In this document: positions 1 to 64,000 of the stretch, in pieces
Layout: each line of letters begins with the position of its first letter
Numbering within the stretch: position 1 is the stretch's first letter
DNA from: Candidatus Saccharimonadota bacterium
GTDB taxonomy: Bacteria > Patescibacteriota > Saccharimonadia > Saccharimonadales > AWTP1-31
Length of the DNA: 64,000 bases
Assembly (NCBI GenBank): GCA_052034955.1
Contig: JBPOHZ010000015.1
Coordinates: 26,998-90,997 of the forward strand
Reading direction: 5' to 3'
Program-made: the position numbers and the translations under genes
The notes under the pieces: model-generated
What the model was told of the DNA's origin: nothing
What the model saw: only the letters and a program-made list of their open reading frames with translations
Databases searched by the model: none

Positions 1-1
1 T

Positions 2-1675
2 TCCGAAGATAAAGATCTGCAGGATATCACCATACCAGCTAGTAAGCACCTTGTTCTGCAGTCCGTCAGTAGTAACGATCGAGACAGGAATCCTCAGCAA
101 ATAACTCTTGGATTCGATAAAGAAACAATAGTTCTTAATCTCGATAAACTAGATGATCAGCTGGTAAAAAACTTCTTAGCCGGATGCCTAATGGCCCATC
201 CAAAGGTTGTAGGATACGACCTAAAATCGACCTTAAAGTGTCTACTTTCTTTGGGTATTGAAATGCCAGAAGTAGAGCACGACGTTTTGCTGGGTAGCTT
301 TGCCATCAATAGTCTCAGGCGGGAGCAATCCCTTAGCGAGCTGGCGGCTGCCGATCTGGACGTTCACTTAGACGAGACTGTCAGTACCCAGGCCGATACA
401 GTAGTAGTTATACAGGGGCTTTTTAAGCAACAAGCCGAAGAGCTAGCTAAAACTCCAAGTCTTGGAAAGCTGGTCAAGGATATAGACTGGCCAATTATTC
501 CGGTTCTGGCCAAGATGGAGCACCATGGCATTAGTCTGGATACAAATTACCTAAGGTTAATGGCTGCTCAGGTAGCAGATATGATCAGCGATCTTGAACA
601 ACAGATTTATGGATTTGCCGATCAAGAATTTAACATTGGCTCACCGGCACAGCTAGCCGATATCTTATTCGAAAAATTAAAACTACCTACCGAAGGCATA
701 AAAAAGGGCAAGACCGGCTACTCGACAGCTGCTTCAGAGCTAGACAAGCTTCGATCTAAGCACGACATCATCGACATGATTACCCAGTACCGTGAGGTAA
801 CAAAGCTCAAGAATACTTACATAGATTCGTTACCAAAGCTTGTCGATAGTAAATCAAAACTTCATACCAACTTTGCACTTACGGTCGCACAAACCGGACG
901 TCTAAGTAGCAACGATCCCAATTTACAGAACATTCCGGTTCGTACCGAGCTAGGCAAGCGTATTAGGACAGCTTTTGTGGCCGACAAAGGCAATGTCTTG
1001 GTTGGAGCCGATTACAGCCAGTTCGAGCTTCGTTTGGCGGCAGTACTGGCTGATGACAAAGAAATGATTGACGCATTTAACAGGGGCATGGATGTGCATA
1101 CCATGACCGCTGCCCAGGTTTATGGTCGAGATCCAGAAGATGTCACCAAAAACATGCGCCGCGAAGCTAAGGTGGTTAACTTTGGCATTATGTATGGCTT
1201 AAGTGTTCATGGACTTGTGGCCGCAACCGGAATGTCATACGAAGCCGCCAAGAAGTTTATAGATAAATACTTCGAGACTCGTCCAACCCTAAAGGCCTAC
1301 ATTGAAAAAGTAAAAGAACAGGCTAAACAAGACGGTTATGTCGAGACCATGCTGGGACGTCGCCGACCGACGCCAGATATTAAATCTAGCAACTTTGTAG
1401 TCCGCGAGGCGGCACTACGAGCTGCCGTAAACATGCCTTTCCAGGGAAGTGCGGCCGACATAATGAAAAAAGCTATGATTGATGTCGACAAAAAGCTAGC
1501 CGGTACCAAAGCCAAAATGTTATTGCAGATCCACGACAGTGTCCTGGTAGAATGCCCCGAAGAAGACGCTAAGGACATTGCAAAACTAATCAAAGAAACT
1601 ATGGAACAGGCTTACAAACTTCCTGTCCAGTTGACCGTCGACACCGAAATCGGCAAAAACTGGGGCGATCTGTAA
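2..1675 (+). CDS. polA: DNA polymerase I, 5'-truncated by window edge (3'-5' exo-like plus polymerase domains)
   Basis: The ORF 191..1675 continues in frame, with no stop, back to position 2. Family-A polymerase motifs are present: DYSQFELRLAA, a QVHDS-like motif (LLQIHDSVLVE), and the K...YG region. Confidence 0.9.
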   Translation, partial: SEDKDLQDITIPASKHLVLQSVSSNDRDRNPQQITLGFDKETIVLNLDKLDDQLVKNFLAGCLMAHPKVVGYDLKSTLKCLLSLGIEMPEVEHDVLLGSFAINSLRREQSLSELAAADLDVHLDETVSTQADTVVVIQGLFKQQAEELAKTPSLGKLVKDIDWPIIPVLAKMEHHGISLDTNYLRLMAAQVADMISDLEQQIYGFADQEFNIGSPAQLADILFEKLKLPTEGIKKGKTGYSTAASELDKLRSKHDIIDMITQYREVTKLKNTYIDSLPKLVDSKSKLHTNFALTVAQTGRLSSNDPNLQNIPVRTELGKRIRTAFVADKGNVLVGADYSQFELRLAAVLADDKEMIDAFNRGMDVHTMTAAQVYGRDPEDVTKNMRREAKVVNFGIMYGLSVHGLVAATGMSYEAAKKFIDKYFETRPTLKAYIEKVKEQAKQDGYVETMLGRRRPTPDIKSSNFVVREAALRAAVNMPFQGSAADIMKKAMIDVDKKLAGTKAKMLLQIHDSVLVECPEEDAKDIAKLIKETMEQAYKLPVQLTVDTEIGKNWGDL

Positions 1676-1676
1676 G

Positions 1677-2582
1677 CTATTGACCAGCTCTTGCTAGAGT
1701 TATTCCCTCGATGGAAGCTGGGGTATTTCCGGCTAAAATATCATTGTAGGCTACTTCGGGAAGTAGGAACATTGGCATGAAGAACTGGCCATCGCTAGTA
1801 TGCATCAAGGACTTATTTGATTCCATTGATTTCACATACTCAGCATAGCTGAATTTACCTTTGGCCATTGCATATACAGCTCCAAGTGAGTTACAAAGTA
1901 CTTCTTGAGTAACAAGATTAATACCGGGCTTGTCTAGATTATCGGTAGTAACTATCAAGCTAGCCTGACAAGCTTCTACAGAAAATGCTAATGCTTTTTC
2001 AAGTTCGTTATCACCCATTCTTACAAAACTTACAGCACTTTTAAGGCTAGGTAATTCTTTTGGCCTAAAGCTAACTCCTTCTGCGCCATCTTCTTTGCCT
2101 GCTAGTTCGGACATAAAATCGCCCTTTTCGGCTTCTACAACCACAACAGGGTAGTTGGGTGTCTCGATAGTCACCGCCACATTGGCTGCAATTGTTCCAC
2201 CGTCTTTATTGAATATTGGAATATCCAGTTTGGGGAATGTATTTGCAAAGCCAATTACATCTGCTTGGACATCGGCATAAAGATATTCAAATTTATCTAT
2301 TTTGGGACTGGAACCATCTTCGCTTACAAAAGTAATTGGGTGCTGATCGACAGTGTCTTTGACTGTGATTCTGCCTACGGGCTGTAATTTAGCTAAATCG
2401 ACTCCATCAAAGGAAGCTGAATCGATATCTGAAACGTGTTCAATTACAGTAGCAACGTCGTCTATAATGTTAGGGGCTTGTTCTTTTCGAACTGCTTCTT
2501 GCGGAATAGCTTCTTGATCGGAACAACCAGGAACCAAGAACGCAGCAGTAAGACCCAAGGCCAATAACTCTTTTCTCATCAA
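1677..2582 (-). CDS. hypothetical lipoprotein
   Basis: N-terminal signal peptide with lipobox (LLALGLTAAFLVPGC); no recognisable catalytic motif. Confidence 0.55.
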   Translation of the reverse strand: MMRKELLALGLTAAFLVPGCSDQEAIPQEAVRKEQAPNIIDDVATVIEHVSDIDSASFDGVDLAKLQPVGRITVKDTVDQHPITFVSEDGSSPKIDKFEYLYADVQADVIGFANTFPKLDIPIFNKDGGTIAANVAVTIETPNYPVVVVEAEKGDFMSELAGKEDGAEGVSFRPKELPSLKSAVSFVRMGDNELEKALAFSVEACQASLIVTTDNLDKPGINLVTQEVLCNSLGAVYAMAKGKFSYAEYVKSMESNKSLMHTSDGQFFMPMFLLPEVAYNDILAGNTPASIEGITLARAGQ

Positions 2583-2661
2583 TATATATTAACATATTTA
2601 ATGGCAGTTATATACTTGACGTTACCAAACTATAAAAGACCTGCTTGTTTGTAGTTTGATC

Positions 2662-2871
2662 TTAGCTAACGTCCCTTTGTTTCTTAGCCCACTTTGCTAA
2701 ATCTTTATTACTAATTGATGGAGTCTTTGACATTTTTTTAACGGCATTCTCTAAATTTTCGCCGATCCTTATCCGTCGCTCATTTTCTCGTACTGGTTTT
2801 TCTTGGTCACTCTTAATTTGAGTTTCAAGTGCTTCGATCTCTTTTTTGCTGGGCTTTCTATGAGGCATCAT
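2662..2871 (-). CDS. small basic hypothetical protein (69 aa)
   Basis: Short charged K/E/R-rich ORF, same strand and spacing as the downstream island genes; no motif. Confidence 0.3.
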   Translation of the reverse strand: MMPHRKPSKKEIEALETQIKSDQEKPVRENERRIRIGENLENAVKKMSKTPSISNKDLAKWAKKQRDVS

Positions 2872-2916
2872 ATCAATTATACAACTGCAAGTGGCAGCCA
2901 GTATAGTGGAAAATTA

Positions 2917-4029
2917 TTAACCCCTCGCCTTAGATGCTAGATAACTTTCTCGAAGTTTTGGGTCTACCAGCCACGGGGCATCTGGTCTCACCCCAGCAGT
3001 TTCACAAGCTTGCTTCCATGTATCCGGGTCTAGGCTTCCAGAATGAGCATCAATGAATCGACCAAGCTCAACCATCCTCGAGCTATGTGAGCCATTGCCA
3101 ATTCCACCAATTGGCTCCTGAACGTAACCGATATGCTTAGGGTCTATGGTTTCAACCTCACCCTGCAAGGGGTGCTCGGTAGTCAGCCAGATGTCAGGAT
3201 ATTTTGGGTATACTTCAGCTAATATGGTTGCAAACTCTTCAGGTTCCCACGTATATAGATCGCAGCTATCGTAGTCATGCGCCTCCGTCTTGGTGAGCAT
3301 GGATAATTTCCTTTCTGCCGCCATAGCATAAACTTCTTCAATAAATAACTGTGCGTGTTCACTTTTCTCGGGTGTTGATAGATCAAGAGACAAATAAAAT
3401 TTATGCCGGTCAAATGGCCGTTCCACTACAAGGTCTGCGACCTCAGACCCTGTTTCCCATGCTTGAGAAAAGCCATTTTTGCCAGGTATCACCTTGCCGT
3501 CGTGATTTGCCCTACGATAACGATTGGTGAATAAAGCTCTTGGTTTCAGATTGTTACTATCCAAGCCACCTTGTTGTGAACCGCCAAAAGCAGACGAGAA
3601 TCCAATTCTCTTGGCGGATTCAACTAATGTGCTGCGTGATAACTTTGTTAGTAGAGCTTCTGGTGAGCCCTCGCCCGTCATGCTGGTACCTTCAAGTAAC
3701 GAGGGTCCAGATGGTTCAGGTGAAGTCACTTCACCAGATTTTTCTGTGCGAATCATCCTACTTACAACCCTAGAAGGACGACTTTCGGATACTCCCACTG
3801 TGCTCGTACCGCGGCCCATACTATTACGCACGCGTGAAACTGGTGCGACAGGTGTTTCATCAACAGTATCAAGTTCTGCAGTTGCATCAACCGGAACTTC
3901 ACCAATAACTTCTGCTTCCTCCGGGCTAATAGTCTCTACACTTGCTTCTGATGTAGCTTCACTCACGCTGCGACGCATGCTACTGCGCACGCGTGAAACT
4001 GGTTCTGTGGATGTTGTCTTTGGTTCCAT
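2917..4029 (-). CDS. hypothetical protein with an N-terminal Ser/Thr/Arg-rich disordered region carrying an internal tandem repeat (PVSRVRxSMxR)
   Basis: Long ORF with a non-low-complexity C-terminal half. The DNA repeat cgcacgcgtgaaactggt occurs twice (about 3828 and 3985). Lies next to the replication-relaxation gene and the transposase. Confidence 0.5.
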   Translation of the reverse strand: MEPKTTSTEPVSRVRSSMRRSVSEATSEASVETISPEEAEVIGEVPVDATAELDTVDETPVAPVSRVRNSMGRGTSTVGVSESRPSRVVSRMIRTEKSGEVTSPEPSGPSLLEGTSMTGEGSPEALLTKLSRSTLVESAKRIGFSSAFGGSQQGGLDSNNLKPRALFTNRYRRANHDGKVIPGKNGFSQAWETGSEVADLVVERPFDRHKFYLSLDLSTPEKSEHAQLFIEEVYAMAAERKLSMLTKTEAHDYDSCDLYTWEPEEFATILAEVYPKYPDIWLTTEHPLQGEVETIDPKHIGYVQEPIGGIGNGSHSSRMVELGRFIDAHSGSLDPDTWKQACETAGVRPDAPWLVDPKLRESYLASKARG

Positions 4030-4135
4030 ATTTGTTTTTTATTGTTACCCTCACAGTAGCATACTTGTGTAAATCAGTCTAGATTGCATAACGGAGTAAT
4101 CTGACCCACTTATGTCCACAGAGCTAAAAACATGC

Positions 4136-4183
4136 TATCAGGTGACTAATTTTGCTCGCACTAAATTATGAGTCACCTGATCC
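4136..4183 (-). terminator. hairpin right after the stop of the 4166..5023 gene (possible terminator, or oriT-like inverted repeat)
   Basis: Inverted repeat ATCAGGTGACT ... AGTCACCTGAT with a T-run following on the minus strand. Confidence 0.4.
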
Positions 4184-5023
4184 ACTCTGGAAAATTAGTT
4201 CTCTTAATGTCGTCTTTTCTGCCCCATTATCCGTATCAACCTTAACCCAGATCTTATCAGCAGGCCTTGTGGCTGTTTCAAGCCGTTGTCTGGTCGTCGT
4301 AGCAAACACTAGCTCATCATCCCAAGCTTCATCGAGAATACGTTGCATCTGTCGCTTTAACTTCTTCTGGGTTCGTTCGTCATCACAGATAGCCAATATT
4401 ACTGGGTATGGCTCATTTTCCTGCCAGTCGCCGCTGTCCTTGAAGTTAACGTAGTTTCTGGTTTTCCTGACACTGACAAAGAACGGTTTCGTACCGTCCC
4501 AGATATCTACAAAGTAATGTTTGGCAGATGTCTCGCCCTTGCCGGGTATTTCAATATGCAGATCTGGTGTCCAACTTGGGTAGTAATCCAACTGTGCCAT
4601 ATAGCTTTTGGGAAGTAGGTGGAGTTTTTTGCTGTCACCGTATATATCTCGGAGTCTTTGAGCTGTTTCTGTTACAGCAATGCAGTGCTTGAGAAAATCA
4701 TCCGAGACGGTTTTGTTCTTGTACAGGCTCTTAGTTGCCCAGGTGTTGGTTGAATTAGGATTGGCTTTTTCAAGTGCTCGTGCGCCTTTCGGGGTAATGA
4801 AGTATTCTGCCGATCTACCAGCTAGCTTGTAGGACTTATCGTAACGTTTACCAATGAGTCCTTGGACTTCCAGTATCTGCAGTTTGTTTTGGATAGCTTT
4901 AGGGTTGGTTTTATCAAATGATCTGGCAAGCTGTCTGCTTGTACAAAATCGATACCAATACAGCAAATGTAGTGTTCTAATCTGCTGTTTATTCAACGAT
5001 CTACGATACTTCACTTCATTCAT
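4166..5023 (-). CDS. replication-relaxation (Replic_Relax) family protein
   Basis: N-terminal winged-helix segment (LTLRDL...QL) resembling plasmid replication-relaxation proteins: QQIRTLHLLYWYRFCTSRQLARSF...LEVQGLI. Confidence 0.55.
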   Translation of the reverse strand: MNEVKYRRSLNKQQIRTLHLLYWYRFCTSRQLARSFDKTNPKAIQNKLQILEVQGLIGKRYDKSYKLAGRSAEYFITPKGARALEKANPNSTNTWATKSLYKNKTVSDDFLKHCIAVTETAQRLRDIYGDSKKLHLLPKSYMAQLDYYPSWTPDLHIEIPGKGETSAKHYFVDIWDGTKPFFVSVRKTRNYVNFKDSGDWQENEPYPVILAICDDERTQKKLKRQMQRILDEAWDDELVFATTTRQRLETATRPADKIWVKVDTDNGAEKTTLRELIFQSGSGDS

Positions 5024-5029
5024 ATAGCT

Positions 5030-6300
5030 TCTTATTAATGCGCACTAAACTAACACTAGATAAGCTCATCAAGTCATCAAAACCATACTCAACACCACAA
5101 ACCACACAACTCATAAAACCAATACTTACATATCTACTCATAATCCTACATCACTCTAATCATCTGTTCTCCTCTATATTTATATAGAAAGAGAGGGAGA
5201 AAAGGAAGAAGGAAAATATAGGGGCAGTCCAAGAAATATAAGTTGGGTATCGGTGGGTAAGTTTAGAACTTCTTGCTAACGAGGTTGCTATAGGTTAATC
5301 GCTTGCCGTTTAGGTGGTTAAACCAGTCTTCAAAACGTTCGCCGTCAGTTAGCTCACGAGTATTCCAGCGGTAGCTATATTCATCGCAGTATCGCTGCAA
5401 GTGCTTAGCGCTAACATGGTGGTAAATGCCGTTAATGCCACGCTTGAGATGTGACCAAAACGACTCAGCTGTATTGGTACTGGCCATACCATTCACAAAT
5501 TCCTTAACGCCGTGATTGACACTTTCATGCTTAAAGCCGATCTTAGGCAAGGTTCGGTAGGGCATATGCTCGTCCGTGTAGATTGTGGCGTTAACGTCTA
5601 TGTGTTTACGGGCTAGGGTCATAAGAGTATGGCTGCCAGTATCTTTTGTGGCAACAGCGTGGAGCTGCCCACCACGTTCGACCATGCCCACGACTGGGGC
5701 TTTACTATTTTTGCTTCCGAAGCCTTGTGCGCCTTTGCCAGTAATAGCTTTTAGTTTCTTGTGAGCGTGTTTGTTACTGTCTTTGCCGCCAATGTAAGCT
5801 TCATCCATCTCAACTTCGCCGTTGAGCAGTTCAAAGCTGTCATTTTCAAAGACGTAGCGGATACGTTGAAGCATGAACCAAGCAGTCTTTTGGGTGACGC
5901 CAATATATTTACTAAGCTGAATTGAAGAAATGCCTTTCTTGTAACTACCACACAGATAGATGGCTAAAAACCACTTCTGTAGTGGTACGGGGCTATCCTC
6001 GAAGACACTGCGAGTACGAACGGTAAAGGTATTACGGCAACTGGCACACTTGATACGACCGCTAGCTAGGTTGTAGGTCTTAACATTAATCTCACCACAT
6101 TTCGGACAGGTTACACCGTCTGCCCAGCGAGCTTTATACAGGAAGTTCTGGCATTGTTTCTCAGTACCGAACTTCTGATAGAATTGGATAAGATTAAATG
6201 ACTCCATAAATCCATTCTAACAGAGGTAAATGGTAACGTCAAGTATATAATTGCCTATTTAATTAACAAAAGCAAGGAATATACACTATCAGGCACTTAA
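5030..6300 (-). mobile_element. putative IS1595-family insertion sequence (ends not resolved)
   Basis: Single transposase ORF flanked by AT-rich, compositionally odd non-coding DNA. Terminal inverted repeats could not be identified by eye. Confidence 0.4.
5263..6207 (-). CDS. IS1595-family transposase (ISXO2-like)
   Basis: N-terminal transposase zinc ribbon (CPKCG...CASCR) followed by a DDE_Tnp_IS1595-like domain (MDEAYIGG..., YTDEH..., ESFWS). Confidence 0.8.
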   Translation of the reverse strand: MESFNLIQFYQKFGTEKQCQNFLYKARWADGVTCPKCGEINVKTYNLASGRIKCASCRNTFTVRTRSVFEDSPVPLQKWFLAIYLCGSYKKGISSIQLSKYIGVTQKTAWFMLQRIRYVFENDSFELLNGEVEMDEAYIGGKDSNKHAHKKLKAITGKGAQGFGSKNSKAPVVGMVERGGQLHAVATKDTGSHTLMTLARKHIDVNATIYTDEHMPYRTLPKIGFKHESVNHGVKEFVNGMASTNTAESFWSHLKRGINGIYHHVSAKHLQRYCDEYSYRWNTRELTDGERFEDWFNHLNGKRLTYSNLVSKKF

Positions 6301-6341
6301 TATCAGTTTCGGTCGTACTTATAGCCATAGGCCTAGCCTAT

Positions 6342-6830
6342 TTGGTGCGCAGGTGGCCCCAGGACGTATCGACAACATTCAGCCAACATGCTGCCGCACA
6401 AAAACAGTCGATAGTATATTACGCTCTGTTATTCTTGGTGATATTACCGATGCTAGGCATCTACTTTGTTAAATGGTTGATTCCAAGTTTTAATCTTAAT
6501 GGTTGGTTCAGTGTCTTTACTTGGTTAGCGATACTGACCCAGGCAGCCGTCGCATTAGTTCCGGAGGTGCCTGGATGGAGGAGGGGCGCGCATAGATTCT
6601 TGGCATTCTGGTCGGCACTTTTCTTGATGCTGTCACTGTTTGCCGTTTTATCGAACAGCTTGATTTCTGGTGCATCGCACATTATTACGCTGATCTGTGC
6701 CCTTATGATGGCCATCATCTTTGCCATCCTAGTAGTTAATAAAGCGGAACATAAGTACTTCTTGATTCTGCAGGCTGGTTTTTTTGGCGCTTACTTTGTG
6801 TCTATGCTGGCAATTACCTACATACGGTGA
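6342..6830 (+). CDS. hypothetical polytopic membrane protein
   Basis: Four or more hydrophobic helices; no motif. Confidence 0.5.
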   Translation: MVRRWPQDVSTTFSQHAAAQKQSIVYYALLFLVILPMLGIYFVKWLIPSFNLNGWFSVFTWLAILTQAAVALVPEVPGWRRGAHRFLAFWSALFLMLSLFAVLSNSLISGASHIITLICALMMAIIFAILVVNKAEHKYFLILQAGFFGAYFVSMLAITYIR

Positions 6831-6889
6831 TGCGCCAGTTGTAAAAGGTGCAAAGTTATGCTATTATAGACTAAATAAATGGAGTATTT

Positions 6890-7456
6890 ATGAGTTCCAA
6901 GCGTTCGGCACTTATATTCTTAATCTTTGTGGTCGGTTGTATCCTCTTCCTGTGGTTGATCTTTGGGGGTGGTAAAAATAGTGGTACCAAAAAAGATGCC
7001 CCAAAGGCCTTTAACTTAGTAGAATACGTCGACAAGAATTCTAGTGTTGCAGCAACCACGCATGGCCGAATCAATGGCGATGATGAACACCGCGCAGTAC
7101 GAGTTACGATAACTGCAAATAATAGGCTAGTAGAGATCATACAGGGCTACGAAGGCAAGGTTATTGATAGCAAGTCTTACCCCAACAACGCAAAGGCCTA
7201 TAAGGCCTTTCTGAACGCACTGTCCAAGACCGGTTACGGCAAAGTACGTAAGTCCACTGTCGCCAGTGAAGAAGGTGTTTGCGCAACTGGACGCAGGTTT
7301 ACTTACGACTTAAGAGATTCTGATAAGCTTATTTCCCATACCTGGACAGCTAACTGCGTCAAGGGAAATGCACCGGTTTCGCCAGAGAACGTCAGCAACT
7401 TGTTCCGCCGCCAGATCACCGACTACGACGAAATTACCCGTAACGTTCGCTTGTAG
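6890..7456 (+). CDS. hypothetical membrane-anchored/secreted protein
   Basis: N-terminal TM helix (LIFLIFVVGCILFLWLIFG), hydrophilic remainder. Confidence 0.5.
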   Translation: MSSKRSALIFLIFVVGCILFLWLIFGGGKNSGTKKDAPKAFNLVEYVDKNSSVAATTHGRINGDDEHRAVRVTITANNRLVEIIQGYEGKVIDSKSYPNNAKAYKAFLNALSKTGYGKVRKSTVASEEGVCATGRRFTYDLRDSDKLISHTWTANCVKGNAPVSPENVSNLFRRQITDYDEITRNVRL

Positions 7457-7473
7457 CCTGTTACAATAGCCTA

Positions 7474-8055
7474 ATGATTAAGGCTATAATTTTTGACTGC
7501 TTCGGTGTGATTACCGAGAATCGCTGGGATACCTTTCGAGCAGCAGTTAATACTGATGTACGAGATCAAGTAAATGATATGCATACGGCATTCGATAGAG
7601 GGCTAGTTAGCTACCCAGACTTTAGCCGCACTTTACATGAGCTCACAGGCATGAGCCAAGACGAGATTGACGCCGTGTTCATGAACAGGGACGGATACAG
7701 CAAGAACATAGAACTTTTGGCAGATATAAAAGAACTTTCTGCTAAGTACAAGGTAAGTATTCTTAGTAATGTCGGAAGCAACTGGATCAGAGAAAAGTTC
7801 TTGACTACCGAGGAGATTAATCTGTTCAGCGACTTTGTACTCTCTTATGAAACTAAACTAGGAAAACCGGACCCGGCAATTTACCAACTGGCTTTTGAGC
7901 GACTAGGTGTTGACTCGTCTGAAGCTGTTTTTATCGACGATAATCCAAGCTACTGTCAGGTGGCCAAAAGCATGGGTGCAAAGACCATAGCGTATACAAA
8001 TTTTGCTCAGTATAAACAAGAGCTAGATACCATTCTAGCCAATTCTAATAACTAA
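7474..8055 (+). CDS. HAD-superfamily hydrolase (subfamily IA-like)
   Basis: Motif I (IIFDCFGVI), a K in motif III (LGKPDP), motif IV (FIDDN). Confidence 0.7.
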   Translation: MIKAIIFDCFGVITENRWDTFRAAVNTDVRDQVNDMHTAFDRGLVSYPDFSRTLHELTGMSQDEIDAVFMNRDGYSKNIELLADIKELSAKYKVSILSNVGSNWIREKFLTTEEINLFSDFVLSYETKLGKPDPAIYQLAFERLGVDSSEAVFIDDNPSYCQVAKSMGAKTIAYTNFAQYKQELDTILANSNN

Positions 8056-8274
8056 CTTCTTATCTGTTGCTAGGTGACTTTGCAGCTCAAAGAGACTCAT
8101 CCTTAGGGCTCCCGCTAAGGAGGCTCCGGGAACAGTAATTACTATCTGAGATTTGCCAATAGAAACCGAGACCAATGAATCAAAGTGCTCTTTAATGTAA
8201 TCTTTTATTACTTTTACTTCAGGCGGTTCAGCAGGAAGTCTTCTGGATAGTATGTCGCTAAGTTGATCGGCCAT
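8035..8274 (-). CDS. small DUF721/DciA-like protein
   Basis: Pattern GKSQIVITVPGASLAGALRMSLFELQSHL resembles the DUF721 core (V.V.SSAWAQEL.F). Confidence 0.35.
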   Translation of the reverse strand: MADQLSDILSRRLPAEPPEVKVIKDYIKEHFDSLVSVSIGKSQIVITVPGASLAGALRMSLFELQSHLATDKKLVIRIG

Positions 8275-8347
8275 GACAACATTATACTTTGTTGTAGAGT
8301 CCGTCGAGCATCTAGTTCTCTGATGTTCAGTCTGTCATACTAGCTGT

Positions 8348-9220
8348 ATGCCAGAACTACCAGAGGTCGAGACAGTCCGTTTGGGTTTGCAAAGATTATT
8401 ACCAGGAAAGGTTATTAAAGACGCTACATCCGATTTTGAGCGTTCTTTTCCCAATGCGCCGCAGGATATCAGGCAGTTCCTTTTAGGGTCCGAAATCTTG
8501 GAGGTTAAACGGCGCGCAAAAGTGCTTTTAATAGAACTCAGCAGCAAATACTCGTTAGTGATTCATCTAAAGATGACTGGACAGCTTGTTTTTGTCGGTG
8601 CAGAAAGATTTGGTGCAGGGCACCCTAACGATTCATTAGTAGGACAGCTGCCAGATAAATCCACGAGGGTAGTATTTACTTTCCAAGATGGCTCCAAGCT
8701 GTTTTTTAATGATCAGCGAAAATTTGGCTGGGTGCGACTGATCCCTACGGTAGAAGTTCCAGAAATAAACTTCATGAAGAAGCTCGGCCCCGAGCCGCTA
8801 GAGGCAGATTTTACAAATAAACTATTCAAAGAACGTTTATCAAGACGCAAAAAAAGCGGAATTAAAGCAGTATTATTAGACCAAACAGTGCTAGCAGGAA
8901 TCGGTAACATTTATGCCGATGAAAGTCTTTGGGCGGCCAAGATTCATCCCGAGACTAAAGTGATGGATATTTCAGACGCAAAAGTACAAGCACTACATAA
9001 AGAAATAATTGCAGTTCTTAGGTTAAGTATCGAAAAGGGCGGATCGTCAGATAGAAATTATGTAAATGCCGAAGGCAAAAAAGGCAGCTATATAAGCTTT
9101 GCCAAAGTATTCCGAAAAGAAGGTTCGGCTTGTCAGCGTTGTGGTCGAGAAATTACCAAAACAAGAGTGGCTGGCCGGGGCACCCATATCTGTTTATTCT
9201 GCCAGAAAGCACCAAAATGA
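8348..9220 (+). CDS. mutM: formamidopyrimidine-DNA glycosylase
   Basis: N-terminal MPELPEVETVR (the Fpg catalytic Pro2/Glu3 region) and a C-terminal CxxC...CxxC zinc finger. Confidence 0.9.
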   Translation: MPELPEVETVRLGLQRLLPGKVIKDATSDFERSFPNAPQDIRQFLLGSEILEVKRRAKVLLIELSSKYSLVIHLKMTGQLVFVGAERFGAGHPNDSLVGQLPDKSTRVVFTFQDGSKLFFNDQRKFGWVRLIPTVEVPEINFMKKLGPEPLEADFTNKLFKERLSRRKKSGIKAVLLDQTVLAGIGNIYADESLWAAKIHPETKVMDISDAKVQALHKEIIAVLRLSIEKGGSSDRNYVNAEGKKGSYISFAKVFRKEGSACQRCGREITKTRVAGRGTHICLFCQKAPK

Positions 9221-10134
9221 TTATAACTTTAACCGGCAGTAACGCTTATCTTCTTCAGTCCGAGCTTCGTAGAATAACAAACCAATTTATATCTACTTCT
9301 GGCGATATGGGCCTAGAGCGAGTAGATGCAGGGCAGGTGGAATATACGCGGATTATCGAGGTTGTGCATGCGCTGCCATTTCTAGCCGACAAGAGACTTG
9401 TGATTATCGATGGCCCAGCTAACAATAAGCAGTTAGCAGAGAATATTGCAGATTTACTTGTAGCAATAGATGACCTGACGGATGTTGTATTTACCGAACC
9501 CAAGTTCGACAAACGTAGTTTGCTGTATAAGACTCTTAACAAAAAAACAGATTACAAAGAGTTCAACGAATTAGATGACTCTAAAATGGCAAACTGGTTA
9601 AGTCAGTATGCCAAAGAACAAGATGGCCAACTAAGCTCATCCGATGCCCGATATTTAATACAAAGAGTGGGTCTCAACCAGCTTAGGCTAAAGAACGAAT
9701 TGGATAAATTGGTTAGCTTTAATAAAAATGTAGATCGCAACGGCATTAATCTTCTAGTTGCCCCTAACCCCGACAGCAAGGTCTTTGACTTGTTGGATGC
9801 TGCGCTGTCGGGACAACCAAAGAAAGCAATGGAACTATACGCCGAACAAAGACTACAGAAAGTTGAGCCGCAAGCTATTCTGGCGCTATTTGCATGGCAA
9901 CTCCATGTACTGGCTGTCGTTAAATCAGCAGGCAATAGACAGAGTGATGCGGTCACTAAAGACTCCAAACTCAACCCATTCGTGATTCGTAAGTCTGCCG
10001 GTCTTGCTCGACGATTATCTGCCGAAGAGTTAAAATCGTTGATCCGCAGAACACTCGAGTTAGACATTAAGCTCAAAACAGAATCTATAGACGCAGATAC
10101 AGCAATGCAAAACTTGCTTGTAGGCATTGCCTAA
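9217..10134 (+). CDS. holA: DNA polymerase III delta subunit
   Basis: The ATG at 9217 overlaps the mutM stop (ATGA). Delta-like N-terminus MIITLTGSNAYLLQSEL and a C-terminal helical domain. Confidence 0.7.
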   Translation: MIITLTGSNAYLLQSELRRITNQFISTSGDMGLERVDAGQVEYTRIIEVVHALPFLADKRLVIIDGPANNKQLAENIADLLVAIDDLTDVVFTEPKFDKRSLLYKTLNKKTDYKEFNELDDSKMANWLSQYAKEQDGQLSSSDARYLIQRVGLNQLRLKNELDKLVSFNKNVDRNGINLLVAPNPDSKVFDLLDAALSGQPKKAMELYAEQRLQKVEPQAILALFAWQLHVLAVVKSAGNRQSDAVTKDSKLNPFVIRKSAGLARRLSAEELKSLIRRTLELDIKLKTESIDADTAMQNLLVGIA

Positions 10135-11530
10135 TACGTATAAATATGTTAAAATAGTACTTAATATGAGCGCATATTCTGCCGAAGTTAATTACGGACT
10201 ATTGCTTGATTCTGTTGCCGAAACTGCTCAGGTCATGGATGTGTTAAGGCCGACCTCGGTTCAGGTTTGTAGGGACACTTTTGGCTTGCGCGCAATCGAG
10301 GCAGTAGCAATTGCTGACCATGCCGAAGTATATGGACCGATAATTGGTAAAGCAATTGCATCAGTCTCGCTTATGATGCAGGGCCAAGAAAACGTAGGTA
10401 ATCTTTCTGGAAGCCAAAAGTTTGGGCCACGGATGGTTGCCAGAAGGGTCGCTAGGCCTACTAAGTTTCACCGTGAAACTGCCGATTTCGAGCTAAAAGA
10501 GCTTAGGCGTGAACTAAGAACTATGAGCGGGGACTATCCTGCCGATTTCGAAGCTTCAGTATCGGATATCCTGGACTATGATGGGGCGCTAAAGGAAGAG
10601 GCCGATCTATGGCTTGGTGATAATGGGTTAAGCCAGGATCCACTACCCTACACTAGATGGATTAACCGACATTGGTCCGACGATTCGGCAGACAAAAGCC
10701 GGCTGAGGCTTATCCGCGCGAATAAACGCCAAATAACCGAACTCCAAGGAAGCGAAGAAGTACAGCAGGGAATAGCCGAATCTAAAAGACGGTGGATGGA
10801 AAGAACAGAAGAATTAGTAGACGAAGGAGTCTTTCACCCTTCGATTATAAAAAGGCATAAACGCCTGGCCAAGACAGGTGTATTTGTTGGGGACGATTTT
10901 TCTATCCACCTTTCTGGCAGGGGCGGATATGCCAGATCGGACAGAAACTTAGTAGCTGTCGGGAAAAGCATACTTGTAAATCCAAACGGAAGTAATTACC
11001 AAAGGACGGTGTTGCCGCATGAATACTATCATATTGCTGGCAATGGACGAGATACTAGAATGGCTCAGCTTGCAATGCATGTCACATCATTAGATAACAA
11101 CTTTGCTTATGAGGCATTGACTCAAATTGGAGCCGAAGTCATAGAGCTGGGAGTAGATCCTGGTGTTGTAGATCAACAAACTCACGCCTACCTTGCCTAT
11201 AAAGGGATAATAAACTGGATAGTTACTACCGCACAAAGCAGGGGCGTAGATATTTCACCTAAAAGGTTACTTTATGCCGATACCGCCCCCAATGAAGATA
11301 GGGTCAAGGCATCAAGGGTTATAGATAAAGACCTGGAAGGTGCACTGGGAATTTCTAGAGACGGTTCTAGTACCTTCAAGGCAGTACAAGTATCTTTGAA
11401 TGCATATGTGGAGAGGTTTAAAACGGCCAATGCCTCAGAAGCTCGGCTAGGTTCGGTTAGAGATCAGGGCGCCAAGGTGATACTATCTCGGCTCATTGAG
11501 TACGGCCGACTACCTGTAAATTGGAACTAA
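10127..11530 (+). CDS. hypothetical protein with HExxH zincin-like motif
   Basis: 467 aa, no signal peptide. Contains PHEYYHIAG (HExxH) with a downstream acidic residue; otherwise unrecognised. Confidence 0.5.
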   Translation: MPNTYKYVKIVLNMSAYSAEVNYGLLLDSVAETAQVMDVLRPTSVQVCRDTFGLRAIEAVAIADHAEVYGPIIGKAIASVSLMMQGQENVGNLSGSQKFGPRMVARRVARPTKFHRETADFELKELRRELRTMSGDYPADFEASVSDILDYDGALKEEADLWLGDNGLSQDPLPYTRWINRHWSDDSADKSRLRLIRANKRQITELQGSEEVQQGIAESKRRWMERTEELVDEGVFHPSIIKRHKRLAKTGVFVGDDFSIHLSGRGGYARSDRNLVAVGKSILVNPNGSNYQRTVLPHEYYHIAGNGRDTRMAQLAMHVTSLDNNFAYEALTQIGAEVIELGVDPGVVDQQTHAYLAYKGIINWIVTTAQSRGVDISPKRLLYADTAPNEDRVKASRVIDKDLEGALGISRDGSSTFKAVQVSLNAYVERFKTANASEARLGSVRDQGAKVILSRLIEYGRLPVNWN

Positions 11531-11599
11531 TAGTAACAGACTTGCCAAAATTGCAACATTGTGCTAATGTATAACCAAGGTTCACAAAAATAAAAAAAT

Positions 11600-12022
11600 A
11601 TGCAATCTAACGTATCACTCGCACGGACATCGGTAAGCGCAAACAGGCTAGAGCAAGCATTGCGTGACCAAGAAAGACTCAGAGCAATTTTCGATACTCA
11701 AGCAAACTTGGGTGATAAGTTGTCAGAGCACCCACTAGCTGCCAAGCTCCTTGGTGGGGTGGCCACCAAGTATCTACGCGCATCCCAAGAAAGGGCACAT
11801 CAAAATGCACCAGCCGAGCAGGCTAGTGACAGAGCTCAAGGTGTAGATGGCTTTGCTGAGTCAGAAGTATATGCGGCAAATATAAGATCTTCTAAGGCTA
11901 CTGCTGAGCAGGTTGGAGCACACGCTCAGAACCTTCCTAGGCCAGATTTACCAAAGATCACCGAGGCCCCACAGGCTGTCGGGCAAGTTGCCGAGCAGAC
12001 AAAGGAAATGGCCGGGGTTTAA
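11600..12022 (+). CDS. hypothetical protein (140 aa, Ala/Gln-rich)
   Basis: ORF only; low-complexity composition. Confidence 0.35.
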   Translation: MQSNVSLARTSVSANRLEQALRDQERLRAIFDTQANLGDKLSEHPLAAKLLGGVATKYLRASQERAHQNAPAEQASDRAQGVDGFAESEVYAANIRSSKATAEQVGAHAQNLPRPDLPKITEAPQAVGQVAEQTKEMAGV

Positions 12023-12379
12023 TTACTTCTTAGAAATAGTCTTTTTTGCAGGAGCTTTTTTAGCCACAGTCTTCTTGGCAGCAGGCTTGGCAGCGGCTTT
12101 CTTTGGAGCAGAAGTCTTAGTTTTGCTGGCAGGTTTAACACCGGCAGCTTTTGCAGCACGGGCAAGCTGAGCTTTTTTGCGTGCGGCCTTGTTTTTACTG
12201 ATAACACCTTTTTTAACAGCTAGGTCGATAGCACTCTGTGCGCTGTTGGCGTTGTTGCCGGTGATGCTAGCGTGGAAGCTTTTGATTGCTTCGCGCAATG
12301 TTCGCTTGGTTTTGCTGTTGCGAGTTGCGGCTTTGGTAGCAGTTCGGACACGTTTTTTAGCTGACTTGATAATTGGCAT
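12023..12379 (-). CDS. rpsT: 30S ribosomal protein S20 with a Lys/Ala-rich C-terminal extension
   Basis: MPIIKSAKKRVRT... is the canonical S20 N-terminus. An extra AKKAAAKPAAKK tail is appended. Confidence 0.85.
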   Translation of the reverse strand: MPIIKSAKKRVRTATKAATRNSKTKRTLREAIKSFHASITGNNANSAQSAIDLAVKKGVISKNKAARKKAQLARAAKAAGVKPASKTKTSAPKKAAAKPAAKKTVAKKAPAKKTISKK

Positions 12380-12539
12380 GAATTTTTCCTTATTCTTGTT
12401 AAAAGATTGTTTTCTTTATCTGACTACTATAACAGATAGCGACCCCAATAACAATACTCTAGACAGGGCATATAGGTTATGGTATTCTTCGACTAGATTT
12501 TCTAAAATAAAACAAAAAGAAGAGTCAAAAGAGTAAGCT

Positions 12540-14423
12540 ATGGATCCAGCTACACCACTTCAACCATACACACCACCAAGCGATGCTAGCCAGGCAAGTG
12601 TATCTGGCATGTCGGGGATGGCTGCAGTTCCTGCTCCACCGCCGATGCCATCTAGCCCGCAAGTTGGAACTCCTATGCCACCGATAGTGCCAGGTCAACC
12701 TTATCTAAGTACATCGACACCACCACTTGCACCACCGGTCTCTCCAGCGGTTCCGACTTTTGATAATAGTGGAGTTCCAATGACTCCGCTTCCACCCGAC
12801 GCCGGCATGCCTGTTGCACCACCTGTGGGCGTAGACGTAAAGTCGGAAGTCGTAGAAAGCCTGCGAAAGGCAAATAACGTTTTAGTTACAGTTAGTAGCA
12901 ATCCAACTGTTGATCAGTTGGCAGCCGCAATTGGAATAACACTTGTACTTAACAAGTTAGATAAGCACGCAACAGCTGTATATAGTGGCGAGACACCATC
13001 TGTCTTGGAATTCTTGCAACCCGAAAAGACTATCGAGAAAAACACTGACAGTCTACGAGATTTCATCATTGCTCTAGATAAAGCCAAAGCAGATAAGCTT
13101 CGTTACAAAGTAGAAGATAAGTTTGTAAAGATCTTTATAACCCCTTATCACACTAGTTTGACGGAAAGCGATCTCGAATTTAGCCAAGGTGATTTCAATG
13201 TCGATGTTATATTGGCGCTAGGTGTCCACCAAAGGGAAGAATTAGACCAATCTATTACGGCTCATGGTCGTATATTGCACGATGCAGTAACGATTAGTAT
13301 AAACAACAAACAGCCATCAGATCTTGGAGCCATAAATTGGTTCCAGGCCGAGGCAAGTAGTTTGGCTGAAATGCTAGTCAGTTTAGTAGAACCCTTGCAG
13401 GGAGACAAAATACTTCTTGATGAGCAGATCGCAACCTCATTCCTAACAGGTGTAGTCGCCGAAACAGAGCGATTTAGTAACAACAAGACCACACCGTTCA
13501 CCATGAACATTTCAGCCACTCTTATGAAGGCTGGAGCAAATCAACAGCTGGTATCTAGTAAGTTGGAGGCCCCTCAACCAGTCCCAGAAGCTAAAGCCGA
13601 ACAACCAACTCCAGCAGCCAATGGAACAATACCTGTTCCAAGTGCCTCAAACGATGGCTCTCTTGCTATAGAACATGACAAAGAGAAAGAGAAAGAAGAA
13701 AATAAACCAACTAAGACTCTTCAGGATCTTGAAAAAGAGAATAATTCTCATGGAGACGAGGAAGGCGATAGTGATCTGGCCAAGATCCATATTGATGAAC
13801 AAGGAGAATTAGTCCCGGCTGACAAGCCAGCTCCTCCAGCTTCGCCGTCTAATATGATATTGCAACCACCAACTATGGGCGGAGCAATGACCGCAACGAC
13901 TAAGAGTGAAGATGCGATTCAGCCATCGGTTGATGCTCCACCGGCCGACCAGACCGCGATGCAGCACGCTAAAACGATCAGTCCATTAACTGAAGAGGAG
14001 AAGACTCAGACCCTGTCGGAGATAGAGAAGTCAGTCGATAGCTCGCATATCACCGTAACAGACTCACAAATGCCAACCGCCGAGCAAGCCAGGCAAGCCA
14101 TTGAACAAGCCAGTGCATCGGTTGCCGCCTCTAGACTAGAACCCATAAGTGCTTTAAATGCCCAGCCAATTGATTTAGTGACCCCAACCGAAGCTCCTGC
14201 GCCAACGCCAGCACCAGCACCAGAACCAACACCACCGGCACCCGTTCCTACTCCTGTGTCAACGCCCACACCACTTCCGGCTGGACAGGACTTAACCACT
14301 GAAGATGTTTTCCCAACTCAACTCGTCGGTCCAGACAAAGGTTTGCCTCCAGATCCGACGGCGGCACCAAGTGATCCTACGGCTCCGCCGACTGTTCCAC
14401 CACCATTCATGCCAAACCTCTAA
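12540..14423 (+). CDS. proline-rich protein with a central degenerate DHH-like phosphoesterase fold
   Basis: Motif IV GVVAETERF matches the GIxTDTGxF pattern. The DHH motif is replaced by VHQ, and motif I by SSNPTVD. Pro/Ala/Thr-rich low-complexity flanks. Confidence 0.55.
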   Translation: MDPATPLQPYTPPSDASQASVSGMSGMAAVPAPPPMPSSPQVGTPMPPIVPGQPYLSTSTPPLAPPVSPAVPTFDNSGVPMTPLPPDAGMPVAPPVGVDVKSEVVESLRKANNVLVTVSSNPTVDQLAAAIGITLVLNKLDKHATAVYSGETPSVLEFLQPEKTIEKNTDSLRDFIIALDKAKADKLRYKVEDKFVKIFITPYHTSLTESDLEFSQGDFNVDVILALGVHQREELDQSITAHGRILHDAVTISINNKQPSDLGAINWFQAEASSLAEMLVSLVEPLQGDKILLDEQIATSFLTGVVAETERFSNNKTTPFTMNISATLMKAGANQQLVSSKLEAPQPVPEAKAEQPTPAANGTIPVPSASNDGSLAIEHDKEKEKEENKPTKTLQDLEKENNSHGDEEGDSDLAKIHIDEQGELVPADKPAPPASPSNMILQPPTMGGAMTATTKSEDAIQPSVDAPPADQTAMQHAKTISPLTEEEKTQTLSEIEKSVDSSHITVTDSQMPTAEQARQAIEQASASVAASRLEPISALNAQPIDLVTPTEAPAPTPAPAPEPTPPAPVPTPVSTPTPLPAGQDLTTEDVFPTQLVGPDKGLPPDPTAAPSDPTAPPTVPPPFMPNL

Positions 14424-14429
14424 GAGCTA

Positions 14430-14458
14430 TAGACGGATATCAGTATTTGTAGTATAAT
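14430..14458 (+). promoter_or_regulatory. sigma70-like promoter giving a leaderless or very short-leader mRNA
   Basis: TATTTGTAGTATAAT extended -10 at 14444-14458. The ATG at 14466 lies only 7 nt downstream. Confidence 0.45.
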
Positions 14459-14465
14459 ATGATAA

Positions 14466-15062
14466 ATGAGTGACCTCTTAGCGGGTGAATCCTGCCAACT
14501 ACCGTATTTTCCTGCTTCTTACGACGCTGTCGCTAGTGGAGAAATTCCTGCTACTTCGGCAATTCACATGGATGTTAAAGATTTTGATAGATTTCCTGTA
14601 TTTCCGCTTGGAATAGCAAACAGCCAAGAAGGTAGGCAATGTCTTGAGGTCGTAGACACTGATTTGCAGCCTGGCATGATTCCGCTAGATAGTCTCCCTG
14701 GGATAAGAAACATGGGTAAGAAGATTATACTTTGGAATTTTAAGCAATCATTGCCTGATGCCCCCCAGGCTGCTGAACAAATCCGAAGGGTTGTAGTGCC
14801 AAAATCCATTATGTGGGGAGTACATCCTGGTCATGCAGGTGTTGAGTTGCCAGACGGAACGTCTATTCCTCCACAGAATCCAGATTATTACTTAGTTTGC
14901 GACCAGGTAGGTTCGGGTAGAATGACAAGTCGAAATCTGTATGTTCCATCGAGATTTGATGGTCAAGTAAGCCAAAAAGCATTCTCTTTTAGAAGAATCA
15001 TTGGTTTACTTGGTGATCCTCGGCATAACTTGGAATATCAGGCCGAGCATGGATTACACTAA
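14466..15062 (+). CDS. hypothetical protein
   Basis: ORF directly after a promoter-like element; no motif. Confidence 0.45.
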   Translation: MSDLLAGESCQLPYFPASYDAVASGEIPATSAIHMDVKDFDRFPVFPLGIANSQEGRQCLEVVDTDLQPGMIPLDSLPGIRNMGKKIILWNFKQSLPDAPQAAEQIRRVVVPKSIMWGVHPGHAGVELPDGTSIPPQNPDYYLVCDQVGSGRMTSRNLYVPSRFDGQVSQKAFSFRRIIGLLGDPRHNLEYQAEHGLH

Positions 15063-15753
15063 GTCTATGAGCCAGCCGCTAGATCAGGTTATATTAATCG
15101 ACAAACCAAAAGAGTGGACTAGTTTTGATGTGGTTGGAAAGATTCGTTACCAGATTAGTAAACAACTAGGGAAGCGAGTTAAGGTTGGCCACGCCGGTAC
15201 GCTCGATCCCTTAGCCACTGGTCTATTGATTATTTTGGTTGGCAAAGCCACCAAGAGACAAGATTCATATATGAAGCAGGATAAAATCTACGAAGTTGTC
15301 ATGAAACTCGGTCAAACCAGCACTACAGCCGATGAAGAGGGCCAAAAAACGATAGTTTCCGATCACCAACCAGAACAGAAAGTGGTCATAGACGCCGTAA
15401 ACTCATTTTTAGGAACCATTTCTCAGGTTCCACCGGCCTACTCAGCTATTAAAATAGATGGTCAGAGGGCATATAAGCTAGCTAGAGAGGGTAAAGAGGT
15501 TAAAATCGAACCTCGAACTGTCACCATCCATTTAATTGATGATATAGCTTATGAATACCCCATAGTCAGCTTTACGGCCAATGTTTCTAGCGGTACCTAC
15601 ATTAGGTCGTTGGTTACCGATATTGGCGAAGCCCTAAAGACTGGTGCCTACATGACAAATTTGCGACGTACTTCAATCGGAGACTTTAGCGTCAGCGATG
15701 CTACCGCTCCCGAAGACGCTATAACAGAGGTGGCTATTACCACTGACAGGTGA
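15049..15753 (+). CDS. truB: tRNA pseudouridine(55) synthase
   Basis: Motifs LIDKP...SFDVV and HAGTLDPLATGLLII, including the catalytic Asp. Confidence 0.85.
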   Translation: MDYTKSMSQPLDQVILIDKPKEWTSFDVVGKIRYQISKQLGKRVKVGHAGTLDPLATGLLIILVGKATKRQDSYMKQDKIYEVVMKLGQTSTTADEEGQKTIVSDHQPEQKVVIDAVNSFLGTISQVPPAYSAIKIDGQRAYKLAREGKEVKIEPRTVTIHLIDDIAYEYPIVSFTANVSSGTYIRSLVTDIGEALKTGAYMTNLRRTSIGDFSVSDATAPEDAITEVAITTDR

Positions 15754-15765
15754 TACAGTAACGAG

Positions 15766-17418
15766 ATGGTTATTTCAGTCGATATCGCCGAAAAATCTTT
15801 CGGCAACAACTCTTTGTATCAAGATCTTCAATTGGATATTCAAGACGGCGAGAAAATTGGCCTAATTGGGCGTAATGGTACTGGCAAAACGACGCTTCTC
15901 CACATGATGACCGGTGAGGACACTGATTACGACGGAACTGTTCATGCCAAAAAGGGGACAATTATTATTGGATCGCGTCAGGAGCATCACGGATTCGAGG
16001 ATATGTCAGTTCTGGAGTACATTTTGTCCGACTTGCCAGAGTATGCCGAGCACAAACATATCCTCGACACCTACCCCGAGAAAATGGGCACTAATAATCG
16101 AATGATGCACCAGTACTCCGACTCCCTCGAACGGTTCAGCCAATTAGGTTATTTCGAGGTAGAGGCCGAGATTGTCGAGGCTCTGCGAGCTTACCAGGTG
16201 GCCGAAGAAATGTCGGCCGGACCACTCAAGAACTTAAGTGGTGGTCAAAAACGGATGGTCGAACTGGTTAAAGTGCAGCGGGCCAGGGCTCACCTAGCTC
16301 TTATCGACGAACCTACTAACCACATGGACTTCGTTGCTAAAAAGGCCTTCCTAAAGTGGTTCAAATCGGCTCGCGAAGCAGTGGTAGTTATTTCTCACGA
16401 CAGAGACGTTTTGCAGGTGGTCGACCGAATTGTCGAAATTCGTGATGGCCAAGCTTTTAGCTTCCCAGGCAATTATGATGACTATCTGCGGATCAACGCC
16501 GCCAAGATGAGCTCTGATGTAACTCAATTTAGTCTTGTTCAACGCCGGATTTCTAACCTAAAGGAAAATGTTATTCGATTCCGCCGCCTAAAGGAACGGT
16601 CCCGTGACCCAGGCACAATTCAACGCTTTAAATCTTTGGAGCAAAAGGCTGTAACTGAGCTTGCTTCCTTAGAAAAAACTGAAATGCCAACTTTTTGGAT
16701 CGACCGTGACTCGGTAGGCGAGCTTAACGAAAAAATGAGCACCGCCTACGAAAAACATAAGGCTAAGAACATTAAGGTAAACGCCAAATCTGCCGAAACC
16801 GAAACCAGTCGTTTGCTGGTCGAAGTTCGAAAGCTTAGCCTGGGTTACACCGATCCACTGTTTAAAGATATTAGTTTTGATTTGCGGGAAGGCGACCGAG
16901 TCAGACTTCATGGCCGTAATGGTGCCGGAAAATCAACCCTTGTTAAGACCGTCATTTCTAAGGTTGAGGACACTTCACCGGAGGCAACCATATTTGATGG
17001 AACAATCGCCTGCGAGCGGGAGCTAAAAATTGGTGTTTATGAGCAAGAAATCGACCCAGAGTATCTGCCATTAACGCTGGCTGGGGCGATAGAAAAAGCC
17101 TATATGGCTAAGGACGTGGCCATTGGTGACCAAAAAGTTAAGCAACTACTGGGTGACTACTTATTTAACCCAGCAACAGATGGTGACGTTCCGCTAACTC
17201 GACTTAGTGGTGGCCAAAAAGCCCGCTTCCAGCTGATGAACATGCTAGCTGGTGACCCTCAGATACTGGTTCTAGATGAACCCACCAACCACTTAGATCT
17301 GCCAAGCATTGAAGAGCTCGAAAACGCCCTGGAAACTTACCACGGAGCAGTAATTTATATTTCTCATGATAGCTACTTTGCCAGGAACGTTGGTGGTAAG
17401 ACTATAGATATCGCTTAA
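15766..17418 (+). CDS. ABC-F family ATPase (two ABC domains, no TM domain)
   Basis: Two Walker A sites (GRNGTGKTT, GRNGAGKST), two LSGGQ signatures, and an inter-domain linker. Confidence 0.85.
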   Translation: MVISVDIAEKSFGNNSLYQDLQLDIQDGEKIGLIGRNGTGKTTLLHMMTGEDTDYDGTVHAKKGTIIIGSRQEHHGFEDMSVLEYILSDLPEYAEHKHILDTYPEKMGTNNRMMHQYSDSLERFSQLGYFEVEAEIVEALRAYQVAEEMSAGPLKNLSGGQKRMVELVKVQRARAHLALIDEPTNHMDFVAKKAFLKWFKSAREAVVVISHDRDVLQVVDRIVEIRDGQAFSFPGNYDDYLRINAAKMSSDVTQFSLVQRRISNLKENVIRFRRLKERSRDPGTIQRFKSLEQKAVTELASLEKTEMPTFWIDRDSVGELNEKMSTAYEKHKAKNIKVNAKSAETETSRLLVEVRKLSLGYTDPLFKDISFDLREGDRVRLHGRNGAGKSTLVKTVISKVEDTSPEATIFDGTIACERELKIGVYEQEIDPEYLPLTLAGAIEKAYMAKDVAIGDQKVKQLLGDYLFNPATDGDVPLTRLSGGQKARFQLMNMLAGDPQILVLDEPTNHLDLPSIEELENALETYHGAVIYISHDSYFARNVGGKTIDIA

Positions 17419-17420
17419 TA

Positions 17421-17449
17421 TTGACACAAAATGTTATTTGTAGTATAAT
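17421..17449 (+). promoter_or_regulatory. consensus sigma70 promoter TTGACA-N17-TATAAT
   Basis: TTGACA at 17421-26, a 17-nt spacer, TATAAT at 17444-49. The ATG at 17460 implies a near-leaderless transcript. Confidence 0.55.
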
Positions 17450-17459
17450 AATATAAATT

Positions 17460-18170
17460 ATGTCTAGAGAAACTGATAAGCAGATCAAGCAGTGGTCACC
17501 TCGCTTCGAGAAAAATGTAACAAGGCTGGCTATTGCTGGTATTTCCGTACTTGGACTTTTTGCCGTCAACAGCACAACTGACGGGGGATTGGTAAGTATT
17601 GCGCCCGATCCAATAAAGGAAGTTTTTCGACCAGCAGCTCTTGGAAGTCTTGTTCGGGGTGAAGATTCTGAAGGCCGTCGGACATTGTCCGGAGAACTAA
17701 ACAACGGAGCATACCCAATCAAAGCAATCGAAGAAGTACTCCGTAAAGAAAAGGTCACACCAGACACTGTTACTGTTGGAGGTGTTAGTGTTGGGACTCT
17801 GATGACAGGCAATCGTGAACAGACTGCAATTTTTACAAGACTTGAAGATTCGTCTGACGTAGTTGTTCGAAAAGACGGTGACAAAACTTTTGTACGGATG
17901 TTCATAGATGAGCCAATGGACGGCATACTTAGCTTTGCTGTCGGTAGAACTCTTGACCCCACACTTGCAAGTGCTGACAGGGTTCAAGAAGACTCTTATG
18001 ATGCGATTGCCGTTGTTATTGGTGAAGGCGACGATAAAGAGATATTTGTCGAACAACCATTAGTACAAGTAACCGATTCTAATGGTAACTGGATTAGTGG
18101 CAGCACTATTCAGAATGAACCCAACCGTGCTCCAGGTGGCATGCAAGCTACTCCAGAAACTACTAGTTAG
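17460..18170 (+). CDS. hypothetical membrane-anchored protein
   Basis: N-terminal TM helix (LAIAGISVLGLFAV); downstream of a consensus promoter. Confidence 0.5.
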   Translation: MSRETDKQIKQWSPRFEKNVTRLAIAGISVLGLFAVNSTTDGGLVSIAPDPIKEVFRPAALGSLVRGEDSEGRRTLSGELNNGAYPIKAIEEVLRKEKVTPDTVTVGGVSVGTLMTGNREQTAIFTRLEDSSDVVVRKDGDKTFVRMFIDEPMDGILSFAVGRTLDPTLASADRVQEDSYDAIAVVIGEGDDKEIFVEQPLVQVTDSNGNWISGSTIQNEPNRAPGGMQATPETTS

Positions 18171-18303
18171 ATTAGTCTGACAACACTTGTCTAATCGGAC
18201 TCTATCTGTTAAAATGTCTTTAACGCCATCGATCTCTTATAAATAAAGTATCTAATTAGAGACCAAGAGTAATTACAGTAATAGTCAATTAAGAAGGAAA
18301 TTA

Positions 18304-18582
18304 ATGATAACAACCGAGAAGAAGCAGAAAGTAATCACCGAACTGCAAAAGAGTAAGAACGACACTGGCAGCAGCGCCGTGCAGGTAGGAATCCTTACTG
18401 AACGAATCAAAGAACTAACCGAGCACCTAAAAGTAAACAAAAAAGACTTTATGGCTCGCCGCGGACTTCTTCAGATGGTAGGTAACCGAAAGCGTCACCT
18501 AAAGTATATTGCCGATCACGACAGTGCCGCATACTTAGCTCTTATCAAAAAGCTTGGTATTCGTCAGACAAAAGCAAAATAA
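18304..18582 (+). CDS. rpsO: 30S ribosomal protein S15
   Basis: LTERI..LTEHLK..KKD..RRGLL..RKRHLKY is the S15 signature. Confidence 0.9.
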   Translation: MITTEKKQKVITELQKSKNDTGSSAVQVGILTERIKELTEHLKVNKKDFMARRGLLQMVGNRKRHLKYIADHDSAAYLALIKKLGIRQTKAK

Positions 18583-18726
18583 TTTGCGTAGACTTTACTG
18601 CTCCTTAACCGGGGCAGGAGCTTGTGCACATTAACTAACAAATACTGTTCGTCGTAGAGCCACAGATATAAGCTATGCATAAGGGCGTATACCTGCACCC
18701 TGCGACGAATAAGTGAGGAGAAAAAT

Positions 18727-20862
18727 TTGTCTACAATCAACCCATACGGAAAAGACATAATTAAAGTAGAGACCGAACTTTGTGGTAAAACACTTAGCCT
18801 AGAAGTCGGACGAGTTGGCTTTAGAACTAGCGCTAGCGTCATCGTACGATACGGTGAAACTGTAATCCTAGGAACAGCCATGGTTGGCAGTAAGCCACTC
18901 GCAGGATTCGACTATTTCCCCCTAAGCATTGATTACGAAGAAAAAATGTATGCAGCTGGTAAAATCAGCGGCTCCAGGTTTATTAAAAGAGAGGGTCGCC
19001 CAAGTGAGGACGCCATTTTGATCGGACGTCTTATCGACCGTCCAATTCGACCACTGTGGCCAAAAGGTTACCGTCACGAAGTACAAGGTGTAGCAACTGT
19101 ACTAAGCATGGACCCAACCTTCCGCCCAGATATGGTAGCCATGATCGCCATGAGCACAGCCTTTATGATGACTGGTGCACCATACGAAGGTCCAATTGCT
19201 GGACTCCGTATTGGAATCAAGGATGATGAATTTGTAGCTTTTGCCGATGCCGATACCTATGATAACGGAGAATTAGACCTAGTAGTCGCCGGAACCAAAG
19301 ATGCCGTCATGATGGTAGAAGCTGGTGCCAACGAAGTTTCCGAAGAAAAGGTAGTAGAAGGAATCGCCTTTGCTCACAAAGCAATGCAGCCAGCTATTAA
19401 AGCTCAAGAAGACCTTATTAAACAGCTCAAAGTAGAAAAACTAGAATTCGAACTTAGTCTGCCAGACGAAGACATCCAAAAACGGGTTAACACTTGGGTA
19501 GAGGGCAAGCTAGGCGCAGGACTTCGCAGCCCTTACCCAGAGCGTAACGAAATGGTAAACAAGCTTCGACACGAAATGGAAGCTCACTTTAAAGAAGAAC
19601 TAGGCGAAGACGCCTACAAAGATCTCCGTCAGGAATATGACGATGCTCTTACTTCTGCAATTCATAAAGACGTTCGAAAAGGCATTATCGAAGAAGGCCT
19701 ACGACCAGACGGACGTAAAATGGACGAAATCCGACAACTCTCTTCGGAAGTAAGCTTATTACCAAGAGCTCATGGATCAAGCTTATTCACTCGTGGAATG
19801 ACTCAGGCGATGAACATTGTCACTCTAGCCCCACTTAGCTATGCTCAGATGATCGACACCATGGAGCGTGACACCGAAAAGCGCTACATGCACCACTACA
19901 ACGCTCCTGGTTACACTGTTGGTGAAATCAAGCGTCTTGGTTCACCTGGTCGCCGAGAAATCGGCCACAGCGCATTAGCTGAGCGAGCACTACTACCAGT
20001 TATCCCAGCAGAAGCTGACTTCCCATATACCATTCGTTCAGTAACAGAGATTATGAGTCAAAATGGTAGCACCAGCATGGCTGCAACTTGTTCTAGTACC
20101 TTGGCACTACTCGATGCTGGCGTTCCACTTATTCGTCCAGTTAGCGGAATTGCTATGGGCTTAATGTTAGACGGCGATAAGCCAGTTATTCTTTCCGACA
20201 TCGCAGACGCCGAAGACTTTGCTGGCGACATGGACTTTAAAGTTACTGGAACCACCAAAGGTATTACCGCTCTTCAAATGGACATGAAGGTCCATGGACT
20301 TCCAGTAGAGACTTTAGCCAAAGCTCTTGCCGAAGGTAAAATTGGTCGAGCAAAAATTCTTGACCACATGATGAGTGTTAAAAGCGAAGCTGGAAAGATG
20401 AGCCCATACGCTCCACGCGTCGAAGCAATAACCATCAATCCAGACAAGATTCGCGAAGTTATCGGAAAGGGCGGAGAAGTGATCCAAAAGATTACTGGCG
20501 AAACCGGTGCCGAAATCGACATCAAGGATGACGGAACCATTATGATCGCCAGCCCAGATGGCGACAGCATCGAAGCTGCCAAGAAGTGGATCATGGCGAT
20601 TGTGGCCGAACCAGAAGTAGGCAAGATCTACCAAGATGTTCCAGTCATGACCGTTATGGACTTTGGTGCATTCGTTCAGATCATGCCTGGTAAAGACGGG
20701 CTAGTTCATGTATCCGAAATGAGCGAAGAACGCGTCGAAAAGCCATCTGATGTAGTAAAAGAAGGCGATCGAGTAACAGTTAAACTTGTTGCCATCGACG
20801 ACCGTGGACGACTACAATTAAGCATGAAGGCTGCCGCCCGAGAGCTGAAAGACAAGAAATAA
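18727..20862 (+). CDS. pnp: polynucleotide phosphorylase
   Basis: TTG start after a GAGGAG Shine-Dalgarno. Two RNase PH domains, a KH domain (KIREVIGKGG) and a C-terminal S1 domain. Confidence 0.95.
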   Translation: MSTINPYGKDIIKVETELCGKTLSLEVGRVGFRTSASVIVRYGETVILGTAMVGSKPLAGFDYFPLSIDYEEKMYAAGKISGSRFIKREGRPSEDAILIGRLIDRPIRPLWPKGYRHEVQGVATVLSMDPTFRPDMVAMIAMSTAFMMTGAPYEGPIAGLRIGIKDDEFVAFADADTYDNGELDLVVAGTKDAVMMVEAGANEVSEEKVVEGIAFAHKAMQPAIKAQEDLIKQLKVEKLEFELSLPDEDIQKRVNTWVEGKLGAGLRSPYPERNEMVNKLRHEMEAHFKEELGEDAYKDLRQEYDDALTSAIHKDVRKGIIEEGLRPDGRKMDEIRQLSSEVSLLPRAHGSSLFTRGMTQAMNIVTLAPLSYAQMIDTMERDTEKRYMHHYNAPGYTVGEIKRLGSPGRREIGHSALAERALLPVIPAEADFPYTIRSVTEIMSQNGSTSMAATCSSTLALLDAGVPLIRPVSGIAMGLMLDGDKPVILSDIADAEDFAGDMDFKVTGTTKGITALQMDMKVHGLPVETLAKALAEGKIGRAKILDHMMSVKSEAGKMSPYAPRVEAITINPDKIREVIGKGGEVIQKITGETGAEIDIKDDGTIMIASPDGDSIEAAKKWIMAIVAEPEVGKIYQDVPVMTVMDFGAFVQIMPGKDGLVHVSEMSEERVEKPSDVVKEGDRVTVKLVAIDDRGRLQLSMKAAARELKDKK

Positions 20863-20868
20863 TAAGGA

Positions 20869-21135
20869 GTGGGAATGGCAAAAGCTAAAGTAAGTAAAAA
20901 AGCAGTAAATCAGGTATCTAAACATCAGTTGAGGGTAGCGCACATAATTATGTTAGTGCTTGGCTTTATGATTACTTGGTCTGGCTTTGACAGTATAAGA
21001 ACTGTAGTTGACTCGGGAATAAAATACTCCCCAGACTGGCAAGTTCCTGCCTATATGGTTTTATTTGGAGGCGCCATTATCGGCGTAGCTATAAATGGTT
21101 TGGCAACCCTAAAGAAGAACGATGGCAAAAAGTAA
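20869..21135 (+). CDS. small two-TM membrane protein, paralog 1 of 3
   Basis: Basic N-terminus, two hydrophobic helices, C-terminal GKK; overlaps the next gene. Confidence 0.5.
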   Translation: MGMAKAKVSKKAVNQVSKHQLRVAHIIMLVLGFMITWSGFDSIRTVVDSGIKYSPDWQVPAYMVLFGGAIIGVAINGLATLKKNDGKK

Positions 21136-21334
21136 CGCACCCGAGATACAACAGAGCATTCGTATAGCTAGGGTTGTTCTAGGCTTACTTATTATCCTGT
21201 TTCCGATCTCATTAGTTTACGCAATAATTAACCCCAATGTAGGCAATTTTGTATCGGTAGCAATTGACGGGCTTTTTATAGCTGGCGAAATATTAACGCT
21301 AAGGCATTTGGAGCGAGCTCATGGCAAAAAGTAA
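21122..21334 (+). CDS. small two-TM membrane protein, paralog 2 of 3
   Basis: Starts MAKSN inside the shared 14-nt junction ATGGCAAAAAGTAA; ends HGKK. Confidence 0.5.
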   Translation: MAKSNAPEIQQSIRIARVVLGLLIILFPISLVYAIINPNVGNFVSVAIDGLFIAGEILTLRHLERAHGKK

Positions 21335-21527
21335 ACAGCAACTAAAAGACATGCACGACAGCCGTAACGGCAAGCTAGCCTTTGGTGTTGTGGCTCTGAT
21401 TGCTGCTTGGTTAATGTTCCTACGAGCTACTCATACTGGTAGCCTGCAGCAATATGCCATGCTCATAGCCTTAACGGTATATGGCATTAACCGATTATTC
21501 AGAGCATTAATCCCAAAGAATGGATAA
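21321..21527 (+). CDS. small two-TM membrane protein, paralog 3 of 3
   Basis: Starts MAKSK from the identical 14-nt junction; two TM helices. Confidence 0.5.
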   Translation: MAKSKQQLKDMHDSRNGKLAFGVVALIAAWLMFLRATHTGSLQQYAMLIALTVYGINRLFRALIPKNG

Positions 21528-22098
21528 ACAGGCTCGGCTTGACCAGATCAAGGCAGATATCCTCGAGCAGAATATCTGTCCAGATTTGGCCAAGCAAGCC
21601 AATCAGCTGGTATTTGGTACCGGTAGCCCCGATGCAGAAGTCGTTTTTATCGGCGAAGCACCAGGCAAGAACGAAGATTTAAAAGGTGAACCTTTCGTGG
21701 GAGCTTCTGGCAAATTGCTGGACGAAATGCTGGCCAGTATCGGATTGAATCGTTCGCACATTTATATAACCAATATAGTAAAGTATCGCCCTCCGAAGAA
21801 TCGGGACCCATCCAATGAAGAGAAGGAGGCGTTCTTACCATTCTTGTACTCCCAGTTGGCAGCAATTAATCCTAAAGTCATAGTGACATTAGGTCGACAT
21901 AGTTCAAATTGCTTCCTACCGGGTTTACAAATAAGTGCCATTCATGGCCAAACCCAAACTGTAACAGTGAAACTGCAAAAAAAGTCGCTAAGCTGGAAGA
22001 TCTTGCCACTCTACCATCCGGCAGCTGCGCTTTATAACGGCAAACTTCGTCAAACATTGTTCGATGATTTCACTGCAATTACTAAGATTACAAAATAA
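21520..22098 (+). CDS. uracil-DNA glycosylase superfamily protein (family 4-like)
   Basis: Motif A GEAPGxxEDxxGxPFVGxSGxLL and motif B around HP...LYN. Confidence 0.75.
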   Translation: MDKQARLDQIKADILEQNICPDLAKQANQLVFGTGSPDAEVVFIGEAPGKNEDLKGEPFVGASGKLLDEMLASIGLNRSHIYITNIVKYRPPKNRDPSNEEKEAFLPFLYSQLAAINPKVIVTLGRHSSNCFLPGLQISAIHGQTQTVTVKLQKKSLSWKILPLYHPAAALYNGKLRQTLFDDFTAITKITK

Positions 22099-22124
22099 TA
22101 TCTAAATAATTAGAAAGAAGGATT

Positions 22125-24257
22125 ATGAATCCAGAAACAACAAAACCAACTGGACCAACCGGTCCAAAGAAACCGAGTAACCGACCAGCTAATCAAGGCG
22201 GTCGACCTCAAAACAATAAAAATCCTAAAGCCGGCTCTAAAGCCCCAGCTATGGGTGGCCGCGGTGGTGCCTCTAGGGGTGCCGCTATGCGAGCTCAAAA
22301 GCGCAACCAAGACGATGCCCACAAGGCCGTCAGCGCATATTTACCAACCAACGATGCACCAAAGCGCGCTAACGTTATTGCCGATGACTTCGATAAGCTC
22401 AAGATTACTTTCTTGGGTGGACAAGACGGTATTGGCGAAAAGAACATGCAAGTTGTCGAATGGCAAAATGATGCCATCATCCTAGACTGTGGTAACAATC
22501 TAGGCCTTGAGCTTCCAGGAGTTAACTACTCAATCGCCGACACAACTTACCTAGAAACCATTAAACACAAGATTCGCGGCTACGTTATTAGTCACGGACA
22601 CCTTGATCACCTTGGTGGACTTAAGCACATCGTTCCAAAGTTCCCAGCTCCAATTTACGGATCGCTCTTTACATTAGGTGTCGTAACCAAGACATTCGAA
22701 GACATTGCTGCCGATACAGGTCTGGAGTTCGAGCCAAAACTAATGGCTATGAACATGGACAACCATGAACGACTTAAGCTAGGCGCGTTTACCCTAGAAT
22801 TAGTCCGAGTAACTCACTCCGTTCCAGAATCTAGCTTAATCGTAGTAGATACTCCAGTTGGACGAATCATCAACACCGGTGACTTCCGTCTCGACCCAGA
22901 ACCACTCGACCAAATGCCAAGTGATGTTAAGCGTCTAAAAGAACTAGGTGACGAAGGTGTTCTACTGCTTATGAGCGAAAGCACCTATACTCAGGTTCCG
23001 GGACGTCAGCCAACCGAAAGTACTCTGCAGCAGAGTTTCCACGATGTTGTAGGCCAGGCCGAAGGTCGTGTCTTTGTGGCAATTTTCTCTAGTAACATGA
23101 ACCGTGTTCAGATGATCGTAAATGCAGCTGTAGCTGCCGGTCGTCGAGTAGCCCTAGATGGTCGAAGTATGATGAGCTACGCCGAAATTGCAGTCCGACA
23201 GGGAATTCTTAAGATCCCTAAGGGTACCGTGCTTGCGATGCGTGAAATGCCAAACATTCCACCAGAGCAGGTACTTGTTATCTGTACCGGTGGACAGGGT
23301 GAGCCAAACGCTGCCATGCAACGTATGGCCGAAGGTACTCACAAGCACATTAAGTTGCAGCCAAAAGATACCGTCATTGTTAGCTCCAACCCAATTCCGG
23401 GTAACGAGATTCGCTACCAGCAGATCGGTGACGACCTATCCAAATTAGGTGTTCATTTGTATCAGCACCCAAGTCACGAAGTAGATGGCTGTGGACCACT
23501 GCACGTTGGTGGACACGCTCGTCGCGAAGAGCACCGCGAGATGATCAACATGCTCAAGCCCAAGTTCTTTGCTCCTATTTATGCCGGTGCACGTAACCGT
23601 ACTTACCACATGGAGATGGCTATCGAAGAGGGTATTGCCCGCAAAGATATCATTATGGCTGGTAACGGCGAAACCGTATTACTGTCAGAAGACAAATGGG
23701 AAATGGGTCCTGAGGCTCCAAGTGGAAGCGTATTAGTTGACCAGTCTGGCTCAGTTGTAAGTGGAATCGTGGTCAAAGACCGTATTATGTTGAGCGAGGA
23801 AGGTCTTGTGGCCGTCATCTTGACCATCGACAAACGAACCGGTCAGTTAGCTACAAGTCCAGATATCATTAGCCGAGGCTTCATCTACATGAGAGACTCA
23901 GAAGAGTTAATGAACAACTTCCGTACCGAACTACGCCGAGCTGTTGCTCAGCGATTTAAGCGTGTCGACCTCGATCGCTTTAAGGCAGAATTACGTGATC
24001 ACATCACACATTTCTTGTATGAACACACGCAGCGAAGCCCAATTGTCATACCAGTAGTAAACGTTATTTCTGGAGGTAAGCAAGGCGAATCAAAGGGTGG
24101 CAAGCCAAATGGTCCGGCCCAAGCCTCTAATGGTCAACACCCACTAGAAGCCGCTGCACCAGAACCAGTAACTCCAGAAGAGCAGGCTGCCGACATGCAG
24201 AAGCGTTTCCAAGAAATGCGCGAAAAACTCCTTGGCCACGACTCCTTGGCTGAGTAA
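22125..24257 (+). CDS. rnj: ribonuclease J with an approximately 80-aa basic Gly/Arg-rich N-terminal extension
   Basis: Metallo-beta-lactamase HGHLDHLGG, a beta-CASP domain, and an RNase J C-terminal domain. Confidence 0.9.
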   Translation: MNPETTKPTGPTGPKKPSNRPANQGGRPQNNKNPKAGSKAPAMGGRGGASRGAAMRAQKRNQDDAHKAVSAYLPTNDAPKRANVIADDFDKLKITFLGGQDGIGEKNMQVVEWQNDAIILDCGNNLGLELPGVNYSIADTTYLETIKHKIRGYVISHGHLDHLGGLKHIVPKFPAPIYGSLFTLGVVTKTFEDIAADTGLEFEPKLMAMNMDNHERLKLGAFTLELVRVTHSVPESSLIVVDTPVGRIINTGDFRLDPEPLDQMPSDVKRLKELGDEGVLLLMSESTYTQVPGRQPTESTLQQSFHDVVGQAEGRVFVAIFSSNMNRVQMIVNAAVAAGRRVALDGRSMMSYAEIAVRQGILKIPKGTVLAMREMPNIPPEQVLVICTGGQGEPNAAMQRMAEGTHKHIKLQPKDTVIVSSNPIPGNEIRYQQIGDDLSKLGVHLYQHPSHEVDGCGPLHVGGHARREEHREMINMLKPKFFAPIYAGARNRTYHMEMAIEEGIARKDIIMAGNGETVLLSEDKWEMGPEAPSGSVLVDQSGSVVSGIVVKDRIMLSEEGLVAVILTIDKRTGQLATSPDIISRGFIYMRDSEELMNNFRTELRRAVAQRFKRVDLDRFKAELRDHITHFLYEHTQRSPIVIPVVNVISGGKQGESKGGKPNGPAQASNGQHPLEAAAPEPVTPEEQAADMQKRFQEMREKLLGHDSLAE

Positions 24258-24275
24258 GTCTGGTATCATTGCTCC

Positions 24276-24818
24276 ATGAGTCACTCACCCGATCAAGACC
24301 CGGCCGTGTCTGAAGACGGACATGAAATTCGGCCTACCATAGATGAAGTCTATACATTAAATGAATCCATTTCTGATCTTGCACGCACAGAGGTAGAGAA
24401 TGGCAATGGTCGCGATACCCGAACTGTTAGTAACGAGCAAGGTGAAGTGTTTACAATAAATACACCAATATTCAAGGAGCCGGCTGGAGACAGCGGAATT
24501 ACAACCTTGAGGGCAGCTATATATAGTTTTGCACCGCAAATAATGCATACCAGTACGGGGCGTTTGGTCCGAGAGCGTTTGGAGTGGACGATCATTGTTC
24601 CAGACAAAGATCTGCTAGGGATCGTTGATGATCCCGATTACTCCCTGGCCATAGTCCGAAAACTGGTACCTGTTAATTCACAAGGACTTCCTGATCCAAG
24701 GCCAGGCCATAAAGAGTTTGTTGATCAGAACACTCAATTGGTAAACTGGCCTGATCGAAGGATCTTTGAAACTATCAAGCGTGCATACGACCACTTGGCT
24801 ACAACAAGTCCACAATAA
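24276..24818 (+). CDS. hypothetical protein
   Basis: ORF only. Confidence 0.4.
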   Translation: MSHSPDQDPAVSEDGHEIRPTIDEVYTLNESISDLARTEVENGNGRDTRTVSNEQGEVFTINTPIFKEPAGDSGITTLRAAIYSFAPQIMHTSTGRLVRERLEWTIIVPDKDLLGIVDDPDYSLAIVRKLVPVNSQGLPDPRPGHKEFVDQNTQLVNWPDRRIFETIKRAYDHLATTSPQ

Positions 24819-24825
24819 CTAAGAT

Positions 24826-24854
24826 ATTGACTAATGTTGTATTTTTTGCTATAG
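24826..24854 (+). promoter_or_regulatory. sigma70-like promoter TTGACT-N17-TATAGT upstream of ftsK
   Basis: Hexamers seen directly; a second TGGTATAAT extended -10 sits at 24881-24889. Confidence 0.45.
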
Positions 24855-24900
24855 TATATTTATTGCATAAGCAGTAACACTGGTATAATAAACAAACATT

Positions 24901-27087
24901 ATGGCTAAAAAGAAAAAACAAACACGAAGTCGCAAAAAAGTAGAGGTAGTGGAACGATCGCCGTTTTGGCCAATGGCCGGGGCAATCGTCATGATGTTGG
25001 CTGCTATTTTTGTGCTCATTGGAGGATTTAACACTGGTGGACCGCTACCCGTTGGGCTATTTGATGGCGCAGCCTGGACCCTTGGTTGGGGTGCTTGGCT
25101 TGTGCCAGTAGCATTAGTTTACTTTGGAGTGGTTAAGTTTAATTCCGAGGATCACCAGATCCCCCTCGGCAACTTTGTTAGTATGCTCGCCGGTTTAACA
25201 CTTAGTGCCAGCTGGCTTCATGTTATTTCGGTAGAAACTAATGACTTAGGCGAAGTCACTAGTCGCGGTGGGGCAGTCGGCAAACTTGTTGGCGGATCGG
25301 TTCTTAACGCCATCGACACTATTCCGGCTAGTTTAATGTTCTTTTTGTTCTCCATTCTAGCTTTCTTCTTTGCCTTTGGTATTTCTCCAAAAGTTCTTTT
25401 GAGCCTTATCGATATGATGCGACCCGCTAAAAGCGACGACACCGATCTGGGTGAACTTAAGGCACGTGCGGGCGAAGGATTCAAGATGAACGAAGGAGTT
25501 CCGGTAGAGCATCACCGTGGTCAATCAACCCGACTTAGCGGCCTTAAGAATACTGCCCAAAAACTTACTCCTGTTGAGGAACACAGCGCCCTAACCGTAG
25601 CCAGCGATCCAAACTGGAAATTACCGAGTACTAGCTTACTTAGTCATAAACAGGACAAAGCCGACGCCGGCGACGTAGAGGGCAATGCCCGAGCTATTCA
25701 GGAAACCTTTGATAACTTTAGTATTAGTGTCGAGATGGAAGGGGCCAATATTGGCCCGAGTGTTACGCAGTACACTCTAAAACCACCATCCGGCACAAAG
25801 CTGACTAAAATTACGGCACTCGAGAACAATATCGCTCTTGATCTTGCGGCTACTAGTATTCGTATTGAAGCTCCAATTCCTGGTAAAAAACTAGTAGGTA
25901 TCGAGGTGCCAAATGTAAAGCCGGCTACTGTTCGAATGAGCGGTATGCTGGAATCAAAAGAATGGATGGAGCATGAAGGCAGTCCATTGGCATTTGCTAT
26001 AGGGCGTGATATTGCCGGCAAACCAATTATTAACGACTTAGCCAAGATGCCTCACTTACTGGTGGCTGGACAAACCGGCTCCGGTAAATCGGTCATGATT
26101 AACACTATTCTAACCAGCATGCTGTATCGTAACAGCCCGGCCGATCTTAAGCTGATCCTAGTTGATCCTAAGCAAGTAGAACTTAAGCCATACGAAGATA
26201 TTCCACATCTGTTAACACCAGTTATTACTGAGCCAGAGAAGTGTATTAGCGCTCTCAAATGGACAGTCGCCGAAATGGAGCGACGCTACACCGCACTGAG
26301 CGAAATTCGAGTACGAAACATTGTCGAGTACAACAACAAAAAGCAAGAGGAGGGTATGCCCTACATCGTAGTAGTCATCGACGAGTTGGCCGACCTTATG
26401 ATGATGGCCGCTCGCGATGTCGAAGCCTTGATTGTCCGTATCGCACAAAAAGCTCGAGCCGTTGGTATTCACTTAGTACTTGCTACACAGAGGCCATCGG
26501 TGGATGTAATCACCGGTCTGATCAAGGCTAACGTGCCGGCTCGTATTGCCTTCACGACGGCCAGCCAGATTGACTCGCGAACCATTATCGACCAAATAGG
26601 TGCCGAGAAACTTCTAGGTAAAGGTGATATGTTGCTTTCGACTGCTAGCATGCCGAAGCCTATGCGTATCCAGGGTGCATTCATTGACGACGACGAAACC
26701 AATAAGGTTACCGACTTTATCCGTGAGCAACGCCCTCCACAATACGATGACGAAGTGGTTAGCATGCCAGTTCAGCTCAACGGTAAGGGCGGAATTGTGG
26801 CAGACGTAGATGCCGCAGATGAGCCAGTTTTCCGCCAGGCCGTAGAAGCTGTCATTCAGGCTGGAAAAGCCAGCACAAGCCTTTTACAGCGCCGATTGCG
26901 TATTGGTTATGGTAAGGCCGCTCGTATGATCGAATCTATGGAAGAACAGGGAATCGTTGGCCCGGCAGATGGCTCTAGACCCCGCGAAGTACTAGTCAGC
27001 AGCGTCGAGGAAGTATTTGGCGGTGGGGCAGCCGTGGCTGCAGAACCTGATGTCTACGACGACATGCCCGACAACAAGGTTGAGTAA
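24901..27087 (+). CDS. ftsK: DNA translocase FtsK/SpoIIIE
   Basis: N-terminal TM helices, a linker, Walker A GQTGSGKSV in the motor domain, and a C-terminal winged-helix gamma domain. Confidence 0.9.
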   Translation: MAKKKKQTRSRKKVEVVERSPFWPMAGAIVMMLAAIFVLIGGFNTGGPLPVGLFDGAAWTLGWGAWLVPVALVYFGVVKFNSEDHQIPLGNFVSMLAGLTLSASWLHVISVETNDLGEVTSRGGAVGKLVGGSVLNAIDTIPASLMFFLFSILAFFFAFGISPKVLLSLIDMMRPAKSDDTDLGELKARAGEGFKMNEGVPVEHHRGQSTRLSGLKNTAQKLTPVEEHSALTVASDPNWKLPSTSLLSHKQDKADAGDVEGNARAIQETFDNFSISVEMEGANIGPSVTQYTLKPPSGTKLTKITALENNIALDLAATSIRIEAPIPGKKLVGIEVPNVKPATVRMSGMLESKEWMEHEGSPLAFAIGRDIAGKPIINDLAKMPHLLVAGQTGSGKSVMINTILTSMLYRNSPADLKLILVDPKQVELKPYEDIPHLLTPVITEPEKCISALKWTVAEMERRYTALSEIRVRNIVEYNNKKQEEGMPYIVVVIDELADLMMMAARDVEALIVRIAQKARAVGIHLVLATQRPSVDVITGLIKANVPARIAFTTASQIDSRTIIDQIGAEKLLGKGDMLLSTASMPKPMRIQGAFIDDDETNKVTDFIREQRPPQYDDEVVSMPVQLNGKGGIVADVDAADEPVFRQAVEAVIQAGKASTSLLQRRLRIGYGKAARMIESMEEQGIVGPADGSRPREVLVSSVEEVFGGGAAVAAEPDVYDDMPDNKVE

Positions 27088-27165
27088 CATTGATTAATTA
27101 TCAATTTTATAGTATAATCTGCACATCTTAAAGTAATTGACAGGTGGGCAGGAGAGCAGAGTATT

Positions 27166-27729
27166 ATGGTTGAACGTTTACGACGTGGGGCAGTTCCGTT
27201 ATTGATGGTGGCGGCACTTGCCGGAACAACAGCATGCAAAGATGCTACTGAAGCTGTAAGGCCATCCGAGACAACTATAACCAGTCCAGAAACTACCCAG
27301 CCGGATAGCATAGAGTTTTATAAAGGCTTATTGATCGATCAAATGCAGAATCTTGCCTGGACTGAATTCCATACCATGACAGGGGACCCGAATGTCGAGA
27401 AGACCTTTACTGAGCCTCAAGCTGGAGATCCAACCTATTCAGTAACGACTTTTCGCAAAGATACTGGCGAATATGTATCATGGTCAGTACAGCTAAAAGA
27501 GGGCGATAGCATCGAGGGTCGTGACTTCAGCGATGCATCAGGCATATCGCTTAGCCATTTCACCCCCACTGGCGAAACTACAGATAGACTTTATCTAGAG
27601 CGTACAGCAGACGGAGAACAATTCTTTATTGGCGATACCAAAATGGGCGCTTTTGATTCTCGTGATGGCGGACTGGCTGCAGCAATGGTTGTCCTGAAAG
27701 GTGCCAGCGACTTTCAAAGCGGCAACTAG
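27166..27729 (+). CDS. hypothetical lipoprotein
   Basis: Signal peptide with lipobox LAGTTAC. Confidence 0.5.
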   Translation: MVERLRRGAVPLLMVAALAGTTACKDATEAVRPSETTITSPETTQPDSIEFYKGLLIDQMQNLAWTEFHTMTGDPNVEKTFTEPQAGDPTYSVTTFRKDTGEYVSWSVQLKEGDSIEGRDFSDASGISLSHFTPTGETTDRLYLERTADGEQFFIGDTKMGAFDSRDGGLAAAMVVLKGASDFQSGN

Positions 27730-27849
27730 GTAGATACGGACGCTACACCCTTGTATAAACAATCGTTATAGGCTATAATTACCTCTGTTATATTAACTTC
27801 GGCTCGTGTCCCCTAGTGAACGCGGGCTTTAACCAGAGGAAGGAATCAA

Positions 27850-28242
27850 ATGAATCAGTATGAACTTGCTGTTGTTTATCACCCAGATCTAGAAGTAGAC
27901 CTGAGCAAAGCAGAGGCTAAAGTCCAGAAGATCGTCACCGACAATGGTGGTAGCGTTACTGCAACCGACAACTGGGGCAAGCGTAAACTAGCTTATCCTA
28001 TTGCCAAGCAGGAGCATGGTATTTACGTGTTTTATACACTGGAAATGCCTGGAGCTGGCGTTGCTAAGCTAGAATCTACGCTTAACATCACCGACGAAGT
28101 TATTCGTTTCTTGATTACACGTCCAGACCTTAAGGCTATTGCGAAAGCAGAAGCTACCAAGGCCGAGAAAGCCGAAAAGGCTGCTGCGCGTGGCGATCGA
28201 GCTGACGACGATGACGAAAAAGACGACGAAGACGACAAATAG
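27850..28242 (+). CDS. rpsF: 30S ribosomal protein S6 with acidic tail
   Basis: MNQYELAVVYHPDLE is the S6 N-terminus. Confidence 0.9.
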   Translation: MNQYELAVVYHPDLEVDLSKAEAKVQKIVTDNGGSVTATDNWGKRKLAYPIAKQEHGIYVFYTLEMPGAGVAKLESTLNITDEVIRFLITRPDLKAIAKAEATKAEKAEKAAARGDRADDDDEKDDEDDK

Positions 28243-28342
28243 TCGTATTTAAAATACTGTTGCTTGACTGGCATGGCCAGCGGCAGTAGGCTAAGAATAC
28301 AAATAAGTTAAAGGACATAGATCCTACAAGGAGGGCGCCACA

Positions 28343-28819
28343 ATGGCACGATCATTTAACCAAGTAATCTTAATGGGAAACCTAACCAGGGATCCCGAGC
28401 TCAAGCAGATACCTAGCGGACAAAGTGTTTGTACCTTTAGCCTAGCGTTAAACCGAAGCTTCAAGGGTGCAGACGGCGAGTGGCAGGAAGCAACCGATTA
28501 CATCGATGTTGTTGCCTGGGGGCCGCTTGGCGAGCGAGTAGCTCAGTATGTAACCAAAGGTCGACCAGTATTGGTCAACGGACGCTTGCAGAGCCGCTCT
28601 TGGGAACAAGATGGCGTTAAGCGCAGCAAAGTAGAGGTAAACGCCCAAGACGTTACCTTCCTGGGTGGACGTGGCGAAGGTGCAGAAGGCGGCCAAGGTG
28701 GTGGCGATTACGCTCCAGCTCAAAGCTCTGCTCCAAAGAAATCAACCAAGAAAACAGATGAACCAGTCGTGGAAGATCTCGGCGAAGAGCCAATCAACCT
28801 CGACGACATCCCATTCTAA
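28343..28819 (+). CDS. ssb: single-stranded DNA-binding protein
   Basis: OB fold (ILMGNLTRDPEL), a Gly-rich linker, and the C-terminal acidic tip DDIPF. Confidence 0.9.
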   Translation: MARSFNQVILMGNLTRDPELKQIPSGQSVCTFSLALNRSFKGADGEWQEATDYIDVVAWGPLGERVAQYVTKGRPVLVNGRLQSRSWEQDGVKRSKVEVNAQDVTFLGGRGEGAEGGQGGGDYAPAQSSAPKKSTKKTDEPVVEDLGEEPINLDDIPF

Positions 28820-28822
28820 GGA

Positions 28823-29101
28823 GTGAATATGGCAGGAGTAGAGAACGAACCAGTATGGTTGTCGGGCATGAGCTTACCGCAGAGAGTTAAGGGCTTAATG
28901 GCACTGGACTCAAAAGGTATAAGTCCTGAAAGTGCTACAACGCAGCTTACAAAGACAGAAGAAGATGGAACAACATTAACTATCCCAGTGCGAAGGATTC
29001 CACTTATTGATATTGGATATCCAACTCAGGATGCGGCAGATGATGCGATACTGAGAGCTATGGGATATGAACCAGGAGATAACAATGGCAAAGATATTTA
29101 A
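28823..29101 (+). CDS. hypothetical protein
   Basis: ORF with an AAGGAG Shine-Dalgarno 4 nt after the ssb stop. Confidence 0.4.
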   Translation: MNMAGVENEPVWLSGMSLPQRVKGLMALDSKGISPESATTQLTKTEEDGTTLTIPVRRIPLIDIGYPTQDAADDAILRAMGYEPGDNNGKDI

Positions 29102-29288
29102 GAACCGAACAGACGTAGCATTCTTTGACTACAAGGACTTTAAGACCTTGCAGCGTTACGTAAACGTTTACGGACAAATCGAAACTCGCAAGAAAACCGG
29201 TCTAACCGAGAGCCAGCAACGACACCTAAGTGTCGCAATTAAGCGAGCTCGCCACATGGCACTAATGCCATTCGTAGCTAACAACTAA
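29085..29288 (+). CDS. rpsR: 30S ribosomal protein S18
   Basis: FFDYKD..LQRYV...GQI..RKKTGL....QR.L..AIKRAR. Confidence 0.85.
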   Translation: MAKIFKNRTDVAFFDYKDFKTLQRYVNVYGQIETRKKTGLTESQQRHLSVAIKRARHMALMPFVANN

Positions 29289-29296
29289 GGAGTCCA

Positions 29297-29575
29297 GTGG
29301 ACGGAGTCAGAAAACAGGCCGAGGAAATCCAGAATAAGTTACACAACTATTTGGATCGTCCTGACGACCCGCAAGGTCAGGCCTTGAAACAGTCTATTCA
29401 GAAGATGATAGATAATATTCGGATGCAGAAGAATAAGTATACGATCGAAGACGGTGTAAAGGCGGTTATTCGAGTACTGGATTCAATCAAAGATTACGAA
29501 GTTATCGACTACGAAGATATCGATGATCTAAAGGATCGTTGCGAAGACATGCGTCGCGCGATTCAGAAACTATAG
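29297..29575 (+). CDS. hypothetical protein (GTG start)
   Basis: ORF after an AAGGAG Shine-Dalgarno; sits where rplI usually is, but is not L9-like. Confidence 0.35.
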   Translation: MDGVRKQAEEIQNKLHNYLDRPDDPQGQALKQSIQKMIDNIRMQKNKYTIEDGVKAVIRVLDSIKDYEVIDYEDIDDLKDRCEDMRRAIQKL

Positions 29576-29584
29576 AGGACAAAC

Positions 29585-30151
29585 ATGGGATTAAGTATTA
29601 CAGATCTAAAGAAGGGCGTAGTTTTCCAGATGGAGGGCACTCCGTATAGGGTCGTAGACTACAACCAAAAAGTTATGGGCCGTGGTGGCTCGATTGTAAA
29701 CGTCCGAATCAAGAGCCTTCTTGATGGTAGCGTTTTGGCTAAGACTTTCAAGGGCAACGAACAATTAGATTATGCAGATGTCAGCAACCAGAACGTGCAG
29801 TACCTTTATGGCGACGATAGATCATTCCACTTTATGAACGAAGATACCTACGAACAATTCGAGGTGTCAGCCGATATACTAGGAGACCAGGCGGGCTATC
29901 TTAAAGAAGGCGACAAAGCTCAGGCTCAGTTGTTTGATGATCAAGTAATCAACATCGAGCTACCAAAGAATGTACCCCTTAAAGTTGTCTACACCGAAGA
30001 CGTAGTTAAGGGTGACACAACCAGCAATGTCCAAAAAGACGCCGAATTAGAGACAGGTATCACTGTAAAAGTCCCATCTTTTATTAAGCAAGGCGATGTA
30101 ATTAGTGTCGATACTAGCACGGGAGCCTACCGTGAGCGCGTCAAAGACTAG
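29585..30151 (+). CDS. efp: elongation factor P
   Basis: KKG.....G.PY.VVD....MGRGGS is the EF-P N-terminal KOW domain; three-domain length. Confidence 0.9.
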   Translation: MGLSITDLKKGVVFQMEGTPYRVVDYNQKVMGRGGSIVNVRIKSLLDGSVLAKTFKGNEQLDYADVSNQNVQYLYGDDRSFHFMNEDTYEQFEVSADILGDQAGYLKEGDKAQAQLFDDQVINIELPKNVPLKVVYTEDVVKGDTTSNVQKDAELETGITVKVPSFIKQGDVISVDTSTGAYRERVKD

Positions 30152-30866
30152 ATTAGACCAACTAATGGTAGCCCGGGAGATGATTAATTCTCGCAGCCAG
30201 GCGGAGAGCTACATTAAGCTCGGAAAAGTTAAGGTCAATGGAAACGTAGTTACCAGAGCGGGGACTATGGTTTGGCCAGACGCCGAAATCGATTTAGGAG
30301 TTACAGAGCAATATGTATCTAGGGCAGGCCTAAAACTTGCCTCAGTAGCGGAGCGTCTAAACCTAGATTTTAAGGGCAAGACTGTACTTGATGTCGGTTC
30401 TTCCACTGGAGGATTTACAGATTATTCTCTAAAGCATGGTGCCAAGAAGGTGATAGCCGTGGAAGTTGGTACCGATCAGTTGCATCCAACTTTGCACGGT
30501 AATCCACAAATAGAATTGCACGAACAAACTGACATTAGGGATTTCAAAACCGACGACAAAATAGATATTGCCGTGGCAGATGTTTCGTTTATCAGTCTGC
30601 GTCATATACTTCCAGCTGTTTCTAGACTGGTAGCACCAGGTGGGCAAGTAGTAGCTATGGTTAAACCACAATTCGAAACTCGAGATAGCGACCTTAGGCA
30701 TAAAGGTGTTATTAAAAACGAAAAGATGCGCCGCGATATACTGAAGGACTTTGAGGATTGGGCCAAAACAGCCTTTGTTGTTCTTAACAAGATTGACTCC
30801 GATGTTGCTGGTGCCAAAGGGAATCGCGAGCGCTTCTACCTCCTTAGGGTGGTTAGCAAAAAGTAG
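30132..30866 (+). CDS. tlyA: TlyA-family rRNA 2'-O-methyltransferase (S4 plus FtsJ-like domains)
   Basis: RLDQLMVAREMINSRSQAESYI..GKVKVNG S4 domain, then the SAM site VLDVGSSTGGFTD. Probable GTG start at 30132 with a GGGAG Shine-Dalgarno. Confidence 0.75.
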   Translation: MSASKTRLDQLMVAREMINSRSQAESYIKLGKVKVNGNVVTRAGTMVWPDAEIDLGVTEQYVSRAGLKLASVAERLNLDFKGKTVLDVGSSTGGFTDYSLKHGAKKVIAVEVGTDQLHPTLHGNPQIELHEQTDIRDFKTDDKIDIAVADVSFISLRHILPAVSRLVAPGGQVVAMVKPQFETRDSDLRHKGVIKNEKMRRDILKDFEDWAKTAFVVLNKIDSDVAGAKGNRERFYLLRVVSKK

Positions 30867-30902
30867 TAGTAGGTCGGTGTCTCGACCGTGTACTATTAGT
30901 AC

Positions 30903-31556
30903 ATGTATTTTACCGACCGGGTGGAAGCCGGCAAAAGATTGGCAGATGAACTGGCACTAAAAGAAAATAAGAATTGTACATTAGTTGCCTTATCTGACGG
31001 CGCGGTTGTAATTGCCGCCCAAATTGCTGCTTCTCTGGAGTGTCCAATAGCCATGCTACTGGCCGAACCCATTCACGCACCTGGTGAGCCAGATGCAGTG
31101 GCCAGTATTAGCCAAGAGGGCACCTATAGCTTCAACAGCGCCTATTCCCAAGGTCAGCAAGACGAATTTGATATGGAGTATCACCATATCTTCGAGCAGC
31201 AGAAGCTAGAGAAGCTTTCAGAGATGCATCGTATGCTTGGCAAGAACGAGCTCATTCGTCATGACATGCTGAAGGGCCACACTGTTATTTTGGTCGCCGA
31301 TGGTCTAGGTAGTGTAGTCACTATAGACGCCGCCGTTCTATTCCTAAAATCTATCAAGGTCAAGAAGCTAATCATTGCAACGCCGTTTGCCGCCGTCAAT
31401 GTAGTAGATAGGATGCATATTTTGGCAGACGAGATAGCCTGTCTTAACGTGGTCGAGAACTTTATGGGTACCGACCACTACTACGAGAACAACCAACTGC
31501 CTCCACATACTGTTATTATAGAAACCATTCAAAATATGGTCCAAAACTGGAAATAA
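30903..31556 (+). CDS. predicted phosphoribosyltransferase-domain protein
   Basis: N-terminal F.DR.EAG..LA..L, and a PRTase type I-like VILVADGLGS motif. Confidence 0.55.
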   Translation: MYFTDRVEAGKRLADELALKENKNCTLVALSDGAVVIAAQIAASLECPIAMLLAEPIHAPGEPDAVASISQEGTYSFNSAYSQGQQDEFDMEYHHIFEQQKLEKLSEMHRMLGKNELIRHDMLKGHTVILVADGLGSVVTIDAAVLFLKSIKVKKLIIATPFAAVNVVDRMHILADEIACLNVVENFMGTDHYYENNQLPPHTVIIETIQNMVQNWK

Positions 31557-31561
31557 ATAGA

Positions 31562-32245
31562 TTATTTACGCGGAGTCTTTGACTTTTTATTGGTCTTTTT
31601 CGACGTATTACTCTTGGTATAGACCACGCCACTCAAAGCACCTATCGATAAGCCTGCACCAGTTAATAGGAAAATATTTAGACCCAGAGTAGGAGAAGTG
31701 TCGTAACGTGACAGCGTATCATAGGTATCGTGCTTTTTAGGCCAACCCCTTAATATCTGCGAATAAGGAGGGAGGGTGCAGTAATATCCCTCTAATCGAT
31801 CTTTAGGGCAGTAGCCGCAGTATGCTACTTTCTGAGTACAATAGGGATCATTTTTTGGAACTGTTCTCATATCGAGCTTAGGACTCGGTCTGAGTTCCTG
31901 AGAGGTGTAGAATATCTGACCTAGTCCAAGTAATAGGCCAACGATCAAACCTACGAACAGATACCATCTGATTCCTTTTATAATCCCAAAGCGAGAGACA
32001 GTAAACCAAGTTAGAAGTGAAGCTGCCACCGCCAAAAGAATAAGAATAGGGATATTTATAAAAGTATTAGCGTTGATTGGTGGTTTATGAAAAGAGTCAT
32101 TGAAACCCACGACTCCCTGATTGGCTAATGGCCAGCCGCGATAGAACTGCCTGTCTGTGCCGATAGTTTTGGTGTAAGGAACAAAAATCTGAATTAAAGA
32201 CAGGACTAAGCCAATAACTATCCCAATTATTATTGATTTTTTCAT
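31562..32245 (-). CDS. hypothetical membrane protein with Cys-rich segment and Lys-rich tail
   Basis: Three TM helices, YCTQKVAYCGYCPKD, and a C-terminal KKTNKKSKTPRK. Confidence 0.45.
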   Translation of the reverse strand: MKKSIIIGIVIGLVLSLIQIFVPYTKTIGTDRQFYRGWPLANQGVVGFNDSFHKPPINANTFINIPILILLAVAASLLTWFTVSRFGIIKGIRWYLFVGLIVGLLLGLGQIFYTSQELRPSPKLDMRTVPKNDPYCTQKVAYCGYCPKDRLEGYYCTLPPYSQILRGWPKKHDTYDTLSRYDTSPTLGLNIFLLTGAGLSIGALSGVVYTKSNTSKKTNKKSKTPRK

Positions 32246-32278
32246 GACTTAACAATAGCACAAGCAGTTTAGCAGGGG

Positions 32279-33391
32279 TTAGTTATTAAATCGGAACTCT
32301 ACTACGTCGTCAGGTTGCATTACGTAGCTTTTGCCTTCGGTACGCACTTTTCCGGCGGCTTTAGCGGCTTGTTCTGTACCTGCCTCTACTAAGTCGTGAT
32401 AGTCAACGATCTGGGCGGCAATAAAGCCTTTTTCAAAGTCACCGTGTATAACGCCTGCGGCCTGTGGGGCTGTGAAGCCTTTTTTTATGGTCCAGGCTCG
32501 GACTTCTTTTTTACCAGCAGTTAAGTAGCTCTGTAGACCCAGGGTAGAGTAAGCCGCTTTAATAAGTTGCTCCAATCCAACCTCTGTAAAACCATAGCTT
32601 TCTAGTAGTTCAATGGCATCTTCCTTGTCTAGCTCCCTAAGTTCGCTCTCTAGTTTGGCAGAAACGAATATACTACTTGATGGGGCAACAAGTGCCTGAA
32701 GGTCTGATATTCTTTGACTGTCTGTAAGGGTGTTCTCGTCAACGTTAAATGCGTAAATGACAGGTTTTGCAGTTATGAGCTGTAGGTCGCTGACATGCTC
32801 TAGGTCGGCATCTATTTGACCTGCTAGTTTACCGTCATTTAATCCATCCAGTAACTTCTTGTATGTTTCTAGGACTGGTTTTAGCTTGGCATCTGCTCGG
32901 ACCTCTTTTTCAAATTTCGGAATCCGCTTCTCTAGGGTTTGTATGTCGGCGAGAATCAGCTCGGTGTTTATGACATCTATATCCTTCTTTGGGTCGTGCT
33001 CTTCGTCTACATGAACAACATCATTATCTTCAAATGCTCTTACGACGTGGACTATGGCGTTGGTGCTTCTGATGTGGCTTAAGAACTGGTTGCCAAGTCC
33101 CTCGCCCTTGGAGGCTCCTGCAACTAGCCCGGCAATATCTACAAAAGTAACAGTCGCTGGAACTATTTTTTCAGTCTCGTACATTTTTCCCAGGGTCTCA
33201 AGCCGATCATCGGGGACGGGGACTATGCCTGTATTCGGCTCGATTGTCGCAAACGGATAATTAGCGGCCAGAACCTGCGCATCCGTCAGAGCGTTAAAAA
33301 GGGTTGATTTTCCGACATTGGGTAACCCCACTATGCCAATACTAAGTGAACTCATTGCTTTAATTGTAACAGAGGTGGTGTGGTAATCCAA
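32279..33391 (-). CDS. ychF: ribosome-binding ATPase YchF (Obg family)
   Basis: G1 GIVGLPNVGKSTLFNALT, with TGS and coiled-coil domains. Confidence 0.9.
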   Translation of the reverse strand: MDYHTTSVTIKAMSSLSIGIVGLPNVGKSTLFNALTDAQVLAANYPFATIEPNTGIVPVPDDRLETLGKMYETEKIVPATVTFVDIAGLVAGASKGEGLGNQFLSHIRSTNAIVHVVRAFEDNDVVHVDEEHDPKKDIDVINTELILADIQTLEKRIPKFEKEVRADAKLKPVLETYKKLLDGLNDGKLAGQIDADLEHVSDLQLITAKPVIYAFNVDENTLTDSQRISDLQALVAPSSSIFVSAKLESELRELDKEDAIELLESYGFTEVGLEQLIKAAYSTLGLQSYLTAGKKEVRAWTIKKGFTAPQAAGVIHGDFEKGFIAAQIVDYHDLVEAGTEQAAKAAGKVRTEGKSYVMQPDDVVEFRFNN

Positions 33392-33440
33392 CGGCCAGCG
33401 ATGTTGTTATTCAAGATAAGCAGAAGTATAATCACTGCAA

Positions 33441-33989
33441 ATGGATGGGCCAAAAAAAGACAAGCAACCAGTTGTACGTTCTATTGAGAGAAGCTCAATA
33501 AAGCGATTTAAGAATAGATCAAATAGGCTTCTAGGTGGCTGGGGGTCTAGAAAGATTATGATAACGGTTATTGCTAGTAGTGGTCTTTTTGGGCTTTTGT
33601 TTCTAGGTATCAATGTATACAAAGATATGCGATATCAAAACTCAATCAAAGAACAAAAGCAGATTAACGACACCTCGAAAGCAGAAACAGTAAGTAACTA
33701 CGGTAAGGATCAGGCTAAAAATAGTCAGGACCTTCAAGGGGCTCCAAGCGAAAGTTGGGACAAAGAAAAACTAGATAAAGCTTACTTCAATCTAATATAT
33801 GCCGATAAAACTGGCTCCTCTAGTGATGTCTATAACATGCTATTTTTTATTGAGGTTGCTCAGAAATCAGGCCTGGATATAGATAACAATAGCTACGGCA
33901 TCGATCAGCAGGATAGGGATCAGATTAGGCAAAGAGCGGATGAAGTCACAAAGAAACGTACAACTAAGCCAAAGACAAACAATGAGTAG
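33441..33989 (+). CDS. hypothetical membrane-anchored protein
   Basis: TM helix ITVIASSGLFGLLFLGI; an alternative start at MITVI is possible. Confidence 0.4.
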   Translation: MDGPKKDKQPVVRSIERSSIKRFKNRSNRLLGGWGSRKIMITVIASSGLFGLLFLGINVYKDMRYQNSIKEQKQINDTSKAETVSNYGKDQAKNSQDLQGAPSESWDKEKLDKAYFNLIYADKTGSSSDVYNMLFFIEVAQKSGLDIDNNSYGIDQQDRDQIRQRADEVTKKRTTKPKTNNE

Positions 33990-35976
33990 GATATCTAAGA
34001 CTCTAAAGATAGCTACAGTCATGATGATCATGGTTATCGCTAGCTCGACCGGAAAGGTAGATGCTGCTAGATCGTTGGTTACGACATCTTCGTCACCAAC
34101 TTCGTTTCGAACTCTATGTGATGGAGGCACTCCAGTCGATTTTGCCGTTAGCCCATCAAATATCAGCATGGATGCGGCGACAGGGATTATGTCATACGAC
34201 ATTAACATTAATTGGCAAAGATGTAGCGGTGGGGTGGACACTCGTGCTTATGCCGTCTATAGCCTCGGACCAGAAATTTGCCCTTATTCTGGAATATACG
34301 GTCCTCCTCCAACCGGCTGGGTAACAGACTGTGTAAAATATATTGGCTCACCTGCATATAGCGTTCCGGGTAACAGCCTGTCGTGCTGGGGTGGTTCAAA
34401 TGCATCTTGTGTAACATCATCATTCGCTGGGGCAAGAAGAACCGAGAACCAGCCCACCTCTGTAGTCAATTCAGTCTCAATACCAATGACCTGGCAAATA
34501 CCTAATTGGGCTTCGCAGCCCGACACCGGCTCCTGGTCAATCTCTCAATCCATGTGTCAGTTCTACAAAACCGGCTTTAATTTCGGCACATATAATGATA
34601 ATCGATGTGTTAATGTGTCGATCTCTGTGTCGTGGGACGGCAGTGATCCGGTGCCTGTCGAGTCACAATATACCCCGACAGCGGCCACTATTTTGAATGA
34701 TGATGAAGATCCTACGCTGGCCACTCTAAACACAAGGGCAAGTCTAGACTTTGGCCCAGGGCATTCAGCCCAAATTAGATCAGAATATTATATTGTTCGG
34801 AATGGTACTAGCTCAAAAGAATATATAGACCCTTCAAATTTTGACGCACCGGGTATTTCATCCAACCCCATAAATACGAATATCACCTCTGGATGGGGAT
34901 CGGGCAATCTGACCATATCCAATCCCGTTGCCAAGCTTTCTCTTCAAGTTGGAGATAAAGTGTGTAGTTCGGCATCAATTGATCCCAGTAAGGTTTCGAC
35001 AACCAAGGGCGTTGTTACTGTGCTGCAAGGCCAGGTCTCAAGTGACCCAAGTTGTAGGTCGTACGTTAATCGACCATTTGTCTCCTTTTATGGAACGGAT
35101 GTTAGTGTAGGTGGAAGTTTTGAGGGAGGAGGCAGTTGTAATCAGCCCTCAAGTATAAGTACTTTCACAAAATCTGGTGCGAAGGGTTCGGGAGTGCAGT
35201 TCGCAGCTTTTGCGCTGGGTTCTATTAATAATTTCAACTCGGCTCGGTTGAGAACCTCTTCTCCTGTATCTCCAGTGGGGCTATCGTTTGCGAATACGGT
35301 AACTCCAGCCGGCAGCTTTGGCGCCGAACACTGTATAACAAACTATTTCTCACTTGCTTCAGCACTTACTCCAAACACGACTAATACTAATATCAATCTA
35401 AGCACAATCGATAGCGGTAATTACTACTATAAAAATCCAAGCACAATAACCATCTCCGGTGACATACCCAACGGCCGCAGGATAACAATATTCGTTGATG
35501 GCAATGTTCGGGTAGATGGTGACATTAACTATGCATCAGATACGTGGTCAGACAGGTCCCAGATACCTTTCTTAAGAGTAGTTACCAAGGGCGATATCTT
35601 TATAGAAAGTAACGTACAAAAAATTACTGGCTTTCTTGTCGCTCAGCCACATGGAGCCACAGGCGGGAATATAACAACATGCGTCGAACCTGGAAATAAT
35701 ACGGTCTTATCTGTTGATAAGCTAGCAAACAAGTGCAACAAGAAGCTAACTATAGATGGAGCGTTTGCCGCCAAGAAGGTTAATTTGCTGAGAGCCTACA
35801 AATCATTACGGGATGCCAGTTACTCGGGCGAGTTAAATGCTAATTCCAGCGCTGCGGCAGAGGTATTTAAATTTAGCCCTATTCACTATTTGGCATTACC
35901 CGGTCAACTAATAGGTGATCTAGATGGACCGTCGTCGGACTATGATTACTTTGCTGCGTTGCCGCCCATACTTTAG
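33982..35976 (+). CDS. large secreted Cys/Ser/Thr/Asn-rich protein, paralog A
   Basis: Sec-type signal peptide (MSRISKTLKIATVMMIMVIASSTGKVDA). The C-terminal approximately 300 aa are collinear with 36999..39305, both ending LPP(I/L)L. Confidence 0.6.
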   Translation: MSRISKTLKIATVMMIMVIASSTGKVDAARSLVTTSSSPTSFRTLCDGGTPVDFAVSPSNISMDAATGIMSYDININWQRCSGGVDTRAYAVYSLGPEICPYSGIYGPPPTGWVTDCVKYIGSPAYSVPGNSLSCWGGSNASCVTSSFAGARRTENQPTSVVNSVSIPMTWQIPNWASQPDTGSWSISQSMCQFYKTGFNFGTYNDNRCVNVSISVSWDGSDPVPVESQYTPTAATILNDDEDPTLATLNTRASLDFGPGHSAQIRSEYYIVRNGTSSKEYIDPSNFDAPGISSNPINTNITSGWGSGNLTISNPVAKLSLQVGDKVCSSASIDPSKVSTTKGVVTVLQGQVSSDPSCRSYVNRPFVSFYGTDVSVGGSFEGGGSCNQPSSISTFTKSGAKGSGVQFAAFALGSINNFNSARLRTSSPVSPVGLSFANTVTPAGSFGAEHCITNYFSLASALTPNTTNTNINLSTIDSGNYYYKNPSTITISGDIPNGRRITIFVDGNVRVDGDINYASDTWSDRSQIPFLRVVTKGDIFIESNVQKITGFLVAQPHGATGGNITTCVEPGNNTVLSVDKLANKCNKKLTIDGAFAAKKVNLLRAYKSLRDASYSGELNANSSAAAEVFKFSPIHYLALPGQLIGDLDGPSSDYDYFAALPPIL

Positions 35977-36022
35977 CTTAGGTTGTCATATCTATTAAGC
36001 ATAAGTATAATCAACTATAGAA

Positions 36023-37009
36023 ATGGAAGATCAAAAAAAAGGCGAAGTTGTAGATGTTCGCGGCGGCATGCGATTCAATCGTATGAATGTTAGGCATAGG
36101 CTGTCTAGAAGATCCAGAAGAATAGTTTTGTTTTCACTGGCCATTGTCTTTGTCGGGTTGGTTGCAGCCGGTTACTTTGCCTTGTTCAAGAGCCCGGCAC
36201 TAATAGTTGGCGGCCAAAGGATCAGCCGAGATCAGTATAGCTCATTGCTCAAACAGGCTGAGCTAAGTCAAATAAATGCCGAAGGCGCTAAAGAAACGAT
36301 TATTGAGTCTATAAAGTATCAACAGGCCGCTAAGAAGTTTGATATAAAGATAAATCAAGACGATTTAAAAAGACTAGAAGAGAACTCGACTCTTCCGGCA
36401 ACTTTCAAAGACGATATTTACTACTATGGCCTGAAGAAGTCATACATACTATTACAACTAGAAATTAAGAAAAGGGATGGCTTCGAGGGTTATGTCTTCT
36501 ACTATCCGTTTAGTCGTAACTTCTTAGATTCTGACCCGAAGACTAGCAATCCTCTTTTCAAGAATAAGGATGCAATTGAGTCCGATCGGCAAAAGGCCGA
36601 GGAGCGGGCACTTGCTGATTTACAAGGAATCAAGTCTGGAAAATCAAATCCAGATGATCTGGTTAAGGAGATACTAAACGATTCAAGCTTGATATATGGG
36701 AACGCTAGTAACGGAACACAACGCTTTGCCGTAGATAACAGGGGAGTCGAACTGTCTGATGGCTATGGTGCTGGAAAAGTTGTCGCTAGCAGATTTATGG
36801 ATATTCTTCCAAAAATGAAAGAAGGATCGGTTTCGGATATCAGAAAAGACGTCCAGAAATACCTAGAAGCTCAATCTAATAAGATTGTTTCTAATAACAC
36901 GGCTTATTACTTTGTGTACAAGACAAAGAATATTATTGGCGATAAAGACATTGTAGATAAGTTTAATAAAGAAGTATCCGGCATAAAGGTAGTAGATAAT
37001 GTTAAATAA
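36023..37009 (+). CDS. membrane-anchored SurA-N/PrsA-like chaperone-type protein
   Basis: Basic N-terminus plus one TM helix, then a helical periplasmic-chaperone-like region. Architecture resembles 52727..53788 but without the parvulin signature. Confidence 0.45.
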   Translation: MEDQKKGEVVDVRGGMRFNRMNVRHRLSRRSRRIVLFSLAIVFVGLVAAGYFALFKSPALIVGGQRISRDQYSSLLKQAELSQINAEGAKETIIESIKYQQAAKKFDIKINQDDLKRLEENSTLPATFKDDIYYYGLKKSYILLQLEIKKRDGFEGYVFYYPFSRNFLDSDPKTSNPLFKNKDAIESDRQKAEERALADLQGIKSGKSNPDDLVKEILNDSSLIYGNASNGTQRFAVDNRGVELSDGYGAGKVVASRFMDILPKMKEGSVSDIRKDVQKYLEAQSNKIVSNNTAYYFVYKTKNIIGDKDIVDKFNKEVSGIKVVDNVK

Positions 37010-39305
37010 CATGACACGAACTAGAAAATTACTTGCTATTTTTAGCCTGACTCTCGGATTTCTGGGTGTCTTTAACCTAACCCATTCGCCAAAAGTATCG
37101 GCTTTAGGCTGTTACCCGGGTGCGAATGCCGCTTACTTCAACGCGACAGTGGCGGTAAGGGTTCTAAACCCAGACGGCTCCTTTAGGAAGTGGTCAAATG
37201 ATTTCAACTTTAGAGCAACCGCGGCAGATCCTAAGCCCTTCGGTAATAAATGGCATGTGCCAGAAAACGGTATTGCATGGAGTGGAAGGCCTGGCTTTCC
37301 AACCAACACAGCCGACTTTAACGCCAGGGCTGGGGGAGCGGGTACAGAGTCATGCCCGACATGGGACGGTACCAATGCAACGACATTTGTATTCGGTGAT
37401 TCTACGGATGGGAAGGCGTACTTGGCCTGTAATTGGGGTTCTTGGGGCGGTGGTGCTGGCAATGATCATGGATTAGCGTTCTTTTTCAATCCACTTAGTA
37501 TCGGCGACGCCGAAGGCTCCGGTTATTGGGTGCCGGGAAGTAATGGTTATGTAGAACCCGGTGGAAGAAGAGATGCCAACAATCAAACCGCAGTTATAAC
37601 TTTTGTTTATCAACTGACATCGGTAGAGAATGAGCCTCAGGGTAACTTAGAGCAGGCCGATTGTAATGCGATTTCCGGGTGGGCAAAGGACTTAGACGCT
37701 TGGGGCGGCAGGGTAGAAGTACACATGTACTTTGATGGCCCTCCTGGGGTGGGTAGGGGGCTGAACATAGGCCTTACCAATCTTGACAGGCCTGATGTTG
37801 GTGGGCTGAACGGATTCTCTATTTCAGCTTCCGACCCAAGGATACCGGTAGATCTGTTTGATGGAGATAATCATACCGTTAATGTTTATGCTATTAACGT
37901 CGGTGGAGGCAATAATCAGCAAGTAAATAACAGCCCAAAGACGATTACTACTTGCTCACCACCAGCGCCTTCGATAAGTACGGCCGATCCGGTGGCCAGT
38001 GCAACATTCTCTCCGGATAGCGAAGATCCTACTTCGGTAACTTTCTCGGCATCAGTAAACATGACAGGCAGGGGCTATACAGTCAGCGCTGCGCGATATT
38101 ACTACTACATTAAGTCCGGAACGCTAACAGAGATAACAATAAATCGGTCAGATCTAGTTGCGTCACCATCGAGCAACCCTATCTCACAGAATATAACGGC
38201 ATCGACTAACTTTGGTGGAATAGTAACCATGGTAAATCCAGTATCAAAACTAGGTTTGGACGTCGGGGATCGGATATGTGTTAGGACTGCGGTGGATAAG
38301 TCGCAGGTCTCCATAAACTATAGAGGTACGGAGTCCACTCTGTCAGGAAGTAAGGACACTGCTAATCAGGGCTGTGTACGACTGGACAATAAACCGTATC
38401 TTTCGGTATATGGTAGTGATGTGAAAGCCGGGGGTGATATATCGGGACCTACATGCAATTATAGTAATGGCTCTATTAGCGCTTACACCAAAGGGGGTAC
38501 AAGAGGTAGCGGAGTTCAGCTGGCCGCTTTTGCCATGGGATCTGCAGGAAATATCTCTAACTTCAACACGGCTTTCAATAGAACTAGCTACCCATTACCA
38601 CCAGCCGATTTACAAGTATCAAGATATGGAATGAACAGTGGTGCTTGTATCCATGACTATTATCAAGATAGAAATACTACACCCTGGACGGGATTAAATG
38701 CATCGACAGAAGGCAAGTACTTTGTAGACGGCAGCATCACTCTTCCGGCTATGAATATTGGCGAAGATCAACACGTCTACCTATACGTAAAAGGCAACGT
38801 CACCATTAATGGACCGATTACTATGGATACCGGTCCATGGAGTGATAAATCAAAGATGCCGTCTCTGTACATTGTGTCCAACGGAAATATATACATAGAC
38901 AATGACGTTACAAAATTAGCTGGTACCTTTGTAGCGCAGCAAACAGGCAAGAAGATATACACCTGTTCAGAGGGTTCAAATCCTTACGAACTTAGTGAGG
39001 TCGACCAGATGTTTAATAGCTGTGGTAAACAATTGGTCGTTGATGGTGCATTTATAGCCAAGCAGGTTATCTTTGGTCGGACGTTCGGCACACTCAGGAA
39101 GAGTGGCTCAGACAATCCATATGGATCAAGCTCAGACAAGAATTGTTCTAGCAGTGTAACAGGGCAGTCCACTAACACCTGTGCTGCCGAAGTATTTAGG
39201 TTCAATCCGGTTCTTTATTTGGCTGAATCGCCAATATCTACCGAGTCTATAACCGGTTCATCTTCTGACTACGAGTTTGCTAGTAGTTTACCGCCATTAC
39301 TTTAG
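36999..39305 (+). CDS. large secreted Cys/Ser/Thr/Asn-rich protein, paralog B
   Basis: Signal peptide (MTRTRKLLAIFSLTLGFLGVFNLTHSPKVSA). Shares the blocks VGD..C.....D.S.VS, GS.G.GVQ.AAFA.GS, VDGAF.AK.V and AAEVF.F.P..YLA with paralog A. Confidence 0.6.
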   Translation: MLNNMTRTRKLLAIFSLTLGFLGVFNLTHSPKVSALGCYPGANAAYFNATVAVRVLNPDGSFRKWSNDFNFRATAADPKPFGNKWHVPENGIAWSGRPGFPTNTADFNARAGGAGTESCPTWDGTNATTFVFGDSTDGKAYLACNWGSWGGGAGNDHGLAFFFNPLSIGDAEGSGYWVPGSNGYVEPGGRRDANNQTAVITFVYQLTSVENEPQGNLEQADCNAISGWAKDLDAWGGRVEVHMYFDGPPGVGRGLNIGLTNLDRPDVGGLNGFSISASDPRIPVDLFDGDNHTVNVYAINVGGGNNQQVNNSPKTITTCSPPAPSISTADPVASATFSPDSEDPTSVTFSASVNMTGRGYTVSAARYYYYIKSGTLTEITINRSDLVASPSSNPISQNITASTNFGGIVTMVNPVSKLGLDVGDRICVRTAVDKSQVSINYRGTESTLSGSKDTANQGCVRLDNKPYLSVYGSDVKAGGDISGPTCNYSNGSISAYTKGGTRGSGVQLAAFAMGSAGNISNFNTAFNRTSYPLPPADLQVSRYGMNSGACIHDYYQDRNTTPWTGLNASTEGKYFVDGSITLPAMNIGEDQHVYLYVKGNVTINGPITMDTGPWSDKSKMPSLYIVSNGNIYIDNDVTKLAGTFVAQQTGKKIYTCSEGSNPYELSEVDQMFNSCGKQLVVDGAFIAKQVIFGRTFGTLRKSGSDNPYGSSSDKNCSSSVTGQSTNTCAAEVFRFNPVLYLAESPISTESITGSSSDYEFASSLPPLL

Positions 39306-39313
39306 GATATAAG

Positions 39314-39345
39314 CTTGCACAATTAGAAGTTGCTTATGCTATAAT
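39314..39345 (+). promoter_or_regulatory. promoter of the pilus operon (extended -10 TGCTATAAT)
   Basis: TTGCAC ... TGCTATAAT, then an AAGGAA Shine-Dalgarno before the pilM ATG at 39355. Confidence 0.45.
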
Positions 39346-39354
39346 TTAAGGAAT

Positions 39355-40395
39355 ATGAGCATACTGAGTGGGGTAAGTGAATTCTTTGGCCTCGACATAG
39401 GCACCACCGCTGTTCGATTAGTTGAGTTGCATAACTCAGGAAAATCGAAGGCGTTAGTTAAGTACGCTTACGTACCAATAGATCCAAACATTGCTATCAG
39501 CGACGCCCAAGGCGACCAACTAAAACTAGCCAATGCAATCAAAGACTTGATTGAACAGTCCAAGGTTACAACCAAGCATGTAGCTGTGGGTGTGCCTTCA
39601 CAGAGGGTGTTCACTACTGTCGTGGATATAGATAGATTGTCCGAGACCGAAATCTCCAAGACTATCCAGTACCAGGCAGACTCGCTTATTCCTACGCCAA
39701 TTATCGACTCTAAAATCGACTGGGCAGTAATTGGCGATTCACCAAAAGACAAAGCTAAAGTAGAAGTACTTCTTACCAGTGTAACTAACGACTTTATCGA
39801 ACAAAGGCTTGATATGCTGGAATCGATTGGTCTCAATGTTATAGCCTTTGAACCAGATCATTTAGCGCTTTCACGGGCAGTAATTCCTTTTGGCACAAAC
39901 GCAGCCCAGATGGTTGTCGATATAGGCAATAGGGCAACTGATATCGTTGTGTGCATGAATGGCGCGCCTCACTTAGCAAGAGCTATACCAACTGGTAGCG
40001 AAGCAATTATCCGGGCAGCTATTCAGAATCTAAGTATCGACGAAAAACAGGCGCAACAGTTTGTTAATAAATTTGGACTCAGCAAAGACAAGCTAGAGGG
40101 TCAGATTTATAATGCCATCATTGGGACTATAGATATTCTAGCCACCGAGATAGAGAAGTCGATCAAGTTTTTCCAGGCTCGTTATCCAGAGGTCAAGATC
40201 GAGAGAATCATTATGACTGGCGGCGCATCGGCGTTACCAGATTTTCCACTGTATATAGCCAATAAGTTTGGCCTTAACGTCGAAATAGGCAACGCTTGGA
40301 GGAATGTATCCTTCCCGGCAGATCGACAGGCGGAATTATTAGCTGCCTCCAACCATTTTGGGGTTGCAGCAGGCCTAGCGGAGCGTGATTCATGA
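39355..40395 (+). CDS. pilM: type IV pilus assembly protein PilM (actin-like ATPase)
   Basis: FGLDIGTTAVRLVEL phosphate-1 motif; ASKHA fold length. Confidence 0.85.
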   Translation: MSILSGVSEFFGLDIGTTAVRLVELHNSGKSKALVKYAYVPIDPNIAISDAQGDQLKLANAIKDLIEQSKVTTKHVAVGVPSQRVFTTVVDIDRLSETEISKTIQYQADSLIPTPIIDSKIDWAVIGDSPKDKAKVEVLLTSVTNDFIEQRLDMLESIGLNVIAFEPDHLALSRAVIPFGTNAAQMVVDIGNRATDIVVCMNGAPHLARAIPTGSEAIIRAAIQNLSIDEKQAQQFVNKFGLSKDKLEGQIYNAIIGTIDILATEIEKSIKFFQARYPEVKIERIIMTGGASALPDFPLYIANKFGLNVEIGNAWRNVSFPADRQAELLAASNHFGVAAGLAERDS

Positions 40396-41087
40396 TTCAG
40401 TTCAACCTACTTCCAGATGTAAAACAAGAATACCTAAAGGCAAGGCGCCAGAAGCACTCGGTTATTGTCATATCTTTGCTGGTGGCTGCATCGTCTTTGT
40501 TCATTTTCATAATGCTGCTAATGACTGTCTATGTCTTTCAGACTGATCATCTTAAGAAAGTAGACAATGATATTGCAGCTAAAACAAAAATTCTAAAAGA
40601 CACACAGGACTTGGATAAGATCTTAACTATCCAAAATCAGCTTGTCAGCCTACCGGGATTACACAGCAAGAAACCAGAGACCAGTCGGCTATTTAAGTTC
40701 ATATCACAAACTACTCCAGCAGAGGCCAGCGTTGGCAAAATTGATCTAGATTTTGCCACCAATTCGATTCAGATTACTGGCACCTCGGATAGCCTAGGAA
40801 CTGTTAATAAATATATCGATACCCTAAAGTTCACAACATATCAGATTGCCGGCGATTCCAAAACCGATTCGAAACCCTTTGGTAAGGTGGTGATGTCCGG
40901 GTTTACCAGAACTCCAGAAGGTGCAACATTCCAGATTAGCATGAACTTTGATATCGAGATATTCGATGTAACCAACAATGTTACGCTGGTCGTTCCAAAG
41001 AGCATTACAACAAGGTCTGAAACAGAGAAACCAAAGGAATTGTTCAAAGCCATTCCGGAACGTAAGCAAAATGGGGAAAATCAGTAA
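40392..41087 (+). CDS. pilN: type IV pilus assembly protein PilN
   Basis: MIQFNLLP..... followed by a single TM helix; overlaps pilM by 4 nt. Confidence 0.7.
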   Translation: MIQFNLLPDVKQEYLKARRQKHSVIVISLLVAASSLFIFIMLLMTVYVFQTDHLKKVDNDIAAKTKILKDTQDLDKILTIQNQLVSLPGLHSKKPETSRLFKFISQTTPAEASVGKIDLDFATNSIQITGTSDSLGTVNKYIDTLKFTTYQIAGDSKTDSKPFGKVVMSGFTRTPEGATFQISMNFDIEIFDVTNNVTLVVPKSITTRSETEKPKELFKAIPERKQNGENQ

Positions 41088-41761
41088 TGGCTAAATTTCA
41101 ACTAACAACCAAGAAAGTCCAGATAGATAAAGCGCAAGCGACGATTGTAGCTACAATCGGCATCGCTGTATTTGTTACTGTCTTCTCATTAGTATCATCC
41201 AAGTCTTTGTGGACTCAACGTACATACCAGGCCAAGGTTATATCAAAGAAAGAAGCGGCACGAGATCAGCTGATAACCAATGTAGAGTCGGTTAGGGGCT
41301 TAGTCACATCCTATAAGCAATTCGTTAATTCATCTACAAATATAATCGATGGAAACCCTTCCGGAAATGGCGAACGCGATGGTGATAACGCCCGGCTGGT
41401 ACTAGATGCGCTACCAAGCAAATACGATTTTCCAGCTCTAACTTCCAGTCTCGAAAAAATTCTAACCGATAGAAATTTCAAGATAGATGGAATTACAGGT
41501 GTTGACGACGAAGTCGCCCAGTCGGCAGTTTCCGAGAGTGGAGCGCCAACTCCTATAGAGATGCCTTTCCAGGTAAGCGTTGATAGCTCCCAGAGCGCAA
41601 TAGAGGAACTAGTAAAGGTGCTGGAAAAGTCTATCCGACCTTTTAATGTTCAAAAGATGACACTTCTTGCAGAAGAGGGCTCCCTAAAGATGACGGCCGA
41701 TATAAAGACTTACTTCCAACCAGAGAAGACTCTTAATACCAGGAAAGAGGTTGTAAAGTAA
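41087..41761 (+). CDS. pilO: type IV pilus assembly protein PilO-like
   Basis: N-terminal TM helix plus a periplasmic domain, in canonical position after pilN. Confidence 0.6.
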   Translation: MAKFQLTTKKVQIDKAQATIVATIGIAVFVTVFSLVSSKSLWTQRTYQAKVISKKEAARDQLITNVESVRGLVTSYKQFVNSSTNIIDGNPSGNGERDGDNARLVLDALPSKYDFPALTSSLEKILTDRNFKIDGITGVDDEVAQSAVSESGAPTPIEMPFQVSVDSSQSAIEELVKVLEKSIRPFNVQKMTLLAEEGSLKMTADIKTYFQPEKTLNTRKEVVK

Positions 41762-42015
41762 TGAAACAAAAAGACATCGCAACTTTTATGGTCGTAGGAA
41801 TTATCAGCGCTATTATATCCGTTGCCTTATCAAACTTGATCATCACTCCCTCCAAGATTAAATCTCAGGAAGCAGAGATCGTAGAGCCTATTACATCTAC
41901 TTTTCCGGTTCCTACCAGCAAGGATAAGTTTTTCAACAAGGACTCTATTAACCCTACTAAGTTGATCCAAATTGGCGAAGACAATAACGAAACTCCATTT
42001 GGGCCATCAAACTAA
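41761..42015 (+). CDS. small membrane protein (PilP-position, function unknown)
   Basis: One TM helix (FMVVGIISAIISVALSNLII); translationally coupled to pilO. Confidence 0.35.
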   Translation: MKQKDIATFMVVGIISAIISVALSNLIITPSKIKSQEAEIVEPITSTFPVPTSKDKFFNKDSINPTKLIQIGEDNNETPFGPSN

Positions 42016-42034
42016 AAGACAAGAGGAGCTCTAG

Positions 42035-43831
42035 TTGAGTGTTCTATCAGCAACAGTTCAAAAGCAGGTCGAAGAGGACTTTATAGACCAGGGTTTAATT
42101 ACCCCAGAACAACTTGAAGAGCTGCATAAGAAAGCCGAGTCGCTCAACAGCCCGATCCTCAGTCTATTGGTCAGCGAAGGGGTAGTCACCGACGAAGATC
42201 TAACTAGGACGACTGCCAAGGTTGCAAATGTTCCATATGTTAATCTAAGCACTGCCAAAATTGACGCCGATGTATTGGCGTTATTGTCACAGGAGATAGC
42301 CGAAAGATATATGGCCGTACCATTAGGCGAGATGCAACACCGTTTAGTGGTTGCCATGCTGGACGCAGATAACGTTCAGGCTGCTGACTTTTTAGCCAAC
42401 AAAATTGGTCGACCACTCAGAGTTTACGCGGCCAGCGAGGCCGGAATTAGGAGAATTCTAAAACAATATTCTGAACGTCTCGACAATAAAATGGTCGATC
42501 TTAAGGCGACTGCCGAGGCTGCGGCCACGCAGGATACGGCCGATAAAAAAGCCGAAGACGACAAGAATGCCTCGGTTCAGACTATTGTTCAGGACTCGCC
42601 GATCAGCAAGGCACTGTCTACTATTCTAGAATACGCCGCCAAGAACAGGGCAAGTGATATTCACATTGAACCTCTCGAGAAAGTACTCAAAATCAGGGCC
42701 CGAATCGATGGTGTGCTTCGTGAAATTATGAAGTTACCCAAGAGCACCGAAGCACCGCTGGTATCTCGTATTAAGATTCTGTCCAACCTTAAGATCGACG
42801 AACACCGTATACCACAGGACGGAGGTTTCGCCATTATGGTCGATAACCATGCTATCGATCTTCGTATCGCCATCAGTCCAGTTGTCTGGGGTGAGCAGGT
42901 GGTTATTCGTTTGCTGGACAAAAGCGGTACCAGCCTGAACCTAGACGACATGGGTTATCATGGACGAGCCCTAAGGACCATCAGGGAAGCTCTAAAGCAA
43001 CCAAACGGAATGATTCTAACCAGTGGACCCACTGGTTCGGGTAAGTCTACATCGCTCTACGCTCTTCTGCAGGAGATTAAAGACGACACCATTAACATCG
43101 TTACCCTGGAAGATCCTGTTGAATACAAAATGCAGGGTATCAACCAGATTCAGGTTAATGCCGAAGTTGGACTAACATTCGCTAACGGGCTAAGGTCTAT
43201 CCTGCGTCAAGACCCCGATGTTGTGATGGTTGGGGAAATTCGTGATAAAGAAACTGCCCAGCTGGCTGTTCAGGCTGCTCTAACTGGACACTTAGTGTTT
43301 AGCACTCTTCACACCAACTCGGCCGCCGGAATTCTGCCTCGTTTGTTAGATATGGGTATTGAGCCCTTCCTTATCGCCAGTACCGTCCACACCGTTATTG
43401 GTCAGCGATTAGTGCGCAGAACATCCGACCAAAAGACTACTTATCAGTCCGACAAGGCCGAAACAGCTGCCATTCAAGCAACACTCGGCGCTTTATTGCC
43501 AGCCACGGCTGCAGATCAGGCCAAGGCCGCCCAAGATTTAGGCTACGATAACTTGCCACTGGCTACCCAAAACGCTTATACTTTATTCAAGGGCGTAGAT
43601 GCTCCCGAAACACCCGGTGGGTATAAGGGGCGGATGGGATTATACGAAGTCTTCGAGATTAGTGAAGCCATCCAGGATCTTATCCTCAAGCGGTCCACAA
43701 GCGCCGAAATACAGAAGGCTGCTAGGGCCGAGGGCATGGTAACCATGCGCGAAGACGGATATTTAAAAGCATTAACAGGCCAAACAACTATATCCGAGAT
43801 CAATCGGGTAGCAGCAACAGATAGCGCATAA
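42035..43831 (+). CDS. pilB: type IV pilus extension ATPase PilB/GspE
   Basis: GspII_E N-domain, Walker A GPTGSGKST, and a tetracysteine-like region. Confidence 0.9.
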   Translation: MSVLSATVQKQVEEDFIDQGLITPEQLEELHKKAESLNSPILSLLVSEGVVTDEDLTRTTAKVANVPYVNLSTAKIDADVLALLSQEIAERYMAVPLGEMQHRLVVAMLDADNVQAADFLANKIGRPLRVYAASEAGIRRILKQYSERLDNKMVDLKATAEAAATQDTADKKAEDDKNASVQTIVQDSPISKALSTILEYAAKNRASDIHIEPLEKVLKIRARIDGVLREIMKLPKSTEAPLVSRIKILSNLKIDEHRIPQDGGFAIMVDNHAIDLRIAISPVVWGEQVVIRLLDKSGTSLNLDDMGYHGRALRTIREALKQPNGMILTSGPTGSGKSTSLYALLQEIKDDTINIVTLEDPVEYKMQGINQIQVNAEVGLTFANGLRSILRQDPDVVMVGEIRDKETAQLAVQAALTGHLVFSTLHTNSAAGILPRLLDMGIEPFLIASTVHTVIGQRLVRRTSDQKTTYQSDKAETAAIQATLGALLPATAADQAKAAQDLGYDNLPLATQNAYTLFKGVDAPETPGGYKGRMGLYEVFEISEAIQDLILKRSTSAEIQKAARAEGMVTMREDGYLKALTGQTTISEINRVAATDSA

Positions 43832-43859
43832 GACGCAAACATAAAGGGATAGGGAACAA

Positions 43860-44921
43860 ATGCAACCACGAATCGAGATTTTACTAGAAGAGGTCATCAA
43901 GAAGAAAGCTTCCGACCTTCACCTTCAAGTTGGCTTGCCACCTATGCTTCGTGTTGACGGCGCACTTGCACCAGTAAACGGCACCGAACCCCTCACCGAA
44001 GAAACTGTTGAATCTTTGGTGTTTGCAATTCTAGACGAAGATCAAAAACAGATTTTATTAAAAGACAAAGAATTCGACTTTTCATTTGCCTTTGGTGACC
44101 TGGGTCGTTTCCGTGTTAACGCTTTCCATGAACGAGGCAACTTAGCCGCCGCACTTCGTTTAATTCCTAACGAGATTCTTAGCATCGAACAGCTTGGCTT
44201 GCCGCCAATAGTAAATAAGTTTGCCGATTACCCTCGAGGATTAGTTCTGGTTACCGGGCCAACCGGATCAGGTAAATCAACTTCATTGGCAGCTATGGTT
44301 AATAAGATCAACCACGAACGATCAACTCATATCGTAACCATCGAAGATCCAATCGAATTTACCCATAAGTCAATCAAGTCGGTCATCGTTCAGAGGGAAG
44401 TCCACTACGATACATATTCTTTCTCGGCTGCGCTTCGATCAAGCCTTCGTCAAGATCCTGATGTGGTACTCATCGGAGAAATGCGTGACCTAGAAACTAT
44501 TAGCTCAGCCATAACCATCGCCGAAACCGGACACTTAGTTTTTGCTACTCTTCACACTAACTCGGCAGCACAGAGCATTGACCGTATGATAGATGTTTTT
44601 CCGCCACACCAACAGCCACAGATTCGATCCCAGTTAGCTAACATCTTGATGGCTATCTGTTCACAGCGTCTCATTCCAGCTATTGGTGGTGGACGTATGG
44701 CTGCAGCCGAGATTCTGGTAGCAACACCAGCTGTGCGTAACATAATCCGCGAAGGTAAAAGCCACCAGCTAGAAGCCGTTATTCAGACCGGTGCTGAGTT
44801 CGGAATGCAGTCTATGGACAAAACGCTGGTATCTCTTATCCATAACGGAACCATAACTTACGAAGAAGCTCGTAACTATGCCGTTGACCTCGACGAACTA
44901 GATAGGTTAATGAGAAGCTAA
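43860..44921 (+). CDS. pilT: twitching motility/retraction ATPase PilT
   Basis: Approximately 350 aa; GPTGSGKST Walker A; the AIRNLIRE motif appears here as AVRNIIREGK. Confidence 0.9.
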   Translation: MQPRIEILLEEVIKKKASDLHLQVGLPPMLRVDGALAPVNGTEPLTEETVESLVFAILDEDQKQILLKDKEFDFSFAFGDLGRFRVNAFHERGNLAAALRLIPNEILSIEQLGLPPIVNKFADYPRGLVLVTGPTGSGKSTSLAAMVNKINHERSTHIVTIEDPIEFTHKSIKSVIVQREVHYDTYSFSAALRSSLRQDPDVVLIGEMRDLETISSAITIAETGHLVFATLHTNSAAQSIDRMIDVFPPHQQPQIRSQLANILMAICSQRLIPAIGGGRMAAAEILVATPAVRNIIREGKSHQLEAVIQTGAEFGMQSMDKTLVSLIHNGTITYEEARNYAVDLDELDRLMRS

Positions 44922-44922
44922 A

Positions 44923-46140
44923 ATGCAGACTTTCGAATATATAGCACGCGATAGCAAAAGTGGCCAGAAGGTCAAGTCTACTGTTTCTGCTGATAGCGAA
45001 CAGGCTGCCGCAAAGCTGATTCGGGACCAAGGATTGGCCCCTTTGAATATAAAGCTGGATAAAGTCGAATCAAACGGAATAAGCGGATTCTTTAACAGGA
45101 TTAAAACCGCCGATAAGGTGCTATTTTCTCGACAACTTTCTACCTTGATTAATGCTGGACTTCCTTTGGTGCAAAGCCTAAGGAGTGTAGCCAGCCAGAC
45201 GCAGAACAAGACCCTGCATTCGGTTATCAACCAGATTATCTCAGACGTCGAGGGCGGTACGGCTTTATCGGTAGCTTTTGGTCGACATCCTAAGGCCTTT
45301 AATAAAGTCTTTATTAGTATGGTGGCAGCCGGTGAAGCATCCGGAACACTCGACAAGGCATTAGAGCGTTTGGCAAACCAGCAAGAGAAAGACGCCGAGA
45401 TACTCAGTAAGGTTAGGGGAGCTCTAATCTACCCTGCGGTTGTGATGTTCGTCATGTTCGGCGTAATCGGATTTATGGTGGTCAAGGTTCTGCCCCAAGT
45501 CGAGACTCTATATAAAGACCTTCCCGGAGCCCAGCTCCCAATCCTGACTAGAATGCTACTTGCTCTTTCCCACGCGATTATTAGCTATTGGTGGATCTTT
45601 ATAATTGTCATTTTGTTCCTGGCAGTATTTACCGGACGATGGGCCAGAACGGTAGCCGGTAAGCAGGTGATTGATAAGCTCAAGATGACTATGTGGCCGG
45701 TAGGACCGTTATTTATGAAGCTCTATATGGCTCGTTTTGCTCGAACAGGTGCCACACTTGTAAGTAGTGGTGTGCCGCTGCTTCAGATGCTTCAAATTAC
45801 GGGTGACGCTATCAGCAACGTTCATGTCGAAAAGTCTTTGTCGCAGGCCTCGGAAAAAGTTAAAGGTGGTAAGGCATTGTCTGAAGCCCTAGAAGGAGAC
45901 CCCAACTTCCTGATTCTGGTGCCAAATATGTTAAGGATCGGAGAACAATCAGGTGCCTTAGAGTCAATGCTCGAGAAAATTGCTGACTACTACGAAAAGG
46001 AAGTCGACACCCAAATCCGCAATATATCTAGCATCATCGAGCCAGTCTTGATGGTAATACTTGGTGTTTTCGCCTTTATAATCGTCGCAGCCGTTCTTTT
46101 GCCGATCTATGGCCTCGCCGGGCAGAATATAATCAGCTAA
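44923..46140 (+). CDS. pilC: type IV pilus platform protein PilC (GspF family)
   Basis: Two GspF repeats and three TM helices. Confidence 0.9.
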   Translation: MQTFEYIARDSKSGQKVKSTVSADSEQAAAKLIRDQGLAPLNIKLDKVESNGISGFFNRIKTADKVLFSRQLSTLINAGLPLVQSLRSVASQTQNKTLHSVINQIISDVEGGTALSVAFGRHPKAFNKVFISMVAAGEASGTLDKALERLANQQEKDAEILSKVRGALIYPAVVMFVMFGVIGFMVVKVLPQVETLYKDLPGAQLPILTRMLLALSHAIISYWWIFIIVILFLAVFTGRWARTVAGKQVIDKLKMTMWPVGPLFMKLYMARFARTGATLVSSGVPLLQMLQITGDAISNVHVEKSLSQASEKVKGGKALSEALEGDPNFLILVPNMLRIGEQSGALESMLEKIADYYEKEVDTQIRNISSIIEPVLMVILGVFAFIIVAAVLLPIYGLAGQNIIS

Positions 46141-46217
46141 ATTGCTTGCATTTTAATCATAAGCATCATATATTTAGATCATCACAATAACGTAACTAAT
46201 GTAGGGGGCATACATAC

Positions 46218-46643
46218 ATGCTACAAAATATAAAAAAACGAACAGAAGGCTTCACAATTATCGAAGTTTTGATCGTCCTAGCAATTGCTGGACTAATCAT
46301 GCTTATCGTGTTCCTAGCAGTTCCAGCTTTACAGCGTAACTCTCGAAACACCGAAATTCGCAACGAAGCATCTCGCTTGGCAACAAGCGCTAACGAATTT
46401 GTTACTAACGCCAACGGTGTCGTACCGGTTGCAGCTGACGTCCCAGCAATTCAAACGTCTGCTGGCCTATCAAGGATTAGTGGCGTGACATTTGGCGCTG
46501 GAACTACAGCAGCAAGAGCTGCTCGATTGGTCGCACCTGGTACTTGTGCCGGCACAACTGCAACTGCTACAGGAGCCCAGGCTCGTCAAGTAGCCATTCA
46601 GTTCGGCCTTGAAGGTGGACAAACAGGTTGTGTCTCAATCTAG
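46218..46643 (+). CDS. pilA: type IV (major) pilin
   Basis: Class III signal K(K)RTEGFTIIEVLIVLAIAGLI with G at -1 and E at +5; followed by a strong terminator. Confidence 0.85.
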   Translation: MLQNIKKRTEGFTIIEVLIVLAIAGLIMLIVFLAVPALQRNSRNTEIRNEASRLATSANEFVTNANGVVPVAADVPAIQTSAGLSRISGVTFGAGTTAARAARLVAPGTCAGTTATATGAQARQVAIQFGLEGGQTGCVSI

Positions 46644-46663
46644 TAGATAGCAATTAGGTCACA

Positions 46664-46692
46664 AAAAATAGCCCCCTCGGGGGCTATTTTTT
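46664..46692 (+). terminator. rho-independent terminator after the pilin gene
   Basis: AAAATAGCCCCC-tcg-GGGGGCTATTTTTT perfect hairpin plus a T-run. Confidence 0.8.
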
Positions 46693-46710
46693 ATATGCTA
46701 GTATAACTAC

Positions 46711-47523
46711 ATGATAATAGTAATGCTTGTTGTTTGGGGGCTATGCCTTGGTAGCTTTGCTAATGCTGCAGTATGGCGTCTGTATAAGCAGTCTAAGGGT
46801 CAAAAAGGTAATAAGTACTCTATCAGTCGAGGCAGATCAATGTGTACTCACTGCAAGCACCTTCTGGCTCCTAAGGACCTTGTTCCGGTATTCAGCTGGC
46901 TTTACCTAAAGGGTAAGTGCAGATATTGCCTTAAGCCAATTCAAGATAATCCTTTACCAGAGCTTATAACCCCGATTCTGTTCTTGGTGTCGTATATCTA
47001 TTGGCCTCATAGCTGGGACGTTTACGGCGTATACTTGTTTGTATTTTGGCTGATTTATATCGTCGGTTTCGTGATTCTGTCATTGTACGATCTACGATGG
47101 TACCTTCTTCCCAACAAGGTAATAGTAGTTTTATCAGTACTTTTTGCCACCCAACTGCTGGGCGAGGTGCTATTTTTTGACCAGACCCCGGGATATCTTA
47201 TCCGAGTTATGGGAGGTAGTTTGGTCGGAGGCGGAATATTCTGGTTAATCTTTCAGGTGTCTAAGGGTAAATGGATTGGTGGCGGGGACGTTAAATTGGG
47301 GGCGCTGCTCGGAGCCGTCTTAGTTGGACCGGTCTTTGCGGCAATGATGATCTTCTTTGCTTCGGTGATTGGAACACTTCTATCTGTACCGCTGTTATTA
47401 AACAAGAAATTAAAAGTAAACTCCAAGCTGCCGTTTGGTCCATTATTAATGACTGCAACAGTAATTGTATATTTATTCGGGCCAAGTTTATGGAGCTGGT
47501 ATCTGTCGAATCTAGGGGTTTAG
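46711..47523 (+). CDS. pilD: prepilin peptidase (A24 family)
   Basis: N-terminal CxxC...CxxC zinc motif, eight TM helices, catalytic Asp pair. Confidence 0.85.
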   Translation: MIIVMLVVWGLCLGSFANAAVWRLYKQSKGQKGNKYSISRGRSMCTHCKHLLAPKDLVPVFSWLYLKGKCRYCLKPIQDNPLPELITPILFLVSYIYWPHSWDVYGVYLFVFWLIYIVGFVILSLYDLRWYLLPNKVIVVLSVLFATQLLGEVLFFDQTPGYLIRVMGGSLVGGGIFWLIFQVSKGKWIGGGDVKLGALLGAVLVGPVFAAMMIFFASVIGTLLSVPLLLNKKLKVNSKLPFGPLLMTATVIVYLFGPSLWSWYLSNLGV

Positions 47524-47551
47524 AGCACAAGGCTTATGCTATAATGAGCGC

Positions 47552-48370
47552 ATGAAACGTGGGCTGGACTCTCTAGGGTTCACTATTATAGAAACGATGA
47601 TTGTGTTGGCTGTATCGGCAGCTATTTTGGTGTCCGCTTTGGGGGTTGTATCGGGATCACAAAACAAGAATTTGTTCAAACAAGCCATGAACGACGTTAA
47701 CGAGCAAATGACAACCGTGATCAATAATGTGGCAAATGGTTACTATCCACGAAATCAGAATCTATCTTGTACTGAGTCTATTGGCGGTACATCACTTAAT
47801 ATTGCCACCGGTACTGGAGACAGGGGTACGGTAAAGAACTGTATTTTCTTGGGACGGGTAGTTCAGTTCCTGGATAACGAAGATTTCTTTAGGATTTATA
47901 GCGTAGCCGGTTTAAGACAAACAGGGACTGTTGTTAAGAAAGAGGTAGAAGGCATGGCCGAAGCGAAGGCTACTACAGTGCCTAGTCCAGACGTAATACC
48001 GCTTAAAAATGGACTAACTGTCGAGGCCGCTCGAGTGGTGGGCGGGGGTAATATCGGAGCGATAGGATTCTTCACCAGTTTCGGACGGACGGCGAGTGGT
48101 CAGTTACAGTCGGGTGCTTTAGCTACGGATTTTGGTCCAATTCCTGGATCTAACTTAACCATTGATTCAGTGGTTTCTCAGGTTATTGATAGTTCAGCGG
48201 CATCCTTCCGCTCTCGATACGACACTGGCGCAACAAAAAATCCTCCAACAGGAGTTCAAGTTTGTTTTAGGAGTGGAACTACAGCAGATGAGTTTGGAAT
48301 AATTCAGATAGGCGGTGGTAACAGGGTTGCGGCCAACGAGATGACGATAAGATTTGGGAGTTGTTGGTAA
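47552..48370 (+). CDS. pilin-like protein (minor pilin 1)
   Basis: Class III signal LGFTIIETMIVLAV. Confidence 0.7.
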   Translation: MKRGLDSLGFTIIETMIVLAVSAAILVSALGVVSGSQNKNLFKQAMNDVNEQMTTVINNVANGYYPRNQNLSCTESIGGTSLNIATGTGDRGTVKNCIFLGRVVQFLDNEDFFRIYSVAGLRQTGTVVKKEVEGMAEAKATTVPSPDVIPLKNGLTVEAARVVGGGNIGAIGFFTSFGRTASGQLQSGALATDFGPIPGSNLTIDSVVSQVIDSSAASFRSRYDTGATKNPPTGVQVCFRSGTTADEFGIIQIGGGNRVAANEMTIRFGSCW

Positions 48371-48373
48371 GTT

Positions 48374-48808
48374 ATGGTACGCAATAATCAAACCGGTGAC
48401 ACTATTGTGGAAGTGCTTATTGCCATTGTTGTTGTTAGTTCAGTGCTAGTCGGTGCATTCTCCATAAGCAACCTCAGCCTCAAGCAAATTAGAATGGCCC
48501 AGGAAAGGGGAGAGGCCCAAGAAATTGCAAAGCAATCTACAGAGAACCTTAACAGCATGATTAAGTTCGACGACACGCTTTTAACTAGGACCACTCCTTT
48601 TTGTAAGAGTGCTACAACTTTTGGTGCCGTAGATGTTACTGATGTGGCCTGTTCATCTGGTAGTGAGGGAAGATACAAAACAACTATCACTAAGGATAAT
48701 CCGGGTGATGTCACTGATTTTGGATTTAGAGTAAATGTTAGTTGGCCGGGTTTGACAGGTTCATTACAGGAAGTAACAATTAATTATCGAGTAAAGACTA
48801 CGGACTAA
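48374..48808 (+). CDS. pilin-like protein (minor pilin 2)
   Basis: GDTIVEVLIAIVVVS N-terminal helix. Confidence 0.65.
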   Translation: MVRNNQTGDTIVEVLIAIVVVSSVLVGAFSISNLSLKQIRMAQERGEAQEIAKQSTENLNSMIKFDDTLLTRTTPFCKSATTFGAVDVTDVACSSGSEGRYKTTITKDNPGDVTDFGFRVNVSWPGLTGSLQEVTINYRVKTTD

Positions 48809-49419
48809 TGAAGAGCAATAACAATGGATTCACAATTGTAGAGTTAATGATAGCGACTACTGTATTCTCTACGGTTTTGTTGCTATGTACTTTCGGGCTT
48901 ATGGAGATTGGCAAGACCTACTACAAGGGTAGTACTATCGCCCGTACACAGAACGTAGCACGTCAGATAGTAACTACACTATCGGAAGCAGTTCAATATG
49001 GATCTTCGGAGCCAACTTTCACAGGAACGCCACCAAACGAAGTTGTGGCCTCAATTCTTACGGCTTCCAATGGGGTCTTCTGTATCGGCGATTCCAGGTT
49101 TACGTACTCAAGTGCCGTTGCTAACGGTACATCAAACGGCCTAGTTATTGATAACAAGCCCCCGGGATCCTGTGTAGCATCAGCTATATCTAATGGCAAA
49201 CAACTCCTAGGAACTAATATGAGGTTGACTAGATTTCAGATACTCAAAAACGGAGGCAATTACAACATAATTGTTAAAGTTACTTACGGCGACACGGACT
49301 TGATTAATCTGGTTGATGTCTCTCAGCCGGTCTATGGTAGCTGTAACGGAGGCAGGGGAAGCCAATTCTGTGCCGCTTCACAGCTAGAGACCACTGTACA
49401 CAGACGACTAAGTAGTTAA
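48808..49419 (+). CDS. pilin-like protein (minor pilin 3)
   Basis: NGFTIVELMIATTVFS. Confidence 0.7.
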   Translation: MKSNNNGFTIVELMIATTVFSTVLLLCTFGLMEIGKTYYKGSTIARTQNVARQIVTTLSEAVQYGSSEPTFTGTPPNEVVASILTASNGVFCIGDSRFTYSSAVANGTSNGLVIDNKPPGSCVASAISNGKQLLGTNMRLTRFQILKNGGNYNIIVKVTYGDTDLINLVDVSQPVYGSCNGGRGSQFCAASQLETTVHRRLSS

Positions 49420-49440
49420 TAATATAAGCATAAGGTTAAT

Positions 49441-50457
49441 ATGAAGAAACTGACGAATCTACGAAACAATCAAGACGGACTGGTGGCGATCATTGTGACC
49501 ATGTTAATTATGATTGTCTTAACTCTTATCGTTACTGGATTTGCCCAGCTGGCCCGTCGTGAACAAAGGGAAGCACTAGATCGCCAGTTATCAACTCAGG
49601 CATTTTATGCAGTTGAGTCAGGAATAAACGATGCCCGGAGGCTATTAAAAACCACTCCAGCACTTGTCGCTGGTGGAAACAAGGATAACTGTGCAACTAC
49701 CGATTCATCATTAGATAGCGGCAGTACTTTCCAATACACCTGTCTGTTAATTACACAGCGGTTAACCAGTCTAAAGTACCAAAACGTTCAGACTAATAAA
49801 TCGACTGTTGTGCCAATAAATCAAGATCTAGCCAGTGGATCTACTAATGATAAGCTAACCATATCATGGCAGAACAAAGACGGCTCCAACAACCTATATA
49901 CAGGAACTGGATTCCCTCCAGCTACAACCTGGAATAGTGACTTTGTAGGAGTACTTAGGATAGATATTACAGAGGCGGATGTTTTGTCTACCAATAGTCT
50001 TACCTCTAAAACATATACCGCCTTTTTAAGGCCTAGCTCAGATATGTCGGTTCCAGGTACCACAAGCTTTACAACTGTTCCTAGCGAGCAGGGACAGGTG
50101 ATCAATGCAAAGTGTAACGGTACCGGTAAAAAGTTGTGTTTTGTCACAATAGATGGCATCAGGGACACAAGCAAATATTATCTACGCATGAAATCAATCT
50201 ATAACGTTGCCGATGTTGACATCTGCGGAGGCAATTTCTCTTGTAGTAACAACGTCGTACTTACTAATGCCCAGGCAGAAGTTGACGTTACCGGTAGAGC
50301 GGGCGACATTCTTAAGAGAGTTCAAGTAAGACTCCCTGTAGAAGAGCTAAGTGGAAACGAAATAACTACTCCAGAATATGCCTTAGAGAGCTCGGATAGT
50401 ATCTGTAAGCTTATCTCTGTATGGCCAGGCGGTGGTAATGCTGGTGTCTGCCCTTAG
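49441..50457 (+). CDS. pilin-like protein (minor pilin 4, PilX-like size)
   Basis: NQDGLVAIIVTMLIMIVLTLI hydrophobic N-terminal helix; Cys-containing C-terminal domain. Confidence 0.6.
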   Translation: MKKLTNLRNNQDGLVAIIVTMLIMIVLTLIVTGFAQLARREQREALDRQLSTQAFYAVESGINDARRLLKTTPALVAGGNKDNCATTDSSLDSGSTFQYTCLLITQRLTSLKYQNVQTNKSTVVPINQDLASGSTNDKLTISWQNKDGSNNLYTGTGFPPATTWNSDFVGVLRIDITEADVLSTNSLTSKTYTAFLRPSSDMSVPGTTSFTTVPSEQGQVINAKCNGTGKKLCFVTIDGIRDTSKYYLRMKSIYNVADVDICGGNFSCSNNVVLTNAQAEVDVTGRAGDILKRVQVRLPVEELSGNEITTPEYALESSDSICKLISVWPGGGNAGVCP

Positions 50458-50460
50458 TAA

Positions 50461-51441
50461 CTAGTCAGATTTATTATGGAACTTCTCGTGGACCGATTTT
50501 AGGTGCGGGTCGGTGACGTGAGTGTATATCTGGGTCGTGGCAATATTGCTGTGTCCCAACATGCTTTGGACGCTCCTGATGTCGGCACCATTCATAAGTA
50601 GGTCAGTGGCGAAGCTGTGGCGTAGGGTGTGCGGCGACACATGTTTGGTTATACCAGCCAGTAGGGCAGTTTTTGCAACCATTCTTTGGACGCTGCGGGC
50701 TGTTAGCCTATGAAAGTTGCCGCTGGTGTCTATTTTTTTCTGACCACTGTAACGAACGAATAATGGCTTAACATTATCTTGCCTCTGACCCAGGTATTTA
50801 GTCAGCCAGTCTGCCGCTTCGGGGCTAATAAAGATCGGCCGGTCTTTTTGGCCCTTACCTCTGACAGTGAACTCTCGTCGTTTTAAGTTTATATGATCTC
50901 TATCTAATCCCACTAGCTCCGATACACGCAGGCCACTGCTAAAAAGAAGCTCTAGTATTGCTCTGTCTCGTAAGCCCATGATATTGCTGATATTACAGGC
51001 TGCAAGAAGCCGTTCTACCTCCTCTGGAGTTAAAAAGGTGACCTGTTTGCGAGTAGTTCTGGCCAATTCTACTTTATCGGCACTCAGGGCAGCTATATCT
51101 CGCTTGGCGCAATATTTAAGAAAGCTACGTAGGGCAATTAGGTGATAGTTCTGAGTTGTCTTTTGGAGCTCGTCGCTCGTATTGGTCCCCAAACGGTTCA
51201 GCCATAGACGCCATTTTCTTACCAGCTCCGGAGTTACGTCGGAGACTTGTATCTCTCCAGCGTAATCAGTTAAACGAGTTAGGTAGTGATCGTAGTTAGC
51301 AATGGTCTTTTGGGAACGATTCTGTTCAATCTCTAGGTACTCTAGGAAATCGGTTTTTACTTTACTAAGTAGCATAGACATTACTATATATAGGCTGCTC
51401 CTGGTAGTCGAGTAGATACGCTCATGACAAACGCCTCCCAA
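50461..51441 (-). CDS. tyrosine site-specific recombinase, XerC/XerD family
   Basis: C-terminal R...HxLRH...Y catalytic region HTLRHSFATDLL...GHSNIATTQIYTHV. Confidence 0.8.
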   Translation of the reverse strand: MGGVCHERIYSTTRSSLYIVMSMLLSKVKTDFLEYLEIEQNRSQKTIANYDHYLTRLTDYAGEIQVSDVTPELVRKWRLWLNRLGTNTSDELQKTTQNYHLIALRSFLKYCAKRDIAALSADKVELARTTRKQVTFLTPEEVERLLAACNISNIMGLRDRAILELLFSSGLRVSELVGLDRDHINLKRREFTVRGKGQKDRPIFISPEAADWLTKYLGQRQDNVKPLFVRYSGQKKIDTSGNFHRLTARSVQRMVAKTALLAGITKHVSPHTLRHSFATDLLMNGADIRSVQSMLGHSNIATTQIYTHVTDPHLKSVHEKFHNKSD

Positions 51442-51477
51442 TCTGTTAAAATAAGCTAAAAGTAAAAAAGGAAATAC

Positions 51478-51996
51478 ATGGAACGAACCCTCATTATTCT
51501 AAAACCAGATGCAGTACAAAGGGGCATAACGGGCGAGATTATTTCTCGATTTGAACGAGCTGGACTCAAGATAATCGGTACAAAAATGCTTCAACCCGAC
51601 TATGACCACTTTTACAAGCACTACGAGGGTATAAGTAAAATGGTTTCCAGGCGAGGCGAGAAGCCATTTCAGCTTACTCTAGAGATGATGCAAAGCGGAC
51701 CGGTAATCGCGTATGTCCTTGAGGGGCTAAGTGCTGTTTCGTTAGTACGTAAGATGGTTGGAGATACTGAGCCTCAAAAAGCACTCCCCGGTACAATACG
51801 TGGCGATTATGCCCATATGGGATTTGCTCATGCTGACGAGCGAGAAGTAGGGGTGCCGAATCTTATCCATGCCTCAGGTGATCCTGGCGAAGCAGAACAG
51901 GAAATTGCTCACTGGTTTAGCGAGGCTGAACTCTTTGAATACCAGACTGTTCACGAAGGCTTAACTCTAGCTACAAAACCAAAGTCGAAGAAATAA
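51478..51996 (+). CDS. ndk: nucleoside diphosphate kinase (with short insertions)
   Basis: ERTLIILKPDAVQRG, and NLIHASGD with the active-site His. Confidence 0.9.
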   Translation: MERTLIILKPDAVQRGITGEIISRFERAGLKIIGTKMLQPDYDHFYKHYEGISKMVSRRGEKPFQLTLEMMQSGPVIAYVLEGLSAVSLVRKMVGDTEPQKALPGTIRGDYAHMGFAHADEREVGVPNLIHASGDPGEAEQEIAHWFSEAELFEYQTVHEGLTLATKPKSKK

Positions 51997-52000
51997 AAAA

Positions 52001-52028
52001 GCCGGCCATATAGGCCGGCGCTTTTATT
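52001..52028. terminator. bidirectional rho-independent terminator (ndk on +, tRNA-Arg on -)
   Basis: GCCGGCC-atat-AGGCCGGC hairpin flanked by A-run/T-run on both sides. Confidence 0.7.
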
Positions 52029-52102
52029 GGTATCCCCAAACGGATTCGAACCGCTATCTACTCCTTAGGACGGAGGTATTCTATCCATTGAACTATGGGG
52101 AC
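52028..52102 (-). tRNA. tRNA-Arg (anticodon CCU)
   Basis: Hand-folded cloverleaf: acceptor GTCCCCA/TGGGGAT, T-loop TTCGAAT, anticodon loop ..U-CCU-AA, encoded CCA. D-arm resembles E. coli argW. Confidence 0.7.
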
Positions 52103-52172
52103 AGGGATGTGACTAGTATACAGTACATTTGGAGCTGTACACCACTTCTTATAACTAGGGTATAATACGCTT

Positions 52173-52730
52173 ATGGCTCAAAAACAAACATCTAAAAAGA
52201 GGTTTGAAGACCAGTTTGATGACGAAGAAGTGCTTTTTGTCTTTCGTAAACACCCGATTGTAATGCGTAAGGGGCTAGTTCTGGCTTGTCTGGGGCCGCT
52301 TATTGGTATTATCCCGGCTGCCGTTAGGCCGACACTTGGCTTTGGATACTTCTTTGGGGGTCTATTTGCTGGCTTTGTCCTTGGGTTCTTGTTTATCCTT
52401 CCATCTTGGATCGCCTGGTACTACAGTGTCTTTATAATTACCGACCAACGATTTATTCAAATAACTCAGAGGGGGTTATTCCACCGAAGTGTAGTCGATC
52501 TTGGATTATCTAAGATCCAGTCTACTAATTACGAGGTAAGAGGAATACAGGCAACTCTGCTTAGTTTTGGTACAATAGTAATACAGACTTACATGGGTGA
52601 TATGGTTATCCATGAAGTTCATCATCCAGCTAGGGTAATCAAGAAGATGTCTAACATCCTTCGAGAGCAGGGTATAATTGCCGAGGATATGACCGAAGAT
52701 CAAGTAGAACAGCAAAAGGGTGAGAAATGA
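52173..52730 (+). CDS. hypothetical membrane protein (two TM helices plus a PH-like/YdbT-like soluble part)
   Basis: TM hairpin followed by a beta-rich region; TATAAT at about 52156. Confidence 0.45.
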   Translation: MAQKQTSKKRFEDQFDDEEVLFVFRKHPIVMRKGLVLACLGPLIGIIPAAVRPTLGFGYFFGGLFAGFVLGFLFILPSWIAWYYSVFIITDQRFIQITQRGLFHRSVVDLGLSKIQSTNYEVRGIQATLLSFGTIVIQTYMGDMVIHEVHHPARVIKKMSNILREQGIIAEDMTEDQVEQQKGEK

Positions 52731-53788
52731 AGAAATACGTACAAAAACTCAAGGACCGCAAAGAAGCCAAAGCTAAGAGGTCAGAAGTTGCCCTAGTAGA
52801 GGCATCCAACCCAAAGATAACCAACGAGACTGTGGCCGAGCACCGCGAAGAAGTACTGTCCAGTGCCCGTAAGTACATTTATCCATTGCAGCATTCTAAG
52901 CATAAGATAGTGGTTATTACTACGACCTTATTTATCGTTACATTGGTAGCATTTGTTAGTTACACTACACTGTCGCTATATAAACTAAAGTCTAACTCAT
53001 CATTTCTGTATGGTGTTACTAAGGTCTTTCCGTTTCCGGTGGCAAAAGCCGGTGGTAATTTTGTAGCCTACGAAAATTACCTGTTTGAGCTACGCCATTA
53101 TATTCACTACTATCGTAACCAACAAAAGTTAGACTTTGATTCAGAGTCAGGGCGACAACAACTTGCCGAATTCAAGAAGAGAGCTCTAGATAAAGTGGTC
53201 AACGATGCCTATGTAAAGCAACTTGCTAAGCAAAATAACGTTACTGTCAGTAATCAAGAGGTACAAGCCGAGATAAAGATAGTGCGCGACCAGAACAGGC
53301 TCGGCGGTAGTGACAAAGTGTTTGAAGATGTACTAAAAGAGTACTGGGGTTGGTCTGTTACGGACTTCGAAAGAAGCCTTCAGCAACAACTCTTAGCCCA
53401 AAAACTGCTACCAATATTGGATAAAGAGCTAGTTGCTAAGGCTCAGGCCGCCAAATCTGAGCTAGATAACAAAGCCGACTTTGCTAAGGTTGCTCAAAAA
53501 TACTCGGACGATACAATAACCAAAGATAACGGTGGAGAGATCGACGGCGAGATAGACCGTTCCAATAGAGAAATAGCAGCTCAAACTGTCTCGACATTGT
53601 TTAGTCTTAAGCCAGGGCAGTACTCTACGGTCATTAATACCGGATACAGCCTAGAGATAGTAAAGAGTCTAGATAAGCAGGGCGACAAGGCTCGTGCCGC
53701 GCATATTGTATTCAACTTCAAAGACATAGACGCCTATCTAAATGACTTCAAAGATCAGAAAAAAGCTAGTCTATATATCAAGCTCTAA
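52727..53788 (+). CDS. membrane-anchored PpiC/parvulin-type peptidyl-prolyl isomerase (PrsA/SurA-like)
   Basis: N-terminal TM helix, a chaperone-like helical domain, and a parvulin signature around FAKVAQKYSDD...GG. Confidence 0.6.
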   Translation: MKKYVQKLKDRKEAKAKRSEVALVEASNPKITNETVAEHREEVLSSARKYIYPLQHSKHKIVVITTTLFIVTLVAFVSYTTLSLYKLKSNSSFLYGVTKVFPFPVAKAGGNFVAYENYLFELRHYIHYYRNQQKLDFDSESGRQQLAEFKKRALDKVVNDAYVKQLAKQNNVTVSNQEVQAEIKIVRDQNRLGGSDKVFEDVLKEYWGWSVTDFERSLQQQLLAQKLLPILDKELVAKAQAAKSELDNKADFAKVAQKYSDDTITKDNGGEIDGEIDRSNREIAAQTVSTLFSLKPGQYSTVINTGYSLEIVKSLDKQGDKARAAHIVFNFKDIDAYLNDFKDQKKASLYIKL

Positions 53789-53808
53789 TCTGTTAGAGCT
53801 GAGTAAAT

Positions 53809-54498
53809 TTATTGTTCAAAACTCATCCCGAAGTCGGGATTAATACCATCGGACTCTATAATTTCTTCAGGAAGTTCACGGACTTGATCAAGCATCTCAA
53901 CGTTGATATTTTTAACATAACTTCTGTCTTTTTCCTGCGAAGTAATCCTTAAATATTCATATAGATTTTCGTTTGTTAAGGGCACATACCCATCCTCAAC
54001 AAGCTGCACGGCAAGGGGGTTGTCGTTTGAAACACCCGAACTAAAGTTTGGTGATCCTGCCCACTGCAGTGTTCCGTCTTCACCTAGGAATTGCCCGAAA
54101 GTAACGTCAGCCAAGAATTTTTCACCGTCAATGGTTAGGAGGTTAAATCCATGCTGGAATGCTTCTGGGTATCTATTGCCCGAAGCCAGGGAATGTAAAT
54201 CCAGAAGTTGAACCTTCTTGCTAACTGCATCAAAACCATCACGTTGACTTTGGTCATTTAATACATATCCAAGGATATCTGGCCCTAAGTTACAATCTCC
54301 CCACATTCTGGTGGATCTGCTATCGGAATTACCTCTGGCAACCCAGCCTCTTTCAAATCGCTCGATCACATTTTCAAGTCTTGCGCTAGGTGTTGGTTCC
54401 TGTTCTAGGCCGTCAATCATTGCTCTGGCAAACATCTTGGCATGTTCTTCCGGTAATCTAGCTGTAGGGTCGGTAATATAGGACTGTTGCTCGGTCAT
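53809..54498 (-). CDS. hypothetical protein
   Basis: ORF; translationally coupled (4-nt overlap) with the upstream small membrane protein. Confidence 0.45.
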   Translation of the reverse strand: MTEQQSYITDPTARLPEEHAKMFARAMIDGLEQEPTPSARLENVIERFERGWVARGNSDSRSTRMWGDCNLGPDILGYVLNDQSQRDGFDAVSKKVQLLDLHSLASGNRYPEAFQHGFNLLTIDGEKFLADVTFGQFLGEDGTLQWAGSPNFSSGVSNDNPLAVQLVEDGYVPLTNENLYEYLRITSQEKDRSYVKNINVEMLDQVRELPEEIIESDGINPDFGMSFEQ

Positions 54499-54731
54499 TT
54501 CTGGCTACTTTTTCGGTTAGCGATAAAAGTGATCACTGTTGCTGCAGCTATCCAGTTAGGCACTATGAATAGAACTGCTTCACCGGGCGATGATGTTGTA
54601 TTCATGCCAAGTATCATTGCAAACACTACGTACCCTACAAATATTGCGTAGACAACATAGCCCGCCTTACTAGAGGGGAGGAAACTGCCACGAACCGGCC
54701 TAAACCACGTAACTTTTGTTTTTCTTGCCAT
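54495..54731 (-). CDS. small membrane protein
   Basis: Two TM helices. Confidence 0.4.
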   Translation of the reverse strand: MARKTKVTWFRPVRGSFLPSSKAGYVVYAIFVGYVVFAMILGMNTTSSPGEAVLFIVPNWIAAATVITFIANRKSSQK

Positions 54732-54891
54732 GCCTAAATTATAGCATTAGTAAATTGGCGGGCTTGGAGGCTGTTTTCTGAAAGCTTTAAAAATCTGGCT
54801 TAGGCTTTGGTTCGTGCCATACCGTCGAATGAACGTATGAGGTAGCTGCGGGGAGTGGTACTCCAACCGTGCCGTACTTTAGAGATTTGGA

Positions 54892-55407
54892 CTATACGCT
54901 CACAAGAGATTTGCTTAGTACAACGTCTTCGCCCGCACCCAGCCCGTAAAGGTCTGCTACTTCCTGGATCTCGTACCCATGATTGATTAAAAATGCGACC
55001 ATGTCGGTGTTCGTAACTTTTGTGTCGACCAGAACAGTTTCAACTCCAGGGAAGTCGGCCATTGCTTCAATCTCGGTGTTTCTAAGTAAAAAGCTTCCAA
55101 CCAAGCGGCCCTGGCCTTCTGGCACTACTGATAAGTTGCGGATCTCTAGCACATTTGATCTTTCAGGGTGCCGCTGAAAGATTGCCGCACCAACTGGTAC
55201 GCCATTGTACTGAGCGAGTAGTGCGCGCTTCACCTCATCCTCTAATTGCCCTATGGTCTTATCTATCCATTCGCTGTGAGCAGGGTAGTCAGCTTCTGTT
55301 GGGATCCAGAGTCTAGGACTACGTAGTAAGGTGACGACTTCATCGATCTCGCATGAGGATAACTCATTAGTGAATCTAAAGTCTGCCATTGAAACAAAAA
55401 ATACCAT
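54892..55407 (-). CDS. GNAT-family N-acetyltransferase-like protein (true start probably the Met at 55389)
   Basis: IRNLSVVPEGQGRLVGSFLL resembles the acetyl-CoA-binding Q/RxxGxG/A motif. The annotated first Met lies inside the upstream palindrome. Confidence 0.5.
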   Translation of the reverse strand: MVFFVSMADFRFTNELSSCEIDEVVTLLRSPRLWIPTEADYPAHSEWIDKTIGQLEDEVKRALLAQYNGVPVGAAIFQRHPERSNVLEIRNLSVVPEGQGRLVGSFLLRNTEIEAMADFPGVETVLVDTKVTNTDMVAFLINHGYEIQEVADLYGLGAGEDVVLSKSLVSV

Positions 55408-55447
55408 AAAAATGGTATTTTGTATACTTTGCGGGCCGTAACTTTAG
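55392..55447 (-). repeat. cassette-junction repeat R1 (10-4-10 palindrome plus tRNA-3'-end-like segment)
   Basis: AAAATACCAT-AAAA-ATGGTATTTT followed by TTTGCGGGCCGTAACTTTAG; near-identical to R2. Confidence 0.8.
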
Positions 55448-55920
55448 CTCACAAGCTTTTGTGTCAGTGTGACAGGGACAGGTTCTACTACATTACGCCT
55501 AATACTAAGACAAGCGGCACTTCCTACTGTAAAATTCCTGCAAATGTATGGTCTATCTTCGTATTCATCACAAAATCCGTCAGTAGTTAGGAATGCACAA
55601 TCACCATTCATCTTATATAGTCCTTGCCCTGGTCGCATTGTAAGTGCGGATTCAGCCACACCAAGCCAGAACGCTTTCTCTAAGTCATTTTCAGCATCCA
55701 CTGACAATTGCTTTATACCGTCAGTATTCTTTGACCAGCAAAAGAGCTCTTCTTCATCAGGCTCAATAGTAGGCTCAAGAACCAGTGTTTGCATAGGCGG
55801 CAGGATTCGTAGTAATTCGGCTCCAGCCTCCCTTAATCTGATTGCTTCATCAGCGTAAAGAGCAAGTCTTACGTTTGAACAGCAGGCACCCATACATCTT
55901 TCGGGATTAAACTCAGTCAT
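55444..55920 (-). CDS. YkgJ/UPF0153-like Cys-cluster protein (putative Zn/Fe-binding)
   Basis: N-terminal C-x-x-x-CC (CMGACC) plus a distal DCAFL...GFC...YIC cysteine set. Confidence 0.5.
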   Translation of the reverse strand: MTEFNPERCMGACCSNVRLALYADEAIRLREAGAELLRILPPMQTLVLEPTIEPDEEELFCWSKNTDGIKQLSVDAENDLEKAFWLGVAESALTMRPGQGLYKMNGDCAFLTTDGFCDEYEDRPYICRNFTVGSAACLSIRRNVVEPVPVTLTQKLVS

Positions 55921-55987
55921 AAAGCAAAAAATACCATAAAAATGGTATTTTGTCTACTTTGCGGGCCGTAACTTTAGTTATCTGGAA
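55921..55987 (-). repeat. cassette-junction repeat R2
   Basis: Differs from R1 at only about 3 positions over approximately 55 bp. Confidence 0.8.
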
Positions 55988-55993
55988 CAATTT

Positions 55994-56512
55994 TTATTGC
56001 TCGGCAGGTGTTGCCGAGAGCTGTTGCATGAGCTCTACCGTTGCGGCGAGTTCAGGGGTGGGACCAGCGATAGGTTTTGTTACATAGTGGGTTTCTGCGA
56101 AGAAACCGCTTTCTGTCTCTGTATCTGGCTGAGTAGGTAAGGATTCTGGGTTGATTGATAGAGAAGTTTTACCCTCATAAGTATAGCTATGGATTACACC
56201 AGGAGGCACGACTCCATGGAGAAAAGTAACAGGTGCAGGAGATCGTCTAAAAGCAATGCCCCTAAAGTAGCGTGGGAGAGCGCCAGAGTTTATCGCATCA
56301 GTTGCCGCTTCGCTTATTTCGTCGGGCGTTAGACCTCTTTGCTCAGCTTCTGTTGCAAAATTGTTCATTTGTTGTCGTGCTTCATCTAGAAGAGAGTAGG
56401 CCGTATTATGAAGAGTGGGTGTATATTCAGTTGGTGAATTAGGCTTAGCATCCAACGGTTCTGCTATTGGTTCGGTAGCAGGTGCGGGGTTTCTATTCTT
56501 TCGAAGGAACAT
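55994..56512 (-). CDS. hypothetical protein
   Basis: ORF; the start codon is immediately preceded by R3. Confidence 0.45.
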   Translation of the reverse strand: MFLRKNRNPAPATEPIAEPLDAKPNSPTEYTPTLHNTAYSLLDEARQQMNNFATEAEQRGLTPDEISEAATDAINSGALPRYFRGIAFRRSPAPVTFLHGVVPPGVIHSYTYEGKTSLSINPESLPTQPDTETESGFFAETHYVTKPIAGPTPELAATVELMQQLSATPAEQ

Positions 56513-56566
56513 AAAAAAATATTACCATAAAAATAGTATTTTGTCTAGTGGCGGGCCCGACCGGAT
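56513..56566 (-). repeat. cassette-junction repeat R3, containing an exact 18-nt copy of the tRNA-Asp 3' end
   Basis: Degenerate palindrome ATTACCAT-AAAA-ATAGTAT followed by TGGCGGGCCCGACCGGAT (56549-56566), which is identical to 56719-56736. Confidence 0.8.
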
Positions 56567-56718
56567 AGCCACACATCTATGCCAGTGCTCGGAATAAATT
56601 CCTGCGCTCTGGCTTGATGACCGAACTGGCGATCTCATTCACTTCGTTCATGGATCGCCTCGTTTGTATCGTTGGGCAGCTATGAAAAAGAGCCATCACA
56701 TGGATGACTCATTTTCAC

Positions 56719-56796
56719 TGGCGGGCCCGACCGGATTCGAACCGGCGATCTCCTCCGTGACAGGGAGGCGTGTTAGGCCAGCTACACCACGGGCCC
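56719..56796 (-). tRNA. tRNA-Asp (anticodon GUC)
   Basis: Cloverleaf: acceptor GGGCCCG/CGGGCCC, anticodon loop CUGUCAC (identical to E. coli tRNA-Asp), T-loop TTCGAAT, encoded CCA. Confidence 0.85.
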
Positions 56797-56920
56797 GCAT
56801 CGATACTTAAAAGTAACAGATGATAGTCTAACAATTTAAGGTGTAAATAGCAAGAAATATAATTCTTAAATATTACTTAAATAATTGATTATATTGCTAT
56901 AGGTACATCATAATTTAACT

Positions 56921-57397
56921 ATGGTCACACTCAGAAAACTATTTCCTAACTGCTTGGTTTGTGATGCGATGTTACCCAGAAGGAGCTACAAGTATTGTTC
57001 AAATAAGTGTCAAGCAGACTTTCAGTACGAAAAATACATACATGATTGGAAGTGTGGCAAGGTATCAGGCCTGCAAGCAAGGTTGGGAATAGTCTCTCGG
57101 CATGTAAAACGTTATTTAAGGAGTAAATACCATAACAGATGTTGCATTTGTGGGTGGGCTGAGGTTAATATTGTTACACGTACTGTACCGCTGGTAGCAG
57201 ATCATATTGACGGTAATTGGCAAAACAACAAAGAAGCAAATCTAAGGCTTATTTGCCCTAATTGTGACTCGCTTTCGGCAACTTATGCGGCACTTAACAG
57301 GGGAAAGGGTAGAATAGGTCGAAGGGTTAGCAACAGGGTTAATGTTGCAAGAAGTAATGCAAACAAAGTTGCCGGGGTAACTCAGTTGGTAGAGTAG
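56921..57397 (+). CDS. HNH endonuclease-family protein
   Basis: Cys-rich N-terminus and the HNH core VADHIDGNWQNN...LICPNCD. The last approximately 9 codons read into the tRNA-Thr gene. Confidence 0.6.
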   Translation: MVTLRKLFPNCLVCDAMLPRRSYKYCSNKCQADFQYEKYIHDWKCGKVSGLQARLGIVSRHVKRYLRSKYHNRCCICGWAEVNIVTRTVPLVADHIDGNWQNNKEANLRLICPNCDSLSATYAALNRGKGRIGRRVSNRVNVARSNANKVAGVTQLVE

Positions 57398-57446
57398 CTG
57401 TTTCGTAAATAGCAAGTCGTGGGTTCGAGTCCCATCTCCGGCTCCA
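57371..57446 (+). tRNA. tRNA-Thr (anticodon CGU)
   Basis: Cloverleaf: acceptor GCCGGGG/CTCCGGC, anticodon arm GCTGT-TTCGTAA-ATAGC, T-loop TTCGAGT, discriminator U, CCA. Confidence 0.8.
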
Positions 57447-57457
57447 AATTATCTTAA

Positions 57458-57532
57458 GCGAGTATCGTATAACGGCTATTATGTATCCTTCCCAAGGATG
57501 AGACGAGGGTTCGACTCCCTCTACTCGCACCA
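57458..57532 (+). tRNA. tRNA-Gly (anticodon CCC)
   Basis: Perfect acceptor GCGAGTA/TACTCGC, anticodon loop TTCCCAA, 4-nt variable loop, T-loop TTCGACT, CCA. Confidence 0.7.
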
Positions 57533-57553
57533 AATAGGCTATAATAAATACAA

Positions 57554-57910
57554 ATGCAATTATCACAGAAATACTTACATGACCGAGTTATTCTATTACT
57601 TCTTAGTTTCAATACATTTCTAACATTAATTGGTTCTGTACTTATCTTTTTACAACTTGGTAGTGGCCAGAGTGGCAGGGTGATTGTAGCTTATCGTCCT
57701 AACTTAGGGATTAACTCCTATACACCCGGAAAGTCATCTGATTTCTTGGCATTTGCGTTGTTTCTATTTGTAACATTGGGATTAAACATCGCTTTAAGTG
57801 CACGAATCTACAGCAAGCACCGAAGTTATGCCCTCACAGTTCTCGGACTGGGTTCCTTGGTGGCAGTCGTTACCATTATTGTCAGTAATGCACTTCTGAT
57901 CTTAGGATAA
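57554..57910 (+). CDS. small membrane protein
   Basis: Three TM helices; its stop lies 2 nt before the GT2 start. Confidence 0.45.
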   Translation: MQLSQKYLHDRVILLLLSFNTFLTLIGSVLIFLQLGSGQSGRVIVAYRPNLGINSYTPGKSSDFLAFALFLFVTLGLNIALSARIYSKHRSYALTVLGLGSLVAVVTIIVSNALLILG

Positions 57911-57912
57911 TC

Positions 57913-59511
57913 ATGAAAACTACAGATATAGAGATACCTTACGAAGCTGACAGGGGCAGACGATATCGATTTTTCGAGATGCTGCCAGGCATTATGACCT
58001 GGTCCATCCTCGTGTTGCCATTTATTGTTAGTATTTTTGCACCAGAAGTGGTCATCGTATTCACTATATTCTACATTTTACTGTGGCTAGTTAAATCTAT
58101 CGGTATGTTGGTTCGCAATGCACAGGGAATTAAGCAGATGAACAAGTTCTCAAAGATGAATTGGGCAGAGCTTAATGATGATTTACAGAGGGGAGTCATC
58201 CCCGAAGGCAGGGGTGCACCAAGCTGGCATGCAGAAAGCCTGGCAAGGCTAAAAGATATCAAGCCTGACGACATTATTCACGCAGTGTTTATTGCAGCAT
58301 ATAACGAAACAAAAGAAGTTCTTGAACCGACAATTCAGTCTGTTATTGACTCCAATTATGATATGAAGAAGGTGATTCTAGTACTGGCTTACGAAGGCCG
58401 GGACGGAGCCCAGGCCGAGAAGCCAATGCTAGAGCTCTCCAAAAAGTACGGCGATAAGTTTGCCCATATCTTAGTTGCAAAACACCCTTTTAACCCCAAG
58501 GAAGTTAGGGGCAAGGGCGGAAACATTACCTATGCTGCCCGACAACTCGAAACATATCTCAAGCGGGAAAAGATTGACCCTATGAAGGTCATAGTTACGA
58601 CTCTTGATTCCGACAACCGGCCACATAAAGAGTATTTTGGGGCTTTAACCTATCTTTACTGTGTCTGCCCAGATCCGTTGCACTCTTCTTTCCAGCCGGT
58701 CATTATTTATACTCAAAATATTTGGGACGTCCCAGCACCGATGAGGGTTATTGCCACTGGTAACTCATTCTGGAACATTACTTTGTCTATGCGACAGCAT
58801 ATGATCCGTAATTTTAGCTCTCATGCCCAGAGTATGCAGGCCTTAATTGATACGGACTATTGGAGTGTCAGAACTGTTGTAGAGGATGGTCACCACTTCT
58901 GGCGTACTTATTTCCGCTACGACGGTAATCACGAGGTTTATCCTTTATTTGTACCAATCAATCAGGATGCTGTTTTTTCCTCTAGCTATATAAAGACTCT
59001 AAAGATGCAGTTTGTGCAATTGCGTCGCTGGGCTTGGGGGGCGTCAGACATTGCATATGTCGTCGACAAGGGTTTCTTTACTCCCAATAAGGTGCCCAAG
59101 AAAGACTTAATAATGAAGTTGGCTCGACTTTGGGAGGGCCACATCAGTTGGTCTACAGCGCCGCTGATACTTATGTTTATAGGCTTTATACCTTCTTTAG
59201 TAAATCCTCGAGATTATGCTTCGGCTCAATTACCGGTGCTGATTAGCCAAATACAGCGCTTTGCAATGGTGGGCATTTTAGCTACCTTGTTCCTTAGTCT
59301 AAAAATGCTGCCACCTAAGCCGGAACGCTACAAACGGCATCGAAACATATTCATGGTCTTACAATGGGTACTATTGCCGTTCACAACCATAATATATAAC
59401 TCTTTCTCTGCAATTAACGCTCAAACAAGATTAATGTTTGGTAAATACTTAGACAAGTTTGACGTTACCGACAAGGCAATTAAGACCGACGACAACAAGA
59501 CCGTTATCTAG
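57913..59511 (+). CDS. family-2 glycosyltransferase, processive type (cellulose/chitin-synthase-like), membrane-embedded
   Basis: GT-A motifs (AYNE, DSD) and the processive-synthase signature QLRRW (QxxRW), with TM helices at both ends. Confidence 0.7.
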   Translation: MKTTDIEIPYEADRGRRYRFFEMLPGIMTWSILVLPFIVSIFAPEVVIVFTIFYILLWLVKSIGMLVRNAQGIKQMNKFSKMNWAELNDDLQRGVIPEGRGAPSWHAESLARLKDIKPDDIIHAVFIAAYNETKEVLEPTIQSVIDSNYDMKKVILVLAYEGRDGAQAEKPMLELSKKYGDKFAHILVAKHPFNPKEVRGKGGNITYAARQLETYLKREKIDPMKVIVTTLDSDNRPHKEYFGALTYLYCVCPDPLHSSFQPVIIYTQNIWDVPAPMRVIATGNSFWNITLSMRQHMIRNFSSHAQSMQALIDTDYWSVRTVVEDGHHFWRTYFRYDGNHEVYPLFVPINQDAVFSSSYIKTLKMQFVQLRRWAWGASDIAYVVDKGFFTPNKVPKKDLIMKLARLWEGHISWSTAPLILMFIGFIPSLVNPRDYASAQLPVLISQIQRFAMVGILATLFLSLKMLPPKPERYKRHRNIFMVLQWVLLPFTTIIYNSFSAINAQTRLMFGKYLDKFDVTDKAIKTDDNKTVI

Positions 59512-59917
59512 TCCGTCTTCTATTGAGGGCTTTATATTGAACGCCAGCGACTTTATCAAATCTATTTAACGTCTCGGTTGTGGTCTTTACGATCGTTGCG
59601 GTTGTAGTAGTACTGTCCAGTAACTTCTTCATTAGTTTGGCAGTCACCGTGTCGGTTAGTCCTCTGGCATCCTCAACAGGATTTACACGGTGTTTACAAC
59701 ATTCGTAGATGCTCAGGAAGAGGCTATCAGAACTAAACTTGGTTGTGCGACCTTGGGAATCAGCTACTAACAGGGCCTTAGACAGGTCTATGGTCTCTGT
59801 AGTTGTGGTCGTTTGGGCACAGTTTAAGCACTGACGCCGTCGCCAGGTAGTATTTGTCTTCTTTTGGTGACGGGAGTTAAAGACTAATGTTTTAGAACCA
59901 CAAAATATGCATAACAT
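59504..59917 (-). CDS. nrdR: transcriptional repressor NrdR
   Basis: N-terminal zinc ribbon C.FC.......SR......RRR.C..C and an ATP-cone-like remainder. Confidence 0.75.
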   Translation of the reverse strand: MLCIFCGSKTLVFNSRHQKKTNTTWRRRQCLNCAQTTTTTETIDLSKALLVADSQGRTTKFSSDSLFLSIYECCKHRVNPVEDARGLTDTVTAKLMKKLLDSTTTTATIVKTTTETLNRFDKVAGVQYKALNRRRTR

Positions 59918-60258
59918 GACTACATATTGTCATATGGCAATAAATAATGCTAGTGGATAAACTATATAAAGCTGTGGGAAAGACATACTAAAGAGCACAT
60001 CAGAGGGGATATGCTTCAAAAACACGTTAAGAAAGACTAATCTTCGCTAACGTATCTTCGGGTTCGTCGTATTCGACTAATTTGCTTCGAAGAAGCTAGT
60101 TCCTCATAGAAAAGCTTAAAGCTCTCCAGAGAACTTTTTTTGCTGGTACTCAACCAAACACCTCATTAACACGCTTATGTTAACATAAATAGTATCAAAA
60201 GTCAATGTATGATCAATTACTCACGGTGTTATTCAGTTGTAAATTTTGTTAACGTCAA

Positions 60259-60783
60259 CTATATAATGTCGCCAGGTTCAACCATGACAGTAGAGGGGTC
60301 TCTTTGTCCGGCGGCTAACTGGGTCGCAGTAGTGAGCCTGTCCATTTGAACTTCTTGGGTAGCCTGTGTCTCAAGGGTACTTATCTGAGCTTGAGCACGG
60401 TTCGCATTAACTACATTAATTATTCCTACGGCTGCATACAACCCAGCGATAGCAAGCCGTGATGGCGTAACATTATCTGTAGGGACTCTTAAGTTTTCCC
60501 ATGGTAGATTTTGTAGCACTGTTGAGTTGTAGAATCTGGATATGCTTGCTTCAGTAAAGGCATCAACTACCGCGCCAGCTGAAGTGAGTGTAGCGACCGA
60601 TGTGGCTGCTCTTGAGCGCCTAAGGCTGCGCTGAATTCTCGGAATACGAGATTCATACTCAGCTTCTTGATAAATACTGCGATTTGTTCTGGCCATATAC
60701 CAACATAATAACATAAATACGCATATATGTCTATAGTATTTACTAACATACATATTGCTTTTATCTCTGTTATCGGCTATCAT
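60259..60783 (-). CDS. hypothetical protein with one TM segment (alternative start at Met 60693)
   Basis: ORF only. Confidence 0.35.
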   Translation of the reverse strand: MIADNRDKSNMYVSKYYRHICVFMLLCWYMARTNRSIYQEAEYESRIPRIQRSLRRSRAATSVATLTSAGAVVDAFTEASISRFYNSTVLQNLPWENLRVPTDNVTPSRLAIAGLYAAVGIINVVNANRAQAQISTLETQATQEVQMDRLTTATQLAAGQRDPSTVMVEPGDII

Positions 60784-60801
60784 CTCTAGGTGTTTAGGGA
60801 C

Positions 60802-60878
60802 GGGCGATTAGCTCATTTGGCTAGAGCGCCACATTGACGTTGTGGAGGTGAGAGGTTCGAATCCTCTATCGCCCACCA
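60802..60878 (+). tRNA. tRNA-Val (anticodon GAC)
   Basis: Acceptor GGGCGAT/ATCGCCC, anticodon loop TTGACGT, T-loop TTCGAAT, CCA. Confidence 0.85.
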
Positions 60879-60887
60879 GAAACACTT

Positions 60888-60916
60888 AGATCTACGTATG
60901 TAGATCTTTTTATTTA
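60888..60916 (+). terminator. rho-independent terminator after tRNA-Val
   Basis: AGATCTAC-gtat-GTAGATCT hairpin followed by TTTTTATTT. Confidence 0.7.
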
Positions 60917-61112
60917 TCAGAAATATCTGTTCAGCTAACAAGACACACTGTTTATATTTACACCAGAAATGATATAAAACAGGGAATAGTTTTCCCCAGT
61001 GGATAATGTAAAAAAAGCGACACTAATGTACTAGCCATATAATACTAACCTTGTTATGATGGTTGGAGTGAAGTTTTGAGATTAGTTTTTTTGAGAGAAA
61101 ACAGTTTCGACA

Positions 61113-61155
61113 AAGCGGTTGAATGACATGCGAAATCATTTAACCGCTTTTTTAG
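61113..61155 (+). terminator. terminator-like hairpin inside the long thrS upstream region
   Basis: AAGCGGTT ... AACCGCTT stem (with inner AATGA/TCATT pairing) followed by TTTTTT. Confidence 0.5.
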
Positions 61156-61397
61156 TCCCCAACAGCGCTGCTTATAGGGGTGTGATATAATACCAAAAGC
61201 GTTGAAGCGGCCTAACCACCCGTCGAGCAAGCCTAAGTCATGGTAAGAGCAAGGCTATAAATAAGTGCTTACAACAGTCAATGTCGAGGTGGAACCTCCG
61301 TTATCACACAAGAACGGACCGAGACGCGTGCAAATTTAAGTATGTTTTTGCGAGGATACTTAAAAGCAGGCGTCTTTTTATATATAAAGGAGAAAAC

Positions 61398-63206
61398 ATG
61401 GCTCAAGACAACCAAGACAAACTACATCCAATGCGACATTCTTTGGCGCATATCATGGCTACAGCCGTAACTGCTCTTTGGCCGGAGGCTAAACTAGGAG
61501 TCGGTCCTGTGGTAGAGAATGGCTTTTATTACGATATCGATCTCGGTGATACCACTATTTCAGAGGATGACTTTAGCAAGATAGAGAAGAAGATGCGCGG
61601 TATCATTGCTCAAGATCAGGCCTTTATACGTTCCGAAAAGGGAATAGACGAGGCCATCGCCTGGGCAAAGGAAGCCAAGCAGCCCTACAAAGAAGAACTT
61701 CTGAATGATCTCAAGCGAGCCGGTACCACCGTAGCCAAAGATCTTGATGCCGAAGAGCTTGGAACAATCACCGAAGGTGACTCTCGGGTAGACAATGTCT
61801 CGTTTTATACCAATGGCGACTTCACCGACCTCTGTCGAGGCCCACATGTCGAGTCGACAGGTAAAGTGGGCGCCTTTAAGTTAATGCGCATCGCCGGAGC
61901 CTACTGGCGCGGTAAAGAAACAAACCCTCAGATGCAGCGACTTTATGGCGTAGCCTTCGAGACCCAAGAAGAACTCGATCATTATCTAGAAATGCTAGAA
62001 GAGGCTAAAGCTCGTGATCACCGAAAGCTTGGCAAAGAACTAGAACTTTTCTTTTTCCACGAGACCGCACTTGGAATGGCTTATTGGTTACCAAATGGAG
62101 TAGTTCTATATAATAAGCTAGTTGATTTCTGGCGCGAAGAACATCGTAACAGAGGTTACCAAGAGATTGTATCGCCAATACTAAATAAGAAAGATCTTTA
62201 TCAGACATCCGGTCACTTTGACCATTACTGGGATGATATGTTCACTTCTACGAATGATGAAGGTGAAGAGTATGGCATAAAGGCTATGAACTGCCCAAAT
62301 GCCATGGTTGTGTTTAAACATGGTCAACGTTCTTATAGAGATCTTCCACTGAGATTTTCAGATACCGACCCGCTTCATCGTAACGAAATGTCAGGTTCGC
62401 TAAATGGCCTTCTTAGGATTCGTCAATTTAGACAAGACGATGCGCATATCTTTGTAACAGAAGATCAGATAAAAGAAGAATATGAAAAGATTTTTGAAAT
62501 AACTGAGCGGTTCTATGAAATTTTTGGCTTAGACTATTCCTTCAGACTGGGCACACGACCAGAGAAGTTCATGGGAGATCCGAAGCTATGGGATAGCGCT
62601 GAGTCTACATTAAAGCAAATACTAGAAGAAAGTGGCAAAGACTTCTTTATCGAAGAAGGTGACGGTGCATTCTATGGTCCCAAGATTGATATTCTAATGA
62701 AGGATAGCCTTGGTCGTCCATGGCAGATGGGAACACTACAGCTAGATTTCCAACAACCAATTAGATTTGATCTTAAATATACAGACGAAGATGGAACAGA
62801 GAAAACACCTATCGCAATACACCGTGTAATCTACGGTTCATTGGAAAGATTCATTGGTATCTTAATTGAGCATGTTGGAGGATGGTTCCCATTCTGGCTA
62901 GCTCCAGAACAAGTAAGGATTTTGACTATCAATGACCAAATGGGTGACTACGTTAGTAAGATCACAGACATTCTAGGGTCGGTCGTCTTAATGAAGCCTG
63001 TTAAATATAACGAGATTCGCTACACCGTAGATGAACGCAATGAATCACTAGGTAAGAAAATTCGTGATGCTGCAGGAATGAAGATACCTGTGACCCTGAT
63101 TGTTGGGCCAAAAGATGCAGAAGCTTTAGAGGTAAGTGTTCGATTGCAGGATGGGGAGCAAAAGGTTAAGTTAAGTGATCTCAAGGAATTCCTAGAGAAT
63201 CTATAA
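61398..63206 (+). CDS. thrS: threonyl-tRNA synthetase
   Basis: ATG at 61398 after AAAGGAG. Editing-domain HSLAHIMA, class II motifs (FRQDDAHIF, GDGAFYGPKID) and a C-terminal anticodon-binding domain. Confidence 0.9.
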   Translation: MAQDNQDKLHPMRHSLAHIMATAVTALWPEAKLGVGPVVENGFYYDIDLGDTTISEDDFSKIEKKMRGIIAQDQAFIRSEKGIDEAIAWAKEAKQPYKEELLNDLKRAGTTVAKDLDAEELGTITEGDSRVDNVSFYTNGDFTDLCRGPHVESTGKVGAFKLMRIAGAYWRGKETNPQMQRLYGVAFETQEELDHYLEMLEEAKARDHRKLGKELELFFFHETALGMAYWLPNGVVLYNKLVDFWREEHRNRGYQEIVSPILNKKDLYQTSGHFDHYWDDMFTSTNDEGEEYGIKAMNCPNAMVVFKHGQRSYRDLPLRFSDTDPLHRNEMSGSLNGLLRIRQFRQDDAHIFVTEDQIKEEYEKIFEITERFYEIFGLDYSFRLGTRPEKFMGDPKLWDSAESTLKQILEESGKDFFIEEGDGAFYGPKIDILMKDSLGRPWQMGTLQLDFQQPIRFDLKYTDEDGTEKTPIAIHRVIYGSLERFIGILIEHVGGWFPFWLAPEQVRILTINDQMGDYVSKITDILGSVVLMKPVKYNEIRYTVDERNESLGKKIRDAAGMKIPVTLIVGPKDAEALEVSVRLQDGEQKVKLSDLKEFLENL

Positions 63207-63517
63207 TGAGCCGGGTCGATCCAGACTTTAACGACAGAGTTTATGCCCTGGTTGCAACTATACCTGAGCTTAAGGTCATGACATATGGGCAGATAGCCGC
63301 CGCAAGTGGAGCGGCTTGGGCAGCTTGGGAAGTAGGGCAAATTGCACATACTGGCCCACCCGATCTACCATGGCAAAGAGTGGTCAATAAGCAAGGTGGA
63401 TTAGCTAGTGGCTATCCAGGCGGGAAAGCAGGCCATAGGCAGGTACTAGAGAATGAGGGATTCGAGGTGTCCGAAGATTACTCAATAGATATTGAGAGGT
63501 ATTTATGGCAACCATAA
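63206..63517 (+). CDS. alkyltransferase-like protein (MGMT DNA-binding domain lacking the acceptor Cys)
   Basis: Matches the MGMT C-domain pattern (YG.IA.....AARAVG.A...N........P.HRVV), but with LPWQRVV instead of PCHRVV. Start overlaps the thrS stop (ATGA). Confidence 0.6.
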   Translation: MSRVDPDFNDRVYALVATIPELKVMTYGQIAAASGAAWAAWEVGQIAHTGPPDLPWQRVVNKQGGLASGYPGGKAGHRQVLENEGFEVSEDYSIDIERYLWQP

Positions 63518-64000
63518 CTAAACCACTGATTGTAATTGTCGGCCAAACGGCCAGTGGCAAAACGGCCCTGGCCGTAGATTTGGCGCTGCGATTCGATGGC
63601 GAGGTCATCTGCGCCGACTCCCGGACCGTATATAAAGGCATGAATATTGGCACTGCCAAGCCAAGACTGCCAGAAATGAAGGGGGTGCCTCATCATTTAT
63701 TAGATATCATCGATCCGGACCAAGCATTTAATGTTTCTGATTTTAAGCGATTAGCCGACAGGGCAATCACTGATATTCAAGGTCGTGGCAAATTGCCAAT
63801 TCTGGTAGGCGGTAGTGGTCTTTATATTAACTCGGTTATCTATAATTATGATTTTGCCGACTCAAAAGGGCCGAGGGACGAACTTAATCCTAGGCATTTG
63901 GCTGGCGATCTACCAAAACCAGAACAGCGGATTAGACCAAATACATTGGTTCTGGGGATCGATATTGAACCGGATATTTTAAAGACTAGAATTATAAAAC
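63505..64000 (+). CDS. miaA: tRNA dimethylallyltransferase, 3'-truncated by window edge
   Basis: P-loop GQTASGKT and DSRTVYKGMNIGTAKP, then LLDI..P...F.V..F; open to the end of the window. Confidence 0.8.
   Translation, partial: MATITKPLIVIVGQTASGKTALAVDLALRFDGEVICADSRTVYKGMNIGTAKPRLPEMKGVPHHLLDIIDPDQAFNVSDFKRLADRAITDIQGRGKLPILVGGSGLYINSVIYNYDFADSKGPRDELNPRHLAGDLPKPEQRIRPNTLVLGIDIEPDILKTRIIK

Follow-up and report, generated by a model that had tools for sequence, protein, structure and literature searches.

An islet of small overlapping membrane-protein genes sharing a 14-nt junction between pnp and a UDG gene in Saccharibacteria

Introduction

Are small neighbouring genes that are joined by an identical stretch of DNA copies of one another, or can unrelated genes come to share a junction? 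CPR genomes, including those of Saccharibacteria, encode many unannotated small membrane proteins. Three of them lie between pnp and a UDG gene in the 64-kb stretch of DNA analysed here (the window), and both of their junctions use the same 14 nucleotides. The initial annotation of the window read these genes as a recent tandem triplication of one two-TM protein, probably translated in a coupled manner, and listed holin/antiholin-like, toxin-like and stress membrane proteins as candidate functions. Our search of the literature on the pnp-UDG locus and on small-protein islets in Saccharibacteria found nothing specific.

Results

The sequence and ORF list showed that pnp and a family-4 UDG gene flank three head-to-tail ORFs on the plus strand, here called A, B and C (Table 1), and that the interval from pnp to UDG is free of untranslated gaps. 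Hydropathy analysis identified two hydrophobic segments in each product, which in A span approximately residues 17-41 and 55-80 and are followed by the tail KKNDGKK. The presence of three small two-TM ORFs on one strand was thereby corroborated. Their lengths had been given as 88, 70 and 68 aa, and the latter two stand; the first gene most likely starts at ATG 20875 rather than at the listed GTG 20869, because this GTG sits within the Shine-Dalgarno (SD) sequence at 20864-20869, and its predicted product is then 86 aa. A common protein design had also been proposed. The MAK start and the two helices are indeed common to all three, with ends that range from neutral to net positive, but the (G)KK C-terminus applies to A and B only, as C ends in KNG. 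The N-terminal tails carry net charges of +5 (A), 0 (B) and +2 (C), the C-terminal tails +2 to +3, and the loops are neutral. By the positive-inside rule, a topology with both termini in the cytoplasm would fit all three proteins best.

The relative of pnp in locus L084 carries RNase_PH, KH and S1 Pfam domains. No plus-strand terminator was found from pnp to rnj, the sites returned by promoter and terminator scans did not exceed chance expectation, and an Rfam scan of 20000-22500 found nothing relevant. Elsewhere in the window, the minus strand at 54495-54731 holds a 78-aa two-helix ORF (MARKTKVT...RKSSQK) that has a 4-nt overlap with its neighbour and no Pfam match.

Table 1. Features of the pnp-UDG interval and its flanks in the window
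Feature	Position	Strand	Description and basis
pnp (polynucleotide phosphorylase)	18727..20862	+	Upstream conserved flank; 711-aa ORF
Shine-Dalgarno AAGGAG for gene A	20864..20869	+	5 nt ahead of ATG 20875; read from sequence
Gene A	20875..21135	+	86-aa two-helix membrane protein, starts MAKAK; ORF list, hydropathy
Junction 1, ATGGCAAAAAGTAA	21122..21135	+	M-A-K-S-(N) of B / G-K-K-stop of A
Gene B	21122..21334	+	70-aa two-helix membrane protein, lineage-restricted; ORF list, dN/dS
GGAG, SD-like element for C	21310..21313	+	7 nt 5' of C ATG, within last codons of B
Junction 2, ATGGCAAAAAGTAA again	21321..21334	+	M-A-K-S-K of C / G-K-K-stop of B
Gene C	21321..21527	+	68-aa two-helix membrane protein, conserved family; family HMM
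Overlap of 8 nt, ATGGATAA	21520..21527	+	C stop / UDG start; sequence and ORF list
UDG-superfamily gene	21520..22098	+	Downstream conserved flank; Pfam PF03167, E 2.7e-36

We used the UDG protein as a query to collect 80 loci, nearly all from Candidatus Saccharibacteria or Saccharimonadales; pnp lay upstream of UDG in 78 of 81 loci, at distances of 4 to 3285 nt. An HMM for the C family was iterated on ORFs within the pnp-UDG gaps and built from 50 loci, and it identified C of the window as a member (E 7e-22 to 1e-19). The family has a core of about 48 residues with the turn motif (S/L)(R/L)A(I/T)D(T/S/R)G(S/N)Lxx(Y/W), and the sequence RATHTGSLQQY at the helix turn of C fits the family pattern A-x-(D/H)-(T/S/R)-G-(S/N)-L-x-x-(Y/W). 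Once loci collected later had been added, members were present in 67 of 98 Saccharibacteria loci. All 68 matches lay between pnp and UDG on the same strand, and in 58 of these the gene ended at most 60 nt from the UDG start. The AlphaFold model of C is a helical hairpin (helices 15-39 and 42-63, turn 40-41, mean pLDDT 73), and dN/dS for C was 0.04-0.10. Neither Pfam nor NCBIfam has a model for the family, and no relative has a solved structure: Pfam searches with 48 members gave no family matched by more than five of them, and a PDB sequence search with the C profile returned designed repeat proteins only, which are meaningless.

Among 77 species-representative loci, the pnp-UDG interval held C alone in 35, C with another small TM gene in 7, C with other genes in 8, and other genes without C in 17, while pnp directly abutted UDG in 9 and the remaining locus had neither C nor an ORF. 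Three consecutive small membrane genes are at the high end among these representatives. Unrelated genes occupy the interval in loci L008, L016, L034, L046, L052, L066, L073, L079, L081 and L082; in L082 the gene encodes a GNAT acetyltransferase (Pfam), and elsewhere GNAT-, Nudix-, short-chain-dehydrogenase- and four-helix-bundle-like ORFs were recognised by eye. The interval resembles a general hot spot for insertions. The distant relative L013 has five consecutive mini ORFs of 47-75 aa before UDG (3108-4014), four of them two-helix and most ending in KK, which have the same overall design with 0-4-nt overlaps and different junction sequences. In the species-representative assembly L005 (3647-3860), a duplicated 55-nt stretch from the 5' end of C flanks a run of N; this resembles a scaffolding error that falls precisely on the repeated junction.

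A and B are orphans. Among 5.8 billion proteins, the sole match to A was itself, and A had no match among 12,371 ORFs of related loci. B had one relative in the same set of proteins, P0002 (93% identity), and a B profile recovered P0002 alone from 1.84 billion representatives. Comparison of B with its counterpart in L082 revealed 19 synonymous and 6 non-synonymous changes (dN/dS 0.07, dS 0.53), which indicates that B is under strong purifying selection. The corresponding dN/dS values for two small genes of relatives, D and E, were 0.18 and 0.155. Codon usage scored 0.36 bits per codon for A, 0.28 for B and 0.27 for C, compared with 0.38 +/- 0.15 for the long genes of the window, and was coding-like in the annotated frame only, the other five frames being negative. 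The status of the three ORFs as coding sequence is thus upheld, by purifying selection relative to relatives for B and C, and for A by its SD sequence, codon usage and ORF length, which argue that it is a real gene. The gene calls on record for the strain (the NCBI record and the identical Logan contig L001) list A and C and lack B, which is an annotation gap. Exact-sequence look-ups of the UDG gene, A and C of the window found one identical Logan contig only.

If A, B and C were copies of one gene, their similarity should extend beyond the junctions. BLASTP found no match in any pair of the three proteins, and Smith-Waterman scores did not stand out from those of shuffled sequences (A-B p = 0.08, A-C p = 0.26, B-C p = 0.66). 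The C-family profile scored A at 0.9 bits and B at -0.2 bits, so neither is a member. At the DNA level, nothing within 20700-21700 was repeated except the 14-mer. HMMs of B, G and E gave no significant cross-match, and the same was true among the small-gene families of the relatives' arrays. The initial annotation had proposed a survey of related genomes for copy-number variation at this locus; instead of varying numbers of one family, the slots hold mutually unrelated genes (B, D, E, F, G and GNAT). A and B vary independently in their presence in relatives, and D, E, G and GNAT fill the same slots. With no protein similarity above chance, no DNA repeat beyond the 14-mer and unrelated genes in the slots of relatives, tandem triplication by recent duplication was not supported, and the comparisons indicate that A, B and C are unrelated small genes rather than copies of one another.

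Several more distant relationships were considered. Residues 1-42 of B matched residues 1-37 of D from L083 with E 7e-5, but a B profile matched D with only E 0.03. A scored 8.5 bits (E 1.2) against a profile of the C-terminal half of D. The idea that A is a truncated D could not be established: the two share their first 17 nt, last 23 nt and position, but profile scores reached only 2.8 and 8.5 bits. A relationship between B and G of L099 was suggested by one pairwise test (E 2e-4, z 4.6), but neither the L100 copy nor HMMs confirmed it, and we therefore do not claim that gene order was shuffled between D-G-C and B-D-C.

An exact-match search found ATGGCAAAAAGTAA twice in the 64-kb window, at 21122 and 21321, where 0.07 copies were expected and none of 100 shuffles gave at least two, confirming that both junctions share an identical 14 nt. 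The 5' end of gene A, ATGGCAAAAGCTAA, is 12/14 identical to this sequence. All 14 bases are fixed because they must encode both M-A-K-S and, in a frame that begins one base earlier, G-K-K-stop; under the genetic code, any third codon position in either frame falls on position one or two of a codon in the other, so that every base is constrained. The identity of the copies is therefore uninformative about their age.

Comparison with relatives showed with which gene the motif travels. C of the window and C of L089 share only 74.5% DNA identity and have saturated dS, yet 14/14 of their start bases are the same; L089 and L091 have the identical 14-mer at the C start, whereas that of L084 has one base changed. 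The start of B in L082 and L083 has the same 14-mer, though the upstream GNAT gene does not overlap it, and the motif is also found at the start of D directly after pnp, with nothing overlapping. In 694 kb of Saccharibacteria loci, ATGG[CT]AAAA[AG]NTAA matched only the starts of A, B, C and D genes of the sub-clade, plus one stray match. Almost all small genes in the arrays of this sub-clade begin with the motif, and the preceding gene terminates within it. The gene before C, whether B, D, E or G, extends into the C start region and in almost all arrays stops at the embedded TAA, producing the tail (H/N)GK(K/Q); the tail of A is DGKK. The exception is L091, in which the D-C overlap is a single base. 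Unrelated upstream genes end alike because the motif holds this TAA one base out of frame. The GGAG ahead of C is conserved within the tails of other genes: B in the window, E in L084 and L091, and G in L099. These patterns show that the motif is a property of the 5' end of the downstream gene, with the GKK C-terminus as its by-product. Separately, 12-14 nt at the 3' end of pnp (20784-20797, ACTTGTTGCCATCG) are 92-93% complementary to the junction copies at 21120-21133 and 21321-21332, which could be chance or long-range mRNA pairing.

The arrays could be compared in a handful of close relatives, mostly on short contigs. A-B-C in the window corresponds to GNAT-B-D-C in L082 and L083, D-C in L089 and L090, E-C in L084-L088, E-D-C in L091, D-G-C in L099 and L100, and F-C in L092, where D encodes 150 aa (four-helix), E 105 aa, G 93 aa and F 65 aa. 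L084 and L091 are approximately 100% identical in pnp and in the stretch that begins with C and continues through UDG and RNase J, whereas identity drops to 77-88% across the last ~160 nt of pnp and E. D, present in L091 and absent from L084, is a 433-nt segment with GT(C/A)ATGG(C/T)AAAAAGTAA at both ends, and the E|C junction of L084 is an exact chimera of the left side of the L091 E|D junction, the motif, and the right side of the L091 D|C junction. Similarly, the B|C junction of the window combines the left side of L083 B|D, the motif and the right side of L083 D|C, and its A|B junction consists of a D-like tail (23 nt, 91% identical to L089), the motif and the body of B. The start of D in L089 and L090 shows homology to the leader of A and to the first 17 nt of the A ORF. 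When the window was compared with L082, dS came to 0.09 in pnp but to 0.53 in B and 0.55 in C (Fisher p about 1e-6), and homology ends at the pnp stop codon and resumes exactly at the B ATG.

Together these features form the signature expected when recombination between conserved flanks replaces an islet whose units are bounded by the motif, although we infer the mechanism. Replacement of the whole islet combined with selection for intact genes alone would likewise give breakpoints at gene starts, and the motif need not be a crossover site. Saccharibacteria are naturally competent (PMC10633639), so a route for islet exchange exists.

We then considered how such genes would be translated. In each case the upstream gene stops just past the start of the co-directional downstream gene, with overlaps of 14, 14 and 8 nt. 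Termination-reinitiation coupling requires overlaps or very short gaps, and among long overlaps the phase-1 class (-8, -11, -14) is favoured (PMC10666635). The proposal of translational coupling thus held up as plausible from geometry: each upstream gene of A-B-C stops 11 nt beyond the following ATG, B lacks a good SD, and no plus-strand terminator separates pnp from rnj. Against coupling, C has its own SD-like GGAG and A a strong SD, so that independent initiation could suffice, and a 14-nt overlap exceeds the canonical 4- or 1-nt overlaps. The overlaps found in the window are -1 (four times), -4 (three times), -8, -11, -14 (three times) and -17. In the -17 case (29085-29101), rpsR (S18, PF01084) starts ATGGCAAAG / ATGGCAAAGATATTTAA inside an upstream 90-aa ORF that ends ...NNGKDI. 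Since an overlap of MAK start and NGK stop also occurs at rpsR, and similar overlaps elsewhere in the window, the design belongs to the normal repertoire of this genome. What is unusual is the exact reuse of one junction by unrelated neighbouring genes.

Searches against Pfam, NCBIfam, PHROGs and PADLOC with A, B and C and with D and E of relatives gave nothing above curated cut-offs, only scattered weak TM matches, and the suggested holin/antiholin, toxin and stress-protein functions found no support in these collections. There was no PHROG match with a function at E 0.1 or better. We rejected a holin/antiholin role on this ground and because the neighbours are pnp, UDG and RNase J rather than phage genes. 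An anti-phage defence effector was rejected since A, B and C match no PADLOC model; D had a weak match to the '2TM effector' model (E 0.0065). An integron cassette was rejected because the boundaries are 14-17-nt coding overlaps, with no inverted repeat at the boundaries and no integrase gene from pnp to rnj.

Discussion

We propose, with a probability of roughly 60%, that this interval is a translationally coupled operon segment consisting of a conserved core gene, C, and swappable accessory minigenes. It would form a short, fast-changing islet within the conserved rpsO-pnp-...-udg-rnj string, encoding one conserved hairpin protein, C, along with the accessory hairpin proteins A and B, both restricted to the lineage. 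The 14-mer supplies the downstream ATG and M-A-K-S codons together with the out-of-frame TAA that ends the upstream gene. A ribosome ending the upstream ORF would be released 11 nt past the next ATG and could re-initiate there, so that the small proteins would be made in linked amounts. A common start module would also allow gene loss, gain or swap at the module with both frames intact, and exchange could proceed by recombination between short repeats or by whole-islet replacement via the conserved flanks.

The shared 14-mer would also be expected if it were the last trace of a young tandem triplication, and two exact copies and one near copy, spaced by 247 and 199 nt, are what first suggest this. 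We regard it as exceedingly improbable: outside these 14 nt there is no repeat, dual coding already fixes every base of them, orthologues with saturated dS retain them, and B with its 14-mer was already in the lineage at dS 0.53, beside different genes. The lack of extended DNA or protein similarity between the units refutes a recent event. An ancient duplication is a different matter, in which A, B and C, and also D, E and G, would derive from one two-helix minigene whose helices have diverged past recognition, the first five codons and the overlap having been frozen by dual coding and the needs of initiation. The common architecture, size, orientation and MAK(S/A/N)(K/N) start agree with this, as does the weak resemblance of the B N-terminus to that of the adjacent D in L083 (z 7.3 over the full length, 3.1 with the ends trimmed). 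In addition, the C-terminal half of D matches stand-alone 2-TM genes at this locus in L025 (E 3e-5) and L013 (E 0.026), which suggests that D may be a fusion of two minigenes. However, neither pairwise nor profile comparisons connect A, B and C, the B profile finds a single match (P0002) among all representatives, and the HMMs for B, G and E do not cross-match significantly. Small TM proteins diverge fast, so very old paralogy keeps some standing, but we consider it unlikely. Alternatively, C alone could be real, with A and/or B being chance spacer ORFs kept open by AT-rich composition. The absence of B from the called genes of the strain and the absence of a database family for A and B would fit. 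This is quite improbable in view of the excess of synonymous changes in B, the in-frame codon scores of both genes, the canonical AAGGAG placed 5 nt before the A ATG, and the lack of any untranslated gap from pnp to UDG.

Two further readings concern the junction itself. The run of five A's (21127-21131 and 21326-21330) might be a programmed +1 slippage site that yields A-B, B-C or A-B-C fusions with four or six helices. By sequence logic, a tRNA-Lys on the upstream codons GGC AAA AAG TAA could slip by +1 from AAA to the next AAA and enter the downstream frame; such a fusion would make topological sense, since two cytoplasmic ends would be joined, and relatives have the four-helix gene D (150 aa) at the same locus. 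We nevertheless judge slippage very improbable, because no stimulatory element was identified, five A's are a short tract, and the variants ATGGCAAATAAG and ATGGCAAACAATAAG in relatives shorten the A run while keeping the overlap. A bolder form of the coupled-segment proposal takes the 14-17-nt module for a universal connector, at which minigenes are inserted, deleted and moved by recombination and thereby gain coupled translation and an upstream stop. We advance this only tentatively and hold it to be doubtful. If true, it would amount to an integrase-free, in-frame cassette system through which strains of a naturally competent epibiont that are otherwise identical come to differ in their tiny membrane proteins, perhaps under diversifying selection by hosts or phages.

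Parts of the proposed coupled segment resemble known systems. Coupled overlapping gene pairs (Huber et al. 2019, 2023; PMC6728339, PMC10666635) are likewise co-directional, with a stop just past the downstream start; the phase-1 overlaps seen here (-14, -14, -8) are their favoured long class, and such pairs often encode subunits of one complex. Here, by contrast, the overlap is longer than the dominant -4/-1 classes, the 14-nt junction is reused by unrelated genes, and the coupling is putative. Replacement-type flexible genomic islands, such as O-antigen and capsule loci, share the near-identical flanks and the divergent, content-variable middle; the group studied here is naturally competent (PMC10633639). 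Unlike them, the islet is tiny (0.2-1.3 kb), holds only mini membrane proteins and occasional GNAT-type genes, and sits within an operon without intergenic space, with a 14-17-nt motif shared by the unit boundaries. Integron cassette arrays are also one-directional strings of small, unrelated, swappable ORFs with a recurring boundary. However, the locus has no integrase gene between or beside the flanking genes and no attC-like imperfect hairpin; its boundary is a 14-nt coding overlap, and its cassettes would owe their translation to putative coupling and not just to a shared Pc promoter. Class II holins, antiholins and small type I toxins resemble A, B and C in being 60-90 aa with two hydrophobic helices and lysine-rich ends. 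They differ in that the locus has no phage, endolysin or antisense-RNA context and no PHROG, PADLOC, Pfam or NCBIfam match, and C is conserved across the order in a housekeeping operon.

Members of a single complex are frequently encoded by coupled pairs. The simplest functional guess is that A and B may be accessory membrane partners of C; for the three proteins together, our best guess is a role as subunits or modulators within a small inner-membrane complex around C.

The kinds of arrangement involved, overlapping coupled genes and a replacement-type variable islet, are already known. What stands out is a dual-coding junction that is common to unrelated minigenes and coincides with indel breakpoints. 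C is a conserved small protein that can be named and studied across the order, and the locus is a compact example of orphan minigenes under real selection. Its junction design shows unrelated genes sharing putative coupled translation and exchangeable between near-identical strains. Cultivated Saccharibacteria are transformable, so that both the coupling and the role of C are directly testable. If the junction is a crossover site, the locus would show how small genes can plug into an existing operon without promoters or spacers.

Follow-up and report, generated by a model that had tools for sequence, protein, structure and literature searches.

We describe a previously undescribed protein family of Saccharibacteria, two members of which, proteins A and B, are good candidates for pilus-associated parts that recognise host cells. 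In the structure model their conserved C-terminal unit comprises an Ig-like domain, a triangular beta-solenoid of the ComZ/ice-binding type and a tail, and it follows N-terminal heads that vary widely. Attachment to other bacteria is the way of life of Saccharibacteria and requires their type IV pili. A host-range determinant would be expected to join a constant pilus-type module to fast-changing heads, as this family does. The family is large and tied to pilus genes and, as far as the named genomes show, restricted to Saccharibacteria.

The window is the whole analysed stretch of 64,000 nucleotides. It carries two tandem two-gene cassettes, each with a small membrane-anchored partner gene and an overlapping family gene, U182 with A and S328 with B (Table 1). 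The overlap is 8 nt between the U182 stop and the A start, and 11 nt between S328 and the B start. The first-pass annotation had A and B bracket a chaperone-like gene; S328 does lie between them, but A's own partner U182 had been missed. Its placing of the pair immediately 5′ of pilM agrees with the B stop at 39305 and the pilM start at 39355. For A, a start at an ATG further upstream (33940) would lengthen the protein to 678 aa, but the N-termini of homologs favour 33982.

The three top-scoring plus-strand promoter matches in 33200-39600 fall one in each of the three intergenic gaps; the total of promoter matches in this region is not above shuffle expectation. With a promoter-like site for each, the cassettes and pilM probably belong to separate transcripts. 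The last minor pilin downstream (49441-50457, 338 aa) matches PilX_N with 33.6 bits and has neither an accessory domain detectable by Pfam nor a DUF7305 match. The ORF list and the Pfam search yielded no secretin gene in the window.

Table 1. Features of the two cassettes and the adjoining pilus genes (positions in the window; residue numbers in parentheses)
Feature	Position	Strand	Basis and remarks
Candidate promoter TTGTTA-17-TATAAT	33404..33432	+	10/12 consensus positions; ends 9 nt 5′ of U182 start codon
U182 gene	33441..33989	+	ORF call; 182 aa, partner of A
Protein A gene	33982..35976	+	ORF call; 664 aa from ATG 33982
Domains of A			leader (1-28); Cys-rich A-type head (29-234); conserved Ig-like (~235-354); beta-solenoid (~355-641); tail (642-664, LPPIL)
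Candidate promoter TTGTCA-17-TATAAT	35983..36011	+	11/12, best of the region; ends 12 nt 5′ of S328 start codon
S328 gene	36023..37009	+	ORF call; 328 aa, partner of B
Protein B gene	36999..39305	+	ORF call; 768 aa
B leader (1-35) and beta-rich B-type head (36-206)	36999..37616	+	model, head comparison
B second domain, beta-sandwich (207-320)	37617..37958	+	model, sequence search
B conserved Ig-like region (321-455)	37959..38363	+	alignment, model; VGDxxC motif and Cys427
B beta-solenoid (456-745)	38364..39233	+	flanking helix 665-674; conserved Cys486/550 and Cys656/675
B C-terminal tail (746-768), ...SSDYEFASSLPPLL	39234..39305	+	model pLDDT <50; most conserved positions of the module
Candidate promoter TGCACA-18-TATAAT (with TG)	39316..39345	+	ends 10 nt 5′ of pilM start codon
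Type IV pilus operon	39355..47523	+	pilM, pilN, pilO, 84-aa membrane protein, pilB, pilT, pilC, major pilin, prepilin peptidase pilD
Four minor pilins	47552..50457	+	context of pilus operon

The ORFs of both proteins were confirmed and A and B are paralogs, as had been proposed, with 37% identity over 483 columns (BLASTP, E 2e-71). The alignment is collinear from A206/B305 to the last residue, so the shared region has the collinearity ascribed to it but exceeds the ~300 aa given before. It starts slightly 5′ of the Ig-like region of B. Both proteins end in LPPIL or LPPLL, as noted earlier. The Cys/Ser/Thr/Asn-rich composition also matches the computed values (A/B) of Ser 14.0/10.4%, Thr 8.3/8.1%, Asn 6.9/8.1% and Cys 2.1/1.7%, with 14 Cys in A and 13 in B.

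The predicted Sec signal peptides are in keeping with the N-termini of A and B, each of which begins with basic residues, followed by a hydrophobic run and an A-x-A-like site; the structure model places a helix at residues 2-28 of B. The domain limits of A were carried over from the B model through the A/B alignment. The second domain of B recurs in many family heads, and as repeats in unrelated proteins that bear M23 peptidase or ricin lectin domains.

The full-length B model gave only generic tandem Ig/FN3 matches in Foldseek, so the C-domain was modelled alone. Its top structure matches are triangular solenoids of the ice-binding/ComZ type, with about twice the score of lyase-like folds. 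The model has the right-handed triangular solenoid with a flanking helix that marks the IBP-1 fold, and Cys427 is paired with Cys459 at the start of the solenoid. Only beta-sandwich domains are modelled N-terminal to it in B. The module is not predicted to be disordered; disorder was an outcome that the first-pass annotation had named as speaking against its own proposal.

That annotation recognised no domain in A or B, and Pfam and NCBIfam likewise returned nothing above threshold for A, B, U182 and S328. Sub-threshold matches to DUF7305 (PF23981; gathering score 27 bits) lie on the solenoid core, with 19.9 bits (E 7.6e-4) for A and 18.0 bits (E 2.8e-3) for B. Weak DUF7305 matches also appear in 6 of 65 relatives at E <= 0.01, the best at 1.1e-6. 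We take DUF7305 to be a companion of PilX_N. Family profiles searched against PDB sequences found chance-level Ig light-chain matches or nothing, and the literature on DUF7305, or on Saccharibacteria with ice-binding folds, offered nothing relevant. ComZ and cyanobacterial PilX already provide cases of the solenoid fold at type IV pilus tips, so the earlier label of a novel surface system was overstated.

The tail follows the consensus [YF][DQE]x[IF]T[ST]L[PS]P[VIL]L-COOH, which hardly varies whatever the partner or head type. All 156 members compared have Pro at -3, and none of the 156 extends beyond LPP[VI]L-COOH. In the monomer model the tail is not packed against the rest of the protein. 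Its near invariance across partners and heads makes a conserved component a more likely receptor than the variable partner. A 435-aa secreted protein encoded directly 5′ of pilM in another locus (L011) bears the tail only, without the solenoid, hence the tail behaves as a portable unit. Sortase (LPXTG)-type anchoring was rejected, as no hydrophobic helix and basic tail follow the motif in these 156 members.

The C-terminal module defines a family of 4,881 clusters at 50% identity and is always C-terminal. This size is visible only by exhaustive profile search, in which P0017, listed with protein A, scored E 2e-181; a word-indexed protein search gave only 8, 10 and 6 matches. At least 17 unlinked head groups occur among 136 representatives while the C-terminus is conserved, and about 7% of loci hold two copies with different heads. 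The prepilin motif is found in 0 of 133 full-length members, and the family was accordingly rejected as true pilins.

The family was not found beside either pilus machinery locus of Southlakia epibionticum ML1, a strain with working and essential pili. Hence it is accessory and unneeded for piliation itself, and a core machine part was rejected on the same ground. That a well-studied oral strain has no copy by its pilus loci may be why the family was not noticed before, and for now genetics will have to turn to other isolates.

The linkage to pilus genes, suspected from the single locus, is near constant. In an independent metagenome sample, with loci picked by the tail motif alone, pilM lies directly 3′ or one cassette further in 92 of 100 informative loci, and a further five hold the distal member of a tandem pair. 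The adjacency recurs in eight named Saccharibacteria genomes with PilM identities of 61-90%, and pilus linkage is also seen in every further locus inspected, including those chosen by protein length or head type. In L082 the family gene stands ahead of a pilus operon that begins with pilB. The homologs are thus not scattered away from pilus genes, which the first-pass annotation had named as another outcome against its proposal; a distant relative, P0016 (E 2e-16), has no adjoining pilus genes. The consulted papers on Saccharibacteria pili discuss no gene upstream of pilM.

The partners are far less uniform. U182 starts with a basic stretch, followed by a single hydrophobic span (residues 37-60) and a predicted extracytoplasmic domain of ~120 aa; it matches no family in Pfam or NCBIfam. 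An A-type protein in L015 follows a homolog of U182 (44% identity), again with an 8-nt overlap, and one in L019 follows a C-terminal fragment in like manner. S328 has one N-terminal hydrophobic span (residues 30-62), and its orthologs share contigs with B orthologs. The membrane anchor assigned to it earlier therefore stands, but the SurA-N-like chaperone call depends on a weak SurA_N_3 match that stays below threshold (16.7 bits, cut-off 27.2; E 0.0068), and a parvulin domain is absent.

An N-terminal hydrophobic anchor is present in 38 of the 45 ORFs examined upstream of family genes, and 4 nt is the commonest overlap. The partner types differ completely (U182-type, SurA-like, TPR-like), the SurA-like and TPR-like ones by weak matches, and in the wider family the partner is mostly an unrelated protein of ~180 aa. 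The gene upstream in L016 has CW_binding_2. Elsewhere, SurA-like positional equivalents of S328 are fused to the family protein, as in P0061 (SurA_N_3, 35.6 bits). By hhalign S328 matches the fused forms with a probability of 93% over 49 columns only, and direct BLASTP of S328 against P0061 shows no similarity. The fused forms (P0061, P0149, P0028 and others) keep the N-terminal membrane anchor and have lost the internal signal peptide, so they could not ride on a pilus tip unless cleaved. Covariation of partner and head was rejected as a sign of contact, because both genes are inherited together as one cassette.

We tentatively favour, at a little under an even chance, that A and B are Sec-exported, PilY1/ComZ-like non-pilin adhesins whose conserved solenoid and tail dock on the pilus. 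The variable N-terminal head, borne on Ig-like spacers, would serve for binding, and the conserved C-terminal unit would join a conserved pilus component. After export, A and B may be held or folded at the membrane by their anchored partners, U182 and S328 respectively. The solenoid and tail would then dock on the pilus, most likely on the minor-pilin priming or tip complex, and as the pilus extends, it would bring the head across the wall and into contact with a host cell. The two cassettes would give the organism two alternative heads.

The paralogy and architecture of A and B, the weak DUF7305 link and the near-constant pilM linkage all point to such docking. It is further supported by the layout in common with PilY1/PilC, the nearly invariant portable tail with its precedent in TcpF/CofJ, and the PilX-like minor pilin of the window that lacks an accessory domain by Pfam. 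The docking is weakened by the distance of ~8 kb between the family gene and the minor pilins, unlike pilY1, and by the promoter-like site of each cassette and the anchored fused forms. The absence beside the S. epibionticum pilus loci and the location of P0016 away from pilus genes also count against it.

A somewhat unlikely alternative is that the proteins are pilus-independent surface adhesins. The partner, membrane-anchored and in some genomes wall-binding as in L016, would be the anchor, possibly gripping the tail, with the solenoid as a cell-proximal stalk and the head outward. The adjacency to pilM would then stem from nothing more than shared use in host attachment. The anchored and overlapping partners of most loci, their covalent fusion in several lineages and the promoter-like sites of the cassettes fit such an arrangement, as does the variable distal head on a conserved proximal part, the usual adhesin geometry. 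SurA and TPR proteins bind extended peptides, and scaffolds like them recur here by weak matches. Shewanella SfIBP_1 (6bg8) also pairs tandem beta-sandwiches with a C-terminal domain of the solenoid fold. However, the tail is almost invariant though the partner types are wholly different, and surface adhesins would leave unexplained both the ~92% direct pilM adjacency across deep divergence and the use of a pilus-tip fold.

Pilus-dependent exoproteins of the TcpF/CofJ type appear less probable still. The tail would be an export signal binding a minor pilin, and the extending pilus would push the protein through the wall and release it. This mechanism is established for type IVb pili, the genes here lie in the pilus locus with predicted Sec leaders, and the tail is conserved, modelled unstructured and portable. 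The known signals, however, are N-terminal and of type IVb systems in diderms with an outer membrane to cross, and no such barrier is evident here; moreover, the fused anchored forms are not releasable without cleavage, and the multi-domain adhesin-like build suggests retention over release. We doubt even more that the family is an envelope structural accessory of the pilus machine, such as a wall-spanning collar or guide in place of the missing secretin, held at the membrane by the partner, with its conserved module attached to PilN/PilO. Its constant place beside pilMNO, the tethering by partner or fusion and the window's lack of a secretin gene agree with that role, but heads so variable and shuffled are unusual in a machine part, S. 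epibionticum has working pili without the family beside either locus, and two differently headed copies occur in ~7% of loci. Secreted beta-helix enzymes, polysaccharide lyases or hydrolases attacking the host cell wall, are highly improbable, since the solenoid scores about twice as high against ice-binding and ComZ structures as against lyase-like ones, characterised members with this solenoid (ice-binding proteins, ComZ) are not known as enzymes, and the family proteins match no enzyme family in Pfam or NCBIfam.

A further, rather unlikely proposal is that the family represents a ComZ-type tip pilin in split form. The solenoid would travel alone through Sec, and the C-terminal peptide (...Y-x-x-I-T-S-L-P-P-V-L-COOH) would dock in trans on a minor pilin as a portable pilus-specific loading or export tag. 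If so, the type IV pilus would double as a delivery device for interchangeable host-recognition heads in wall-enclosed ultrasmall bacteria, and the tail-only protein of L011 would be a different cargo with the same tag.

ComZ of Thermus thermophilus and cyanobacterial PilX have the triangular ice-binding-like solenoid in common with the family. In them it is inserted in a GspK-like pilin fold before the last strand, with the pilin N-terminal helix, whereas the family has it as a C-terminal domain in a Sec-exported protein without the pilin part. Ig-like domains and variable heads precede the family solenoid, a free conserved tail follows it, and a membrane-anchored partner goes with it. The family is a case of a ComZ-type tip solenoid outside a pilin, accompanied by a membrane partner of its own and by a short C-terminal peptide that is invariant. 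The fold is also common to the DUF3494/IBP-1 ice-binding proteins, including the ice adhesin SfIBP_1 of Shewanella frigidimarina. These lack pilus linkage, A and B have no sequence match to that Pfam family at E <= 1, and ice binding is not expected of them.

PilY1 (Pseudomonas, Myxococcus) and PilC (Neisseria) resemble the family as large non-pilin proteins with a Sec leader, a gene in the pilus locus, a variable N-terminus and a conserved C-terminus. In PilY1/PilC the variable N-terminal region binds and the conserved C-terminal domain joins the minor-pilin tip complex. This domain of PilY1 is a beta-propeller while that of the family is a beta-solenoid with no Pfam PilY1/PilC match, and pilY1 lies among the minor pilins while the family genes lie beside pilM. 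We know of no dedicated membrane partner for PilY1.

Another likeness is to TcpF/TcpB and CofJ/CofB, in which a short disordered terminal recognition peptide docks a Sec-exported protein, encoded in the pilus locus, on a minor pilin (PMC9565799, PMC10120004). TcpF and CofJ are small, single-purpose released proteins with an N-terminal signal, whereas the candidate signal of the family is C-terminal. As for the partner of B, S328 resembles PpiD, PrsA and other SurA-N chaperones in its N-terminal membrane anchor, which in those proteins precedes an outward SurA-N-like helical domain; S328 itself has the sub-threshold SurA_N_3 match of 16.7 bits and no parvulin domain. A canonical SurA-N chaperone is encoded elsewhere in the genome (52727-53788), with SurA_N_3 at 59.6 bits and Rotamase.

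Two cassettes precede the pilus operon, and each pairs a small membrane-anchored protein (U182 or S328) with a large secreted one (A or B). The genes overlap by 8 nt at the U182 stop and A start and by 11 nt at the S328 stop and B start. Downstream of U182-A-S328-B, pilM begins at 39355 and is followed by pilN, pilO, an 84-aa gene, pilB, pilT, pilC, pilin, pilD and four minor pilins. The first-pass annotation rightly took A and B for paralogs (37% identity, E 2e-71), and their shared C-terminal region, collinear up to the final residue over 483 aligned columns, spans about 480 residues rather than its 300. It also placed S328 correctly between them and overlooked U182, A's own partner gene. 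Its view of both as secreted proteins of no recognised domain stands: each has a basic-hydrophobic leader with an A-x-A-like site, Pfam gave only DUF7305 in the C-terminal part, sub-threshold at 19.9 bits (A) and 18.0 bits (B) against a cut-off of 27, and the NCBIfam search gave zero matches for either. A and B are high in Ser, Thr, Asn and Gly with 14 and 13 Cys, respectively, and U182 and S328 each have a single N-terminal hydrophobic span (residues 37-60 and 30-62) and zero Cys.

Coordinates of the features in the window and in the compared loci
Feature	Location	Coordinates	Strand	Remark
U182	window	33441-33989	+	182 aa
Protein A	window	33982-35976	+	664 aa
S328	window	36023-37009	+	328 aa
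Protein B	window	36999-39305	+	768 aa
Promoter-like site	window	33404-33432	+	before U182
Promoter-like site	window	35983-36011	+	before S328
Promoter-like site	window	39316-39345	+	before pilM
Beta-sandwich of B	window	37617-37958		residues 207-320
Multi-span membrane protein	window	31562-32245	-	227 aa
Small protein between pilO and pilB	window	41761-42015		84 aa
SurA_N_3 + parvulin protein	window	52727-53788		59.6 bits
Unrelated protein	L001	7538-8917		459 aa
Small anchored protein + tail-only protein	L011	8801-10602		directly before pilM
Second pilus-locus type	L082	2219-9091		headed by family gene

The conserved C-terminal module (an Ig-like domain, a beta-solenoid and a free tail) defines the family. 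Its profile, searched against 1.84 billion representative proteins, matched 4,881 at E <= 1e-3 and 2,139 at E <= 1e-30, and in the best 150 of the 4,881 it always lies at the extreme C-terminus of proteins of 277-1,361 aa. Pro occupies position -3 in 156/156 tails and Leu position -1 in 155/156, within the consensus [YF][DQE]x[IF]T[ST]L[PS]P[VIL]L-COOH. A hydrophobic leader is present in 125 of 133 full-length members and a prepilin motif in none of them. Among 136 representatives, the variable N-terminal heads sort into no fewer than 17 unlinked groups, and the A-type and B-type heads each recur in other genomes. The named genomes with the family are Saccharibacteria without exception, and we found neither a curated model nor literature for it.

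The commonest head component is a beta-sandwich that lacks a Pfam model, seen in B with the motifs GWA.D.D, VH.Y.DG, YR.D and V.VYAI. It also occurs as 3-4 tandem repeats in non-family proteins, with an M23 peptidase in P0008 and ricin lectin domains in P0007, and may bind cell-wall material.

Co-occurrence with pilus loci, a check proposed in the first-pass annotation, is found in genomes and metagenomes alike. Searching with the module located eight loci in Saccharibacteria genomes, and in every one a family gene directly precedes pilM; PilM there is 61 to 90% identical to that of the window and the heads are mostly unrelated. The same holds for P0006, P0061, P0132, P0012, P0149 and P0041, chosen solely by length or head type. 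As an independent sample, metagenome contigs were scanned for DNA coding the tail motif and a stop, which gave at least 120 stretches. Among the matches listed, 110 ORFs were confirmed as family members by our own HMM, pilM lies downstream in 92 of 100 informative loci, five represent the distal member of tandem pairs, two have a flank too short to decide, and window-like tandem pairs make up about 7%. In most of those 92 loci pilM starts <200 nt past the family-gene stop; in the remainder a second cassette intervenes (pilB and pilC in L082), and the distance extends to as much as about 3.8 kb.

The sole unexplained exception among the matches listed (1/100) is L064, a 33-aa contig-end fragment matching the tail, with pilM and other pilus genes absent from the 6 kb downstream. 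L082 has the order pilB-pilC-pilM, its PilB and PilM being 42% and 24% identical to those of the window. P0016, a distant relative (E 2e-16), has no adjacent pilus genes, so the pilM-adjacency rule is limited to the core family.

In Southlakia epibionticum ML1, ychF (SEML1_0103) is directly followed by pilM (SEML1_0104) and aspS by pilB2 (SEML1_0758). Since these sites hold no family gene and the pilus genes are mostly essential by Tn-seq, the family is not required for pilus building. No such gene is mentioned in the published studies of TM7x and S. epibionticum pili.

An ORF was counted as a partner if it lies upstream on the same strand, codes for >= 90 aa and has its end between -150 and +60 nt relative to the family start. 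Among the matches listed, 45 of 56 complete metagenome family ORFs have one, 38 of the 45 carry a strong N-terminal hydrophobic segment, and the commonest overlap and length are 4 nt and 175-205 aa. Partner sequences diverge widely: the U182 type accompanies A-type heads (window, L015, L019), the SurA-N-like type B-type heads, a further type is weakly TPR-like, and that of L016 is a CW_binding_2 protein. Several lineages have a SurA-like partner joined to the family protein in a single polypeptide, such as P0061 (SurA_N_3, 35.6 bits; six assemblies), located before pilM. This fusion argues that the two act together. The fused proteins have one N-terminal anchor, the internal leader being a decayed remnant, and are therefore membrane-tethered in those lineages unless cleaved.

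The window also encodes a canonical membrane-anchored, PpiD/PrsA-like protein with SurA_N_3 and parvulin domains that probably corresponds to SEML1_0121. The role of general foldase presumably falls to this protein, so S328 is an extra, specialised relative at best.

The best three + strand promoter-like matches in 33200-39600 fall one per intergenic gap, 9-12 nt upstream of the U182, S328 and pilM start codons; the total in this stretch is not above chance and the assignment is by position only. U182-A, S328-B and the pil operon are each likely to form a transcription unit of their own. The -10 hexamers end 9-12 nt before the ATG, too close to leave evident space for a ribosome-binding site; this points to mRNAs that are leaderless or nearly so.

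AlphaFold2 predicts B as an all-beta chain (90 aligned relatives, mean pLDDT 85), and Foldseek matched the whole model to tandem Ig/FN3-like proteins only. The last 314 residues modelled alone are predicted to be ordered (pLDDT 86.4, pTM 0.87), which answers the earlier concern that the module might be disordered. The final four residues are its most conserved stretch (3.8 bits per position) and have pLDDT below 50 in both runs, a pattern expected in such models of a peptide that would bind something else. The tail is usable, if rarely, as a separate unit, because the gene directly before pilM in L011 codes for a secreted protein of 435 aa whose body is unrelated and which ends in ...AAEVFIYTPEMFFNSPFRSNAPYQSITNLPPVL, the family tail without the solenoid, and again overlaps an upstream small anchored protein. 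No further tail-only protein was seen in about 125 loci. The L011 pair lies downstream of a normal family gene broken by an assembly gap (100 N, 7873-7972).

We are confident that the A/B family is extracytoplasmic, modular, adhesin-like and functionally part of the pilus locus, and that it needs its membrane-anchored partner. Mechanistically, we tentatively favour, at somewhat less than an even chance, a role like that of PilY1, a non-pilin pilus adhesin, or ComZ, a Thermus thermophilus pilin with a solenoid. Through the conserved solenoid and tail the protein would be joined to some conserved part of the pilus, probably the minor-pilin complex, leaving binding to the variable head. This reading is based on the solenoid fold used at pilus tips, the PilY1-like architecture, the tail being portable and invariant across unrelated partners, the fixed position next to pilM and the precedent of TcpF and CofJ, whose terminal peptide docks on a minor pilin (PMC9565799, PMC10120004). 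The ComZ paper finds its solenoid nearest to an ice-binding protein and argues the pilus-tip location as necessary; a 2026 preprint reports that cyanobacterial PilX pilins all carry a ComZ-type solenoid, which it proposes as a replacement for the PilY1 tip plug.

The main points against the PilY1/ComZ-like role are the membrane-tethered fused forms and the separate promoters. Beside them stands the reading of A and B as adhesins anchored by their partners and independent of the pilus, which we regard as rather unlikely. Export by the pilus followed by release is improbable, a role as an envelope part of the pilus machine is more so, and an enzymatic function is very improbable.

Each component is of a known kind: the solenoid is ComZ-type, the spacers are Ig-like and the partners resemble SurA or TPR proteins. 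What is new is the way they are arranged: in ComZ the solenoid is part of a pilin, whereas here it is detached from any pilin, exported through Sec and furnished with a conserved free C-terminal peptide. Also new is its pairing or fusion with a membrane anchor, fixed ahead of pilM.

In the related genome L001, an unrelated protein without a leader occupies the site of the U182-A cassette, so this distal cassette was gained or lost in a lineage-specific way. The multi-span membrane protein gene of the window, with a Cys-rich loop CTQKVAYCGYCPKDRLEGYYC, is flanked by a phosphoribosyltransferase gene and ychF, and its position is empty in L001. The protein between pilO and pilB has one N-terminal hydrophobic span and zero family matches. 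A gene of 77-85 aa holds this position in all related loci with gene calls (L001, L013, L016, L017, L018, L019), and the product may be a conserved part of the pilus not yet described.

Follow-up and report, generated by a model that had tools for sequence, protein, structure and literature searches.

In the window, by which we mean the entire 64-kb stretch of DNA that was analysed, a tRNA-Asp gene is followed by an ORF-less structured module, three single-gene units, one ghost tail and a two-gene final unit that stops 20 nt short of the convergent PpiC gene, where the variable region ends. These findings support describing the locus as a stack that runs in one direction from the 3' end of tRNA-Asp and whose units mostly hold a single gene. 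The order tRNA-Arg, bPH, PpiC, variable region, tRNA-Asp, tRNA-Thr, tRNA-Gly and GT is kept among relatives, and the variable region between the conserved flanks spans 1-7 kb among them. Read in the direction of the tRNA, the features are:

56719-56796, minus strand: tRNA-Asp (GTC) gene (ARAGORN; Rfam tRNA, 63.7 bits)
within 56719-56796, minus strand: tRNA-Asp 3' end (...GGTCGGGCCCGCCA), anchor and proposed attB of the array
56567-56718, minus strand: ORF-less structured module (fold, covariation, recurrence in relatives)
56549-56566, minus strand: module tail, an exact 18-nt copy of the tRNA-Asp 3' end (ATCCGGTCGGGCCCGCCA; sequence match)
56513-56548, minus strand: head R3, -35 TAGACA (56542-56547), 17-nt spacer, -10 TAATAT (56519-56524)
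55994-56512, minus strand: cassette 1 ORF, 172-aa orphan (ORF list)
55959-55993, minus strand: cassette 1 type-1 tail (AAATTGTTCCAGATAACTAAAGTTACGGCCCGCAA), matching the 35-nt tail family
55921-55958, minus strand: head R2, -35 TAGACA (55951-55956), palindromic 17-nt spacer, -10 TATTTT (55928-55933)
55444-55920, minus strand: cassette 2 ORF, CxxCxxCC (YkgJ-like) protein, 158 aa (Pfam PF03692)
55429-55449, minus strand: cassette 2 truncated type-1 tail (GCTAAAGTTACGGCCCGCAA), by comparison with the copy in locus L161
55390-55428, minus strand: head R1, -35 TATACA (55421-55426), palindromic spacer, -10 TATTTT (55398-55403), ATG 55387-55389
54892-55389, minus strand: cassette 3 ORF, GNAT acetyltransferase, 165 aa (Pfam PF00583)
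54867-54884, minus strand: cassette 3 degenerate, truncated tail remnant (CTCTAAAGTACGGCACGG), by comparison with the tail family
54756-54788, minus strand: ghost tail (AAAGCTTTCAGAAAACAGCCTCCAAGCCCGCCA), from sequence and repeat search; compare the L057 tail ...CCAGACCTCCAAGGCCACGGCCCGCCA
54732-54755, minus strand: head 4, TATAAT -10 (54738-54743), 6 nt to the ATG at 54729-54731
53809-54731, minus strand: last unit, 78-aa membrane protein (54495-54731) overlapping a 229-aa protein (53809-54498)

A repeat search of the window yields three direct repeats of ~56 bp (R1, 55392-55447; R2, 55922-55977; R3, 56513-56568) at spacings of 530 and 591 bp, and every one of them (three of three) abuts the ATG of a minus-strand ORF. 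This bears out a sequence-only reading of the same DNA, which had described a ~55-bp element at the start codons of three minus-strand genes and units of one gene each, sharing direction and a spacing of 530-590 bp. R2 is 96% identical to R1, and R3 70%; the 23-nt palindromic core has only three sites in the 64-kb window, namely the repeats, and dinucleotide shuffles gave 0 matches. Each repeat consists of two parts, the 'tail' of the upstream unit and the 'head' of the downstream gene. The 96% identity of R1 and R2 spans both parts despite the unrelated genes that flank them, so that gene conversion or local duplication is needed beside site-specific recombination. The sequence-only reading had also taken a GC-rich segment of the repeats for progressively diverged copies of the tRNA-Asp 3' end. 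It was right that the junctions contain sequence derived from the tRNA 3' end: TGGCGGGCCCGACCGGAT at 56549-56566 is an exact 18-nt match to the tRNA-Asp 3' end at 56719-56736 and sits 170 bp downstream of it, followed by tails that share CCCGCCA. R1 and R2, however, are not stepwise-diverged copies, but members of a distinct family of conserved 35-bp tails, which many genomes contain.

Head R3 has a TG-extended -10 box 7 nt from the ATG at 56510-56512 and leads into cassette 1, whose 172-aa protein has no Pfam or NCBIfam match and matches only itself among 5.8 billion proteins; the tail of this cassette begins directly after the TAA stop, with its CCA changed to CAA. Head R2, likewise with a TG-extended -10 box (ATG at 55918-55920), precedes the YkgJ-like gene, a homologue of which (82% aa identity) lies in the L161 array with other neighbours. 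DNA homology between these two copies begins at CCCGC(C/A)A and stops within the tail, which in the window is 19 nt shorter than in L161 and has the same sequence as the end of the R2 tail. The 3' part of head R1 is nearly identical to the head of a GNAT homologue in L042 (3035-3532), which is 54% identical to the window protein and constitutes a junction-flanked cassette. The ghost tail ends ...CCTCCAAGCCCGCCA, directly followed by the TATAAT promoter and ATG of the 78-aa gene, and is the sole remnant of a unit that has disappeared from between cassettes 3 and 4. A 'more degraded copy' of the repeat previously placed at about 54745-54885 is real, but resolves into two separate remnants (54867-54884 and 54756-54788). 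Homologues of the last unit occur in other arrays (L049, 9147-9365; L066, 188-781, junction-flanked).

The heads resemble sigma-70 promoters with a TG-extended -10 box 6-8 nt ahead of the ATG, and, because the box lies so close, the mRNAs of the units are probably leaderless. Heads R2 and R3, with -35 and TG-extended -10 hexamers present at the 16-18 nt spacing of sigma-70 promoters, pass a promoter scan, in which head R1 scores 8/12, slightly under threshold. Other genes of the window have the same -10-to-ATG spacing. The A/T-rich palindrome of the sequence-only reading, in which this had been overlooked, is a promoter spacer plus extended -10 box. The palindrome varies in sequence and is missing from several heads; together with the T-run, the palindromic spacer may act as a weak terminator for the upstream unit.

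The 152 bp between tRNA and R3, missed in the sequence-only reading, are a conserved structured module rather than plain spacer. It contains the tRNA's intrinsic terminator (stem 56690-56710 plus T-run), a hairpin GGCGATC...GATCGCC, the 5' strand of the T-stem plus TTCG, and a covarying hairpin GCCAG..GGAA TTTA TTCC..CTGGC; 14 of 15 pairs show covariation, and the fold has z = -3.15. The module family is present in >30 loci, downstream of tRNA-Asp, Val, Thr and Pro, and its arrangement with a tRNA-copy tail recurs in L005, L011, L079, L092 and others. A search of module and junctions with Rfam matched the tRNA alone, and nothing over 56549-56718 or the canonical L092 copy. With the module tail, the left half of the attachment site is in effect present twice, the second time intact.

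Comparison with related genomes shows that gene content varies while the array flanks stay syntenic: in the closest relatives, the syntenic loci have none (0/5) of the five array genes of the window, and both last-unit genes are missing from those of close relatives. This difference between conserved flanks favours the cassette reading. Three cassettes recur in different arrays beside different neighbours, with homology bounded by CCA sites; a RelB-type two-gene unit, for example, lies right after the tRNA in L045 and after a tail in L068, the two copies being homologous between the CCA and the CCA of the tail and on neither side beyond. Array units mostly carry one gene (median ORF 165 aa), and their cargo is heterogeneous and mostly unannotated, including GNAT, HAD, RelB, WhiB, HD and others. 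The first cassettes of the window and of L169 have an R3-like head in common and show no homology to each other. As to the presence/absence polymorphism that the sequence-only reading had proposed to look for, content differs between conserved flanks when species are compared; at strain level, no single-gene unit was found to have been gained or lost, the polymorphism encountered being that of a whole recombinase element (see below). When all loci were compared with one another in search of near-identical contigs that differ by a cassette, only duplicates and one possible chimera came up. Apparent differences between L161, L162 and L163 were discarded as gene-calling artefacts in collinear loci. 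Exact database look-ups for the cassette proteins of the window returned no record; these proteins are found on one contig only, the window's own species being on record with one genome, and the nearest match to this species in a metagenome scan was 83%, with none closer.

The tail is a 35-bp sequence resembling the 3' half of a tRNA and ending in CCCGCCA. Its junctions with heads, not counting those of the tRNA itself, number 72 and occur in 30 of 165 related Saccharibacteria loci; within any one locus they all lie on one strand, at a median spacing of 657 bp, and the ATG has a constant offset from the head across the family. The 31 distinct type-1 tails have the same length, 35 nt, without exception. 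Their reverse strand reads W-R-A-V-A-x-E-V-W-N-Y in the frame of a large serine recombinase (LSR), and entropy per codon position is 6.8 / 4.5 / 8.5, so that on this strand the tails look like the C-terminal coding end of a recombinase; alternatively, the coding-like pattern could reflect constraint from a protein-binding site. The stretch from the G of GTTC to the last A of CCA measures 24 nt for the tRNA, against 30 nt for type-1 tails and 29 nt for type-2 tails. For serine integrases, the binding motif of the zinc-ribbon domain (ZD) is shifted by 5 bp between attP and attB (PMC3783163), and the tail GTTC, located 5-6 bp farther from CCA than in the tRNA, matches this shift if GTTC is indeed the corresponding motif. 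In viral contigs, the type-1 tail pattern had 0 matches, and a CCA + P' pattern had 4, all by chance in unrelated GC-rich contigs.

In relatives, LSR genes (Pfam Resolvase, Recombinase and Zn_ribbon_recom) adjoin tRNA-Asp (L070, L146, L023, L129, L015, L172-174 and L175; decayed in L058 and L060), with an ORF extending 38-41 nt into the tRNA gene on the opposite strand. The elements span 5-7 kb, carry the array tails at their distal ends, and adjoin the same tRNA-Asp 3' end as cassettes do. Two unrelated LSR families (~25% identity) use this one tRNA target. Strain polymorphism at the CCA is seen between L169/L170 (tRNA, module, cassettes) and L172-174 (tRNA, LSR), a pair from a relative at 72% GT identity, whose sequences share 99.3-99.97% identity as far as the CCA and no relationship after it. 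No LSR gene is encoded within the 64-kb window, nor is there an integrase gene at the tRNA-proximal end of its array, a feature present in relatives; integrases were likewise not found within the L004, L016 and L042 arrays. The heads are unlike the P' arms of both LSR families (CCA followed by ATTCGGATT... and by AACCGTACG...), so that a canonical attP composed of tail and head stays putative. We rejected the idea that the cassettes are decayed distal ends of L070-type LSR elements, whose genes are encoded on the strand opposite that of the cassettes.

Taken together, we consider it probable that positions 53809-56718 constitute an accretion array at the 3' end of tRNA-Asp, which is an LSR attB site in Saccharibacteria. 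An origin by serial site-specific recombination, as the sequence-only reading had suggested, is supported, with a serine recombinase as best candidate on the strength of the relatives. A unit, read in the tRNA direction, would comprise head, ORF(s) and a fixed 35-bp tail extending from the stop codon to (G)GNCCGCCA; this tail would be the P arm of attP, equivalent to the 3' coding end of the LSR gene on the other strand, and would stay behind as an attR scar once integration has occurred. Since every junction reads tail-CCA-head, units would be joined by recombination at, or just within, the CCCGCCA box. We infer that an LSR moves the single-gene units, possibly along one of two routes: mini-elements might be mobilised in trans, or an LSR element might excise via an alternative, distal attR and carry neighbouring units into a new genome. 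Serine integrases normally pair only attP with attB, or attL with attR; they cross over at a central dinucleotide and need a directionality factor for excision. With most tails mutated or truncated and no LSR encoded within 64 kb, the array for the most part records old insertions in fossil form; its predicted promoters suggest that it may still work as an independently expressed set of accessory genes.

More tentatively, the array might be viewed as an integron-like gene-capture platform of different make, joined by a module that duplicates the 3' end of the tRNA it follows. Minimal units (leaderless promoter, ORF and 35-bp attP-arm tail) would then be shuffled between tRNA-Asp arrays by LSRs in trans, possibly through pairing of attL with any stacked attR scar. 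The module would be tRNA-agnostic, copying the 3' end of Asp, Val, Thr or Pro tRNA, and its copy would serve as a spare landing site or else belong to an unknown tRNA-mimic RNA.

Three further explanations have to be weighed against accretion by serine recombinases. Exchange of strands within the 7-bp CCCGCCA by a tyrosine recombinase, with the head palindrome as binding site and in resemblance to Xer-exploiting elements or pdif modules, appears quite unlikely to us. The only recombinase in the 64-kb window is Xer-like (50464-51498) and lies ~5 kb from the array, past a tRNA-Arg gene; this enzyme, or another tyrosine integrase, would have to act. Many relatives have its gene in synteny with the locus, the enzyme gives sub-threshold matches to integron-integrase models (141 bits against TIGR02249, cut-off 265), the 6-7-bp block of identity between tRNA and tail would suit the overlap region of a tyrosine recombinase, and the palindrome has arms of 9-10 bp around a 4-6-bp centre. 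However, the gene also occurs in array-less loci and matches XerC/XerD models best, so that the enzyme looks like a housekeeping one (dimer resolution); the recombinases physically joined to the site in relatives are serine recombinases, and the tails read as LSR C-termini. The palindrome, moreover, is not kept at junction J1 of L002, in the fourth head of the window or in L045, and lies inside the promoter rather than at the unit boundary, where the site of a Xer/dif-exploiting module would be. No 28-bp dif-like site (11-6-11; IMEX, pdif) was found at unit boundaries, the head palindrome being 10-4-10 or 8-5-8.

Homologous recombination after natural transformation, with the ~75-bp junctions as portable homology arms between which RecA swaps units and with site-specific recombination responsible for just the first tails, is in our view unlikely as well. 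Natural competence, with integration of DNA through homologous recombination, is reported for Saccharibacteria (PMC10633639); junctions resemble one another more within a genome than between genomes (R1/R2, and the L042 set), as gene conversion would give, and an R2-like tail seems to have replaced the YkgJ tail of the window at a CTAAA microhomology. Yet homologous exchange would scatter the edges of units, which are sharp and always at the CCA box; the arms are short (35-40 bp each) and divergent between genomes, and neither the fixed 35-nt length nor the one-strand polarity of the tails is explained. That there is no mobility at all, the repeats being ordinary, locally duplicated promoters and the GC box a chance or regulatory motif, we regard as very improbable. 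The heads are promoter-like, R1 and R2 are as near to identity as local duplication would make them, and with one genome on record for the species no polymorphism is demonstrable there; but the tail family occurs in dozens of genomes, always on one strand and downstream of tRNA-Asp, identical cassettes stand beside different neighbours, gene content varies between conserved flanks, and LSR elements with the same tails are polymorphic at the same base.

Accretion by serine recombinases thus remains our preferred reading, and the resulting array shares features with several known systems. Like integrons, among them sedentary chromosomal integrons and CALINs, which are clusters of attC sites without an integrase, it is one-directional, consists of mostly single and mostly orphan genes, toxin-antitoxin pairs included, has a conserved recombination-site remnant bounding each unit, and may lack an adjacent integrase; as in integrons, junctions are homogenised within a genome (compare the Vibrio VCRs). 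attC sites are imperfect palindromes, 57-141 nt in length, which fold in single-stranded form and carry R''/L''-L'/R' boxes. At the level of machinery, however, the integron analogy drawn earlier does not hold. DNA folds of R1-R3 on both strands gave only a 10-bp A/T hairpin and no attC-like fold, and tail and head do not pair together; there is neither an IntI tyrosine integrase nor an attI; units have their own promoters, whereas integron cassettes rely on Pc; and the anchor is a tRNA 3' end, with serine recombinases as associated enzymes.

A close parallel in island architecture is offered by the tycheposon islands of Prochlorococcus, in which integrative elements accrete in tandem at tRNA genes (bioRxiv 10.1101/2020.12.28.424599). 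There, too, a full tRNA is followed by partial copies between successive insertions, newcomers displace older insertions away from the tRNA, tyrosine or large serine recombinases are used, flexible genes lie between conserved flanks, and the genomes are streamlined and otherwise poor in mobile elements. In contrast, the units described here mostly hold one gene with a built-in, predicted leaderless promoter and no integrase or replication module, their separators are a distinct fixed 35-bp attP-arm sequence with ~7-9 nt common to the tRNA, and the junction architecture recurs throughout a phylum-level lineage. With the attP/attB systems of the large serine integrases A118, Bxb1 and phiC31 (PMC3783163), the array shares a recombinase gene beside the attachment site, short sites, a putative common motif whose distance from the crossover is ~5 bp greater for the attP arm than for the attB arm, and integration products that are stable scars. 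Canonical serine integrases insert one prophage at a time, though, and do not stack attR scars around single genes; at the site described here, two unrelated LSR families have one tRNA target in common, with ORFs that read into the tRNA. Phage morons are likewise autonomous one-gene units with promoter and terminator of their own between other genes, but are not bounded by a conserved recombination site and not stacked at a tRNA. A literature search for such an arrangement in Saccharibacteria or Patescibacteria returned nothing relevant.

Saccharibacteria and other Patescibacteria have tiny genomes with few recognised mobile elements, and their acquisition of accessory genes is poorly understood. 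The simple, recognisable boundaries of this phylum-wide hotspot (tRNA-Asp CCA, 35-bp tails and predicted leaderless promoters) allow their flexible gene pool to be catalogued from metagenomes, and the ORF-less module provides a second lead as an uncatalogued structured element tied to four different tRNAs. Finally, the candidate mechanism, i.e., serine integrases targeting tRNA-Asp, is testable in the now genetically tractable Saccharibacteria, whose engineering could draw on the array for natural landing pads and compact expression cassettes.

The window comes from a Saccharibacteria (TM7) genome; the glycosyltransferase (GT) protein on the conserved flank (57913-59511) matches only Saccharibacteria MAGs, at no more than 83% identity. 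Next to its tRNA-Asp gene lies a run of single-gene units, laid out from the tRNA outwards as follows.

Features of the array region in the window
56719-56796, minus strand: tRNA-Asp(GTC)
152 bp between tRNA-Asp and the third repeat (R3), minus strand: non-coding stretch
three array ORFs, minus strand: 172-aa orphan, CxxCxxCC/YkgJ-like, GNAT
160 bp beyond GNAT: gap before a 78-aa gene
78-aa and 229-aa gene pair, minus strand: ends 20 nt from the convergent PpiC gene

The three repeats that the sequence-only reading had placed before the GNAT, YkgJ-like and 172-aa genes are indeed present, at 55392-55447 (R1), 55922-55977 (R2; 96% identity) and 56513-56568 (R3; 70%), and occur nowhere else in the 64 kb, with matches in 0 of 100 shuffles. 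R3 includes 18 nt of the tRNA-Asp 3' end exactly. The base composition of the region is ordinary, and a search of 5.8 billion proteins gave no homologue of the 172-aa protein.

An nhmmer profile seeded with R1, R2 and the matching junction of a related locus (L002), and iterated over 165 related loci, yielded 72 junctions other than the tRNA itself in 30 of them. The junctions of one locus lie on one strand only, never on both, at a median spacing of 657 bp; an ATG lies at a constant offset after most heads, and the ORFs have a median length of 165 aa. Read in gene direction, each junction consists of a 5' tail half, which runs from the stop codon of the upstream ORF to (G)GNCCGCCA, and a 3' head half. 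At the start of an array, a head directly follows the true tRNA-Asp 3' end; later junctions carry a tail of either type 1 (AAATAGTTCCAGACCTCTTCCGCCACGGCCCGCCA) or type 2 (AAAGTTCGGAAATCCGACTCGATGCCCCGCCA), both of which align with AGATCGCCGGTTCGAATCCGGTCGGGCCCGCCA of the tRNA.

The head is a predicted sigma-70 promoter, composed of a -35 box (TAGACA or TATACA), a 17-nt spacer, a TG-extended -10 box (TGGTATTTT or TGGTAATAT) and 6-8 nt before the ATG; the A/T palindrome of the repeats corresponds to the spacer and -10 box, and a promoter scan calls R2 and R3. The HNH gene (56921), the 78-aa gene and a gene at 57554 share this spacing from -10 box to ATG, which suggests that leaderless starts are usual and leaderless mRNAs common in this genome. 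TATAAT-like boxes 6-8 nt from the ATG, without Shine-Dalgarno, are seen at unrelated genes (57540-57556, 56905-56923 and 54729-54745).

In the closest relatives the order tRNA-Arg, bPH, PpiC, variable region, tRNA-Asp, tRNA-Thr, tRNA-Gly, GT is kept, with a variable region of 1-7 kb that lacks all five window genes. L002 has the architecture of the window with wholly different genes: tRNA, terminator, a ~150-nt module, a degenerate tRNA end with promoter, then an R1/R2-like junction. Individual units recur in other settings. (i) A homologue of the YkgJ gene, 82% identical, lies in another array (L161) among different neighbours on either side; at the DNA level the two match from CCCGC(C/A)A through head and ORF and into the tail, where the similarity stops. 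(ii) A GNAT homologue in L042 (proteins 54% identical) has junctions on both sides and a near-exact match to the 3' part of the head. (iii) A RelB-type two-gene unit, which directly follows the tRNA in L045 and a type-2 tail in L068, ends in a type-1 tail in both, with similarity gone on both outer sides. Hence, judged from these recurrences, the unit is head, ORF(s) and tail, with the CCA boxes as its limits. The cargo is heterogeneous and mostly lacks annotation.

The sequence-only reading had considered an integron-like array or serial integration by a recombinase at tRNA-Asp. The array is not an integron, since IntI and attC are absent and a promoter comes with every unit. The arrays examined contain no integrase, and the sole recombinase encoded in the window is a Xer-like tyrosine recombinase (50464-51498, minus strand; best models XerC/XerD), which is syntenic in many loci with or without an array; it is probably a housekeeping enzyme, and might conceivably act at the array. 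This gene immediately precedes tRNA-Arg(CCT), ~5 kb from the tRNA-Asp hotspot, a position kept in >20 related loci.

In other loci (L070, L146, L023, L129, L015 and L172-174), a large serine recombinase (LSR) gene with Resolvase, Recombinase and Zn_ribbon_recom domains abuts the tRNA-Asp 3' end on the opposite strand, its ORF extending 38-41 nt into the tRNA. A second LSR family, ~25% identical to the first, occurs in L175 (the L161 contig). The LSR elements measure 5-7 kb and have a tail as their far end (type 1 in L070, L023 and L015; type 2 in L161), past which the older array resumes. Truncated copies comprising only the C-terminal part remain joined to tRNA-Asp (L058 2463-3242 and L060 5008-5295), which shows that LSR elements decay in place. 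Comparison of contigs from different samples with identical GT protein provides direct evidence of presence/absence polymorphism at this site: L169/L170 have tRNA, module and cassettes, L172-174 have tRNA and LSR, and identity between them is 99.3-99.97% as far as CCA (+1-2 nt), past which they are unrelated.

Three further observations concern these loci. Cargo of the LSR elements (L023 5460-7067, L070 1020-1919) includes a Ser/Thr protein kinase and an OLD/AbiEii-type ATPase-nuclease that may serve in phage defence. In the metagenome contig L081, the segment 1-746, which reaches up to tRNA-Asp, is 100% identical to L004 8570-9315, and the remainder is 99.8% identical to L001, another species-level genome; either the assembly is chimeric or the two parts were joined by recombination at the tRNA. 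Between tRNA-Asp and tRNA-Thr, the window carries a 158-aa HNH/zinc-ribbon gene (56921-57397, plus strand) whose ORF extends 27 nt into tRNA-Thr; among the relatives it is found only in L005 and L016, others having ~110 bp there, and it looks like a separately acquired, putative homing-type endonuclease.

The 31 distinct type-1 tails share a length of exactly 35 nt. Translated from the reverse strand in the LSR reading frame, they give W-R-A-V-A-x-E-V-W-N-Y, with entropies of 6.8/4.5/8.5 at codon positions 1/2/3; type-2 tails translate as W-R-G-I-E-S-D-F-R-T. If the element were free and circular, the LSR ORF would continue across the P' arm and the crossover, expected within GGGCCCGCCA, into the P arm of attP. 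The tails are best read as attR scars, because integration would leave the P arm stranded at the far end. The distance from GTTC to the CCA end is 24 nt in the tRNA and 29-30 nt in the tails, which, if GTTC is the zinc-ribbon motif, fits the outward displacement of that motif by 5 bp in attP relative to attB (PMC3783163).

The stretch between tRNA-Asp and R3 belongs to a family of ORF-less modules of ~150-170 nt.

Copies of the module
window 56549-56718, minus strand
L092 9162-9311
L079 6205-6036
L022 2528-2668
L034 9379-9252
L097 18468-18645

Members follow tRNA-Asp (n=15), tRNA-Val(GAC) (n=11), tRNA-Thr(CGT) (n=3) and tRNA-Pro(GGG) (n=1), and also occur within arrays immediately past a tail. 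A terminator, an inverted T-arm copy, the T-stem 5' strand with TTCG and a 60-75-nt hairpin insert succeed one another, and the module closes with (T)ATCC and, every time, a copy of its own tRNA's 3' end. In an alignment of 21 sequences, compensatory changes affect 14 of the 15 proposed pairs; 89% of cells are paired, as against 28-38% with partners slid, a value that none of 500 shuffles attains. No Rfam family matches the module, which might serve as an insulator, as a spare attB half-site or as an RNA. In L052 (7820-8060) the repeat around the module, with CCGCCAAGAAAATGGACTCATCGAA twice, reaches past the tRNA 3' end into the terminator, so that the duplicated block is longer there than in the window; L005 (8421-8688) has two unlike variants in tandem after tRNA-Asp.

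How single-gene units move is less simple than decay of LSR elements to their ends. The heads are unlike the P' arms of both LSR families, and the sampled LSR elements carry their genes on the strand opposite to the cassettes; we therefore rejected the idea that the units are simply decayed ends of such elements, and tail plus head is at most a candidate for a canonical attP. Two routes fit the data: the units may be non-autonomous mini-elements mobilised in trans, or an LSR element may exit via a more distal attR scar, taking adjoining units along, and later precise excision would leave these in a new genome. Homologous recombination, which together with natural competence is described for Saccharibacteria (PMC10633639), probably contributes gene conversion to the array. 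The 96% identity of R1 and R2 spans tail and head, and the YkgJ tail in the window lacks 19 nt and, from a CTAAA microhomology on, matches that of R2. Window tails are mostly damaged (CCA to CAA in R1 and R2; GNAT tail truncated; a ghost tail at 54756-54788), and no LSR gene is present in the 64-kb window, so that the array looks largely fossil.

A search of the available literature returned no account of such an arrangement in Saccharibacteria. The array works like the tandem accretion at tRNA genes in tycheposon islands; in contrast to these, its units are one gene in size, its scars would represent a fixed attP arm where the islands have tRNA copies, and an apparently leaderless promoter is built into every unit.

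Follow-up and report, generated by a model that had tools for sequence, protein, structure and literature searches.

What is the function of a perfect 10-4-10 palindrome that lies less than 10 nt upstream of start codons, where a ribosome-binding site would be expected? In the window analyzed here (the whole stretch of DNA, 64,000 nucleotides), a motif search located AAAATACCAT-AAAA-ATGGTATTTT exactly at two sites and the 24-mer AAAATACCATAAAAATGGTATTTT at a third site with 3 mismatches. The 24-mer was matched in none of 100 dinucleotide shuffles of the window, and the chance expectation is 0. The three genes headed by these copies are all on the minus strand. The gap from palindrome to ATG is 8 nt for copy 1, 7 nt for copy 2, and 6 nt for copy 3, and no GGAG/GAGG/AGGA-type Shine-Dalgarno (SD) sequence was found in these gaps. 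The first-pass annotation had reported the two exact palindromes, the degenerate copy ahead of the third gene, and the missing SD sequences, all of which proved to be real.

The repeat unit is longer than the palindrome. It spans 56 nt (family D1; 55392-55447, 55922-55977, and 56513-56568), with 96% identity between copies 1 and 2, and runs on at the promoter-distal side into a G+C-rich tRNA-Asp-like motif. The features of the array are listed in Table 1.

Table 1. Features of the tRNA-Asp-anchored array, in order of position in the window
Feature	Coordinates	Strand	Remarks
Pseudo-tRNA end CAAGCCCGCCAAT, then extended -10 TGCTATAAT	54738..54766	-	Pseudo-tRNA end 54754-54766; extended -10 54738-54746
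Degenerate junction motif TATAGTCCAAATCTCTAAAGTACGGCACGG	54867..54896	-	After GNAT gene
Cassette gene 1, GNAT acetyltransferase, 165 aa	54892..55389	-	Start Met 55389, ATG 55389-55387
Palindrome copy 1, perfect 10-4-10	55398..55421	-	3' arm (gene orientation) with TG 55406-55405 and -10 TATTTT 55403-55398; ATG 55389
-35-like hexamer TATACA, copy 1	55421..55426	-	17-nt spacer to -10
Shortened junction motif GCTAAAGTTACGGCCCGCAAAG	55427..55448	-	CxxCxxCC/GNAT boundary; overlaps the stop codon of the upstream gene
Cassette gene 2, CxxCxxCC (YkgJ-like) protein, 158 aa	55444..55920	-	ATG 55920-55918
Palindrome copy 2, perfect	55928..55951	-	-10 TATTTT 55933-55928 after TG; ATG 55920
-35-like hexamer TAGACA, copy 2	55951..55956	-	
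Junction motif TTGTTCCAGATAACTAAAGTTACGGCCCGCAAAG	55957..55990	-	T-loop-like box 1, variable spacer, box 2 similar to tRNA-Asp acceptor 3' end; closes preceding cassette
Cassette gene 3, orphan, 172 aa	55994..56512	-	ATG 56512-56510; no family
Palindrome copy 3, 3 mismatches	56519..56542	-	-10 TAATAT 56524-56519 with TG; ATG 56512
-35-like hexamer TAGACA, copy 3	56542..56547	-	
tRNA-Asp 3'-end duplicate, exact, 18 nt	56549..56566	-	ATCCGGTCGGGCCCGCCA in gene orientation; directly upstream of copy 3; family D7
ORF-less element	56567..56718	-	Between tRNA-Asp and its duplicated 3' end
tRNA-Asp(GTC)	56719..56796	-	Array anchor

The array is organized in units, each of which ends in a junction motif of ~35 nt. 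This motif is composed of box 1 (AATAGTTCCAGA), which resembles a tRNA T-loop, a variable spacer, and box 2 (ACGG[CT]CCGCCA[AG]), which resembles the acceptor 3' end of tRNA-Asp with its CCA. The -35 hexamer and palindrome of the next unit follow directly. The ORF-less element next to the tRNA contains a terminator-like hairpin with a T-run (56685-56710) and a fragment of the tRNA-Asp T-arm (56622-56636), and its homologue sits in the middle of the array of another locus, L108. Downstream of the GNAT gene, a 78-aa gene has its ATG (54731) 6 nt past the extended -10, and this stretch reads as a palindrome-free leaderless promoter of the same array. An Rfam scan of 53500-57600 (E<=1) returned three tRNAs, two sub-threshold chance hits, and nothing else. 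By its position, the palindrome opens each of the single-gene cassettes that are stacked, in this Saccharibacteria-like genome, from tRNA-Asp to a SurA-like gene.

The longest open reading frame of the GNAT gene begins inside the palindrome at 55407, which adds the extension MVFFVS. Its homologues start with MADFRFTNE and the identical NCBI product has 165 aa; therefore, Met 55389 is the real start, as the first-pass annotation had proposed. For the 172-aa protein, a homologue search returned only the protein itself. Exact look-up of the window cassette proteins in an assembly index gave no record, and PADLOC defence models gave nothing convincing. When all window cassette proteins were compared by tblastn with 107 fetched loci, no hits were obtained; thus, the window and these 107 loci have no cassette in common.

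Read in the direction of the genes, every copy consists of TAGACA or TATACA, a 17-nt spacer (AAATACCATTTTTATGG), TATTTT or TAATAT, 6-8 nt, and the ATG. The first-pass annotation had overlooked that the palindrome corresponds to the spacer plus extended -10 of a sigma-70-type promoter and abuts the -35 hexamer. A consensus scan with a threshold of 9/12 matches called copies 2 and 3 as sigma-70-like sites (9/12 matches, 17-nt spacer, TG extended -10), and copy 1, with 8/12 matches and one -35 base different, fell below the threshold. The TG of the extended -10 precedes the second hexamer in all three copies. The -35 hexamers of the window copies are mediocre (4/6), which counts against a promoter-terminator reading; those of relatives are TTGACA or TTTACA. 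An antisense promoter from the opposite arm was also considered and was rejected, there being no -35 and no ORF.

This leaderless geometry is not peculiar to the three genes. In the window, TANNNT stands exactly 6 nt before the ATG in 12 of 55 ATG first starts, versus 0.2 expected from internal ATGs, and a lenient count gives a -10 hexamer 5-8 nt before the ATG for ~26-28 of the 70 genes. SD-type starts were found, by a crude count, for only ~17-19 of the 70. The earlier statements that most other genes of the window have AGGAG-type SD sequences, and that the three genes use an unusual initiation context, were thus not borne out. Bacteria-wide, transcription starts centre 7 bp downstream of the -10 (PMC12641261). 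Since a start ~7 nt past the -10 is the bacterial norm, transcription here is predicted to start on the A of the ATG, and the mRNA, being leaderless, would have no ribosome-binding site. A sigma-70-type promoter would therefore account for the constant spacing to the ATG as well as for the absence of a ribosome-binding site. Judged by this geometry, the palindrome copies are very probably sigma-70-type promoters for leaderless mRNAs, and the promoter role is well supported.

The architecture is conserved far beyond this locus. One scan of species-representative genomes and one of metagenome contigs, followed by local searches, yielded ~40 non-redundant modules, some in Saccharibacteria-like contigs and others in contigs of lower G+C, with the shared form T[TA][TG]AC[AG]-AAATACCA[CT]-N4-[GA]TGGTATTTT. 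In the Saccharibacteria-like contigs, the ATG follows 6-8 nt past the module. Six of the 40 modules lie directly after an intact tRNA, ~24 after a matching pseudo-tRNA end, and ~9 after neither. Arrays at tRNA-Asn and tRNA-Gln in other contigs carry pseudo-ends of those tRNAs together with the same palindrome. About 25 independent related modules keep T[TA][TG]AC[AG]-AAATACCA[CT]-N4-[GA]TGG-TATTTT-6..8 nt-ATG, and diverged cassettes without the left arm and hairpin retain the -35, the -10, the 6-8-nt spacing, and the ATG. Because such diverged copies have lost the left arm and yet keep the promoter elements and spacing, the promoter would be the primary and most conserved function, with the hairpin as a second function kept in many copies. 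In addition, many leaderless promoters of the window have no hairpin, so the hairpin should be dispensable for promoter function. JADWZK01 metagenome contigs carry a separate repeat family with the same 22-nt core in an unrelated context; this family was excluded from the module analysis.

Leaderless mRNAs transcribed from extended -10 sigma-70 promoters are well studied in Actinobacteria and Deinococcus-Thermus (PMC3160421, PMC3898074). The present modules are alike in the -35, the 17-nt spacing, the TG-n-TANNNT, the ATG 6-8 nt past the -10, the lack of an SD sequence, and the use of this arrangement by many genes of the same genome. They differ in that spacer and -10 together spell out a perfect palindrome with a T-run behind it, and TATTTT is fixed across lineages, beyond the need of promoter function alone.

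Thus far the promoter explains one arm. In an alignment of 35 modules, whose sequences were ascertained partly with patterns demanding both arms, the arms were paired in 90% of cells versus 46-56% when the partners were slid. The arms covary. At the innermost position, 16 rows have C-G and 12 have U-A, and CAT/ATG and CAC/GTG variants of the palindrome occur side by side within single loci (L005 and L030). Locus L115 has a compensatory change from A-U to U-A that also improves the -10 (ATAATACCAT...ATGGTATTAT), and the module L065:5474 has a change from C-G to U-A. One L108 cassette has a different palindrome in an identical architecture (TTGACA-CTATACA-taaaggt-TGTATAGT-T7-ATG). The loop varies freely, and the arms are nearly invariant across modules. 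In the canonical register, the transition mismatches comprise five cases of G.U on the sense strand and no A.C; this bias is only suggestive, because an alternative automated register yields two C.A cells. To judge from the comparison of modules, complementarity of the left arm to the -10 arm is maintained and the hairpin is under selection.

The suggestion of an intrinsic terminator for the upstream unit fared reasonably well. At least six T residues directly follow the stem, and the site lies 22-42 nt past the upstream stop codon or 9-18 nt past a tRNA 3' end. In L065, tRNA-Asp is followed after 9 nt by the palindrome; the corresponding place in the window, L005, and L068 is occupied by ordinary hairpins of higher G+C content with T-runs, so that the palindrome is the positional equivalent of the tRNA-Asp terminators of its relatives. 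Elsewhere in the window, terminators likewise abut leaderless promoters (e.g., 46666-46711). The folding energy is -9.2 kcal/mol for the CAT form and -11.5 kcal/mol for the CAC form. Comparable hairpins of the window reach -8.9 kcal/mol (between the convergent genes for a 229-aa protein and the SurA-like protein) and -10.7 kcal/mol (directly after tRNA-Asp). Copy 3 folds weakly (-3.3 kcal/mol), its hairpin having 6 bp that include one G.U on the sense strand. The stem is not G+C rich: the window copies have two G-C pairs and were not called by a simple terminator scan that requires at least three, and the CAC/GTG variants of relatives have three.

Compared with intrinsic terminators of the A-tract/U-tract bidirectional type, the module shares the A-run, stem-loop, U-run, and location right behind a tRNA or gene, and its free energy is near that of other terminator-like hairpins of the window. 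It differs in its AU-rich stem with only two or three G-C pairs, in the conservation of its sequence and not of its shape alone, and in that the descending arm and U-run also provide the -10 of the following gene. An added role as an intrinsic terminator is plausible, with chances that are about even, and termination would occur at the U-run.

In general, the palindrome is probably a dual-coded promoter-terminator module for leaderless cassette genes. The -35, the 17-nt spacer, the extended -10 (TG-n-TATTTT), the 6-8 nt, and the ATG would form a sigma-70-type promoter core from which transcription starts on the A of the ATG or beside it, so that the mRNA is leaderless. The 3' arm would serve as the extended -10, with the 5' arm kept complementary to it. 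In a read-through transcript from tRNA-Asp or the preceding cassette, the same sequence would form a 9-10-bp hairpin followed by at least six U residues, a shape typical of an intrinsic terminator that ends just before the next transcription start. The module would thereby constitute the 5' end of a self-contained single-gene cassette, and the pseudo-tRNA-3'-end junction its other end.

The strongest competitor is the operator that the first-pass annotation had suggested. A dimeric repressor bound to the palindrome would cover the -10 and silence the cassette genes until a signal arrives; the symmetry would then serve protein binding, and the promoter would still be valid. A perfect inverted repeat does overlap the -10, and 20 nt remain almost invariant over distant lineages with a free loop, which is more than is usual for a terminator stem. 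Near identity over 20 nt across lineages of 33-47% G+C exceeds the needs of a plain terminator and could reflect a bound protein. However, the coexistence of the CAT/ATG and CAC/GTG variants in L005 and L030 and the unrelated palindrome of the L108 cassette count against it, and G.U mismatches on the sense strand (in the canonical register) are not favoured by double-stranded DNA binding. Moreover, the genes downstream of the palindromes are functionally unrelated (GNAT, CxxCxxCC, orphan, methyltransferase, NUDIX, and others), no regulator gene was seen in the cassettes, and in the scan of species-representative genomes the exact-arm pattern occurred at a single locus per species genome. The operator is therefore weakened and rather unlikely, but it is retained as a reading.

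A role in cassette mobility is less likely still. Here the palindrome would be a recombination or accessory site, either as a single-stranded DNA hairpin like attC or as a site bound by a recombinase or directionality factor beside the pseudo-tRNA crossover. Its place is always the 5' edge of a cassette, within ~8-20 nt of the 3' end of a tRNA or pseudo-tRNA, it is common to arrays at three tRNAs (Asp, Asn, and Gln), and a strand-specific DNA hairpin would likewise agree with the G.U bias of the sense strand. The boundaries of shared cassettes argue otherwise. The CxxCxxCC cassette recurs in L108 (82% protein identity) among other neighbours, in an array of at least 10 small genes. Nucleotide homology of ~85% sets in at the junction core immediately before the -35, covers palindrome and gene, and continues into the next junction, and the flanks are unrelated. 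The same boundary picture was obtained for the GNAT cassette compared with L119. Generic conservation of the junction motif blurs the homology edges and, with them, the exact crossover point within it. Since the edge lies in the junction, upstream of the -35 and palindrome, the palindrome is located inside the cassette at its 5' edge and is not the crossover site, contrary to the recombination core suggested earlier.

Further points weigh against the recombination site. Palindrome-free cassettes occur within the same arrays, no integrase is linked to the arrays scanned, and promoter geometry alone explains the fixed distances to the ATG and -35. The 10-4-10 layout is also unlike tyrosine-recombinase sites, which have a central region of 6-8 bp. 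A Xer/dif-type site was rejected by eye, the 10-4-10 lacking ~11-bp arms around a 6-bp centre and the inner ATAA/TTAT arms, and dif-like and NrdR-box-like palindromes were rejected on spacing (with consensus sequences from general knowledge). An integron attC site was likewise not recognized: by eye, the junction TTCCAGA-N-ACGGCCCGCCAAG has no RYYYAAC...GTTRRRY cores or arms, and the palindrome is at the 5' end of the cassette, not at the 3' end as in attC. Nor does the palindrome behave as a REP/MITE-like repeat, with three copies in 64 kb, all within one array. A scan of viral contigs gave no match to the palindrome.

If the palindrome were only a terminator or a 5'-untranslated-region hairpin and no promoter, read-through or processed transcripts would have to be translated independently of an SD sequence via their U-rich leader. 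The hairpin and U-run have the right shape, and the position directly after tRNAs, whose 3' processing could create a new 5' end, is suitable. Nevertheless, the -35, 17-nt spacer, TG-n-10, 6-8 nt, and ATG are kept in the ~25 modules even in hairpin-less copies, the -10-to-ATG spacing is a window-wide signature, and a terminator right before an internal AUG without a ribosome-binding site would leave the gene unexpressed, all of which makes this reading very improbable. Finally, a recent local duplication without function of its own, for which the near identity of copies 1 and 2 over 56 nt would speak if they were young tandem duplicates of an intergenic region, has hardly any probability and is contradicted by the comparative data, namely the mutually unrelated flanking genes, the same 20-24 nt in many other genomes and metagenomes beside GNAT homologues of 52-81% protein identity, and the compensatory changes in the arms.

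With the promoter-terminator module as the preferred reading, the setting of the cassettes deserves attention. A common frame is found in the window and in L005, L065, L115, L117, and L118. Where the locus reaches, one side comprises ThrRS, a ~540-aa protein, a small membrane protein, tRNA-(Gly)/Thr, and tRNA-Asp, and the other side comprises SurA-like, bPH, and (NDK, BacA, and a Xer-like recombinase). The genes enclosed by tRNA-Asp and the SurA-like gene are variable and differ wholly among the loci that share the frame. For example, the SurA-like protein of L005 is 73% identical to that of the window, yet the array content is completely different. Two observations are those of a tRNA island: the exact 18-nt tRNA duplicate with degenerate copies at each junction, and the tRNA-Thr/Asp and SurA/bPH flanks enclosing different genes in the window, L005, L065, L115, and L117. 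In other contigs, partial tRNA 3' ends also occur as direct repeats beside tRNA-Asn and tRNA-Gln.

Pfam and NCBIfam scans of the window array with its flanks and of selected cassette genes of L080, L105, and L107 detected no integrase, and none was found beside the tRNA-Asp, tRNA-Asn, and tRNA-Gln arrays. The only tyrosine recombinase in ~47.5-63.2 kb of the window is a syntenically conserved XerC/D-like enzyme (50461-51441), which scored 141 bits versus an integron-integrase cutoff of 265. A large serine recombinase is encoded ~5 kb from the L108 array.

The closest analogues of the array appear to be serially integrated tRNA islands, such as tycheposons, and integron cassette arrays. As in the tycheposons of Prochlorococcus (bioRxiv 10.1101/2020.12.28.424599), a hypervariable region lies beside a tRNA gene, partial tRNA 3' ends form direct repeats between tandem units, and the content differs among relatives. 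In contrast to tycheposons, the units are single genes of 0.5-0.9 kb without integrase, replication, or packaging genes and without a linked recombinase, and each carries its own promoter-terminator module. As in integron arrays, one-gene units share one orientation, a conserved site follows each ORF and sometimes supplies the stop codon, and cassettes are common to different arrays, where the same cassette has different neighbours. Unlike integron arrays, however, both IntI and an attC-type imperfect palindrome with R/L boxes are missing, a tRNA 3' end serves as the insertion point, and the cassettes have their own promoters instead of Pc.

The cassettes are presumed to move. We tentatively propose, as a possibility that we rate below even chances, that an integron-like system with no linked integrase exists in Saccharibacteria and related CPR bacteria. 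The 3' ends of particular tRNA genes (Asp, Asn, and Gln) would receive one single-gene cassette after another, with the pseudo-tRNA end (T-loop plus acceptor) as the attachment site, a palindromic promoter-terminator start that insulates the new gene and expresses it as a leaderless mRNA, and a recombinase that acts in trans. The conserved syntenic Xer-like enzyme is a candidate for this recombinase.

The palindrome itself is best explained as two known elements in one, a leaderless promoter of the extended -10 type merged with an intrinsic terminator. The newer part is the setting, tRNA-anchored arrays of self-expressing single-gene cassettes with no linked integrase, of which we found no description in the searchable literature. 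Nothing relevant was found on leaderless mRNAs, cassettes, integrons, or genomic islands in Saccharibacteria or Patescibacteria, and almost nothing on transcription signals in Saccharibacteria. If correct, our reading would provide a concrete, testable promoter and terminator model for Saccharibacteria. It would also correct the annotation of start codons, as the N-terminal extensions of several database homologues would be translated palindrome or tRNA sequence. The palindrome and junction motif together offer a practical handle with which to search for such arrays. In addition, tRNA-anchored arrays of self-expressing cassettes would be revealed in the genomes of ultra-small episymbionts, a route of gene gain for organisms with very few recognisable mobile elements.

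Leaderless-type promoters were not confined to the cassette array. Across the window, roughly one gene in four to one in three is predicted from sequence to be preceded by such a promoter, with TANNNT placed 6 nt before the ATG. Some of these promoters adjoin strong terminators (46666-46689), and one begins 8 nt past the 3' end of tRNA-Gly. As a result of the leaderless layout, the start codons of homologues of GNAT, the first cassette gene, have been misplaced in the databases. False N-terminal extensions were found on P0006, P0009, P0020, P0031, P0034, P0036, and P0040. The extensions MVFFCFM, MVLFLFM, and ..IVVFLYFM correspond to the 10-4-10 palindrome read as protein, and RFESGRARQ and FKSGRARQ correspond to the tRNA-Asp 3' end. 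The extensions are start-codon annotation artefacts.

The elements of the array also occurred in other settings among the comparison loci, which were fetched from other genomes and metagenome contigs. In arrays anchored at tRNA-Asn (L070, L084, and L092), the junction motif that closes each cassette was GTTATAAC-N(10-12)-G[GT]GAGCCAAG[CT]AT. The two-box plan is common to the Asn and Asp types, whereas the boxes of the Asn type are derived from tRNA-Asn. In contigs of 32-37% G+C (L072, L074, L086, L088, and L100), the -35 element and palindrome come after tRNA-Gln or pseudo-tRNA-Gln ends and are followed by TGTTATATAA, a 20-30-nt AT-rich stretch, and then the ATG; an ATG at 6-8 nt after the palindrome is not the layout there. 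An identical 22-nt palindromic core is carried by a separate repeat family, GGGACCATCCTGAAAACACAAAATACCACATATGTGGTATTTTTACGGAAAAATCGTGAC (L071, L073, L075, L083, L087, L093, L096, L099, and L104), which is present in at least nine contigs of one assembly (JADWZK01). The copies in these contigs had no downstream ATG and no tRNA-like flank.

An ORF-less element consists, in order, of a terminator-like hairpin, ACGAGGCGATCCATGAACGARGTGAATGAGATCGCCRGTTCG, a variable insert of about 55 nt, and a perfect tRNA-Asp 3' end. ACGAGGCGATCCATGAACGARGTGAATGAGATCGCCRGTTCG is a fragment of the tRNA-Asp variable loop/T-arm, and the insert occupies the T-loop position. The L108 copy lies mid-array, in a locus without any tRNA gene. 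The element may mark an old attachment site. An HNH-like ORF is placed between tRNA-Asp and tRNA-Thr and overlaps the first 27 nt of the latter. The equivalent interval is only 115-215 nt in the syntenic loci L005, L065, L115, and L117, so the ORF was apparently inserted in the source genome alone.

Coordinates of promoters, elements, and genes in the window and comparison loci
Feature	Location	Strand	Basis or remark
Leaderless-type promoters (examples)	window 46666-46711, 30860-30903, 54738-54746, 57533-57554		TANNNT 6 nt before ATG
Leaderless-type promoters with spacer palindromes	L080 10209 (-) and 11617 (-)		
ORF-less 150-nt element	window 56567-56718; L108 7067-7234		conserved between both
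HNH/homing-endonuclease-like ORF, 158 aa	window 56921-57397	+	PADLOC HEase E=5e-10; weak Pfam HNH_3
XerC/D-like tyrosine recombinase	window 50461-51441 (-); L115 14885-15799; L117 13317-14234		syntenic
Large serine recombinase, 533 aa	L108 1-1256	-	Resolvase + Recombinase domains

The XerC/D-like enzyme, conserved in synteny, was the only recombinase seen close to the arrays. In the window, L115, and L117, it is separated from the distal array end by 2.4-5 kb that hold the SurA-like, bPH, tRNA-Arg, and NDK genes, and it may simply be the housekeeping Xer. In L108, a cassette array with at least 10 genes begins about 5 kb away from the large serine recombinase.

Two other leaderless-type promoters, both in comparison locus L080, carry spacer palindromes (TATCGCGATA and GGGAAA-ggaa-TTTCCC) that are unrelated to that of the array. 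Spacer palindromes may be a wider habit of these genomes.
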